From Eledone cirrhosa (taxonomy: Eukaryota): a DNA stretch of 64,000 bases. Below the pieces are notes generated by a model. The model saw only the letters and a program-made list of their open reading frames with translations. It had not been told where the DNA came from and did no database searches. Location: NCBI GenBank assembly GCA_964016885.1, contig OZ024740.1:178312001-178376000 (forward strand), given 5' to 3'. A program made the translations under genes and the position numbers. Of this stretch, positions 1 through 64,000 are shown one piece after another (within the stretch, counting starts at the first letter, position 1; each line of letters begins with the position of its first letter).

Positions 1-475
1 GGGTTAAAGACAGATACTTTCCTCTTCGGCGAATCCCTAATTAACTTTTTCAAGTTTCACTTGAAGAGGAAAATCAGGGTGGAGAGGCAAGTGCTGCCTT
101 CTAGCAAGTTTGTTGAAAGGTGGGTGAATGTTGCGAGAATGGTCCGAGTGAACGGGACCGCTCTGAATATACGCCTGTAGTTTAAGAAATGGAAAAATTG
201 AGAGAGGGCGCTTTCCTTGGTGGTCAGGTTGGCCGTGGTCTTTTGTGTGGTTTTCGCCAAGAGCAAACCTCGGAGTTTTCCCCCCGATTGGAGAATATAT
301 CATTGTTTCAATTTTCATTTTTATTGTTTATATATATGTGTCTATGTGTTTATTTCTTTTATTATATAAATAATAAAAATCTTTACACGGACAAAACCCA
401 CATCGTATCGTCCTGTACCGTCCTGTACTGTCTGTAATGTTTTTCTTGATAGCCCTTGTGGCCAATAAAGAAATC

Positions 476-523
<48 letters not shown>
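1..523 (+). mobile_element. 3' end of Tx1-clade LINE (subfamily A), with (ATT)n tail
   Basis: Reads ...LFGESLINFFKFHLKRKIRVERQV...VRVNGTALNIRL* (TAG 178-180), homologous to the ORF2 C-termini at 16034 and 59822. AATAAA at 464-469, (ATT)n at ~478-523. Confidence 0.85.
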
Positions 524-557
<34 letters not shown>

Positions 558-567
<10 letters not shown>

Positions 568-1093
568 AAGGTTTAGCAAATAAGGAAAAAGTTTCAAAAT
601 AAATTTTAAAAAATTAACATTACCTACTATAGTTACCTTTACCGAATCGGTTTCGAATCTCAAAAATAAACGAATCTCAAAAATAAACGGAGTCCATACG
701 GCCTTTTGTTGCAAAGAAAGATTCTCGTCAGAAGGTTCTTTACATTCGAAGAATATAAAATTCTCGAACTTAAATTACAAACTGGCGCTATTCGAAATTG
801 TTCCCGAGATGAGAGTAAATGAAGTGGAATCAATTTTTTCAAGGGCCGAGTGCAAAGATAGAAGCAGAGGCAGGCAGGTCAGTCTGCTACCGCTATAACT
901 AGCAACAGTCAGAACGACCAAATTTTTTTCTCAACATAGAGGAGTATAGTAATAATAGAATATGTGTTCCTACACGCACAATGCGCTAAGGGACACATGT
1001 ATTGTCCAACCAAATGCCAATGTGGTTCAATGGCAGGTTAATAAATTAACGAGCCAGAACATATATAAACAAGGTTTAGCAAATAAGGAAAAA
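558..1093 (-). mobile_element. ~503-bp non-coding hammerhead-bearing unit with terminal redundancy (retrozyme/PLE-derived)
   Basis: 33-bp direct repeat ATATATAAACAAGGTTTAGCAAATAAGGAAAAA at 558-590 and 1061-1093, an internal hammerhead, and (TA)n on both sides. Confidence 0.55.
635..736 (-). ncRNA. Type-I hammerhead ribozyme candidate
   Basis: Minus strand: ACCUU-CUGACGA-GAAUCU...AGAUUC-GAAA-CCGAUUCGG-UA-AAGGU. Stem I is 5 bp, stem II 6 bp with a long loop, stem III near-palindromic, cleavage triplet GUA. Confidence 0.75.
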
Positions 1094-1138
1094 ATGTCAA
1101 TATATATATATATGTGTGTGTGTGTGTATGTATATATG

Positions 1139-1200
<62 letters not shown>

Positions 1201-1203
<3 letters not shown>

Positions 1204-1343
1204 CAAAGAAAGAGTGGTAAGAAACAAAGTGGATCATAACGCCCCAGAGTACTCGATACTTAGGGTAATAGTGTGTGTAATAGGAAAAGAGTCAGGACCC
1301 CGACGGCTGAGCTCCGGCTGTTTCGACAGCTAGATCCAGACTC
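1201..1343 (-). mobile_element. Fragment of a hammerhead-bearing repeat family (3' half of the ribozyme plus tail)
   Basis: Minus strand CTGTC-GAAA-CAGCCGGAGCTCAGCCG-TC-GGGGTCC. Homologous to 8115-8159 (+) and 44501-44633 (+). Confidence 0.6.
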
Positions 1344-1377
<34 letters not shown>

Positions 1378-1864
1378 GTATTTATATATATATACGCAGC
1401 CGAGAGATCGGACTTTGAAGCGCCGCAAATATAACATTAATGTAAATATACCATCGGCCGCTGTCAACTTCTTTTTCCGTCTTTTACGGGTCTTTACCCT
1501 ATTTTATAAACCATTTTATCACATTTCTGCGCATGAGTACATCATTCTTTACATTAAAAATAGAAACAAAATATTGAGAAGCTTATTGCATTACCGCTCA
1601 CAATCAAAACAGTATTTCATTGCTTATTAATTAACACAAATATTATTTACCTCAAATATTTTATGAGAACATTCAAAGACTACTGTTTATTCAACAACTA
1701 GGTCGTGTTCTGCAGATAACTTGTTGGTATAATTAATGCCATTCAGAGTAAAGTAAAACTCAGCTGCAAAACGAATTTCTCGAACTTTAGAAGCGCATCA
1801 CATGTTATACATTTGATAGCAGTTGACAAGCTGAAAATTTACAATAGCAAGAATGCGTGCATTA

Positions 1865-2054
1865 ATAATTGTTTCTACTTTTGGCACAAGGCCAGCAATT
1901 TCCCAGTGTATTACTGGTACTTTATTTTATCGACCCCGTAAGGATGAAAGGCAAAGTTAACCTCGGCGGGATTTGAACTCAGAATGGCAAGGGCCGTAAC
2001 TCTATGCGTCAAAGCATGGCGTCCGACCCTCTACCGATACTGCCAATTCACTGC
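1865..2054 (-). mobile_element. tRNA-derived SINE (family 1)
   Basis: Minus strand has A-box-like TGGCAGTATCGG, B-box GAGTTCAAATCC and a 3' end ...GTAGAAACAATTATT. Near-identical copies at 10230, 18484 and 49162. Confidence 0.85.
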
Positions 2055-2163
2055 ATTAATAATGTAATAGATTCCTATACTCATCGTTTTCACAGATTCG
2101 TTCTAACATATATATAGGACTAAAGTTATATAATATATATATTGCAATGGAACTTTATAATGG

Positions 2164-2233
<70 letters not shown>

Positions 2234-2390
2234 ACACTCATCTTTTTCCATTTCTCCGAGGGTTATAACAATTTCTTTAGTCTATAATACGGTGAAAGCT
2301 TATAATTTCTAATTTCTAATTTCAAACTCGTGCACCGTTTCAATAAACATACTTACATGTTTACCTTTGTAATTTGCTTGTTTATATATA

Positions 2391-3314
<924 letters not shown>

Positions 3315-3364
3315 ATTGATTGAATAACTAGAAAGCTCATTGGTGAAACTGATTGAGTTCCATT

Positions 3365-3455
<91 letters not shown>

Positions 3456-4290
3456 TGTGAGGATGTTTTTACAAAATGAAAAATAACCGAGGTGTCCTAC
3501 ACGGATGAAAGTATAAAGAAAAAAAGATGAAATCGAAAATGCAACTGGAGTCTTATTTTAAAAAAATATATACATATTTATTTGGTTTGTTTACCGGTTT
3601 CGCAGTTCTTCTGCTTTTCAAAAGTAGAGTTGAGATGGAGGGTCTGTGGTTTTTCTCACATCTGGTTGGTCTCTGAATGTTACTTGTTTATATGGAAAAA
3701 GTGGCTCGAAATGCCAAGTTTTTCGAGAAGTAATTTGATTGGTTGGTCAATAATTATAATAAATTTCGCGCCAGTTCGCGTTACAAAGGGCTGGGGGTGT
3801 CACTCATATATGAGTGTTTGAATTTCTTTTTACTTAAAAAACGGGGGGTTCACGAAGGCTTTTTTTAATAAACATAATTTGATTGGTTAAAAATGAAATT
3901 ATGGCTGTCACGTGAACAAGTTTTCATTAAATTTTCGCGCCCTTATTTGGAAATCTATTCTGTAGCCTTTTTAGAGAATTTTATGACAAGCAAAAGATAA
4001 TGGTCAAGAGAAATTGGATGGGAGAATTGTTCTGGTTCAGTGAATATGGTTAGTTCGCTGGGGTGTCAGAATTCAGATTTTCTATTGAATAAAGAAAGTA
4101 AAGATATGTATGTTTATTTGTGTGGTTGTGTGTGTGTGTGTGTGTTGTGTGTGTGTGTTTGAATTTCGTTTTACTTAAAAAAAGGTAAATATATATAAAA
4201 AGGAACGATCGACTTTCGTCAAATCGGACCGAGGGAACAATGTTTCCGTTGGTCTTTCCAATTGCTAATACTATCTATCGGTCGCAACTC

Positions 4291-4420
4291 CAGGTGGAAG
4301 GAGCAACGTGAAATAAAGTGTCTTGCTCAAGGACATAACGCATCGCCTGGTCCAGGAATCGAACTCACAACCTTACGATTGCGAATCCAAATCTCTAACC
4401 ACTCAGCCACACGCCTTCAC
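4291..4420 (-). mobile_element. tRNA-derived SINE head (family 2)
   Basis: Minus strand has A-box GTGGCTGAGTGG and B-box GAGTTCGATTCC, followed by GTCCTTGAGCAAGACACTTTATTTCAC core-like sequence. Confidence 0.75.
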
Positions 4421-4721
<301 letters not shown>

Positions 4722-5228
4722 AGTATTAATGTATATATATAGTGAAAGTATTAATTATGCAGTCTGCATAATTAATACTTTGTAGATAGCAGCCGTTTTC
4801 AGGTTATATAACTGTTATTGAAACACGTGTCAATAAATTCCTTTTACTGAACTGTATCCATTTAAATCCTTCTATATATATATATATATATGGAATGGAA
4901 CTTAATCAGTTTCACCAATGAGCTTTCTAGTTATTCAATCAATGGGACAGTCTTCTCTGGAAATTAACATATAAATGACTGAGCATTCCAAAGTCGAGTA
5001 TAGCCAAAGCAAAATTGTCTGATTCAGCCTGAAAGAGTGTGACAAGGCTGGAATTAAAAATACAGTCAATCCGACGGAATTTCGAACAGTTTCCGTTAAC
5101 CCAATTCCCCTCACAAGTCTATAGTAAATACCACTTGCTCAATGTGCAAGAAAGTAGCATCAAAGCCAGGATGTAACTATTGGTAAGAAAACTTCTAAAG
5201 CTATCAAATTTCTGTCTTTCTTCCCCCA

Positions 5229-5333
<105 letters not shown>

Positions 5334-5465
5334 ATACATAGAGGAATTAAGTATCGAGAGAGAGAAGAATAGATAGGCGATACATGTAGTTATTTGCCAA
5401 ACGTACGTAGGTGTTATTTTAAATAAACATGTTTTAACGGTTTATTCTCCTTTATATATAGCTCC

Positions 5466-5571
<106 letters not shown>

Positions 5572-6033
5572 GTATGTGTGTGTGTGGTTCTGAGTGTGTT
5601 TAAGTTTATATGAGTTTGAGAGCTGGTTTTGTTCTCGTTGGCTTTCTTTATATCCCATAAGGGATATAAGGGAGAGGCTCAACAAATAGATGTCCATAAA
5701 ATAAGTATCAGATTGAAATAATTTCTGTGGTCGAATGATCGACTACAAACATTGTAGGTGGTTTCTAAGTATGGCCACAGTCCGATGATTGAAACCAATA
5801 AAAGAATAAAGGGGCAGCAGATTACCAACCATACGCTTAATGAATTTCACTTTGGGATGTAAAATGTCTAGCCTAGTTTCATTTCCATACAAAGGAATCT
5901 GTTCATAAGATAACAAAACAACCAATGCAGAACCAACGAAAATTGATGTCTATCGATTGATTCGTTTTAAATCTTAGATTTTAGTGATGAATAGACAATA
6001 GAAATGCTTGTTCTATGAATGAATGACTGAATG

Positions 6034-6080
<47 letters not shown>

Positions 6081-6786
6081 GTGTGTGTGTGTTAAGTAGC
6101 TTATATTTAGTTTCATAGTTAATGATTTAGCTATGAAACTCTTCTGAGCTGATACTATCGCTGAAATCTTTGTTCATATTGAAAGATTTAAAACTCATGC
6201 ATTGATTGAGATAGAGATCATATAAACACATGAAGCGTAACCTTATAAACTTTTAATAAATATAATAGAATTGCTTTTGTTGTTCATAGAATTTCATTAC
6301 CGCGAAATGCCTTGCCGTATGTTGTATGTCCACTAATAAATGTCTTGTCATTTCATTTTAACAAAGGAAAATATATACATCTATAGTTGCGAGAGGATGT
6401 TCTACAAGACTCTCGTTGGAGGGATAGGGAAAGGAGAACGCTGGTAACCTATTCTATTGCAGAGTTTAAATATTCCTCTACATGCTCTCATTTCAATATT
6501 CACCGGGAACGAATTACTTTTTCATTACTCAACACGTTGATCGATATATTCTTTTACTTGTTTCAGTCATTAAACTGTAACACCGGCTTAAAAAAATATT
6601 TAGTAGTTAATAACAACCCTACTACTTATCTGTTTTCAATCTGGTACTTATATTATCAACCATTGTTTGTTGAAACACTAGATTAAAGGAGATAATCACA
6701 GTCAGAAACGTTGACACAAACATGGAGACTGCTATATGTATATATATATATATACGTGTAATATTATAAAGTAAAATAACAGGAGG

Positions 6787-7167
6787 CCTGATAGGTTGAA
6801 TTCCCATAATTATTTATTTCTGCAAACACTATGCACATTTCAGTGGTCAGAACCTTGCGTAAGAACCTGGTGACATCATCAGGTTTATATTGTATAATAG
6901 TTGTATACCAAAGGAATGATGGTAAACACACTCCAAGAGGCTTTAAGGAAAAAAGCAAAGAAAAAAATGTTTTCGTTTTTGACTCAGAGATTATCGTCGT
7001 AGCCTGTTGTCATTTTCGCTCGTCGTCTCGTTTACCATTATTCCTTTGGTATGCAACTATTATGAAATATACACCTGATGATGTCACCAGGTCCTTACGC
7101 AACCTGGCCACTGAAATGTGAATAGCGTTTGCAGAAATAAATAATTAAAGGAATTCAACCTGTCCGG
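6787..7167. repeat. Inverted repeat (~140-bp arms), each arm with a decayed hammerhead
   Basis: 6787-6927 is the reverse complement of 7030-7167. Plus arm reads ACAC-CTGATGA(7075-81)...CCAGG..CCTGG..GAAA(7113-16)-TGTGAA-TA-GCGT. Confidence 0.6.
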
Positions 7168-7276
7168 TACCACGATTAAATGCGGAAATCCCCATTTTAT
7201 AAATAAATGTTTTAATATTATACTGAAAAAATCCCTCCAGCCTTTTCTACTGTATTCTTTTTCCTTTTTACTATTT

Positions 7277-7317
<41 letters not shown>

Positions 7318-8069
7318 CATTTTTTACGATAGCGGCATTAAAACGACAACATCCACCTTATCACTCCATTACAGAAATATCAATATCTAATTGCACGCGG
7401 ACAAACATAGGCCAATAACATTGCATAATAAATAGTGACCACTCACTCCACCTATTTCACAATAAATAGATGAAATATAATCCCCACCACTAACACAGTA
7501 GTGCCACGAACTGAGGATATCTTAAGTAAATCAAATCTATACTCCTAACCATAATGTAAGATAATTCAATTACTAGCTTAGTTATTAGTAAATAAACTTG
7601 AACCAAAAAATCCACTAGATTTTACTTTAATAGAACCGGCTGGTAGTTCCTGTTTTTTTTTCAGATAACTAACAAATAAGTCGTCACTTCGTTGCCTGAT
7701 ATATTTAATTTGCCAATCGGTGAATTTGGACCATTCATTGATTAAGGCGTTCTTCTTCTATATTTGACGCCAATTCTACAGACCTGTTGTCTGAAGTCGC
7801 GATAACCATGCTTGGGGCAGACGTACTCTCACACACACCCTAATATTTTGATACATATAATTCCACTCCCTCTCCAAGATTATTCTATCTCAAATTTACC
7901 AGACAGATGCACTTAGATACACGCATGGACGCACACACACACATATAAACACTCACTAAGCTAGATATCTACACACACAACCACTACCTACGCATAAACA
8001 AGTTAACACTTATATGAAGAGAATTTGCTATTGGATAAATAATATATGCCATCATTTGGAAAAACCAGA

Positions 8070-8157
8070 ACCCCTGATGATACAGCCAGTAAACTGGAAA
8101 GCCCTGCGGCAAAGTCTGGAACTAACTGTTGAAACGGCAAGAGCTCAGCCGTTGGGT
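8070..8157 (+). ncRNA. Type-I hammerhead ribozyme candidate with branched stem II
   Basis: ACCC-CUGAUGA-U-ACAG...CUGU-U-GAAA-CGGC(AAGAGCUCA)GCCG-UU-GGGU. The sibling at 1296-1343 has the canonical CUGUC-GAAA and a GUC triplet. Confidence 0.65.
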
Positions 8158-8373
8158 CCCACCTCTTTATAATATATATACATAAACACATGTGAGTCTT
8201 GTTACTCTTGAGGCTCACCTACAGGATCATCAGATGATTCTTTGAGCTGTCAGGTGAAATTCAAGAGTAACAAGTCTCGCCATTTAGCCAGAATAAATAA
8301 TATTTAAACTCGCCGTCAGTATTGAATACTCATTCTCACGTCCATCAATAACATACGAATATATATATATATA

Positions 8374-8507
8374 AAGAAGTGGTTACACAACAGTTAGTTC
8401 ATCATACCGAGAACAGTTGTTTCACCTTAGCGGATCCGAGCTGAGGATCCGCTAAGGAGAAACAATTTTTCTCGGTATAGTGAACTAACTGTTGTGTAAC
8501 CACTTCT
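8374..8507. repeat. ~134-bp imperfect palindrome
   Basis: AGAAGTGGTTACACAACAGTTAGTTCA...TGAACTAACTGTTGTGTAACCACTTCT. Confidence 0.85.
8436..8475 (+). ncRNA. Minimal type-I hammerhead ribozyme candidate
   Basis: CCGAG-CUGAGGA-UCC(GCUAA)GGA-GAAA-CAAUUU-UU-CUCGG. The opposite arm has CAACUG, implying a consensus palindromic stem III ACAAUUGU. Confidence 0.7.
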
Positions 8508-8569
8508 ACCTAACTCGTCCCATGGACTGAGTGCTCTACCACTACGGATATTACCTTCCAGTGTACTAC

Positions 8570-8710
<141 letters not shown>

Positions 8711-8714
8711 GAGT

Positions 8715-8746
<32 letters not shown>

Positions 8747-8902
8747 GAGAGAGAGAAATGGGTTCTACAGGACTAGAAATCATCAGGGCTTCCTGAATAT
8801 TTCTCCTGTATGAAAGAGTTCTAGTCCCGTAGAAGTCATTTTTATATTAAATATTTATACTCTGCTATGTATTGAGTACCTTACTTACTGTGGTTACCAA
8901 TC

Positions 8903-9016
<114 letters not shown>

Positions 9017-10229
9017 CGCGTGTGTGTATGTATAACACAAACATTTAATCATATATATGGCATACATTTACAATAGAATTGGAGAAATACCTCCCTCCCT
9101 ACCGAAAATAAAATAAATAAAACCAACATATATAGTAACGTCGGAAGTACCATCAGTTTAAAATTCATGTAATATTTAGAGATCAGCATAGCACTTCGTT
9201 ATCTTTTTAACGTGATTACTTGCCTAACAACAACCAAAAGTTAAACAGAAAAGAAAAACTTAATCTCAACTCAACTACGCCAAAGCGTTAATTATTATTC
9301 ATTTCTTGACTTCCATAAAAATACAGCCCTAGTTGACATCGTCACACATATTGCGTGGATTACTTTCAATATAATAGAATATCACAAAAACAAAATGAGA
9401 TGAAACACAGTTTGTCCACAAGGCACACGTAGCTACACTATGTTGTGCAGTGAAAAGCACGCAATAGAATAAATAGTTTATGTAATTACGCTTAACTTAG
9501 CGCTTATGTTGTGTGTATGTATTTATGTGAGAACACAACTTTAAAGATTTCGTGTATACGCTGTGTTCAAGTAAAAAAAAAAAAAAAAGCAATTATGTCA
9601 CCAACAGTGCTTTTCATTCATATTAGACTAATTATTTCAGGTACTTTCTATAATCTGCTTGACATATATAACATTGCTGTAGCAATGTGTTCCCCTACAT
9701 GGAATCACAGATGTACTTATTGTCTGAGGAGAATAAAATATTGTTGAATATGACTTAAGGGAAATCTAGCTGATATTTTTAACCCATTGAAATACCAAAA
9801 TACTTTTTTATTTGTGTGAAAGAGGCGACAACAAAAACCTAGCAGTAATTGTTAGCAACTCTGTATGAGAAGAGGGAGATAATTTAAAAAAATAGATATA
9901 TAGTGAATTAGCAAACTAAAAAAAAAAATTTTATATTTGCTTTTGGCTTGAGGGACAGCTATTAATACTTGTTTCAACCTCGTTAGGTATCATCACCACA
10001 GCCCTGGCCTCCTATCCGAAGAAATGCAGACTTTTAAATATATACAAACCGAACTAATAACATTCTTGGAGAATTAAAATGAAAAGAGGACTCAGAGAAA
10101 ATAACTGAAAAGATGTAGTGTCATGACATGTATTAGGACACAGTTGACGGTGTTCTCAATACATGATAACATGCATTTATTAATTTTTCTTTATAATCAC
10201 AGATAGCAAATAAAATATAGTTATGTTTA

Positions 10230-10402
10230 TCGGTAGAGGGTCGGACGCCATGCTTTGACGTACAGAGTTATGGCCCTTGCCATTCTGAGTTCAAATCCCG
10301 CCGAGGTTAACTTTGCCTTTCATCCTTACGGGTCGATAAAATAAAGTACCAGTAATGCACTTGGTAATTGCTGGCCTTGTGCCAAACGTAGAAACAATTA
10401 TT
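10230..10402 (+). mobile_element. tRNA-derived SINE (family 1), slightly 5'-truncated
   Basis: Reverse complement of 1865-2040, with B-box GAGTTCAAATCC. Confidence 0.85.
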
Positions 10403-10730
10403 GCCTTGGTGTGGTTGGTATTATGATTGTTTTTTACCTAACATAACTGGCACCGTCACACAATTGGTTCTGTTAAAAATAGACCAGACAACGTTATTAG
10501 ATTCACATTATTATTATTATTAGTTATCATTAGAAAATGGCGGTAACTACGGCGGAGTAATTTGGTTGAATTTTTATGAGTTATCGAAAGTTCTAATAAT
10601 ATATTTTTACATCGGTGTGTAGTTAAAGAACCCTTCTGTCAAAGGAGGGTTTTTTTAAAACTGTATCTCGCGCCCTTGAGGGCTAAATCTGCTTTTATTT
10701 ACAAACATAACTCCAAAATTAAAAAAAAAC

Positions 10731-12544
10731 ATGGCGGACAAAGAAAATTATCCAGAGGGAAGAACAGCGAGTTGTTCAGAGGGTGGTAGAGCCATTTCCA
10801 CCCAATCACAAGGCAAAGTAAAAAACAAGAGAAACAGCAGCAGCAGCGACAGCGACAGAGATAATGATATCAGCAACAGCTGTCACTGGAACTGTAGTAG
10901 CAGTAGTGAAAATTAAAACGAAAAATTTCCTGCGCTACAGAAATCAAACACCACTACCACCCCAATAACAACAATAAAAACAGCAACAACCACAAAGAAC
11001 CCAAAGAACAACAACTATAACAGCAGCAACACAGAGGAAAAAGAAAGAAACAAAAAACAGCAGCGACGGCAACAAAGACAAAACTAGTGACGTGTCAACA
11101 CAAATCAAAACAAACACATCTTTCGCGAAAGCGACCAACAAGTTTGAGCAAATAAACATCACTAACAAAATAAAACAAGCAAAGGTCTTGGTAAAAAAAA
11201 ACCGGACACAGAGTAAGTCTCACCCGCCCAGCTGAGATAATAACAAACAAACTTTTGTGTTCGGTCAGTTATTGGTACGATCGGATCAAAATCCAGGCGA
11301 GTTGAACGGGCAACGGAGTCACAGATCCAAAGAGCTATGGGTGCCGTCTGGGCACAGAAACATATATAGCGCGGGGATCCAGATATGGCACTGTGGGTGT
11401 GCTCTTCGCTACACCAGAGGAAGCCAGAACACACTCCATTGCACCACTCCGCAGCGACGAAATCACAATGATGCCCACATATTGCGGCCAGAGAGTCGTG
11501 AGGGTTCGAGTAGGCCAGGTTCCACCCTCAGTGGAGAGGGCGTGGTTGACGGCAGCCGTCCTCGCTGACGTTGAAGATTCAACAACCATACTCAACGTCA
11601 TACGAATAAGACAGGAAAATTGGACAGGGTCGGGATGGAGCTAATCATCCAAGAAAACCACGAAAGCGTTGAAGCCATCCCCGATGTAATAGACTTTGAC
11701 GACGGCAGCCATCTACCCGTGACTGTCGAAGGTAGGCGCCCAAGGTGTCATGGATGCGGTGACAAGACACACCTTAAGGCATTCTGCCCCAAATTTACCA
11801 AAACAGGCACGCGCCCACCCCTTCTCCTCACGCCGTGCCCCGCAACTGGAGCAGACAAACAAACAAAGAACACAGTGGCAGAAGAGAAATCACCATCCCC
11901 AACAACAAAAACACCATCTCTTCCACCACCCACAAAACCAATGGAAAGCATACCCCTTTCTGATATAGCCAAATCGGACAAGGAGTGCGATGAGGCCGAA
12001 GAGTGGAGAACTATTCCAACAAAAAAAGGAAGAACTCCCTACCCTCATCCCCCCCCCCCCCAAAAAAAAAGAGGAAGAAAGAACCTTAAAATAAAAATGA
12101 AAACTACCCCAACTCCACCACCATCAACAGCCACCCCCCCACGACCACCGCCACCACCACCACCACCACCACCCTTACCATCTACCCCATCGTCACCTCC
12201 AACAACACGACAGCAAACACAGAAAACACCAACACCCAAACAGCAGACACAATACACAGCCATAGACAGACAACACATAGCTTTTAAATTACATTCAACA
12301 CCACACCAACACCACAGAAACAAACTACGTACAAACCACCAAAATTGCACCCCGCACACACATAAAAATAATAGAAATTACACAAAAAAAATTACATAAC
12401 ATTAAAAAAAATGTTCCCACATCAATTGGAGACTACCGAGGGAACATCACCAAAAGAATATTCACGGATATTCTGGCGGAGAAACCCACCAATGGTCGCA
12501 GGGATTGATCACTCACCGCCTTCCTAAAGAAGAGCCACAGGTAA
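10731..12544 (+). pseudogene. ORF1 (gag-like, zinc knuckle), frameshifted
   Basis: Fragments MADKENYPEG..., GVLFATPEEA...VRVRVGQVPP and CHGCGDKTHLKAFC (CX2CX4HX4C), then a Pro/Thr-rich tail. Confidence 0.75.
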
Positions 12545-12593
12545 TTTTTTGTACCTCTACCCTCTCACTTGTTTTCCTCCTATGCTAGCCAAC

Positions 12594-15500
12594 ATGGCTA
12601 CTCACAGAATAGGTAGCATAAATGTACGTGGCCTGGGGTCGTCTTGGAAGCAGGGGCACCTGCTGAACGATCTCAGATCGCTAAACATAGATGTGGTGGC
12701 CATCAGCGAGACCAGAATCTCCGAGGCATGGGCCTTCGCACCGATCTTCGGCGGCTACGATGTGTACGCATCTCCCAGCCGTCCTGGATAGGGGTGGGGG
12801 TGGGGTGGTGGTGGTGGGGGGGGGGAGTTGGTGTGCTTTTCGGAGAGTTTTGGATCTCGCTATACGGGCCATCTTCCTGGACCCAGAAGGTAAGTTAGTG
12901 GTGCTGGACGTGACCAGCGGAGACGGGCAAGCTTTCAGGCTAGTGGCCATCTATGCCCCGATATGAGCAGGGCGGTCTGATTTCTTCCGGCGTCTGGAGA
13001 CCTTTCTTGGAACGTCCCGCTCTTTAGTGTTAGTGGGCGACTGGAACGGGATCTTAGATGCACGCTGGGACTGTGTAGGATTAGCGGATAGGGGAGGAGG
13101 GTGCAAGAGCCTCACCAACCTGCTCAGGCGTTTTGAACTGTCTGACAGGTACCGATTAGATTTCCCGAATGTGCAAATGTGGACTTGGACAAACCGTATC
13201 AGGTCATCCAGATCATATCTAGATAGAGTATTTAGTAGGGAAATATATAGGTCTAGCAAAGGCTGTCCACAATTCAAGATAGTCAGCAACACGGACCACA
13301 AATTCCTGATCTGTGTGGTTGATTTAGATAGGCTTCATAGACAAGGACCCGGCTACTGGAAGCTAAACGCGTCCTTACCAGCGCGCAAGTCCTACGGAGA
13401 CCGGATTAGCGAACTAGTTAAGCGGGCGTTGACGGGGTCCATCGTCAACAACAAGTGGTGGTTTGCTCTGAAAAGAGCCATTAGAACAGAGTCCATTAGG
13501 TTTAGTAAGGCTTTAGCAATAGAGAAAAACAGGGCAGAGGGAGAACTAGTTAGAAAATTAGACGAGACGCTTAGCAAGGCATCGCGACCGACGTACTTGC
13601 GGTGAAATTAGCCCTTGACCAATTCTTCAATGCAAAGCACGAAGGCTGCGTTGTCAGAGCTAGGGTGCGTGCTCTCAGACACGAGGGGACGAAAGCCGTT
13701 CAATGGGCCCGAGTGGCGGAGGCGCGTCATGGAAACAAAGCCACGATCCGGTGTTAGGTGGACCACGACGGGCGCATGCTACTCGATCCCGGGCAAACGT
13801 GTGAAGCTTTACAGCGACACCTCGCTCAGCTGTTCGGGGGCAGCGGCGGCCCGGATCGAGGGATGGACATTAGTGTCTACCTTGACAGACTGCCGCGGCT
13901 CTCGGCCACTGAGGCGGAGTGTTGCGAAAAGCCAATAACAGCAGCTGAAGTACGGGAGGCAATGACTGGCTGTACAAGGGGTAAATCGCCTGGTTTGGAT
14001 GGTCTGCCCTATGAACTTTACGTACAGATGCCAAATATGTTCGGAGGCCTCTTGGCGGACGTCTACTGCAACTGGCAACAGAACCATAGAATTCCCAGCT
14101 CTGTGAGCCGAGGAGCGGTGGCGCTTCTGAAAAAGGATCCGAACAAGGCGGATGACATAGATAATTTCAGGCCCATAACTCGGCTAAACACTGAGTTCAA
14201 GATTTTGGCCAAGGTGCTAGAAAAGAGGTTGGCGCTTGTCGTTGGTGTTCTGGTAGGAGAGGCGCAGACATGCGCCATTCCCGATAGATCCATCCACGAC
14301 AACCTCCACCTCATGCGATACATCGTGGAGCGGGTAGCTAGGGAACCTGGCACTGGTGGGTCCTTGATTAATTTAGATCAGTCGAAAGCTTTCGATAGGG
14401 TCGACCATCGTTATCTGGCGGCAGTCCTGAGGGCGGCTGGCTTTGGGCCCGTTTTCAGAGGCTGGATCGCTGCCATGCACAGCGACATCTGCTCTGTGGT
14501 GAGAGTGAACGTCAGCTTTCAGAACCGTTCAACATCATGCGCCCGCTCCGCCAAGGATGTCCCCTCTCGTCCCTTTTGTACGTATTGACTCTCGAGCCAT
14601 TACTGCACAAACTGGAGACGTTGAGGGGTTCCTGCGCGAAATAGGATGCGGAAGATCCGTGTCAGCATATGCGGACGATATCACCGTAGTGGTGTCGAAC
14701 GCCAAACACATCAAGGCGATCGGCACTACACTAAGAGAATACGAAGCGGTGACAGGAGCAATGATCAACCATGAAAAGTCGGTGGGCCTGCAGCTCGGCA
14801 CCTGGAGAGGCAGGTCCATGCCGTCCAACAGCGTCGTCGGGCGCTGAACGGACGGACCGGTTAAATTGCTAGGGGTCTGGTTCGGTCCGGACCTCCAGAC
14901 GGACAAAAACTGGGACGAGGTGACTAGCAGGGTGGCTTCTCTCATCCAGAAACGGGCGGAGGGGAAGCTATCCCTGAAAGGTCGAGCGGAGATGGCTAAC
15001 GCGTACATCGCGTCCGTCATCTACTACCGCCTGACCGTCGTGCCTTGACCTAAGCCTCGCCTGACTGCGCTGGAGCGTTTGCTCTTTCGCTTATTGTGGA
15101 AGGGACGCTCTCCGATGGTCAGGCGGTCCATCTGCTGTCAACACCCGCTGCGTGGAGGGCTGGGCATGCCGTGGCTGATGATGCGTAGACACACGCTCAG
15201 ACTATGACAACTCCACCTCTTCCTCGACGGTGATCAGGTGTTGTTGCCGTTTGTTAGACGCGTCTTTCCCCAGCTCATCTCCTTGACGGAGCTGCAGTCC
15301 TGGGTCAAGCGAAGGCCGATAGGGTGCGCTTGGAGACTTGAATGTCTTCAGGCGCTCACAGCCCTCGACCAATCGGGCAATGTGATCGGTGGAAACTCCA
15401 CCTTGGCGTTCTATAGAGGATTAGTGGAGGGGAAGAGCGACGACGTACTAGGGGAATCTGTAGGCGTCGACGAAAATCAACTAGCCAATCTCTTCGGAAG

Positions 15501-16034
15501 AACTTTCGGGCCGGGGCCTATGGACAACTTCCAGAAATCCCTGGCCTTGCAGTGCTACCGAGGAGCTTTGCCAGTTCGGGATAAACTCTACAGGCATGGA
15601 GGTGCCGTCAGCCGGGTATGTCCGAGATGCGCGCAGGGCTACGAACCGTCTTGCACGCACTCGTCCAGTGTCCGAGCATTGCTGACTTGTGGGTTTATGT
15701 CGAACACCTGCTGTCGCGTGTAGGACGGATCCAGCTATCAGCTGAGACCATCGTGAGGATTGCCCCGCCCTCTTCCTTTAGCCGGGAAGGGCAAGCAGTT
15801 TTTATCTGTCTGGTGGCTATGGCGAAAGAGATAGTATGGTGGACACGTTTGAAAGGGCTGAAGACGAGCACTTACCTCTTCGGTGATGCCCTGATTAACT
15901 TTTTCAAATTTCATTTGAAAAGGAAAATCAGGGTAGAGAGGCAAGTGCTCTCTTCCCAGCATTTTGTTGAAAGATGGGTGAGAGAAGCAAGTATAGCCCG
16001 AGTGAATGGGCCTACTCTTAGTATGTGTCTATAA
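12594..16034 (+). pseudogene. ORF2 APE endonuclease-reverse transcriptase, multiple frameshifts and stops
   Basis: IGSINVRGL, VGDWN, SYLDRV, TDH (APE); KSPGLDGLP, FRPIT, DQSKAFDRVDH, AYADDI (RT); CPRC...H...C finger. Confidence 0.9.
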
Positions 16035-17208
16035 ATTAAAGGTGGAAAACTGGGAGAGGGCACATGCCCTGGTGGTCAGGGTCACTGTGGCTTTTTAATG
16101 AGCTTTCTCCACGAATGTACCTCGGAAGTCTCCCCCTATTGGGGAATTTTTTCATTGTTCTATTATTACATCCTCCGGTTTTGGTTTTTTTTACACGCAC
16201 AAATGCCCTTTTGTACCGTCCTTTATTGTCCTGTACTGTCCTTAATGTCTACTTTGTGTAAACCCTTTTGGTTAATAAAGAAAGCATTATTATTCAAAAG
16301 TAGAAACCATTATTATTATTATTTCTTTTTTTTTTACCAACTGTACTTGTGATCCATTATTTTTCTCGTGACTACTTTTGGATGCTGTTGTGCTTGTATA
16401 TTGGGCTCTTAAATGATTATTTAAGGCAACATAAAACACACTACTACCATCAACTTTCAGCTATAGTCGCTTGTTAGATTGCTCCAATACTTGTTGCACA
16501 AGACACATTATCTCGAAGCACTTTCAGAACTTCGATTTTACACAAAAGAAAATCGGCGTCTAACCTCACTGTTTTCAATTTACGTTTACACATGTACGCG
16601 CGTGTGCACAAACTCATTTACTTTATATACATAGAATATACACGAAATACACACGATTACACAAATGTTAGGTCAATGCAGTCAATTTCTGTTTATCCTT
16701 GTATTTCTGTGTCGCCATGATAAGGAAAAATTTCCAATAAAGCCAACAGTGTAAAGCTGTATGAAAAATTTTATCTATGGAATTCCAGCTCCTACTTATC
16801 TGAGACATACATGCAGCGGGCTGTTGACATTTCTAACATGAACCTGTATCGACTGCTATTCTCTTTCTATGGTGGTAAATTCCTGTTACCTCAGTATGTG
16901 GTCAGGCTATATGAAACATTTAGTTGTAGAATTTTTCGAATTTACCTGACATACACATATACACACGTACATACTCATACACACAAACACACACACATAC
17001 TCTCTCTCTCTCTTTCTATTTCTCACTCTCTCTCTCACACACACACAAACATAATTGACTAGAAATGATATATAATCAGAGAGATAATTGATATGAATGA
17101 ATAGTAGAACGAAAGTAAGTGTTAAATGTTCACACACATACACACATACACACACACGCACACGCACGCACGCACACACACACGCACACATATACACACA
17201 CACACATA

Positions 17209-17308
<100 letters not shown>

Positions 17309-17386
17309 CATATACTTCCATATACTCATAGAAATCAATGTGCATGCACATATCTCCATTTCAAAATACACAATATCTCACTTTCA

Positions 17387-17467
<81 letters not shown>

Positions 17468-17891
17468 CCCCCTCTCTCTCTCTCACTCTGTCTCTACTCT
17501 CCTTTCTCTCATTTCTTCTCTTGCACGGCCACATACGTAGGCGCGTTCATATACAATCTCTCATGTTTGAGTATATAATCAATAAAAACGTTAATACCTG
17601 GGAGATAGCATCCGATAATGGTAGCTGCTAAGTGGCTGACAAAGTAAATAGAGGATGTTCAAAGTCTCTATGGCAACGAGACATTGATTTGCAAATTATT
17701 TTTCTTGATTTTGTTATTGTTGCTCTTATTAATGTTTCGTTACTATCTTTATTGTTGTTGTTGTTGTTGTTGTTTGATATGTTCATTGTTTTTGTGGTTG
17801 GTTTGTGTTTCGATAATGACGAATATCCAAAATAGTTTGTGTTCAAAGAATGGATCATTAAATAGATGTGTATATCCTGACCAAGCGCTGT

Positions 17892-18029
<138 letters not shown>

Positions 18030-18483
18030 TGTAGTAGTAGTAGTAGTAACAGAAGTATGGCTGACAACTAAATAGCGTTAATGTGAGCAAATATTTATGT
18101 ATTAGTTAGTATAGTTTGTAACATGATATAATTTGCGTGTATGTTGATAGTTTAAGTTGATTTTGCTTTGCGTGTGTATGCCTCTGTATGTGTGTGCGTA
18201 TCTATAATAATGATGATATTGATAATATATTTGATGAAATGTATGAATGGGCAAAGCGTATACGTTACACACACACATACAGATACACACACAGATACAC
18301 ACACAGATACACACACAGATACATACACAGACACACACTTTCTCCCCTCTCCTCTCTTTAAATATATATATATATATATATATATATACGCCTGAAAGTC
18401 GGAATTCTCTTCTCACATATGTAAGTCTGCGTGTGGGACTGTATATGTATAATATCATATATATATATATATATATATATACA

Positions 18484-18663
18484 TAATTGTTTCTACTTTA
18501 GGCACAAGGCCAGAAATTACCCAGTGCATTACTGGTACTTTATTTCATCGACCCCGTAAGGATGAAAGGCAAAGTCAACCTCGGCAGGATTTGAACTCAC
18601 ATCGTAAAGGGACGTAACTATGCTGGAAAGCATGGCGTCTGACCCTCTACCGATACTGCCAAA
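18484..18663 (-). mobile_element. tRNA-derived SINE (family 1)
   Basis: High similarity to 1865-2054. Confidence 0.85.
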
Positions 18664-18747
18664 TGGTAGTATGTGTGTATATACACTCATACATATGTGT
18701 ATACACACATATATATATATGTGTGTATACACATATGTATGTGTGTA

Positions 18748-18785
<38 letters not shown>

Positions 18786-20674
18786 TGTGTGTGTGTGTGT
18801 GTGTGTGAGTGTGTGTATAACGTTAGTATGCGGTTGCGCATACTATCGTCATAGATTTCTCCCCATCTAGCTAATTTCAAAATCTCTATATTAGATTTTT
18901 CACCTGGAATTATCTAATTAATTATCTGTGGAAATACACTAGAGTCTGACATATTTAATATGTGAGTTGAAAACCTACGATTAACTGTGTGTAGCCACGC
19001 AATTAGAAGACAAAATCCATCTTAGTGGTGTGTAAAATCTAAAACCACAGACATTGGAAATATTTCCTATAATATTAATTAATTAAAAGTGGATTTGGCC
19101 TTTAAAGCCAAATGGTGAAAGCGAATAACATCTTCTTATCTTATTAGACCTCATCAGGCAAGTAGATGGCGTTCATTTCGTAATCAATATATAAAGGAAT
19201 GAGTGAATATAGTGACAAAGAGATTATCAATATTATGGCTGTCGGAAACAATCTTTAGGGTTGTTCTATTTGATACTTATAGAAACAGTAACATATTACA
19301 TATGTAATATAATGTATAGAAATATTCTAACTGAAATTATATATGGAAGTAATATATAAACACTACCTATGAGAATGTTTAACATCTAAAAACAATAGAA
19401 GCGCCTCTACATTGCCTCTGTTTCTGTGAATATGAGTATCGATCACCTCTTGGCCTTTCTGATTGTGAAGACTGTGAAGTAAGAACGAAACGTCCGTTCT
19501 TTTCACTATTTGCCTTTAAAGACAATATACACTCTCATACTAGATATTTGGTATATATCAAAATTTCAATAATTTAACACTCCAGGAGTTTTATTCGTAG
19601 CCTGTAGTTTTGGATGTTTTTATCTAATAATTGTATGAATATATCTGTTAAAAGATGTTTTAAAATTCACTCTATTTCAGGTGACCCTGCATTTGTATGC
19701 ATAAGGTGTAGTACTCTCTCTATATATATCTTTGTCTACATTTTGCTCTCTCATTCTTTACACCCACACAATGACATACAAATTCATTCATGCACACAGT
19801 CATCCATACAGTACTCTCACACTCACACACACATACACACACACATATACGTGGATCTTCTGTGTAGAGACATCAAAGCTAAATAGATAAATCCACAACA
19901 TAAAAACACATTAACTCATAAAAACACATTAACTCACATTGATACAAACAAGTACACCAGCATATATAAATACATGCACATTCTAAAGAATGTTGGCACT
20001 GCGCAACAAATCAAATTGTTTTTATTAGAAACAGTAACCACAGTTTTCCCAAAATAATTTGTATGTAACTTACTCTGTTATCCATGGTGGTGGCTATGGT
20101 GGTGGCAAGACGTAATTATGAATTAATAAATATATACATATAAAGTAATAAAGTAGACAGGAGGTTTAGAAATGAGGAAAAACTCAGAAACAACAAAAAT
20201 TGATTGGCATAAAACGTTTTAAACATATTTGTAAAGTATGGACAACCACCGAGGATTTATTCATAAACAAATAGCTTGGAATATTATTTTATGAATAAAG
20301 TGGAGCACTTTTTAACTAATAAATCATCATTTACGTGTATAGACAGCGCATATATTCATCCATCCGACATTAGACAGAGAAAAGTAACAGGGAAGAGAAT
20401 AATTAAAGAGGCGTAGCAATCATTTTTGCGTTTAAGATAGAGTCACTTTAAAAGTAATAATGTATTCATTGACGTCTAAATCCAATCTGCAGTATCACCA
20501 TTCACATATCAAGGAGACGGGGTGGATAATAAAAGGATGTAGGACGCGTTTTTGAAATATGATTAAAGTTAAAACATACCGTGTCCTTTGAAGCAAGTTT
20601 TATGTGTAAGAATGGGTTGTTTTAAAGCTAATAAAGAATTATTGAAATTTTATTATCGCTTAGTAAAGATGACG

Positions 20675-20792
<118 letters not shown>

Positions 20793-21159
20793 ATCCTCAA
20801 AGCCGAGGCCTGACTATAAAACATGAAAAGGAAGGGTCTCCACGAAAAGCATCCAAGAGCCTGGTGATGGTGTTAAGGCGGCCGAGGTATTAAGTACAAT
20901 TCCCAGGCAACCCTCTTTTTTATCGAGCTATCATTGGAAACAAATGGCTGTTTTTTCTTTAATCGTGATAGTCAAAAAGATATCTAAATAAGCCAAATCT
21001 CTAGGAAGCAATTTTATTTCTAAGTACTGGGTCAATTTAAAACTAATAAAGAAATCAATACCATGACCAGATAACCCTCGATTCATACATCTATCAGCAG
21101 GAAGAGAGCTAAGGGAAACAGTTTTTTTTTTCAAAATTGAGAATTAATACATATTCAGC

Positions 21160-21315
21160 GGTGCAGACATGATTATGTGGTCAAGAGGTTCGCTTCGCAA
21201 TATCGTGGATTCGGGTTTCGTCCTACCTTGTGGCACATTGGGCAAGCGTCTAGCGTCGAATTGACTAATGCTTTGCGAGTGAAATTTGGCAGATGAAAAC
21301 ATGCCGAATTCCGTC
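21160..21315 (+). mobile_element. Old tRNA-derived SINE (family 3)
   Basis: Degenerate A and B boxes (TATGTGGTCAAGA...CGGGTTTCGTCC) followed by GTGGCACATTGGGCAAG core-like sequence. Confidence 0.5.
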
Positions 21316-22201
21316 ATATGTTTATTTTCAGCGGATTGATAGGATACGTAGAGCGTCGAAAAGTTGCATTTCCGTTATTTCGTTGTGTTACTCTACTATT
21401 TCCCGAGCTTAAATCCCACCAAGGTTCCGGTCGACTGAACATTTCATCCCCCTCGCAGTTGTAGCAAAATTAAAGTAAACATCAAGTTCTAAATACTGAT
21501 ATATTCGATGATGTCTCTACACCAACATTTTATTGCCTTGTGTCAAGATAATTAGAAATCAATCCGAATAGGTTCTCTTCCTGAAATCCCTACACCTATT
21601 AAAATGCGTTGCATTACTTTTCAAATTCAGTCGTTTCCATCCGTTGATATATTATTTATCTTCCCGATTTAATGTAATTCACAATTTATACCTGAACTCA
21701 TGAGTTACACCTACATACATGCTCAGATTGTATCTATATAGGTGTACTTCAGTCCCGACAACAAGTATTCTTGTTGTTCAAACAACGAACCAGCATACAT
21801 GTTCATGAAATTATAGTGCATGTAGCTGTGCATTCCACACACATGAACTTTTAAAGCAGTTCTTCAGGATATTCAGTGTCACACAGGGTGTGACACGGCT
21901 TTCTATTTGAATAGCAGTTAACACAGATATTTGCCAGCCGAGCTCACTGGATATGAAATAAAGGACCTAGTTCAAGAACACGTCCTTATGATCGTGAGCC
22001 AAACAACATATGTGCTCAGTCATGACTCATCACACAACAATATATATATATATATATTGTATATATATATATATATATTCTATTATAAGTTGAGCCAACT
22101 TATGCAGCTTCATATGCAAATGAGATTAATCACCTCATTTACACAGATGAGAAAACTGTATATTCACGACTGTTCTCAAGTCCAGCAGTTGCAAGCGTGT
22201 T

Positions 22202-22256
22202 AGGGACCGTCCTGATGAAGACCATTCAAGGCTGAAATGCATAGCCGATTGTCCCT
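22202..22256 (+). ncRNA. Decayed type-I hammerhead candidate
   Basis: AGGGAC..-CUGAUGA(22212-18)-AG(A)CC AUUCAA GGCU-GAAA-UGCA-UA-..GUCCCU. Stem III AUGCAU is palindromic; proximal stem I is imperfect. Confidence 0.55.
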
Positions 22257-22392
22257 CTTACTTCTGCTGGACACCACCAGAGGGTGTTAGCTCCGGTGTT
22301 TGCATAGCTAAGGCCTCCAAATGTTTACACTGTAAACATACCGTGTTTCCTTAGGAATACGAAATTTCTATACATATCTATATATATATCTA

Positions 22393-22466
<74 letters not shown>

Positions 22467-22470
22467 CCAG

Positions 22471-22812
22471 GTAGGTGAAAGTGGCGAGAATGGCCCGTGT
22501 GAATGGGCCTTCACTTTACATAAGCCTGTAGGTGGAAAAGAGGAAGGAACGAGGGAGCACCCCCTCTCTGTGCTTCTGAGGAAAAGGGTTGCACACTTTT
22601 TTCGGGGGTGTGTGCGACCCCCCAAGGCGCCTCCTCTCTATTGAGGATTTTGTCATAAATTTTATTTTTTGTTATATTTTATTTTATTTTTATATTTTGT
22701 TATTGCCTCCTCCTTATTGAGGACGCCTTTTTGTGTAAACTCCCCCTTTGTACTTGTCCCACGTTTGATGCCCTGGTAGCAAATAAAAGAAACATATCTA
22801 TCTATCTACCAG
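22471..22812 (+). mobile_element. 5'-truncated 3' end of Tx1 subfamily B, flanked by an 18-bp duplication
   Basis: Homologous to 28260-28555. TATCTATCTATCTACCAG at 22453-22470 and 22795-22812. Confidence 0.8.
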
Positions 22813-23037
22813 TCGTGTGTAACTTCGCGGAGAAGTTTCCGTAAATTTATGTAAGAAAAACCGTGAGTTTTCAGTTAAATTTTATATTATTGTGTAACTT
22901 GATCCTCCGTATGGACTTTCAGGCGGTGGGTCAACTTATTTTCGCCCCTACAGGGGCGAAATATTTGTTTTAAAAATTTTTCTCCATCGAATTTTGAAAA
23001 AAATATCATAAGTTTGATTACGCTATGAACGCTGCGT

Positions 23038-24898
23038 TTGGCGAATAATGGTAGTGGAGAGTCGGTAAGACTACATAGCTCGCAGTCAACATCGTCTTCT
23101 TCCCTTTCCTTCTCCATAAATACTATGGAGATGGAAAGACGAAATCAAATTGTAAAAACAAATTCATATCCAAACGACACAAATGACACCAAACAGTACA
23201 ATGACAACAAAAATAACAACAACAACACCAATAATGATGATAAAAACAACAATGACAACAACAACAAAGAAAAAAATAAAGACAACACCAATAATACCAG
23301 CATCAAAGACAAGATCAACATCAACACCAAGGAAAATACGAAAATATCAACATCAGTGATGACAATAACAACAATAATGACAACACCACCAACACGGATA
23401 ATTCCACAAAGAATCCGAAAATCTCCTTTGCACAGACAGTTCAGAAAAAGGAGGAACAAACATATCTCGACATATCAAATGCCGAACAACTTCTAAAGGA
23501 CGCTAGAAGATATGTTACTTTCGAAAAGAATGGTGCTTTCAGCATCAATTCCCCTGTAGAAATTCGTAAGACCATAGTTTTTAGGACAGTTTCCAATTCT
23601 ACCTGAAAACCGGTCCAATTGTCACAGAAAGAAACTGAACTGGTTTTCAAAAATTCAATGAATGATATTTCATTCATTCAAAGAGGCAAACTCTTTGGGA
23701 GTATTTCGGTACTCATGAAGGATCAATTGACGGCCCAAAATTACTCTGTGTCGCTAATTGTATCCAACCTGTATACATACATGGGAAAAAGGACACAAAA
23801 GATTAGAATCACAAGTGTCACACCAAAGGTAAACAAAGATATGGTGGATACTGTGCGGCTTCATCAATTTTGATGAAGACAGAATACTTTCAGTAGGAAA
23901 GTCCCCCAGAGATGTATTTAATGGGACTAGCGTTGAAGTTCTGGTGCAAATGAGCCTAGAGCGAATAGCTATGATCCCACAACGTGTACTCCTGGACGGA
24001 CTTACCTACATAAACGTTTCGGTTGAGGGTAGGCGGCCTTGATGTTACCACTGCTTTAGCAGGGGTCACCTGAGGGCTTCCTGTCCTAAATTAACGAGTA
24101 AAAAAAAGACTCATCTGCCGACACGCATCAAAATAACACAACCACCAACACCACCACAACAACACCAACACACAAAAATAACCACAACAAACACAGTCCC
24201 ACCCAACCCCACTCCACCTAAAACCACTGCAAAATCACATACAGACACAACAGCTCCCCAAAACATACCCCTCCCCAATCACACAACGATACAACAGATG
24301 AGGCTATCTCGTCATCACCCAGTGAAGACGAGGGAGAACCCCATCGCTCGAAAAGAAAAAAAAGACACCACAAAAACAAAAGACCAGCAACACTACCACA
24401 AACATACAACCACCAACACAAACAACAAAAAACATCACAAACAAAACCCTCACCTCCTGAAAACAAAATACCTACAACAAAACGAAAGCACACACAAGAA
24501 CTACAGACAAAAACAAACACAAAACAAGAAAATTACACTTACACTTACATAAACACTGAAAACAAAACACTAATGGAGACCATCACGAACAATCATTTGG
24601 TGAAAACTGTATTAAAAATAACAACAAAATGAACCTAAAACTGATTAGGGTCCCTATACAAACTTATAGGTGCCTAAAAGAAACATTTGAAAAGGATGTG
24701 GGGATCTCCTGCGTGAAACCACTTAACCGCGTCCTTCTCAAATGTCTCCCCATCCCAGACACCCCCACCCCACCAGACAGCCCCACCGCACCAAACATCA
24801 CGGTCCCCACCCCACCGGAAACCACCATCCACCCAGACAACCCCTCCAACACCCCCATGGAAATCGTGCAGCCTGGTCTCCAGGAGGCGAAGAGGTGA
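23038..24898 (+). pseudogene. ORF1 of Tx1 subfamily B, disrupted
   Basis: N/T-rich N-terminus, VSVEGRRP*CYHC...H...C, and C-terminal fragment ending QEAKR*. Confidence 0.7.
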
Positions 24899-24938
24899 GT
24901 GATTTCTTTTCCTCTTCTTTTAACTTTTCAGCACCAAC

Positions 24939-27900
24939 ATGGCCAATATAAGAGTTGGATGTGTGAACGTACGCGGCCTGGGGATGCCCTGGAAATAGGG
25001 CAAACTCTTAAACGACTTCAGGTCGCACAGTATGGATGTAGTAGCCATTTGCGAGTCCAGAATCCACAGCGAGCGACATCTGGCCCCCATCTTCGACGAC
25101 TTTGAGATCTACGCATCTTTCTGTCAGCCGGGAGGTGGGAGAGGGGTTACCGTTTTGCTCCGGAAACACCTGGACCTCGTAACACAGACGGTACATCTGG
25201 ACCCGGAGGGTCGACTGGTGGTCCTAGACGTTGACGGTATTGAAGGTGGAGCCTTCAGGCTGGTGGCCGCATATGCCCCATCCGGGACACCGCGGCCAGA
25301 CTTCTTCAAACGTCTAGAGACTTTTCTGGGAACGTCCCGCTCTCTGCTTTTAGTGGGAGACTGGAATGGAATCCTAGATGCACGTTCGGGCTATGTGGGA
25401 GCATATCCCGATAAAGGGGGGTGTAACAGCCTCAAACAGTTAATCGGCCGATTTGACCTGGCCGATAGATATCGACTAGATTTTCCGACTGTGCCACTGT
25501 GGAAGTGGTCTAATCGCAACGGAACATCTAGATCGTACCTAGATAGGGTTCTAGTTAGAAATAAGGATAGGGACATGTTAAGCTGTCCACAAATGTTCAT
25601 GGTTGCCTATTCAGATCACAAACTAGTGACCTGCGTGGTAAACCTTGATAGAACCCATAGACAAGGACCCGGCTACTGGAAGCTGAACTTGTTACCGACA
25701 TGCAAAGCCTACAGTAGACGGATTAGCACTTTAGCTAAACAGCACTTGACAGAGGCCATTGTCAACAACATATGGTGGTACTCTCTCAAGGGGGCAGTTA
25801 GATTAGATTCGTTAGTTGTTAGTAAAGAATTAGCGTTAGATAGAAATAGGACCGAGAAGGAACTGGCAGATAAAGTAGAAGAGGCAAGTAGAAGTGGAAA
25901 CGTAGCCATCGTGCTAGCAACGAGAACGGCCTTGGACCAGTTCTCCGACGCAAAGCCCGAGGGCTGCGTTGTCAGAAGCAAAATACGTGCCCTGGGTAAC
26001 GAGGGAGCCAAAGCTGTTAGCTGGGCCCGGGTGACGGAGGCGAAAAGTGGCAACAAGTCCACGATTCGGTCTTTGAAGGACCAATACGGACGCGTTATAC
26101 GTGAACCAAAGCAGAAGTGCGCGGCCTTTCAGCGGCACTTTGCTCAGCTGTTCGGGCAGGGCGGCGCGCCGGAAGGGGCTATGGACTTCGGTCCATACTT
26201 CGACGGCCTACCACGACTCTCGGACAGCGAGACCGCTGAGATAGGGGACGCGCTGAGCCAATGCGGCAAACGCAAATCTCCAGGTCTCGACGGTCTACCC
26301 TACGAATTTTGCGTAGCGATGCCGGACTTGTTCTCTTGTCTCCTGGAAGCGGTCTACTTCAACTGGCAGCAGAACGGGAGAATTCCCAGATCTGTGACCA
26401 GGGCCGTAGTCACACTAGTCAGGAAGGACGAGAATAAGGGGAATGACATAGGAAACTTCCGGCCCATAACTCTGCTAAACACAGAATTACAGATTTTGGC
26501 CAAGGTGTTGGCAAAGAGCTGGCGCTTGTCGTCGATAATCTGGTGGGAGAAGCGCAGATATGCGCAATCCCGACCAGGTCCATACACGACAACCTCCACC
26601 TCATGCGATACATCATAGAGAGGGTAGGGTGTAAACTCGGCTTCGGTGGGTCCCTGATCAACTTGGATCAGTCTAAGGCTTTCGATAGGGTTGACCATCG
26701 TTACCTGGATGCGGTGCTCGAGGCGGCAGGCTTCGGACCCGTGTTCAGGGGCTGGATTGCTGCAATGCACAACAGCAACATCTGCTCAAAGGTCAAGGTG
26801 AACAGCTACCTCTCGGAGCCGTTCCATATCACGCGATCCATCCGACAGGGATGCCCTCTCTCCTCCCTTCTGTACATACTCACTCTCGAGCTGCGGAAGT
26901 TGGAGCTATTGCAGGGCATCCCTCTAGAACAGGGAGTGCAGAAGGCGGCGTCTCCCTACACCGACGACGTGACAGTATGGTGTCGAACACCTCGTAAATC
27001 GAGGAAGTCGGCACCTAACTGAAGGAATATGAAAGGTTCGCAGGAGCGAAGCTGAACCGGGACAAGTCCGTACGTTTGCAACTCGGATCATGGAGAGGCA
27101 AACCGATGCCTTCAGATGGCGTCGTCGGACGATGGACGGAAGGACCGGTAAAGATGCTCGGGGTCTGGTTTGGTCCGGATTTCCAGGTGGAGAAGAACTG
27201 GAACGAGGTGACGGCCAAGGTGTTTGCACTCACCCAGAAGTGGGCCGAGTGCAAACTATCCTTGAAAGGTCGGGCGGAGGTTACGAACACTTTTAAAGCG
27301 TCCGCCATCTACTACCGCTTGACCGTCGTGCCTTGTCCAGCTAAAACGCTCACCAAAATGGAGCGTGCGCCCTTCCAATTCCTTTGGAATAAGCGGGCTC
27401 ATTTGGTGAGAAGATCCATTTGCTTCCAACACCCTTCCAACGGAGGGCTGGGGATGCCGTGGCTGACGATGCGCAAACACGCGCTCAGGCTGCGGCATCT
27501 CTACGTACTCCTCACCGGATAACCGGTGTGGGCCCCGTTCGTGAGGTGAGCCTTCCCACAATTCGTCTCGCTGACCGAGCTGCAATCCTGGGTCAAGCAA
27601 AGACTGAGGAAAATGGGCGACTGGCACTCACAGCCCTCTGGCAGGCGGACCCGGCGATCAGTGGAGACTCCACTTCGTCATTCTATAGAGGGTTGATCCG
27701 CAGCAAGTGCGACGACGCGCTCGAAGAAACTCTAGGCGTAGAGGAAGACGAACTGGCCAGTATGTTCGATAGGACCTTCCGCCCGGGACCGATGGAGAAC
27801 TTCCAAAAGTCCCTGGCCTGGCAGTGCTACCGAGGAGCTCTACCAGTTCGAGACAAGCTCTACAGACATGGGCGCCCGGGCAGGGACCCTACGAAAAAGA

Positions 27901-28319
27901 TCTGTCCGAGATGTGTGCGAGACGAAGAAACCGTCGCGCACGCATTCATACACTGCCCGGGCGTTACCGACCTGTGGGGCTATGTAGGACGACTATTGTC
28001 GTGGGTGGGACCAATCCCGTTGACCACCGAGTCCATCGTCATGATCAAACCGCCACCCTCCTTCAAAAACGAAGGAGAGGCGGTTTTCCTTTGTGTGATA
28101 GCTATGGCGAAAGAGGTTGTAAGGTGGACGACGTTAAAAGGGCTGAGGTCAGAAACCTTTCTCTCCGGCCAACAACTGATTCTTTTTTTCAAATACCACT
28201 TTGGAAGAAGGATCAGGTGGGAGAGAGAGGTGCTGTACCCCAGCAAGTTTTATAAAAGGTGGGTGAAAGTGGAGAGAATGGCCCGAGTGAATGGGCCTTC
28301 TCTCTATATAGGCCTGTAG
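24939..28319 (+). pseudogene. ORF2 APE-RT of Tx1 subfamily B, frameshifted
   Basis: MANIRVGCVNVRGL, VGDWN, YSDH, FRPITLLN, DQSKAFD, RQGCPLS, YTDD, CPRC..ETVAH..C. Confidence 0.9.
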
Positions 28320-28559
28320 GTTGAGGAAAAAGAGGAAGAGAGGAAAGAGGTACAAACTCTTCGTACTCCTGGAGATGAGGGTTGCACATTTTTTCGGGGG
28401 TATATGCAACCCATATGAAATGTCTCCCCCTATTTGGGAAAATCGATTAATTTTTAAATTATATTTGTGATAGCATTTTACACGTTTTATTGTATGTAAA
28501 CTTCCCCCTTTGTATCTGTCCTCTTCTTTTGTGTACCTGTGGCGAATAAAGAATCATAA

Positions 28560-28778
<219 letters not shown>

Positions 28779-28786
28779 TATAGAGA

Positions 28787-28848
<62 letters not shown>

Positions 28849-28852
<4 letters not shown>

Positions 28853-29480
28853 TACCAATGCTAACTTTCTTGACATTAATCTTGATATACTTACTGCCTC
28901 TTTTAAACCTGATCATAAACCTAACGAGAATCTAAGATATATACACAAAGAGTCTTGCCATCCCCCTATAGTTTTTAAAAATCTTATTCCCAATATTAGC
29001 CGTAGGATCTCTAATTTACCTCCTTCTCTAGACATTTTTAATAAAGCTGCCTATTATAATAAAGCCCTCAATAACAGCGGCTTTACAGAACAGATTACAT
29101 ATTTACCTACCCCTCCACCTAAAACTAATCACAATAATAGGAAAAGGAAAATTATTTGGTTTACAACCCCCTTCTCTCTAACTGTCAAAACTAATGTAGG
29201 AAGGAAATTCCTTGACCTCCTAGATAAGCATTTCCCCCCTAATCATAGATATTATAAGATATTTAATAGAAATATAGTTGAAATTAGTTACTCTTGCTGC
29301 CCATCTATGAAGTCTAAAATCACCAACTCTAATCGTACGAGAATAAATCCAGGATGCAGTTGCAGAAAGCCAGATGAATGCCCATTACAGGGCAAATGTA
29401 ACACCAAATCCGTTGTATATGAGGCCAAAGTAACACCTTTGATTAACAACCAGCCAGCCAGCCACGATATGTTGGAATGA
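28849..29480 (+). mobile_element. Penelope-like element fragment (RT C-terminus, linker, start of GIY-YIG)
   Basis: [50 protein letters not shown]: motifs typical of PLE ORFs. Embedded in (TA)n. Confidence 0.8.
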
Positions 29481-29551
29481 ATGAAAGCAATTTTGGTTGC
29501 TTTCAAGAAACCACTGGTAAATGAAATAATTATCTTATGTTGTTTATTACA

Positions 29552-29652
<101 letters not shown>

Positions 29653-29670
29653 TTATATATATATATATAT

Positions 29671-30982
29671 AAAATTGAAAAAGTGGAGAATAACATAGTC
29701 AACAGTACAAAAAGGGGATTTATTTAGAGTCTAACAATTTTTTCAGTGATAAAGATGTCTAAAAATTGCTGAACACTAGAAGCAGTGATACTCAATTTTA
29801 AATACGATGTTAGCTCGATCAGATCTGCAGAAACTGTTATTGAAAATATATGTAACCGGTAAATTTACAAATTCAAATTACATCATCAATAATAATGTTA
29901 ATAATAAAGATATAGAGAGAAAAGAAGGAAGAAAGGGAGATAGATACAGTAAAGAAAAGAAAGGAAAGGAAAAAGAAAAACATTATGATTATAATTATAA
30001 TTGTCACCATCTATCAAAGAACAACATAAAAACCTCTTATATTTACATTCTTCTTTTGTATATCTATATCTTTCACTCTCTATCACTATATTTCTCTCCT
30101 TAAATTTATTACATCTCTGTCATTCTATTTTATCATATAAGATAACTTAAAGCTAATTAATTAATTCATATAACCAATACGCACATAAATATATTTAACA
30201 TTATCATATTTTTAACTTCATATCTCTCCATATATTCTAACACTTTTCAAAAACCAATCTCAATAATTTTAATATGTTTAAATATTCTTCGCAAATTTTT
30301 ACTTCTTTTGCGTATTTATTTTCATTTTTCATTTTTCACATTTTATATCATTTTATATCACATTAGATGTAATTTATTTATTTATTTATTTATTTACTTA
30401 TTTATTTATTTATTTATCAATTTTTTATATATTTTTATTTATTTATTTTTATTTTTATTTTATTTACATTTATTCATATATTAACGTTTATTCATTTATT
30501 TTCCCTCTATTCTTCTTTCTATCCTACGTTGTTTTTACTTATGCTTGTCTCTCCTCTGTCTATCATCAATTTCTATATATTTTCTTCTCTTTATATGTTT
30601 TTTTTCTCTGTAATAATTTCTCCTTTTTCTTCTTTTTTCTCTTTCTCTTTTTCTTTTTCCTTCTTCTTTTTTCTTTTTCCTTTCCTTTCCTTTCTTTCTT
30701 TACTGTATCTATCTCCCTTTCTTCCTTCTTTTCTCTCTATATCTTTATTATTAACATTATTATTGATGATGTAATTTGAATTTGTAAATTTTCCGGTTAC
30801 ATATATTTTCAATAACAGTTTCTGAAGATCTGATCGAGCTAACATTGTATTTAAAATTGAGTGGTACTGCTTCTAGTGTTCAACAATTTTTAGACATCTT
30901 TATCAGTGAAACAATTGTTAGACTGTAAAAAAATCCCCTTTTTTGTACTGTTGACCATGTTATTCTTCATTTTTTCAATTTT
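29671..30982. mobile_element. Non-coding element with ~300-bp inverted arms carrying a hammerhead
   Basis: 29671-~29985 is the reverse complement of ~30685-30982 (mirror ORFs 29807+ and 30591- are nearly identical). Confidence 0.75.
30815..30926 (+). ncRNA. Type-I hammerhead candidate with ~70-nt stem II insert
   Basis: ACAGUUU-CUGAAGA-U-CUGAU...AUCAG-U-GAAA-CAAUUG-UU-AGACUGU. Stem I is 7 bp and stem III is palindromic. Confidence 0.65.
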
Positions 30983-31143
30983 ATTACTCCAAGAAAAACT
31001 TATATAGGAATACAAGTGAAATTATAAACTCCTCATCTACGTAAACCTCTTGTTGAGTCAAACAACGCCATACGCTAAAACCATCCATAATAAGAAGTAT
31101 TCACAACCTCTAACTGGATTACCTATAACGATATTTTGTTATC

Positions 31144-31193
<50 letters not shown>

Positions 31194-31197
31194 GTTT

Positions 31198-31228
<31 letters not shown>

Positions 31229-31235
31229 AAGGTTT

Positions 31236-31324
<89 letters not shown>

Positions 31325-31380
31325 GCAACGGGTCACTTTGTGGCTCAATGAAGAGTTAATAAATTAAATAATCAGAGCTA

Positions 31381-32164
31381 TACATCATAAAACATGTCTA
31401 TAGAATCACCAGATAAAATATAAACCATTTTCTCTCCCAATTAGCATAATTAACCAAATAAAAAATCGATTAGACCAAGCTATAAGAATAAAGGCTTCTA
31501 TGAAGAAATCTCTGATAAATAACCGAAAGCAGCCCTTCGCGCCGGCTGCGACGGAGTATTTATCGAGTATTTCGACAGCGTGTACAAATCGCCCAGATAT
31601 ACAGTCAACTAAACAGAATTAGGTGTAAAATAAACTAGGAGAAAAGTGAATATATTTAGTTACCTCTACCATGGTTTCGTCCGCATTTTAAGATATCCGA
31701 TAACATCGGGCATCTACAGCACCGGGCTCGTCACGATTCTTAGCCATTTTTGAATGTATTCTTGGCGCGATCACTTTTGAAAATTTATTGTCTAAAGTTG
31801 AGCTAACTTCCTGAAGAGTCCGGTGCTCTAGATGCCCGATGTTATCGGATATCTTAAAATGCGGACGAAACCATGGTAGAGGTAACTAAATATGTTCACT
31901 TTTCTCCTAGTTTATTTTACACCTAATTCTGTTTAGTTCACTGTATATCTGGGCGATTTGTACACGCTGTCGAAATACTCGATAAATACTCCGTCGCAGC
32001 CGGCGCGAAGGGCTGCTTTCGGTTATTTGTCGGAGATTTCTTCATAGAAGCCTTTATTCTTATAGCTTGGTCTAATCGATTTTTTATATGGTTAATTATG
32101 CTAATTGGGAGAGGAAATGGTATATATTTTATCTGGTGATTCTATAGACATGTTTTATGATATA
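31381..32164. mobile_element. ~784-bp near-perfect foldback (arms ~350 bp) made of two divergent hammerhead-bearing units
   Basis: 31381-31735 is the reverse complement of 31811-32164 with few mismatches. Confidence 0.85.
31806..31883 (+). ncRNA. Type-I hammerhead ribozyme, canonical core
   Basis: ACUUC-CUGAAGA-GUCCG...CGGAC-GAAA-CCAUGG-UA-GAGGU. Predicted cleavage after 31878. Confidence 0.8.
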
Positions 32165-32166
32165 TG

Positions 32167-32210
<44 letters not shown>

Positions 32211-32874
32211 CCTTTCCCACACACACACGCACACACACACTTACACCTCCACTTATTCTCTCTCTCACACACACATACACACACAAAGACCAGTTCTAAC
32301 ACGAGATAACATCTATCCCCCACATCTACGTATAGACATATCTTCTCACACTCACACACACGCACACATACTTACACCTCACACCTTTTCCCACACACTT
32401 AAACAGGCATGTACAAAAAAACCCTTTTAAAGGGAGACTACTCTTTATCCACCTAATCTTAACTCTTTGACATTAGTGATAGAACAGATACTCTATACCA
32501 TTTCCTGTCAGCATGACTTGGCAAGCTATTAAGAACACTGGTTTAACCGCTTTACTTCCCTCCGAAGAAGAGATATTATCTCGAAAATTAAGGACATTTA
32601 AATAAATCTAGGGTAAAAGACTAATTGTCAACAATATCTTTTGCATTTGCATTCTTTATTCTATGTCCATACCTGCATTGTTTTGGCTTTATTATACATA
32701 TACAAACGTTTATATACATATATATATAATGTTACTTTTGTTTACATTGTTTCATAAACAGAATGGATGCGATATATAAGTCTGGTTGTAAGTAAATATC
32801 AGAATCTAAAATGTTTAATCATTAAAGAAGTGGTAAAATTGGTAATGTTGATGGTAGTAGTAGTTGTAATAGTA

Positions 32875-32945
<71 letters not shown>

Positions 32946-33143
32946 TACATGAATTGGAAAAACATTTTAGAAGATAGCAAAGATAAACGTAAAAAATGAG
33001 ATATACACACATACATATACGAAAATACATACATACGTATACGAAAATACATACATACGTACATACATAAGTACAGACACACGTACATACATACGTACAT
33101 ACATAAGTACATACATACATACATATATATATATATAAGTACA

Positions 33144-33192
<49 letters not shown>

Positions 33193-33360
33193 ATATATAC
33201 ATACATATGTGTGTGAGAGTGTCTGGGTCGGTGTACATATATATATATATATATATAAGTGTGTTCGTACTTTTGCAATGTAATATATATGTGCACATTT
33301 TCATGTTTGTTGTTATTCGTATAAATAGAGGTATATATCTATGCATACATGTATCCATAC

Positions 33361-33426
<66 letters not shown>

Positions 33427-33576
33427 GTGTGTGTGTGCGTGTGCGTGCGTGCGTGCGTGTGTGTGTGTATTTACAAGTTTATCTTGAAATAGTTGACGAT
33501 ATTTTGTTTATGTGGATGACTTTTTCCAATACTGGTAATATAATTACATTAAAGAAAGCACTGGAAATAAAAACGT

Positions 33577-33616
<40 letters not shown>

Positions 33617-33622
33617 CTCTCA

Positions 33623-33681
<59 letters not shown>

Positions 33682-33716
33682 GTATGTATATATATATGTA
33701 TATATATATAAATATG

Positions 33717-33748
<32 letters not shown>

Positions 33749-33754
33749 AATATG

Positions 33755-33824
<70 letters not shown>

Positions 33825-33871
33825 CATATACATATATATATATATAATATAATATGATATAATATAATATA

Positions 33872-33951
<80 letters not shown>

Positions 33952-34459
33952 GCATATGGGAGTGTGGTGTGTGTGTAAGCTATTAAATAAATATACATAT
34001 AACATGAAAAAGGAAAAAAAGAAAGAAATACGAACGAAGGAAAGAAAGAAGGATGTCAATATTGACGACGATGACATTGACAGCATAGCTAAAAATATAT
34101 AAAATTCGATAGACCTTATGTATAATGTATTAGATTGGAGAATTTGTCAATATGTTTAGACAGAACAAAAGAATAAAAGAACAAGTATTCAATTACTCCT
34201 CGAGAGAAATTGTATAGACGAAGAAAGAGAGAGAGAGGGAGAGAGATAGATAGATAGATAGAGAGAGAGATAGATAGATGGATAGATAGATAGAGAGAGA
34301 GAGTGTGTGAGAAAGAGGAGAGGGAGTGAAAGATGGTAATGGACTACGAAGAGATATATAGAGAGAAGCTGTGTGCGTCTGTGTGTGTGTGTGTGTGAGA
34401 GAGATGGTAATGGACTATGGAGAGATATAGAGAGAAGCTGTGTGCGTGTGTGTGTGTAT

Positions 34460-34514
<55 letters not shown>

Positions 34515-34562
34515 AGTGTCTGTGTGTGTGTGTATGTGAGAGAGAGAGTGATGGATAGATAG

Positions 34563-34596
<34 letters not shown>

Positions 34597-34840
34597 AATG
34601 TGTGGGGGGTACAGAGAGAGAGTGTGTGTGTGTGTGAGAGAGAGAGAGATGGTAACGGACTATGGAGAGATATAGAGAGAAGCTGTGTGTGTGTGTGAGA
34701 GGTGTAGGGTGAGAATAAAAGGAGTAGAATTAGGGAGAGTAATTCAGAAAGAGAAATACCAAAATTTCGGGAGCCTCTTGTAGATAGCAAAAGAGAAAAT
34801 TTTGGTAAATTATATCTGTGTCTATCTATCTATCTTTCTT

Positions 34841-34920
<80 letters not shown>

Positions 34921-35023
34921 CTTATTTATCTATAGATCTATGTATGTATCCATCTATCACGCTATTTTTCTATCTATCTATCTGACTATCAATCTATACA
35001 TGCACACATACTGACATACATAA

Positions 35024-35076
<53 letters not shown>

Positions 35077-35784
35077 GACAAATTGAGACTGATAGAGAGA
35101 GAGAGAGGGTGGAGAGGGGGGAGACAGAGAGAGAGAGAGAGGGCGGAGAGGGGGGGAGATAGAGAGAGAGAGAGAGACAGTGAGAGCAAGGGTGTTAAAT
35201 AGGGCAAAGTACGTTTTCTTTTATGTAAAACGCAAAATCTATAAATCAGTCGGAAAATGTAGTTGGAATGTATAAAGGTGATTTTACTGTAGAAGCTTCT
35301 ATACTGACCATGTTTATATGTACTTTAATACAATATTACAGTAATAGATGTTTGGAATGAAAAAAATACTTTTGTTTTTCTGCAGCAACATTTCAAATAA
35401 AATAAGAAACAAGAAAATTGCTAAACAAGCCAGAGAAAGTCATCTTTTCCTGAAACGCTAAATTGAAATAATGATTTTCTTATGGCTAGATACGAAGACA
35501 ATATTTTCCAAAGAAAATGGTATTACTAAGTCAGTTTGAGCTTCTTTAACACTTCATACGATTAACCCTGCTGAAAGGAAGTGCTTAATTTGATCTTGTA
35601 GAATATAGATAGGTATGTTGGTAGACAAGATATTTGATAACATTTCGAAAGAAAATAACGTGCTGTAGTTGAGTTTCGTACAAATATCAGACAATTAAAC
35701 CTGCAAGTAAAGAAGATTTGGATGAATGTTTTCAGATTTTAACTCTACAAAACCTTATGTATATATGGGCATCTATACGTGAAA

Positions 35785-35925
35785 TGGTGATTTGGCAGAG
35801 TCGTTAAAATGTCGCATTGCGGTTTTCGTTAAGACTCTGCGCTCTGAGTTCAAATCCCGCTGTGGTAACTTTGCCTTACATCCTTTCGAGGTCGATAAAA
35901 ATGTACCAGTCCAGTACTAGGCGCG
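35785..35925 (+). mobile_element. Diverged SINE related to family 1
   Basis: TTGGCAGAGTCGTTA...CTGAGTTCAAATCCCGC..AACTTTGCCTT..CATCCTTTCGAGGTCGATAAAA. Confidence 0.6.
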
Positions 35926-38900
35926 ATTATTCCTCTATATCTCTTTCTTATTTCATTTATATCACTCTCTCACCCCCCTCTCTCTCTAACTGTCTTTCTA
36001 TGGAAGATATTGTATGTGTTTAGAACGGGAGAGGAGATGGTCCTCACCAGGTAGTTTAAAGATGCCCGAGAAACGCCACATGTCACTCCAGGGCCCCCAG
36101 AACTACACCACAAGTTACAGATAAAGAGAAGAGTTTTCTATATTTATACCCAGTTCCTTAGCTTATTTAGAGTAATGGATCTGTCTGGACATCCATACGT
36201 CTGAGTCATTTAATACATAACAAGAATTTGCCTCTGTTTTACAAGGTAGCTAATTGACACCTGGGCATTACTGACTTTAATGTTATTGAACACTGAGAGA
36301 TAAATGAATGGTAAAGTCAATTTTGATAGATTCGAAACCGGAAAAAAAAACGATGCAAACATATACTGTTATTTTAAAGCATTTTAGTTTAGTGCTATTC
36401 CGTCGTTCTCTCTCTTTCTCGCCAAAAAAGAAGTAAACGTTAATGTAGTCTAGCAACTACAATGTCAACACTTCTCACACTTTCCTCTCTGCTGAGTTAT
36501 TCATTCAACGATAGGCCACTGGACTGCATCTTCAGTTTACAGACTTAATCTTAATTGAAGCGTAATAGCTAAAAAATATATGAAATATAAAAAAATTGAA
36601 AGAAAAATAACATTAAACAAAGAACGCAAGAAGAGGGAAAAGAAATGGAAATCGTAAAGGCTGATTATGTTTGAAAGCTTATGTAAATCTATTTTATTGA
36701 GACGTGTATTTGATGGCAGTCACTGATTAGGAAAACTCCAATAATCCCAGACCTTGCAATAAAAGTAATATTCGTGGCTAATTATATACACTGTGCGCCG
36801 TGACAACTCTTTCAATGGAAACCTTGATATAATTTGATCAAAGCCAATATCAACAGACCGTGAATAAAGGTCTAAAGAAAGCGTGAAACATATCTCTGAT
36901 CAGTACTGTTTTTATCAGAGTCATACATTTTCAGAAAAGAAATGCTTCCACTTAGCGTTTTCCGGTTACATTAAAAGCTTTCACTTTTGTAGAACGTAAA
37001 TATTGAATAGTTCGGATTTTATAAGGTTTAATACATCCATTTGAAGACAATGCATCCGGGACTTAATGTTTCATTAGCATTCCCATACATATAAACTTTT
37101 AACACCTTAGCAGAGTTGCATTTCACCCAGTTAATAAATGTCGTGTTGCTTCTGTTGGGTGTTACACTGAATGGCATAAATTTGTCTATTCATTGGAGAG
37201 AATATGTTCGATTGTACGAAAACGGCAGAGGAGAAACATCAAATAATCTTTTCTTTTATAATCTTTTCAAATAATGACAACGCTTATGTATTGACGGTCA
37301 AATTTTTTTTTCACTTACATTTTCAGCTTGTTGCAAATGTTAATGCCTGAATATGGCTTCAAAGAACAATAGAATCGTCTAACATTACATTGAGGTATTA
37401 AATAAGCATGTAGCAGAAACAAAATGGACAGACAGATCAAGTTTCTATAGTGATAAAAACGAAAATAACTGATGGCTGAAAAGAAATATGAATGATGTTT
37501 CTCCCCACTACCTCTCCTCACAAAATCGTATCAATAAAAATAGTAAACTAAATTCATATTAGTGCACAGTCATACTTTGTAGACGTCAATGTAACTTTAT
37601 CAGTGAAGCGTTAGATTCTAGAATAGAAAATAAAAGAGAAAAAAAAACGAAGTGATGATAAAACTAACATTTAGTTAGATTTCCTTCCCTGTTGAGATTT
37701 TGCTTTGATGTAAATTAATGAAGGTGAATGGAACTTGTTTATAGAAAAATACCCTGTTGAGTCGATAGCTTGTTACTTTCGTCACTTACACCTGGTTGGG
37801 TAACTACCTAAGTATATCTAACAAAACTTATGGATAGATTTGCAGTCATTTAAAATATATTAGAGCAAAGTGAGAAGAAATACCTACAATACAACGATTG
37901 AGTCTCTACGTGTTCGACCTCCTAGAAGAAGCAGCAAACCTTTTCTCGGTCATCCTCCCACCATCATTGAAAGAAATATTGAATAATGTGAACCTCTAAA
38001 AGAGATGGGATTATAATGGCTGTAATAATCTTTATTATTCTGTTGCTCCTTCCACAACCAATAAAATTGAAGTCAAAACTGCATGCCACTGAAAGAAAAT
38101 ATATATTAAATTAAACATTGATTTCGATATCAAGATTTTAATGGCTTAGCGAAGAAAGGACAACACTCATAGCCCTTTTAGGAGCCTGCATGATTGGCAG
38201 ATAGACATTCTCTTCAGTGAATTCTACTTGAGAGAGGCACGCATATGTTGGTTGTGGTAAACTGCACCTACCACACAAGACCAGTAACTGTCATTTTTAT
38301 TGCTTTCTATACAGGTTCTGTGTACCACGTTTCGCTAACTCAAAGTTGAAGTATATAACCTGAACCACGCTATGCCTGCGCCAAAATAGAGTATAGCCAA
38401 GAAGGGAGTTTATGCGATTTCAAATTGAGTGAATATATAAAGGTTTTCTTTATTGACTCGTGAAGTTAGTCCAGTAAAGTATATTCTTCATTCTGACATT
38501 ATTATGCTTTCCACACTGATAGATTAAATACAGGACGGGAAACGTGAGAAACATTTAGGAGAAAATATGGTGCTGTAAAAAATGGAGGAATTTAGCTCAG
38601 TAAGGCGTGAAATAAAGATGACAGGCTATCATAGATAACAATATACTCTTTCTTTGGGGAGTGGAATGTATCTGGAGAGAGAAAATATACTTTCATGAAA
38701 TTTGTGATTCATAATCACAACGGTTTTTATAAATATACATTCATACATACATAAATACACACATACACAAACACAGACACACACACACACATATATATAT
38801 ATATGTGTGTGTTGGTGGTGGTAGATGCGCCAGTGTATGTGTCTGTGCGTATGTGGTTGCAAGTATATATACGAGTATATATATGTGTGTGTGTGTATGT

Positions 38901-39357
38901 GTTTATATATATATATATATAAATATATGTATATATATCTGTGCGTAATTCTTTTCTTTCGCACGCTTGGCCAGGCCGGTTCGCCTTTTTTCTCTCTCTC
39001 GTCTACGATTTCGCAGAACTTATGTTCACCGAATTCATGGAATAGACCCCTTCTTCCTCCCGTTAGACCTGTGCGAAATTCCTTCCTTGCTCACATTTCA
39101 ACCAGGTTTGATGGTCTTTTTTCTCTCTCGTTCACGATTTCACCGAACTTATATTCATAGAAATTTGGGACTTGACTCGTTCTTCCTCACTTTTCGTTGC
39201 TTCACCATCTTTGTTTGTTTACACTCTCGCTGTTCCCTTTATTTACGTGTCCCAACGACTTTCTTTAGCTGTTGCTCGCACCAACCGGAGGTATATGGTC
39301 TTTAAAGCGAAGAAATACCGATGATGGTTGGAAGATCACTGATGAAGGACCACTTTA

Positions 39358-39426
<69 letters not shown>

Positions 39427-39461
39427 ATATATGTATATATATATATATATGTGTGTATATA

Positions 39462-39528
<67 letters not shown>

Positions 39529-39536
39529 CATATATG

Positions 39537-39588
<52 letters not shown>

Positions 39589-39950
39589 TATGAATAGAAA
39601 TCAAATACACAGAGCAAACATATAAACGCATACACATGTACATATATATGTGGATAGTACAGAGTTTCATTCATACACCAGAAACAAATAAAGACACACA
39701 TATATGACATAAATGAATATATGTGTTCGTCTTCACACATGCAAGTTTTTCTTTATAGCATTTAAATATAAAACCAATAAATCGAATTGAATACTCAGAT
39801 GTATAAACACTATCGTGATGCACTGATATAGCAGACCAACATATCACACTTGTTTACACACTCATACACACATATACGCCAACATGTATGCATTTATGTA
39901 CGTACGTACACGAAAGTAGATATCTATCTGTTTATATATGTAACTGTGCA

Positions 39951-40005
<55 letters not shown>

Positions 40006-40016
40006 TGTGAATATAA

Positions 40017-40108
<92 letters not shown>

Positions 40109-43100
40109 CTATGTTTGTATATATATATGTACATGTGTATGTATGTTTGTGTGTATGTGCCTGTGTGTACATGAAAGCATTTCCCCAACACACCAAACCC
40201 TTTCTAACTTCCTTCTAAGAACCACTTACAATTGGTAGGACGAAATTCGAAATGTTTACTGAACTACAAGATATTGCAATAGTTTGCCTGTGTTTCAAAC
40301 AATTTCCGCTCGGTTGATATAAGCCAACATTGCTGACTGATAAAAATGAAGTAAAATAACGTCAGAAAAACATCATCTGCGAACATAAATATTTAAGGAG
40401 GTAGACAGTAGAAATATGTTTTTTCCCTTTGCTTACCAATAGTCCGACTTTCCTTCCCAGCGATAGTCTCTTGTAGCCTAGTCGGTAAATACTAAAAATA
40501 GAAAATTTTACACACCAAAATTAGATAAGGTTTTTGTTGTCAGAACTTGGTGGGAAAATATACATCATTCCCTTGTTGAAAGAAGAGAAAACAAAAACAA
40601 AATAATGTATGGCTATTATATATGCATGAATCGTCGAGACGCTGAAAAGAAGGCGATTAAATTTATGATATATTAGAATAGTGTAGACTCGCTTAATATA
40701 GTTGTATGGGTAGTTACCTATGTGTATGTATGCATGGATATGTAAACGGATGAGAAGTATTCGAATGGTTGCTCACAACTTGATTTCTATTCCACTGCGT
40801 TTCTCTATAAAATTTCCTTCGTGCTAAATTCATCTTCAAAGTGTATATTAACAATATTTATTTCTACATATTTCGATCTGTCTGGCTTCTGATCGTCAGC
40901 AGGTGTCTTAATCCTGCGTATTCGTTTCATATACTATCATTAACTTTAAATATTTAGAGAGTACACTTACAATATTCATAGCTACATTATATATCATTCC
41001 ATTTGTTCGATGGTTTGGCAGTATCACTTCGGTGTAGCATATGATAAGAAGCTTGGTGGTATCTGATTCATCTCTCTCTCCGTATTGAGTTCAAATCCTG
41101 CTGAAATTAAATGTGATTTTTGTAATTATCATTTTCAATTATAACTTTTAGGCTTTTCCTATACCATACATCTGCTTTTTTCAATTAACATTTGCCACAT
41201 GATTCTTAATGTATAATTCTTACGATATTGTCGTATCGCCTTTAATATTCTCTCTGTGCTATCATCGTACACTTGCTAACAATATGCTTCACTGTTTCTC
41301 CCTTTTCACCACACACATTATATCTATCGCTATCGGCCGTATGATCTATTTTACAGCTCACGTAGTTTATCTTGAGCGTTTGTTCCTGTGTAGAAGAAAT
41401 CGGTACTTCAGTTTCTGTTCTTAAGTCACCCTATGTCAGCCACATCTATTCCCATTCACATCGGTGTTTCTGCCATCTCTTGCTAATTGAGCATGCATCT
41501 CCTTTTCATTCTATCCACTTTTATGTTCCATACTTCTTTTGAATTCCTCCTTTTATGCACTCCCATATCAGCCAACTATATCAGATTTTAAAACTCAATT
41601 AAGTGTGGTTCAGTTGCAATTCTGATTTTACCTTCCGAGTATAATTAATTTTAACGCTACCTTTGGTATGCTATTCTACCCACCTTCTCAATTGTGAGTG
41701 CATGATGTATAACCACCTAAGCTGCCAGCGATTTATTTGAAGAACTGCATTAATATACAACTAGCTTTGCAGTACAATCACTTATTCAATACTGTTGCGG
41801 GAGGTTTTCTTAAGGCATACATAAGGTAAACACTGATCTTGCCATGCCTGCTTTAACAATTTGCCAGCATTCAGAGTCAAACATTACGACAGATATTATA
41901 TTTCTCTTATAATGTCGAGTCTTAGTCCTAATGAAAAGGGGAAAGAAATTGTACTACATTATATTCCAAAAATGCCTTAACTTACTTCTGTCCTTCTGAA
42001 ATAGTTATCTTTATAATTTTTCTACATAAACACACTCAACGTTTCCGCCAATACATATTCTCATATCCAAGAATATATCCCCTTGACATAACTCGTGCTA
42101 AATAAATCACGCAATCTTTACTTAATAGAATTAATCCCTTCGTAAATTAATACTTTCTTCTAACATCCAATAGACAGATATTCAAACTGAAACGTCAGTG
42201 ATATAGATCTTTCTAAGCTATCGTTATAGCATTGCCTTCGAAAGACTGAAAATAATATAGGTTCTTCCCAGCCTTCTTCACAAAGCAAATATAACAAACA
42301 ACATCTAGACTGGAATCATATATACCGTAGTATTTTGTGTGAGACCATTAACTTCGGGAGCTGTGTATTATTCGTATTGTTTTACCTAATGCTCTCATGC
42401 GGTCAGAGCTCAAATTATGCAGTTATATACATCTATGTAAGTTTCGCAGACAGATATATTGACTTTTAAAAGGTGAGGTAATTGCGAATCACACGAAACC
42501 TTTAAATTTGTTGAATATATTTAACGGTGTAGGCTGTTATCTACATCTTGCGAAGAAGAATGTGTACTTATCTTTTCAAGTATATTTGCAATAGCGACTT
42601 TGAAAAGTAATTTTCTGTGGTAAATATTGCAATTCCCAAGTTGATCTTCACACCTTCAAATAGAATTGATTGTATAGTAAAAGTTCGAATTGAGGTCAGA
42701 CAGAAAGTGACGGTTTAGAATATGTGATCAAAATGTTCACATCTAAACAACTTTCTATTCTACGTTTGTTCGTAGCTTAAGGTTAAACAGAAGATTCAAA
42801 AGACTATTATCATTAACGTTGCAACGATTATTAATGATGGTCGCGATTAAGATGATACACAGAATAATAATTACACATTTACCAAGAAAATATAACAATC
42901 AGCAACCCGAGACAATGAAAAACTAACATTACAAAATTCGATATGTGCTGTTATCAGTACTACACGTGTCAATATAACACGGAAGTTAGTTTTGGATTAG
43001 AGTTGAATTTTATAGAATCTTGTATTCAGTCGGTATCAAAATTTTATACGTGCCACAGCACCACTAATGAGACTTATGTAATCACCATTGATTTTCAGAA

Positions 43101-43406
43101 CTAGGCAAAGTAATAAAGAATGTACGTAATTAAGTTGTACTGATTGAAATTGTGCAACAGGCCACAGAAACGCATGATTAACTAACCATTCCGATCCAAT
43201 TTGCAGATATGATCTGCTTATATATATATATATATATATATATAGATGTGTGTATATCAACATCATTATCATCATCGTTTAACGTCTATCTTCCACGCTA
43301 TATATATAGATGTGTGTGCATATCAACAACATCATCATCATCGTTTAACGTCTATCTTCCACTCTAGCTTGGGTTAATTTATATATATATATGTGTGTAT
43401 ATATAT

Positions 43407-43441
<35 letters not shown>

Positions 43442-43489
43442 AATTAACCCAATATATATATATGTATGTATATTTGCAGATATTATCTG

Positions 43490-43563
<74 letters not shown>

Positions 43564-43674
43564 AAATGAAGATAAATTGAATTAAATTAAATTAAGGATG
43601 TCATGCCAGATAGACATGCGCCATATCACCCGTAAAATATGCTCCAAGATTCTAATGAGTAGATCCGAGCATTT

Positions 43675-44010
43675 TATATCAACTAGAAATTGATTGACAT
43701 ATAAATAAACATATGAAACAATCACAGGGGATAATTTGTAAAAGTGTGTAAGCACACATAGCTAGGTAGGTAACTAAATGAAGTTTAACTAGAACTTCAA
43801 AAATAGATACCTTATAATTTGATTAATCTTCCTCGTATATATTCTATTAAAGAAATATATTTCACCAATTAATCGATTGGTAAACGACAGTAGCCAGATC
43901 CGGGATTTTCAACAAGGAAGAGGTCCAACCATCTGTGTTTACGCATCAAGTTCAAATTAAACCCCTGTGATTGTTTCATATGTTTATTTATATGTCAATC
44001 AATTTCTACT

Positions 44011-44017
<7 letters not shown>
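43675..44017. repeat. Inverted repeat (~63-bp arms)
   Basis: TATATCAACTAGAAATTGATTGACATATAAATAAACATATGAAACAATCACAGGGG vs its reverse complement at ~43961-44017. Confidence 0.75.
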
Positions 44018-44066
<49 letters not shown>

Positions 44067-44099
44067 AGAATGGAGTGCTGCGTGGTTTCACATGGGTTA

Positions 44100-44430
44100 C
44101 ATATGAATAAAATAAAATTAATCCTTCATCAGTGATTTGCCAACCTTCATTGGTATTTCATCGCTTTAAAAATCATATACCACTAGTTGGTGCGAGCAAT
44201 AGCTAAATAAAGCTTTTGGGACAAGTAATATAGCGTGAAGCGAGCTCGACATGTAAACAAACAAATATGCGATTGCAACGGAAAGATAGGAATAAACAAG
44301 TCCAAGATATCTATTAAGCTTAAACTTGGTGAATTCATAGGCGAGAGAGATAAATATATATGATTTTTAAAGCGATGAAATACCAATGAAGGTTGGAAAA
44401 TCACTGATGAAAGACTAATTTTATTCATAT
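44100..44430. repeat. Inverted repeat (~75-bp arms); related sequence at 39290-39362
   Basis: TTTAAAGCGATGAAATACCAATGAAGGTTGG.AAATCACTGATGAA occurs in both orientations. Confidence 0.65.
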
Positions 44431-44450
44431 ACATATATATAAATATATAT

Positions 44451-44631
44451 ATAGGAAAATGTATGACCTCGACGGCAGAGCTCAAGCCGTTTCGACTAGA
44501 AATAGCCGACGAAACGGCTTGAGCTCTGCCGTCGGGGGTCATACATTTTCCTATTACCCACTCTACTACCCTAAGTATTGAGTACTCTGGTGCGTTATGG
44601 TCCATCTGGTTCCTTACCACAACTCCTTCGT

Positions 44632-44633
<2 letters not shown>
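44451..44633 (+). mobile_element. Foldback fragment of the family at 1201-1343 (3' half of hammerhead duplicated in inverted orientation)
   Basis: 44451-44494 is the reverse complement of 44500-44554; GAAA-CGGC(TTGAGCTCT)GCCG-TC-GGGGGTC. Confidence 0.7.
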
Positions 44634-44676
<43 letters not shown>

Positions 44677-44805
44677 ATTATATATACATATATATGTATA
44701 TATGTATGTATGTGTGTGTGTGTGCACGTGTGTGTCCTTCAACATATAGACAATGAAAGTCCGATTTAAAAAAAAGTCTTTCACGTATTTTTCTTGCTAT
44801 TGAGT

Positions 44806-44878
<73 letters not shown>

Positions 44879-45251
44879 CAGAGAGAGATAGAGAGAGAAA
44901 GATAGAGAGAGTGAGTGTGAGAGAGAAGGAGAGAGAGAGAGATTGTATGCGCGCGTGCGAGCGTGTGTATGTCAAAGATAGATAGGTAGAGAGAATTGTC
45001 ATCACATTGACAGTTTTGATTGAAAACGTGGGAATTTTAAGTACTAGTCAGTCAAAGGGTAGGGAAAAAACGTATGTGCGTATTTCAGCATGTCCTAAGG
45101 AAAACCGGGCTGTGTGTGTGCGTGTGTGAGTCCAGGGTTATCGGGGGCAATCACAGTTAGTAAGGTAATCAATATATTAGTGGGGCGTAAACATCATATT
45201 TAATATAGAAATGGCTTCGACTACCACTGGTTCATTGAAAATAAATAATCA

Positions 45252-45296
<45 letters not shown>

Positions 45297-45299
<3 letters not shown>

Positions 45300-46139
45300 G
45301 GAAAAAATGAAACGATATTTCATTTCCCACTCTTAGTACGGCTGTTACTTAAATATAAGTATGTATACGTACATACATATATGTATACCGACGTACAGTA
45401 GTATGTATATATATATATATACATACATGCACACGTATATATATGCACGTATGGATTCACCGAACATTTGTTATAATGCTCGGTGTGTTTGTAAACAAAC
45501 ATCCCGTATTAAGCCGTAGTGTTGAACAAACGAGCAACGGTGGTTGCTAGACACTACGGCTTAATACGGGATGTTTGTTTACAAACACACCGAGCATTAT
45601 AATAAATGTTCGGTGAATCCATACGTGCATATATATATGTGTGCATGTATGTATATATATATATACATACTACTGTACGTCGGTATACATATATGTATGT
45701 ACGTGTACATACTTATATTTAAGTAACAGCCGTACTAAGAGTGGGAAATGAAATATCGTTTCATTTTTTCCGTTTATCATTTTCGGTGCACCCGGCCGAT
45801 TAACCCACTCGATATGCAAATTGGGCTACTCAGCCGTTAATATGCATAAGGTAAGTATATACGTTCAACAAACTGACAGGAAGGTATACGTTGCTGACGA
45901 TAGCTAACAAGCTTGAAACTAGTACAGCATTCCTTTGTCAGTGTTGAACAAACGAGCAACGGTGGTTGCTAGACACTACGGCTTAATACGGGATGTTTGT
46001 TTACAAACACACCGAGCATTATAATAAATGTTCGGTGAATCCATACGTGCATATATATATGTGTGCATGTATGTATATATATATATATACATACTACTGT
46101 ACGTCGGTATACATATATGTGTGTACGTGTACATACTTA

Positions 46140-46145
<6 letters not shown>
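45297..46145 (+). mobile_element. Retrozyme-like element: 422-bp unit, partial tandem copy and inverted partial copy
   Basis: AGTGTTGAACAAACGAGCAACGG at 45518 and 45940 (period 422). 45297-45522 is the reverse complement of 45551-45773. (TA)n on both flanks. Confidence 0.8.
45890..45928 (+). ncRNA. Minimal type-I hammerhead ribozyme
   Basis: GUUG-CUGACGA-U-AGCU(AACA)AGCU-U-GAAA-CUAG-UA-CAGC. Stem I extends distally (GUUCAA..ACUGACA..AAGG / CCUUUGUCAGU..UUGAAC). Confidence 0.75.
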
Positions 46146-46185
<40 letters not shown>

Positions 46186-46191
<6 letters not shown>

Positions 46192-46530
46192 ATATTAATA
46201 AATGGAAACTATATTTATAAAACCATATTTATTTAATTATGCATATTTCAAGGACACTAAAGCAAATTATGGTGCGCTTTCATCAGATAAAATATAATAT
46301 AGATAATTCATATTTTATACTGTGTTTTTTCTATGTATTCTTATATATATTTTTTAAAAGCTACATATTTTTGGAATTATATTGTTTAAAAATTACATTG
46401 CTTAAAAATATAATTCCTTTTAAAATTATATAATTATATCTTTTAAAAATTGTAATTCCTTTTTTAAAAATTGTAATTCCTTTTAAAATTATAACTCACA
46501 TTCTTATTCTATTTTATAGTATGTATTTTG

Positions 46531-46577
<47 letters not shown>

Positions 46578-47173
46578 ATGTATGTGTGTATATGTATGCA
46601 TATATATATATATGTGTGTATATGTGCGTATCCATGTATGTATGTCTATGTATATGTGGGTCTATATATATCGAAATGTATAATTTTGAATGCATTCTAT
46701 GAATGAACTCATGTAAAAAGGTTTTTTTACGGTTTATGCTTTAGATATGTTCTTAAGAAAAACTTTAAATATTAAGACGTTATAGTAAACAAACTCATAT
46801 TTTAACAGTCACAACTATATAACAGGTGGATCTATAAAATATATACATTTTATAACTTACTATAAAATAATAGAAGGTTCTCTTATAATCTTAACTTTTT
46901 TATCATCTTAACTTTTATAACATTTAATCATTACAACTATCTAAATTACAAATAAATCAATTAATTTCCCCTCACGCTGTATTGCTATTACTAAGAAGAG
47001 TTTTTCTTCAGTAAAATATCTGAACATTCCTACATTTTAAACATATATTTTGTCATTTCTTATAAGTTTTATTGTTAATTGAAAAATTAATAATAAATTG
47101 TTGGTTGATGATTAATAATAAATTTATGTAAGGTTATGTAATAATAACATATATTTTAATAATATTTTTTGAT

Positions 47174-47230
<57 letters not shown>

Positions 47231-47845
47231 ATATATTCTTTTAATAAAATATAGATCTCAATTTATAATTTTTAATTTTTAATTTATAGATCTCAATAAT
47301 TTAATCAAATTTAAACAATAGATACATTTCTCCGGTTACTACTATCTATTTATTTATTTATTTATCTATACACGCTAACTCACCCAACTATATATTTATC
47401 TTTTCGCTTCATCATTTCATAAAACTAAGTTAATACAACACTCTCTCACCTAGGGTTTTCCCTCTTTCTCTTTCTCTTCTTTTGTTTTTTCCTATTCCTT
47501 TTCCTTTTCTTTTCTTTTATTTTCCTTCTTTGGGTTTGCTCTTTCTTTCTCCTTTTCTTTTTTTCCCTATTCCAACGGCTTAATTTAAATGTATGGGATT
47601 TAAACCTCTCCGACACTAATTTGCATAATAGACCAACAATAAAATTAGTAACCCCACTATCCGGGAGCTTCCAACAGAAATGGTCGCATTCTTTTAAGGG
47701 TATGTCAATATTTGTTTATAAAACTGATCTATATTATATTTTATCTGATGAAAGCGCACCATAATTTGCTTTGGTGTCCTTGAAATATATATAATGAAAT
47801 AAATATGGTTTTATAAATATAGTTTCCATTTATTAATATATTGTA
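46186..47845. mobile_element. AT-rich element with ~118-bp inverted arms containing a decayed hammerhead core
   Basis: 46186-46303 is the reverse complement of 47728-47845. CTGATGA(47745-51)-AAG.GCACCA..TGGTGT.CTT-GAAA(47782-85). Confidence 0.6.
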
Positions 47846-47926
47846 TTTTTCCTCCAAAAATTTGTTGAGTGCTTTATATCAGTTATAAAAATATTTGCTT
47901 GTTGTATCCCAACAAATTAAATATAA

Positions 47927-47974
<48 letters not shown>

Positions 47975-47999
47975 CACACTTTCTATAGCCAGCTTTCTT

Positions 48000-50080
48000 T
48001 GGTCGGTTATTGATGCAAAAGGGAGTTTTTTGCTGTCACTCTCATTTGCGCTTAGCCTCGTGCTCTGGTTTCATCCGGGATCTTGGTCAGCAGGATGTTG
48101 AGATGTGTCTTGAAAACATCTATATGGACACGATGTAGATGCAATAGTGTCTGCATACCAGGTCCTGACTTCTTTATCTTTATCTACTGGTCCTGTAGGA
48201 CCTGTCAGTTTTGTGGACATCTTTCGCTTAGTCTCAAGTTGCAGACAACTAGATGGTGATCAGTTTACAGCACAGCCACTCTATTAACACGGACATCAAG
48301 CATAGAACGAAGAGATCAGAGACAATAAAAAATCAGTTGTTAATCTCTGTCATTGATTCTCCTTATGCCATGTATATTTATGAATGTCTCAGTGCTGGAA
48401 GACAGTATTCTTAATAGAGAGTCCATTGCTAGAACAGGTACCGAATAATGCCTCTCCATTCGTATTTAGATCGGGCTCGACATTCCTTCCAATCATTCCT
48501 GTCCATGTCGAGGTGCATCTGGGAGCGATGTCTAATCTCTCGGAGGCTGAGGTTTCAAAAGCAGTTAAAGAGCTCAAATGTGGCAAGGCCGCTGGGGAAG
48601 ATGAAATCCGACTAGATATGCAAAAGCTTTAAAGTTAGGAGGTGTTCTCTGGCTGAATTGTGTGTTGGGTGGACTGGATCTCTGAAAAGGCACCTAAGCA
48701 ATGGCGATCCGGAGTGATAATCCTAAATTTTAAAAAGAAAGACAAAAGAGATGTTCCAATTACAGAGGGATCTCTTTGTTAAGTTTCCCCAGTAATCTCT
48801 ATGCTAAATATCTGGCAAAGCGATGTAGGAGATTGTCAAGTCCATGTTAACTGACGAATAGTCTGCTTGTCACCTCCGGCGCAGCACAGGTATTCGATAA
48901 ATCGTGGGATTATTGCCAAGATTATTGCCAAGATTGTCTTTTAGATCTCGAAAAGGCACATGACCGTCTTCCTCGAGATCTACTGTGGGAGGTTGTGCAG
49001 GAGTATGAGATCGATGGTCAGCTTCCTGCTGCCCTGATGTATCTATACGAATTCCCAAGTATTTTTGTTCGGATAAATGGTGCTAAATCGAAGCCAATCA
49101 ATCTGGGAGTCGGACTCCACCAAGAGTGCGTACTGTCACTTCTCCTGTTCATTATTTTCATCCCGCCGAGGTTGACTTTGCCTTTCATCCTTACGGGGTC
49201 TATAAAATAAAGTACCAGTAATACACTGGGTAATTGCTGGCCTTGTGCCTAAAGTAGAAACAATTATTTTCATAAACAAGATTGACATGCGCAGCCGGGT
49301 TGAAAGTGGTATCACAACTGGCTGTTGTAAAATCAGTCAGCTGGAATTTCAGACGTCAAGGTGTTAGTGAACTCGACAGGAGGTGATCTACAACTTGCAC
49401 TTGATAGGTTTGATGCCGAGTGCTGCATGGATGGAATGAAAATTAGTGCTGCGAAAACAGACATTCGTCCTTTCAAGGACGCCCGCGCAGTGCGCTCAAC
49501 ATGTGAATGGAGTTCCACTGAAATAGGCGGAGAAGTTCAAGTATTTCGGGGCCGTGTTCACGAGTTATGGACGGCAGGAGACTGAATTAAATGCAAGATT
49601 TTCAGGAGCTGGTGCCTTAATACGCCAGCTTCAGTATTCGGTAATCAGAAGGTGCGATCTTCAATTCGATATTCGTACCAGCCCATACCTATGGTCATGA
49701 ATCTAAGGTAATGACCGAAAGAATACGATCGTGAATACAAGCGGCCGAAATGGGCTTCCTCCGAATAGTGTTTGGAGTAATATTACTCGATCGAGGACAC
49801 AGCTTGGAGATCAGAGAGTCACTCCAAGTCAAACCGCTGCCTTTCCAAAATTGAGAAATCACAGCTCCGATACTATGAGCATGTGATTAGAATGTCTGAA
49901 GATAGAATCGCTGGATAGATTTTAAGGGCAAAAGCAACCGGTATGAGACCCAGGGACAGACCGCGAGCAAGATGGTTGGATAATATCCATGAGCTTGGAT
50001 TGTCTCGCTTCGGGATCCAGCTGGATCCGCTGGAGATGGTTGCTTGTGACAGGACCCGCTGGAAGGCGTGTTTGGGAAAG
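48000..50080 (+). mobile_element. Decayed RTE-clade LINE with inverted 5' (APE) segment
   Basis: Plus strand: EAEVSKAVKELKCGKAAGEDEI, GLHQECVLSLLLF, RPRDRPRARWLDNI. Minus strand 48200-48520: IGRN..PDLNTNG..L.C..NGLSIKNTVFQH and DHHLVVC. Confidence 0.75.
49162..49273 (+). mobile_element. 5'-truncated SINE (family 1) inserted into the RTE RT region
   Basis: 3' half of the SINE, with ATTATTTTCAT duplicated at 49151-49161 and 49263-49273. Confidence 0.85.
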
Positions 50081-50083
50081 ACC

Positions 50084-51650
50084 ACTTACCTCAGTTCTTG
50101 TGGAGGATGGATATTTTTTCCGTCCTTCTGACTGTTTGTGGTCTTCTCCGGAATGGCTTTATATATCCTCCTGGAAAGTGTTTGCAGGAAATGTCCGATG
50201 TCCTTGAGGAATTTTAATTTTAGGGTTGTGTATGTTTTCTGTGTGATACGAGTAATTTGTATGTGTGGGTGTTCTGTTGGATGTAGTGTAATAATTGCTT
50301 ATTGTTCAAGTTTAATGCTGTGTAGTGTGTTTAGGTTTGGGCGCTTTGTTGTGTTTGCGTTTGTAGTAGGTTTGTTTCTGTTTTGCTTGTTTCTGATTTG
50401 CTTGTTATTTGTTTGTTTGTTTCGCCCTCTATTTTTCTGGAGGGCGAAGGAAGAGGGTTCTTTCTTTTCTGGTTTCTTTTTTCTTTACAGATACAGTTTT
50501 CCAACCCTCCTCTTCGTTACCATCCGTCTCCAGTTGAGAGGTCGGGGAGCGGAATGTCCTCCACAGGCGTTGGTTTTTGTTGTGGCGTGGTGGATGTTGG
50601 AGCATTGGTGCTACATCTAGCTCGGTAAGCGGTGGTGGTGTTGGTCTTGCTACTGTTGCTGTTGCCGTTGCTGCTACAGTTGATGCTGCCGTTGCTGCTG
50701 ATGTTTTTGCTGGTTGAGTCAATGGGGTAGGCAGGGGAGGTGGCCTTAACGTTTTAGCCATCCCCTGAGGGCAGAAGGCCTTTAGGTGGGTTCCATCGCT
50801 AAAAACGAGACACCTTGGCCTTCTACCATCAACGATTACGGTGAGGTGGCTGCTGTCATCAAGGTCTATCACCTCCGAAATCTCTTGTTAATAGTACGCT
50901 ATGATACCGTACATAGCCACCGATGTTGCATGGTGTTTGATGGAGGAGTGAGGCTGACCCTGTAGCCATTTTATTTTACTATTCGCCTGGCCTCATTCCT
51001 GGCTTACCTAATTCGCTTCGTTCTTGTTCTCTGTTTTAGCAAAAGACACATTTGGTTTTGAGCTGGTGTTGTTGTTGTTAGTGTTATTTTTGTTATTAAT
51101 TTTTGTTTCAATTGTTGCTGTGGTGGTGGTCTTGTTATAATTTATGTTGTTGCTGTCGTGTGCGTTCCTTTTATTTTTGGTTTTCGTTGTTTCAGTGGTG
51201 GTGGTGTTGTCAATGGTGTTGGCCACGCCTACCGTCGTTGTGGTGGGGGTGGAAGCATTCAGCGTTGTAAACATTGGCAGAGCTGGAAAGTCTGCTTTGT
51301 TTTCAGGAAATAAATTTTGGGCGCTGCTGCTACTGCTGTGCTTGAAGTTGCTGTTATTGTTTTCAGAATGTTGGCTGTTCCACTGTGGACAGCTCACCAT
51401 TTGTTTTCGCGGACACAATACTTTTGTCCGCCATTTTAATTTTCGTAGATAATTGAGGGGCATATTTCAAAAACAAACACGGATTTGGCCCCCAAGGGAT
51501 TCAAGTGGAGCTAAATGAACCAGTACACAAGGATATTGGCTTACGTAGCTTCAAAACGATATCAACATTTCAATGCATAAGGTTGAATAACAGTGAAAAT
51601 AGAAAAGAAATTACAGGAGCGAAATGAACCACGTCTTGAAAGACTGAACC
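50084..51650 (-). mobile_element. Tx1 subfamily A-like 5' portion (5'UTR plus internally deleted ORF1)
   Basis: IDLDDSSHLTVIVDGRRPRC...THLKAFCP matches the ORF1 at 11620. 5'UTR motif CCCTTGGGGGCCAAATC matches 10673-10690. Confidence 0.8.
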
Positions 51651-51710
<60 letters not shown>

Positions 51711-51715
<5 letters not shown>

Positions 51716-54528
51716 GTAGGTGAACATGTTAAACAAACTAAACTTAGAAAATTGAAAAAAAAGTACAGTATAAGATCAACATGTGACATAGACATGCTGA
51801 TAGAAACAATCAAGCAAAAAGTGTCGGCCAAAGCTGCTCGTATAAGGCGCTTTGAAAAACGATCTAGATTCTATAAGGACAATAATATGTTCAAAAACAA
51901 CCAAAGAAACTTCTACAGAAAAATTGGTAAGTCAACAATAACTGCTAAATCAATACCACCCAAGGAGGAAGTGCAAGAATTCTGGGAAAAGATCTGGGCC
52001 GAAGAAAAAGTTCATAACATACATGCCCCATGGATAGACAGACAAATGAAAGAAACAGCTCACCTTGAAGAACAAACATGGGAAAATATAACAGTTGAAC
52101 AGCTGCGCTTGGCTCTAAGAAAAACCAGCAAATGGAAATCCCCAGGAAAAGACAAAATACAAAACTTTTGGATAAATGCCTTCACAGAGTCTCATGAGCT
52201 GTTAGCCCAACTTTACAATGAAATAGTTAAGGAGCCAGAAAAGATACCATCATGGCTAGTTAACGGCATTACATTCCTGCTACCGAAGAATGATGAGACA
52301 AACAATCCCAAAAATTACAGACCGATAACCTGCTTGACCACAATGTATAAAATTTTAACATCAGTCCTAACTGAATACACATATGACCACCTGATAACAA
52401 ATGACCTATTTCCCATTGAGCAGAAAGGGTGTAAACGAGGCTCATATGGCTGTAAGGATCAGCTTCTGGTTAACAAAATGATACTGGAAGATTGTCATAA
52501 TAGACACAAAAATCTATCGATTGCTTGGATAGATTATAAAAAAGCATTTGATAGTTTGCCACACAGTTGGATTGAAAAATGTTTAGAGATTTTCAAAATA
52601 TCCCCCGTTGTCAGGAGGTTTTTGTCATTCAGTATGAGGACATGGAGAACGACACTCCTTTTGAATAGTGAAACAAAATCACTGGAAGCTGGAGAAGTTA
52701 ACATTAATTGTGGAATTTTTCAGGGTGACTCTTTATCACCGCTTTTATTCTGCATCGCACTTATACCATTAAGTAAAATGCTCAATGAAACAAAACATGG
52801 ATATAGAGTCTATGACAAAACCATTAATCACCTGTTCTACATGGATGACCTGAAACTATTTGCAAAAAATGATGAACAATTGCAAGGGCTATTATCCACT
52901 GTGAAGCAGTTCAGTGATGACATTAAAATGGAGTTTGGACTGGATAAATGCGCCAAAGCAACGTTCACCAGAGGAAAGCTGCTGAAGAGTTCAGACATTA
53001 ATCTTGATCGGGGGAACGTGATAAGAGAGCTTGATCAAGAACAAACTTACAAATATCTAGGTGTTTGTGAAGGAGACGGAATCAAGCACTCGACAATGAG
53101 GGAAAGGATAAGGAAGGAATGTTACCGCAGAGTCAGAGCAATCTTAAGAACGGAATTGAATGCAAGGAATAGGATCGATGCCATAAACACGCTTGCCATA
53201 CCAGTAGTAACCTACAGTTACAATGTCATCAACTGGTCAAGCACAGAGATCCGTAGGCTCGATACAAAAATCCGAAAATTCTTAACCATGCACAGAATGC
53301 ATCACCCTAAGGCAGACATAGATAGAATATATCTCCCTAGGAAAGAAGGAGGACGTGGGTTAATCCAGTTAGACATTGCGTTGAAAACTGCAACAATTGG
53401 ATTATCCACATATCTAAGGGAATCACATGATTGGATGATCAAACTCGTTTTGAAACACGAAAGCACCAAAAGATCATATTCCATTACAAAAGATGCACAA
53501 AGATACAGTAATGGACTACAAATTTCAGAAGTCCCATTTACTGCTGAAATGGAAAACACAGAAAAAGCAAAGCAGGTAAAAGTAACTGCAAAGAAAGAAC
53601 TGCTACAGAAACTGGCTAAGAAATGGCAAGAAAAGCCTCTGTATGGAAAATACCCAGAGCGAGCTAACAATCCTGATGTTGACAAAACTTTAACCCATCA
53701 GTGGTTGGCATCCTCTGGACTGAAATCGGAGACTGAAGGACTGATTATATCCGCACAAGATCAGTGTCTGCCAACAAAAAATTACCAAGCCAACATAATA
53801 AAAAATGGGTGCAGCCCACTATGCCGTGTATGCAAAAAACAACCAGAGACCATTGACCATATAATTTCAATGTGCAGTCCTATAGCTCCAACCGAATACC
53901 TAAACAGGCATGACAGAGCTGCACAATACATACATTGGATAATGTGTAAGCATTTTGACCTGCCCCATCAAAAGAATTGGTGGGAGCATCAACCACCTCC
54001 CATACTTGAAAAAGATCACATCTCAATCTTGTGGAACTTTAGCATCCAAACAGACCGAAAAATAGATGCAAATAGACCTGATATAATATTGAAGGACTTT
54101 CAAAGGAGGGTATGCCTGCTAATTGATATGTCTGTTCCAATAGACAAGAATGTATCTATAAAAACATTTGAAAAATTGAGCAAGTATAAGGACCTGGAGA
54201 TAGAAATTGGAAAAATGTGGAAATTGAGAACTAAAACAATACCAGTGGTTGTAGGCGCTCTGGGAATGATACCTAAGGGGTCTAACGACTACTTATCGCA
54301 AATCCCAGGAAACCCGCGTATAGGAGAAATACAAAAGATAGTACTAATGGGAACTGCCCATATACTAAGGAAGATCCTGTCAATATAAGTACATCACAAG
54401 TCTAAACACTAAGGATGCATGTGTGAATATGTGTGTTCTTTCTTGAACATGGCGGACCTTGTTGTCTCTTGAGGTCACTGGTTGTGACTTGGTGATAACT
54501 CGTATAAACATAAAGCAAGATAAATGCA

Positions 54529-54563
<35 letters not shown>
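51711..54563 (+). mobile_element. R4/Dong-type non-LTR retrotransposon, 5'-truncated, inserted in (TAA)n (copy A)
   Basis: (TAA)n at 51651-51713 and 54529-54563. Nearly identical to 56661-59476. Confidence 0.9.
51713..54388 (+). CDS. RT, CCHC and restriction-like (PD-(D/E)xK-type) endonuclease; uninterrupted but N-terminally truncated
   Basis: YRPITCL, DYKKAFDS, GIFQGDSLSPLLF, YMDDLK, YKYLG, CRVC..ETIDH...C, RHD, RPDIILKD..LIDMSVP..K..KY. The first ~40 aa of the 931-aa track ORF, including poly-N, are flanking DNA. Confidence 0.85.
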
Positions 54564-55533
54564 GGGAAGAAGACGCACGAGGTGGTAGAACGTCACGAAA
54601 TTGCTCCCGTAAGTTTTTGATTTTTAACATATTTAAATCAATTGTGAAAGAACAATTCTTAGCACAAATGTTGCATAAATGCACCGAATGAGGTCCCATA
54701 AAGTTTCGGATCCATATTATATTGTTGTATCGCTCAAATATTCAATTTTGTATTATATATTTTGTATTCAAAAAAAGAAAATGGTTATAAATGGAACAAA
54801 ACACCCTCTGTCTACACTATATAGAACAGCCAAATAGCAGCAATTTCAACTTCACCAACAGCAGAAACTTGATACACTACCTATCCCGTCGCACTAAATA
54901 TAACAGCCAGATAACGGCAATTTCACCAGCATCATAATAATAATTACTATTATTATTGTCTCAAATTTTAAAAAATGTTTAATTCAAATTTTACGGGAAT
55001 ATGTCAACACAAAATATAATAAAAATATATATTAAAACATACGAACACAAACTCATAGATACTATATCAGTAACCACAACACCACCGCTGCCACCACCCC
55101 ACCACATCCATCATCGCCGCCACCACTCATTCAATGCTACTGACACTATTCCCCTATTAACTTGAGAGAGAAAAGGGAAGGTGGCGGTATCACTAGACAA
55201 GAGAGAGGCTAGCAAAAGATATAAATAGATTGACTTAGTGACCTGACCACCGGCCAAACGTCAACATCAACAACTATGGGACTGCTGGCTCACCCCTTCC
55301 TCACCAACAATATAAAAAGCCCCGGCACCACCACCGACATAGCCAACAACAATAACAGCCAACTACAACAAAAAGTATATTATATTATTGTAATGCACTG
55401 GGTGATTGCTGGCCTTGTGCCTGGAGTGGAGACAATTATTAATAATTTCATTCTTAAGCCACGCAATGCTCACATTAAGGAACCACTCATGATAATAACA
55501 ATTTTAAAAAAAACAACAAAAAGAAAACCCCGT

Positions 55534-58500
55534 GACCAAGAAATACCGGGATGGCGGCCGGCGGGGAATAGCCATGTCTCTAGGGGAGAACGACCCCTCT
55601 AGTCTTGGTTGACACTCGTTCTAGAAGTGGTAACACGAAATGATTACCCCTTGGCGGATAAGGATAAAACGCGACAAAATAAAGTAAATGTCTAATGATA
55701 AAATCTCATACCGGATCGGGCGTCACCCGGGTAAAAAAGGGCCGCGTCCCTCAGAGAGGAACCAGACTGGGGTCGAAAAATCAGCTAATGGTTCAAACCT
55801 TCCCATCACTTCGGAGCTGGAGACCTCCCATAACCGGAATACTCCTACTGTTGGCCCTCCATGCTCACCACCAAGAAATCCAAAGAAAAAGAGAGAAAAA
55901 TGGTCAAGGGAAGATAATAAAGAAGTCCTTGAGGCTTTCTACACTGCCATGTACTACCCATCAAATACATCGAATACAGAACAGACATATATCAACTGGA
56001 AAAAGAAACATCCCGAAAACATAGGCTATATTGACAGTAACAAACTAGCCAATATACGAAGAAATATTGTAAGAAAAAAGTTACTAACTGATATAGAAAT
56101 TGATCAGATCAAGCTAGTAGCACAAAGTCAGCGAAGGGAAAATGAAGCACGTGTCAGTGAAAACGAGGTAAACTGTAACACTTCGAATCCCAGGGTTGGG
56201 GTGGAATCACTGGCAACAGAACAAATTAAAGAAAGGATCGAAAAAGTGGAGGGAGTGCATGCTCAGGATGAAACTCCAAATGAAAATAATGAGATCGTAA
56301 ATGATAAAGAAATGAATGAGAATGAACTTGCCAACTTGAAGGATGAAATTATGATCGAATGGATGAAAATGAAAGAATCTGACATGGGGCAACGAGACAC
56401 CCTCCCTAATATCCAGAATTCCAAACAGAACCAAAAGATAATACACAAGACTAACATAATTCTCAAAAACATTATCATCACAAACAAACTAAACATTACT
56501 GACTTAAATCATCTCTATTATGCATCGGCTAAAGTCACCACTCACTTATGTGGAGTGAAGATGAAAAAACAAAGGAATTCCCACAAGAAATCTACTTGGC
56601 AAGATAACATCAATCGCCAAATAAACCTTCTCCGATCTGACATAGAAATTTTAACAAACTATAAAGTTGGTGAACATGTTAAACAAACTAAACTTAGAAA
56701 ATTGAAAAAAAAGTACAGTATAAGATCAACATGTGACATAGACATGCTGATAGAAATAATCAAGCAAAAAGTGTCGGCCAAAGCTGCTCGTATAAGGCGC
56801 TTTGAAAAACGATCTAGATTCTATAAGGACAATAATATGTTCAAAAACAACCAAAGAAATATCTACAGAAAAATTGGTAAGTCAACAATAACTGCTAAAT
56901 CAATACCACCAAAGGAGGAAGTGCAAGAATTCTGGGAAAAGATCTGGGCCGAAGAAAAAGTTCATAACATACATGCCCCATGGATAGACAGACAAATGAA
57001 AGAAACAGCTCACATTGAAGAACAAACATGGGAAAATATAACAGTTGAACAGTTGCGCTTGGCTCTAAGAAAAACCAGCAAATGGAAATCCCCAGGAAAA
57101 GACAAAATACAAAACTTTTGGATAAATCACAGAGTCTCATGAGCTGTTAGCCCAACTTTACAATGAAATAGTTAAGGAGCCAGAAAAGATACCATCATGG
57201 CTAGTTAACGGCATTACATTCCTGCTACCGAAGAATGATGAGACAAACAATCCCAAAAATTACAGACCGATAACCTGCTTGACCACAATGTATAAAATTT
57301 TAACATCAGTCCTAACTGAATACACATATGACCACCTGATAACAAATGACCTATTTCCCATTGAGCAGAAAGGGTGTAAACGAGGCTCATATGGCTGTAA
57401 GGATCAGCTTCTGGTTAACAAAATGATACTGGAAGATTGTCATAATAGACACAAAATCTATCGATTGCTTGGATAGATTATAAAAAAGCATTCGATAGTT
57501 TGCCACACAGTTGGATTGAAAAATGTTTAGAGACTTTCAAAATATCCCCCGTTGTCAGGAGGTTTTTGTCATTCAGTATGAAGACATGGAGAACGACACT
57601 CCTTTTGAATAGTGAAACAAAATCACTGGAAGCTGGAGAAGTTAATATTAATTGTGGAATTTTTCAGGGTGACTCTTTAACACCGCTTTTATTCTGCATC
57701 GCACTTATACTATTAAGTAAAATGCTCAATGAAACAAAACATGGATATAGAGTCTATGACAAAACCATTAATCACCTGCTCTACATGGATGACCTGAAAC
57801 TATTTGCAAAAAATGATGAACAATTGCAAGGGCTATTATCCACTGTGAAGCAGTTCAGTGATGACATTAAAATGGAGTTTGGACTGGATAAATGCGCCAA
57901 AGCAACGTTCACCAGAGGAAAGCTGCTGAAGAGTTCAGACATTAATCTTGATCGGGGGAACATGATAAGAGAGCTTGATCAAGAAAAAACTTACAAATAT
58001 CTAGGTGTTTGTGAAGGAGACGGAATCAAGCACTCGACAATGAGGGAAAGGATAAGGAAGGAATGTTACCGCAGAGTCAGAGCAATCTTAAGAACGGAAT
58101 TGAATGCAAGGAATAGGATTGATGCCATAAACACGCTTGCCATACCAGTAGTAACCTACAGTTACAATGTCATCAACTGGTCAAGCACAGAGATCCGTAG
58201 GCTCGATACAAAAATCCGAAAATTCTTAACCATGCACAGAATGCATCACCCTAAGGCAGACATAGATAGAATATATCTCCCTAGGAAAGAAGGAGGACGT
58301 GGGTTAATCCAGTTAGACATTGCGTTGAAAACTGCAACAATTGGATTATCCACATATCTAAGGGAATCACATGATTGGATGATCAAACTCGTTTTGAAAC
58401 ACGAAAGCACCAAAAGATCATATTCCATTACAAAAGATGCACAAAGATACAGTAATGGACTACAAATTTCAGAAGTCCCATTTACTGCTGAAATGGAAAA

Positions 58501-59475
58501 CACAGAAAAAGCAAAGCAGGTAAAAGTAACTGCAAAGAAAGAACTGCTACAGAAACTGGCTAAGAAATGGCAAGAAAAGCCTCTGTATGGAAAATACCCA
58601 GAGCGAGCTAACAATCCTGATGTCGATAAAACTTTAACCCATCAGTGGTTGGCATCCTCTGGACTGAAATCGGAGACTGAAGGACTGATTATATCGGCAC
58701 AAGATCAGTGTCTGCCAACAAAAAATTACCAAGCCAACATAATAAAAAATGGGTGCAGCCCATTATGCCGTGTATGCAAAAAACAACCAGAGTCCATTGA
58801 CCATATAATTTCAATGCGCAGTCCTATAGCTCCAACCGAATACCTAAACAGGCATGACAGAGCTGCACAATACATACATTAGATAATGTGTAAGCATTTT
58901 GCCCTGCCCCATCAAAAGAATTGGTGGGAGCATCAACCACCTCCCATACTTGAAAAAGATAACATCTCAATCTTGTGGAACTTTAGCATCCAAACAGACC
59001 GAAAAATAGATGCAAATAGACCTGATATAATATTGAAGGACTTTCAAAGGAGGGTATGCCTGCTAATTGATATGTCCGTTCCAATAGACAAGAATGTATC
59101 TATAAAAACATTTGAAAAATTGAGCAAGTATAAGGACCTGGAGATAGAAATTGGAAAAATGTGGAAATTGAGAACTAAAACAATACCAGTGGTTGTAGGC
59201 GCTCTGGGAATGATACCTAAGGGGTCTATTGATTACTCATCGCAAATCCCAGGAAACCCGTGTATAGGAGAAATACAAAAGGTAGTACTAATGGGAACTG
59301 CCCATATACTAAGGAAGATTCTGTCAATATAAGTACATCACAAGTCTAAACACTAAAGATGCATGTGTGAATATGTATGTTCTTTCTTGAACATGGCGGA
59401 CCTTGTTGTCTCTTGAGGTCACTGGTTGTGACTTGGTGATAACTCGTATGAACATAAAGCAAGATAAATGCAACT

Positions 59476-59516
<41 letters not shown>
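55534..59516 (+). mobile_element. Full-length R4/Dong-type element (copy B), recently inactivated
   Basis: Structured 5'UTR, single ORF from 55688 to 59332, (TAA)n tail at 59477-59516. The 5' boundary is approximate. Confidence 0.9.
55688..59332 (+). pseudogene. Dong ORF broken by a 5-bp deletion (~57128), a 1-bp deletion (~57455) and TGG>TAG (58880-82)
   Basis: Direct comparison with copy A. Confidence 0.85.
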
Positions 59517-59518
<2 letters not shown>

Positions 59519-60586
59519 TTTCATATTGGCCACAAGGGCTGACATCAAGAAAAACATTACAGACAACAGGACGGTACAGGACGGTACGATATGGGTTTTG
59601 TGCATATAAATATTTTTATTATTTATATAAGAAAAGAAAAAAAAAGGACATAGAAACATATATATATATATATAAACAATAAAAATGAAAATTGAAACAA
59701 TGAAAAATTCCCCAATAGGGGGAAACCTCCAAGGGTTACTCGTGGCGAAATCTACACAAAAGACCACGGCCAGCCTGACCACCAGGGCAAGCGACCTCTC
59801 TCAATTTTTCCATCTCTCAAACTACAGACGTATATTCAGAGTGGTCCCGTTCACTCGGACCATTATCGCTACATTCACCCACCTTTCAACAAACTTGCTA
59901 GAAAGCAGCACTTGCCTCTCCACCCTGATTTTCCTCTTCAAGTGAAACTTGAAAAATTTAATTAGGGATTCGCCGAAAAGGAAAGTATCTGCCTTTAACC
60001 CCTTTAACCTTGTCCACCACACAGTCTCTTTCGCCATGGCCACCAGGCAGATGAAAACCGCCTGCCTTTCCTCCTCGAAGGAAGACGGCGAGACCATCTG
60101 CACAATGGACTCAGTCGACAACCGGATCAGACCCACACGCGACAGCAACTGTTCGACATAGCTCCACAAGTCAGCAATGCTCGGGCACTGAACGAGTGCG
60201 TGCACAACGGTTTCGTCGCTCTGCGCGCATCTAGGACAGGCTCGGCTGACGGCACATCCGTGCCTGTAGAGCTTATCTCGAACCGGCAGCGCTCCCCGGT
60301 AGCACTGCCAGGCCAGGGAGTTTTGGAAATTATCCATAGGCCCCGGGCTGAAAGTTCTCCGGAAGAGAGCAAACAGCTGATCTTCTTCGACGCCCAGGAT
60401 CTCTCCGAGATTGTCGTCGCTCTTCCCCTCCACTAGTCCTCTATAGAACGCCGAGGTGGATGTTGCACCGATACTGGTGCCCAACTGGGAGAGGGCGGTG
60501 AGCGCCTGGAGACATTTCAGTTTCGAAGCGCTTTCCCTCGGTCTTTTTCTGACCCAGGACTGCAGCTCCATCAAGGAGACGAGCTG
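59517..60586 (-). mobile_element. 5'-truncated Tx1 subfamily A copy
   Basis: ORF2 C-terminus (GALPVRDKLYRHG, CPRC..ETVVH..C, VRVNGTTLNIRL*) and a 3'UTR like 181-477. Confidence 0.9.
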
Positions 60587-60589
60587 ATC

Positions 60590-61560
60590 ATAATAATAAT
60601 AACAAGAATCAAATGAAAAACAACCTACACAAATACGTGACCGATAGTAAGGAGCCAATGCTCAGAATTGTACTGAAGGAGAGGACAATAGACCAGGGGA
60701 TGTCCAAGGAGGGAATAACAACAAGGCAAAAGAGCAGCCTTCATGAAAAATCCCTTCATAGTACCTTCTTTGAGAAAACGGAATTCAGAGATCCACAGAC
60801 ATGGAACTGGTTGAGAAGAGGAGACCTTAAAAAGGCTACAGAAGGAATGCTAATGGCTGCGCAAGAGCAGGCCCTCAAAACGAAGTGGCTGAAACACCAT
60901 ATTTACAAGGAGGAGGCTAGCCCACTGTGCAGGATCTGTGGAGAGAGAGAGGAGACTGTGGCTCACATTGTATCCGAGTGTAAACATCTAGCCCAGACTC
61001 ACTATAAAGGCTGGAGTCATGATGTGATGAGCAGGGTGATCCACTGGCACCTATGCAAAGTAAACAATTTACCACATTCTGAGAAGTGGTATGAGCATAA
61101 GCCAGAGTCGGTGATAGAAAACGATCAGGTGAAGTTGCTATGGGATTTTAGGATACAGACGGACAAGAAACTGGAACACAATAGACCTGACCTGGTGGTT
61201 TTGGACAAGGAAAAAGGATCGTGCCTGATTGTGGAGGTGGCCTGCCCATTCGACACGAGAGTGCAAGAGAAGGAGAGGGAGAAAATTAACCGATACCAGG
61301 ACTTAAAGTGGGAGGTAAAAAGGATTTGGAACTGCCATGAAGTCAAAGTGTCATAGGCGCACCAGGGATGGTTAAAGAAAATTGGTCCCGTCCCGCTTTT
61401 TGGAACACTTCAAAAGGCATGCTTGCTGGGAACAGCAAGAACCCTCCGATACGTCCTGAATATCTGAGGCTGCAGGCAGTATGTTTGATATTCATTTCAA
61501 CAAACTTTCCAGTTAACTAACATCAATGACTGAGACTCAAAGAACAATAATAATAATAAT
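60590..61560 (+). mobile_element. 3' fragment of a second R4/Dong-like family in (TAA)n (copy C)
   Basis: AAQEQAL, CRICGEREETVAHIVSEC, LLWDFRIQTD..HNRPDLVVLD..IVEVACP, KINRYQDL. (TAA)n at 60590-60602 and 61546-61560. Confidence 0.85.
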
Positions 61561-61566
61561 TATAAT

Positions 61567-64000
61567 GGTTTCTTTATTGGCCACAAGGGCTAACACGAAG
61601 AAAACATTAGAGACGGCACAGAACAGTACAGGACGATAAAAGTGGGTTTTGGTCGTGTAAACAGGTTATAACATAATCGGGCTAGAAATCAAAAAAATTC
61701 AAACAACAAAAATTCCACAAAAAGGGGGACACCTCTGAAGGTCACTCGTGGCGAAAACGACACAAAAAGGCAACCGCCACCCTGATTACCAGGGCAAGCG
61801 CCCTCTCTCAGTTTTCCTACTCCTCGGTCTACAGGCACATACTCATAGCGGGCCCGTTCACTCGGACCAGACTCGCCACTTTCACCCACTTTTCAACAAA
61901 CTTACTAGAAGGCAGCACTTGCCTCTTCACCCTGATTTATCTCTTCAAGTGAAACTTGAAAAAGTTAATCAGGGATTCGCCGCAGAGGAATCTGTCCGTC
62001 TTCAACCCTTTCAACCTTGTCCACCACACAATCTCTTTCGCCATGGCCACCAGGCAGATGAAAACTGCTTGCCCTTCCTCCTCTTTAAAGGAAGATGGGG
62101 GGCTTTCTGCTCAATGGACTCAGTCGATAACGGGATCCGTTCTACACGCGGCAGAAGCTGTTCGACATCGCTCCACAAGTCAGCAATCCTCGGGCACTGA
62201 ATTAGTGCGTGCAGGACGGTTTCGTCGCCCTGCGCGCATCTCAAACAGGCTCGGCTGACAGCACCTCCGTGCCTGTAGAGCTTATCCCGAACCGGCAACG
62301 TTCCCCGGTAGCACTGCCAGGCCAGGGATTTCTGGAAGTTGTCCATAGGCCCCGGTCTGAATGTTCTCTTGAAGATAGCGAACAGCTGATCGTCTTCGAC
62401 GCCCAGGGTCTCCCTGAGAACGTCGTCGCTCTTTCCCTCCACTAGCCCTCTATAGACACCGAGGTGGATGTTCCACCGATACTAGTACCCAGCTGGTAGA
62501 GGGCGGTGAGCGCTTGGAGACACTCCAGCTTCCAAGCGTTATCCTTCGGTCTTTTCCTGATCCAGGACTGTAGTTCCGTCAAGGAGACGAGCTGGGGAAA
62601 AGTGCGTCTGGCAAATGGCGACCACACCTATTCACCGTCAAGGAAGCACAAGAGATGTCGCAGCCTCACGTGCTGTCGGACGGAATGTTCTTGCCTCTCC
62701 AGATGCCGAGTTGCAAGCCCACCGACTTTTCTTTTTTTATCTTTGCTTCTGTCACCGCTTCGTATTCCTTGAGAGCGGTGCCGAGCATCTGGACGTGTTT
62801 GGTGGGACCACCCTCATCGTCTCCAATTTGTGCAGTAACGGCTCGAGGGCCAGTACGTACAATAGGGACGGGAGGGGGCAACCCTGGCGGACCGAGGGCA
62901 TGATGCTGAAAGGCTGCGACAGGTGACCATTCACCCTCACAATCGAGCGGATGTTGCTGTGCATCGCAGCGATCCAGCCCCTAAAAACGGACCCGAAGCC
63001 GGCCGCCTCGAGGACCGCAGCAAAGTACCGATGGTCGACTCTATCGAATGCTTTAGATTGATCCAAGTTGATCAGGGCCCCACCCGTGCCAGGTTCCTTA
63101 ATCACCCTCTCTATAACGTATCGCATGAGATGGAGGTTGTCGTGGATGGATCTGTCCGGAATGGTACATATCTGCGCCTCTTCCACCAGATCACCGACGA
63201 CAAGCGCCAATCTCTTTGCTAACACCTTGGCCAAAATCTTAAACTCTGCGTTTAGCAGAGTTATGCGCCTGAAGTTGTCTATAACGTCCCTTTTGTTCGG
63301 GTCTTTGCTCAGCAGCGCCACCTCTCACCGGCTCACAAAACTGGGAATGGTACCGTTCTGCTGCCAGTTGCAGTAGACATCTGCCAAGAGGTCGCCGAAC
63401 AAGTCTGGCATATACGCATAAAGCTCGTAGGGCAGACCATCCAAACCTGGCGATTTACCTCTCATGCAGTCAGACATTGCTTCCCGTATGTCACCTGCTG
63501 TTATCGGCTTTCGCATCACTGTGCTGCGGTCATTGAGAGTAGCGGCAGTCCGTCGAGGTATGCACCGAAGTCCATACTCCGATCTGGTCCGACGCCGCTC
63601 CCGAACAATTGAGAAAAGTGCTGTTGAAAAGCCGCACACATCTGCTCGGGTTCGAGCAACATGCGCCCGTTTTGATCAGGCAAAGATCGAATTGTTGACT
63701 TGTTGCCACGTCGCGCCTCCACCAGCCGGACCCATTGAACGGCTTTCGTCCCCTCGTGTCTTAGAGCACGCGATCTAGTTCTGATAACGCAGACTTCATG
63801 CTTTGTGTTGAAGAATTGGTCGAGTGCCAATCTCGCCGCACGCACGTCGGTTGCGATGCCTGTACTAAACGCCTCTTCTAGCTTTCTAACTAACTCTCCT
63901 TCTACTCTATTTTCCCCTATCACTATTCCGTTGCTAAACTTTATCGATTCTACTCTAATATCCCTTTTCAGGGTAAACCACCACCTGTTGTTGACGATCG
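61567..64000 (-). mobile_element. Tx1 subfamily A copy running off the window end, with internal deletions
   Basis: KSPGLDGLPYE, DQSKAFDRVDH, RQGCPL and C-terminal finger; 3'UTR ends ...CCCTTGTGGCCAATAAAGAAACC followed by (ATT)n. Confidence 0.9.

What the first reader, a model, noticed from the sequence alone, without database searches (positions are those of the whole stretch)
24885..24941. Splice signals that would delete the ORF1 stop and fuse ORF1 to ORF2 in frame
Seen: ...AAG AG|GTGAGT (24895-24900, containing the ORF1 TGA), a T/C-rich tract with TTTAAC, then TTTTCAG|C ACC AAC ATG. Removing 24895-24931 (37 nt) gives K-S-T-N-M-ORF2 in frame. An AGG+stop donor also appears at 12541 and 50089(-) despite strong divergence of the surrounding sequence. 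Inference: a retained mini-intron, or an acceptor used with an upstream donor, may control ORF2 expression in this LINE lineage, which would be unusual for bicistronic LINEs. Caveat: 37 nt is very short for a spliceosomal intron.
Basis: partly seen in the sequence, partly recalled or inferred. Interest (0 to 1): 0.72.

Follow-up and report, generated by a model that had tools for sequence, protein, structure and literature searches.

The report
Working splice donor on LINE stop
The proposed 37-base intron is never missing from copies of this jumping gene, but its splice-start signal is kept across related families, sits exactly at the joints of hybrid copies that likely arose by RNA splicing between neighbouring elements, and is predicted to be hidden by pairing with the element's far end.

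Summary
The sequence is as described: GT 24895, AG 24930-31, 37 nt, in-frame in this copy. The mini-intron fusion reading fails. 1044 genomic copies keep the segment and 0 lack it. The cut is out of frame in the youngest intact subfamily and in family 2. The AG is absent in 5 of 8 lineages.

The donor is real. G|GTR(A/G)(G/T)T overlaps or abuts the ORF1 stop in all 8 lineages, with TAA, TGA or TAG, in two phases. Of 17 copies with foreign sequence before a cryptic CAG in family-4 ORF1, 15 carry the family-1 exon ending exactly at the donor. A second, later joint runs from the donor to another CAG. These hybrids likely arose by splicing across tandem copies, then retrotransposed.

Donor plus spacer are complementary to the first ~45 nt after the ORF2 stop, family by family (own pairing best in 1 of 720 permutations; G·U 30 versus A·C 13). 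Likely mechanism: a donor exposed on nascent RNA and locked once the 3' UTR is made. Its purpose is untested; no RNA data.

This scan reported the donor, helix and hybrids before on other DNA; the helix and hybrid readings were leads from those notes, tested here.

The parts
22807..28556 (+). Full-length, decayed L1/Tx1-type LINE (family 1, subtype B junction), inserted after a (TCTA)n stretch
   Evidence: 90.9% over 5791 nt to intact copy L091; ends
23025..24898 (+). ORF1 (CCHC knuckle near 24043), broken by frameshifts and stops; ends ...EAKR* with TGA 24896-24898
24892..24900 (+). 5' splice-site consensus GAG|GTGAGT overlapping the ORF1 stop; the conserved and likely functional part
24895..24938 (+). 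44-nt pyrimidine-rich inter-ORF spacer; 5' strand of the predicted long-range helix
24925..24931 (+). TTTTCAG acceptor look-alike; lineage-restricted, no genomic trace of use
24939..28319 (+). ORF2 (APE endonuclease, RT, zf-RVT), broken by frameshifts in this copy; stop TAG 28317-28319
28320..28365 (+). Purine-rich start of the 3' UTR, complementary to spacer and donor region; 3' strand of the predicted helix (-43.2 kcal/mol two-strand fold)
28545..28550 (+). AATAAA signal just before the simple-repeat tail
22474..22808 (+). 3' end of a family-4 element directly upstream: a mixed-family tandem pair of the kind that read-through splicing needs
   Evidence: 93% to L275
12538..12596 (+). Family-2 junction: CAG|GTAATT donor on TAA stop, AG 5 nt before ATG (out of frame if cut)
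50084..50092 (-). Family-3 donor GAG|GTAAGT on TAA stop; this copy is cut off about 17 nt further on; intact relatives have no AG before the ATG

Best explanation
The conserved signal is a likely functional splice donor laid over the ORF1 stop, not the start of a 37-nt intron, and a predicted helix between the donor-spacer and the start of the 3' UTR likely locks it once the element is fully transcribed. Shown in DNA: the donor is kept in all 8 lineages sampled, the nearby AG and the fusion phase are not, no copy lacks the segment, and hybrid copies are joined at the donor base to CAG sites in other elements. Inferred: on nascent RNA the donor is open to U1 snRNP while the 3.4-kb ORF2 is transcribed; the helix then closes, so full-length RNA stays unspliced and ORF2 is made by the usual bicistronic route. 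Occasional escape in read-through transcripts of tandem arrays splices one copy's ORF1 into the next copy and founds hybrid subfamilies. Whether the selected role is U1 protection of full-length RNA or production of an ORF1-only RNA is untested.
For: 0 copies without and 1044 with the spacer. Donor with TAA, TGA or TAG, in phase 2 (lineages 1A/B, 2, 3, 4, 5, 6, 8) and phase 1 (1C, 7b), 28-54 nt before the ATG in the 11 copies tabulated. Parent family 4 has GTGCAG before the joint (28 of the 29 other loci shown end in AG, 27 in CAG). 15 of 17 copies with foreign upstream sequence carry the family-1 exon ending at the donor; the other 2 are 7-nt duplications. A second joint, donor to CCAG inside such a hybrid, is in 4 copies. 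YAG density there is only 5 to 9 per 300 nt. Helix: own-family duplex mean -40.6 versus -29.7 kcal/mol across 6 lineages, 1 of 720 permutations as good (2/720, 11/5040, 3/5040 with other representatives); G·U 30 versus A·C 13 oppositions, p=0.007; sense stronger than antisense in 12 of 12. Precedent for dual U1 use at a retroelement donor: PMC5580714 section 8.
Against: The hybrids may stem from only two events, and both joints share a 2-nt AG microhomology, so template switching or DNA deletion is not excluded. No GT-bearing parent of the delta-type ORF1 was among the loci held. The helix is weak in L226, L216 and L095 (shuffles as good in 28, 51 and 122 of 200). Family 2, which is abundant, has a foreign spacer that pairs better with family-1 UTRs than with its own. 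In 1A, the window's copy, 4 and 7b the fold leaves part of the donor unpaired. With Watson-Crick-only scoring the own-family advantage is weaker (3/720 to 112/5040). ORF2 holds few AATAAA signals for U1 to suppress. Lineage 6 rests on one 30-letter contig end; old lineage-7 copies often have a decayed donor.
Confidence: 0.55

Rival explanations
1. The donor's regular job is to splice out most or all of ORF2 (to the ORF2 stop TAG or an internal acceptor), giving an ORF1-only RNA as in Ty1/Copia short-Gag RNAs; the helix sets the ratio.
For: ORF2 ends in YAG in 9 of 11 representatives, and a pyrimidine-rich TTAG at ORF2 nt 415 is present in 11 of 11. The donor sits at the exact end of ORF1. ORF1-only RNA would lack ORF2 in cis and might seldom be copied into DNA (known L1 cis preference, recalled).
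Against: 0 genomic copies join the family-1 donor to the ORF2 end. Families 2 and 3b end in TAA. The internal site lies in a conserved protein motif, so its conservation is confounded. The 24 hits hold no joint into ORF2, but that test would see only 38 of 112 YAG sites.
Confidence: 0.25
2. The motif is kept as part of an RNA helix or translation re-initiation signal; its splice-donor look and rare use are side effects.
For: The spacer-UTR complementarity covers the region up to a few nt before the ORF2 AUG, and the 3' UTR carries the donor's complement in lineages 1B, 3, 5 and 8.
Against: A helix needs only complementarity, not a fixed U1-like sequence. Spacers diverge freely while positions -1 to +6 stay at the consensus, also where the fold leaves them unpaired (7b, 1A).
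Confidence: 0.12
3. One reading: the 37-nt intron is removed and ORF1 is fused in frame to ORF2, or the AG is used with an upstream donor.
For: In subtypes A (39 nt) and B (37 nt) the cut is in frame, and both types are common among the 100 matches listed. In subtype C a second GT 4 nt further on would be in frame (30 nt).
Against: 0 of 1044 processed copies, where the ~2% rate of human SpIREs (PMC5860796 section 7) would give about 20. AG absent in 5 of 8 lineages; phase not conserved; no upstream-donor joints to this AG.
Confidence: 0.04
4. The motif is inherited chance (Arg codon plus stop) and the hybrids are microhomology template switches.
For: AG microhomology at both joints; recombinants with joints away from the donor also exist (family 2 in the first ~100 nt of ORF2, L229, L111).
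Against: The motif survives changes of stop codon and of phase while flanks become unalignable. Chosen from the acceptor side, all 15 foreign partners end at the donor base.
Confidence: 0.04

Closest known systems
L1-Tx1 non-LTR retrotransposons, microsatellite-targeting (Kibi, Koshi; PMC4494074, passages; L1-Tx1 listed as recently active in Octopus vulgaris, PMC13282606, passages)
   Same: Two ORFs, APE-RT-zinc finger ORF2, CCHC ORF1, insertion in a microsatellite, tandem arrays.
   Different: Target is (TCTA)n. No conserved donor on the ORF1 stop, spacer-3' UTR helix or splice-born hybrids appeared in the searches (listings only).
Human SpIREs (PMC5860796; abstract and section 7 read)
   Same: Genomic LINE copies that record a splice in the RNA that was retrotransposed.
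   Different: SpIREs splice within one element's 5' UTR/ORF1 and are mostly dead ends. Here the joints are between different elements, keep both ORFs, and spread to at least 16 loci.
Ty1/Copia short-Gag strategy, Arabidopsis EVD (PMC5580714; abstract and section 8 read)
   Same: A conserved donor near the end of the structural-protein gene; U1 binding serves splicing and protects full-length RNA.
   Different: LTR element with a conserved short intron and acceptor. Here no local acceptor is conserved, a long-range helix is predicted, and no subgenomic RNA is shown.
SVA_F1 and pt_SVA_D6 (PMC7353768, passages; splicing origin seen only in a cited title)
   Same: New retroelement subfamilies founded by joining an upstream exon into an element.
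   Different: Non-autonomous elements taking host exons; here an autonomous LINE supplies its own conserved donor and swaps ORF1 between families.

Membership tests
L1/Tx1-type non-LTR retrotransposon | ORF2 with APE endonuclease, RT and C-terminal zinc finger | tested here: met
   Pfam PF03372, PF00078, PF13966 on intact L091; best solved relative human L1 ORF2p, E 4.5e-50
L1/Tx1-type non-LTR retrotransposon | Separate ORF1 with CCHC knuckle | tested here: met
   One C-x2-C-x4-H-x4-C in the sequence; Atlas look-alikes zf-CCHC at 0.92; Pfam gave no hit
L1/Tx1-type non-LTR retrotransposon | No LTRs; AATAAA and simple-repeat tail; 5' truncation | tested here: met
Tx1 clade proper | Target-sequence preference | tested here: met
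   (TCTA)n before the 5' end of L091, L092 and the window copy and after most 3' ends shown; by inspection, not counted genome-wide
Tx1 clade proper | RT phylogeny groups with named Tx1 elements | not tested
   No named Tx1 reference set was held; closest full-length relatives (about 40%) are unnamed
   in this copy
   0 versus 1044
   see Tried and rejected
SpIRE-like spliced integrated elements | Genomic joint exactly at a GT donor and after an AG acceptor | tested here: met
   GT parent held for beta-type ORF1 (L222, L224, L225), inferred for delta type
SpIRE-like spliced integrated elements | Splice within a single element | tested here: not met
   Joined parts come from different families (upstream 92-96% to family-1 beta in 5 copies, downstream 90-95% to family 4)
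Ty1/Copia-type subgenomic RNA strategy | Conserved acceptor giving a structural-protein-only RNA | tested here: inconclusive

The most novel reading that the evidence does not exclude
This LINE clade carries a built-in RNA switch: a U1-bound donor on the ORF1 stop that is shut by a 3.4-kb-range helix only when the transcript is complete. It decides between full-length and ORF1-only RNA and, in tandem arrays, works as a splice-driven ORF1 exchange mechanism that founds new autonomous subfamilies.
Probability: 0.3. Interest if true: 0.8.

Novelty: new variant of a known kind. Interest (0 to 1): 0.6.

Why it matters
How bicistronic LINEs balance ORF1 and ORF2 output, and how they swap ORF1 modules between lineages, are open questions usually answered by re-initiation and template switching (recalled). 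A selected splice donor on the ORF1 stop, a co-varying long-range helix around ORF2, and hybrids joined at the donor base would add splicing as a LINE regulatory and recombination route. The signals are short and defined, so reporter and RNA-seq tests are simple. Thousands of such donors may also disturb host introns in this genome.

Tried and rejected
RNA evidence: no RNA holder listed. Five contig sets of unrecorded library kind were laid; no joint at the donor was among the rows shown, the tables were cut, and one X4 contig bridges the junction unspliced. Not used as evidence on splicing. Processed copies: none without the segment, none joining the donor to the ORF2 end, none joining an upstream donor to the AG (its one hit L111 is a CACC microhomology deletion). 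Stop read-through: ORF1 and ORF2 are in frame in subtype C, but a second in-frame TAA lies in the spacer. Universal acceptor at the ORF2 stop: rejected, TAA in families 2 and 3b. Distant relatives: 33 metagenome loci at mostly 26-32% identity; the 12 with an ORF2 start shown have no such donor by eye, so the feature seems clade-limited; DNA around the ~40% relatives could not be fetched. Twenty evenly spaced 10-kb stretches gave only 2 junctions. A search for further donor-exact joints in unselected loci found none (low power). ORF1 versus P0043: no real match. Minimum intron size for this taxon: no useful paper. An unbiased genome-wide census of junction types was not obtained, so lineage counts rest on best-hit samples. 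Supplements and Repbase entries, which may annotate these families, were not seen.
Full report
Setting. The window lies on a 443-Mb contig of a 3.0-Gb genome. The host is likely a cephalopod mollusc; this is an inference from genome size, repeat landscape and a Mollusca-rich look-alike cluster for ORF1, not a tested identification. The finding sits in a full-length but decayed LINE at 22807-28556, 90.9% identical to an intact copy, L091. L091 has a 643-codon ORF1 frame and an ORF2 with APE endonuclease, RT and zf-RVT; its best solved relative is human L1 ORF2p. Copies insert in (TCTA)n and form tandem arrays; the window's copy directly follows a family-4 3' end.

1. Observation. Confirmed: GT at 24895, AG ending 24931, 37 nt, ATG at 24939, ORF1 ending ...EAKR*. 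The donors at 12541 and 50089(-) are there. AG|GTRAGT appeared in 7 of 2000 shuffles of the local 200 nt.

2. The mini-intron reading fails. (a) A gapped motif spanning the junction finds 1044 copies with the spacer and 0 with a gap of 0-20 nt. Human L1 leaves spliced copies at about 2% of full-length elements (PMC5860796 section 7), which would be about 20 here; if ORF2p were made from the spliced RNA, cis preference (recalled) would predict far more. (b) Family 1 has three junction types: 39 nt and 37 nt with exon end GAAGAG (in frame if cut), and 34 nt with exon end GAAGG (out of frame; ORF1 ends KGE*). The last is the youngest: L091, L092 and L093 are over 99% alike with open ORF2. 26 of the 30 best hits are out of frame; these are best hits, not a random sample, and both types are common among the 100 listed. 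(c) Family 2 has its AG 5 nt before the ATG, out of frame. (d) Lineages 3/3b, 4, 5, 6 and 8 have no AG between donor and ATG; in lineage 7 one subgroup has it and another does not. Lineage 6 rests on one 30-letter contig end. (e) Use of this AG with an upstream donor left no trace: one hit, a microhomology deletion; that pattern sees about 4 in 10 random partners.

3. The donor is the conserved part. All 8 lineages, whose ORF2s are as little as about 70% identical and whose ORF1 ends fall to background identity, keep G|GTR(A/G)(G/T)T, 28-54 nt before the ATG in the 11 copies tabulated. It tolerates TAA, TGA and TAG, and two phases: stop at +2 to +4 in most, at +6 to +8 in 1C and 7b. So it is not just an Arg codon plus a stop. 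Of 170 junction-like stretches, 139 matched a loosened donor pattern; the 31 others are mostly point variants, among them loci that I had selected for departing from the donor, plus old lineage-7 copies and two false hits. Distant relatives from metagenomes show no such motif.

4. The donor has likely been used. Searching for family-1 exon ends followed by foreign sequence gave 16 and 8 hits: 19 point or indel variants, 1 unrelated, and 4 copies that leave family-1 sequence exactly at the donor. I found these before reading earlier notes, but read them as splice products only after e1-10311009. The downstream part belongs to family 4, whose own copies have GTGCAG right before it. The reciprocal test, chosen from the acceptor side, gave 17 copies with foreign upstream sequence: 15 carry the family-1 exon ending at the donor base, 2 are 7-nt local duplications. 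They fall into classes: H1, delta-type ORF1 joined to family 4 (9 copies, plus 1 truncated); H2, beta-type ORF1 joined to family 4 (2); H3, beta-type donor joined to a CCAG inside an H1 element, duplicating a 76-nt exon (3, plus L112). That is at least two successive GT-AG joints. Families 1 and 4 are homologous here, and an in-register template switch would not duplicate the 23-nt segment seen at the joint. YAG occurs only 5 to 9 times per 300 nt. Against: both joints share an AG microhomology; H2 may be a recombinant of beta and H1; no GT-bearing delta parent was among my loci; recombinants away from the donor exist too (family 2, L229). I saw mixed tandem arrays (1C-1C-8, 1B-8, 4-1) but not the order 1-then-4.

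5. A long-range helix. Lead from e1-9545361, tested here. Donor plus spacer pair with the first ~45 nt after the ORF2 stop: of 19 linked copies, 15 had at most 4 of 200 shuffles as good; L107, L226, L216 and L095 had 12, 28, 51 and 122. With one representative per lineage, own-family pairs averaged -40.6 against -29.7 kcal/mol, with 1 of 720 permutations as good (2/720, 11/5040, 3/5040 for other picks; 3/720 to 112/5040 with Watson-Crick-only scores). In alignments scored without favouring G·U, oppositions that pair as G·U on the sense strand outnumber A·C by 30 to 13 over 7 representatives (5 others left out as near-duplicates or hybrid; p=0.007). In 1B-beta the donor GUGAGU faces ACUCAC; in 3b and 8 GUAAGU faces ACUUGC, a compensated change. 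The window's own copy folds at -43.2 kcal/mol with the donor partly open. Family 2 carries a foreign ORF1 and spacer on a 3b ORF2 (94-96%) and pairs less well, yet is abundant, so the full helix is not essential.

6. How it most likely works. Shown: conservation pattern, absence of mini-intron loss, donor-exact hybrids, co-varying complementarity. Inferred: U1 can bind the donor while ORF2 is transcribed; the 3' UTR then closes the helix, keeping full-length RNA unspliced and perhaps exportable (an intact donor motif blocks export in human cells; PMC4380460, search listing only). Escape in read-through RNA gives the hybrids. The selected purpose is open. An ORF1-only RNA is the main rival: no processed copy joins the donor to the ORF2 end and that acceptor is missing in families 2 and 3b, but internal acceptors were only one-third covered (38 of 112). 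The plant Ty1/Copia donor serves both roles (PMC5580714 section 8).

7. Known or new. The element works like and meets the tested features of L1/Tx1 LINEs; Tx1 membership by phylogeny was not tested. Splicing in LINE RNA is known (SpIREs). A conserved donor on the ORF1 stop with a helix around ORF2 and splice-born autonomous hybrids did not appear in the listings; subscription papers, supplements and Repbase were not seen. Four earlier notes of this scan on other DNA of the same genome reached overlapping readings; they are not independent support.

Verdict. Observation confirmed; fusion mini-intron rejected; donor real and likely functional; helix probable; purpose untested. New variant of a known kind, interest 0.6.

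Noticed in passing
window 12151-16294 (+): The family-2 copy is a hybrid: ORF2 and 3' UTR 94-96% like family 3b, ORF1 and spacer from another lineage, joint within the first ~100 nt of ORF2.
   Followed up: partly
window 28317-28325 and L220, L275, L294 ORF2 ends: The ORF2 stop is followed by GT in lineages 1, 4, 7b and 8, in some as a full donor look-alike (TAG|GTGAG, TAG|GTAGGT), recalling recursive splice points; helix pairing may explain it.
   Followed up: no
window 28340-28372; all families: A local 3' UTR hairpin (GGAGCAC/GTGCTCC type) overlaps the helix partner of the donor and could compete with the long-range pairing or serve ORF2p recognition.
   Followed up: partly
window 51587-54388, 55688-58882 (+), 60553-61356 (+): Tandem copies of another non-LTR element with RT (PF00078) and a C-terminal zinc finger and PD..D motif; looks like an R4/Dong-type element (label recalled, not tested).
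   Followed up: no
window 59484-64000 (-), 1-508 (+), 50073-51128 (-): Further fragments of families 3 and 5, stacked head to tail; the 50089 copy is cut off just after its donor.
   Followed up: partly
window 28560-29480 (+): After the microsatellite tail, a frame ending in a ...[13 protein letters not shown]...VVYEAKV... stretch that recalls a Penelope-like element C-terminus (recalled; no Pfam hit).
   Followed up: no
L259, L270 and other H1 copies: In single-joint hybrids ORF1 runs through the donor and stops a few codons past the ORF2 ATG, yet the class spread to at least 9 loci; the H3 double joint restores the native stop.
   Followed up: partly
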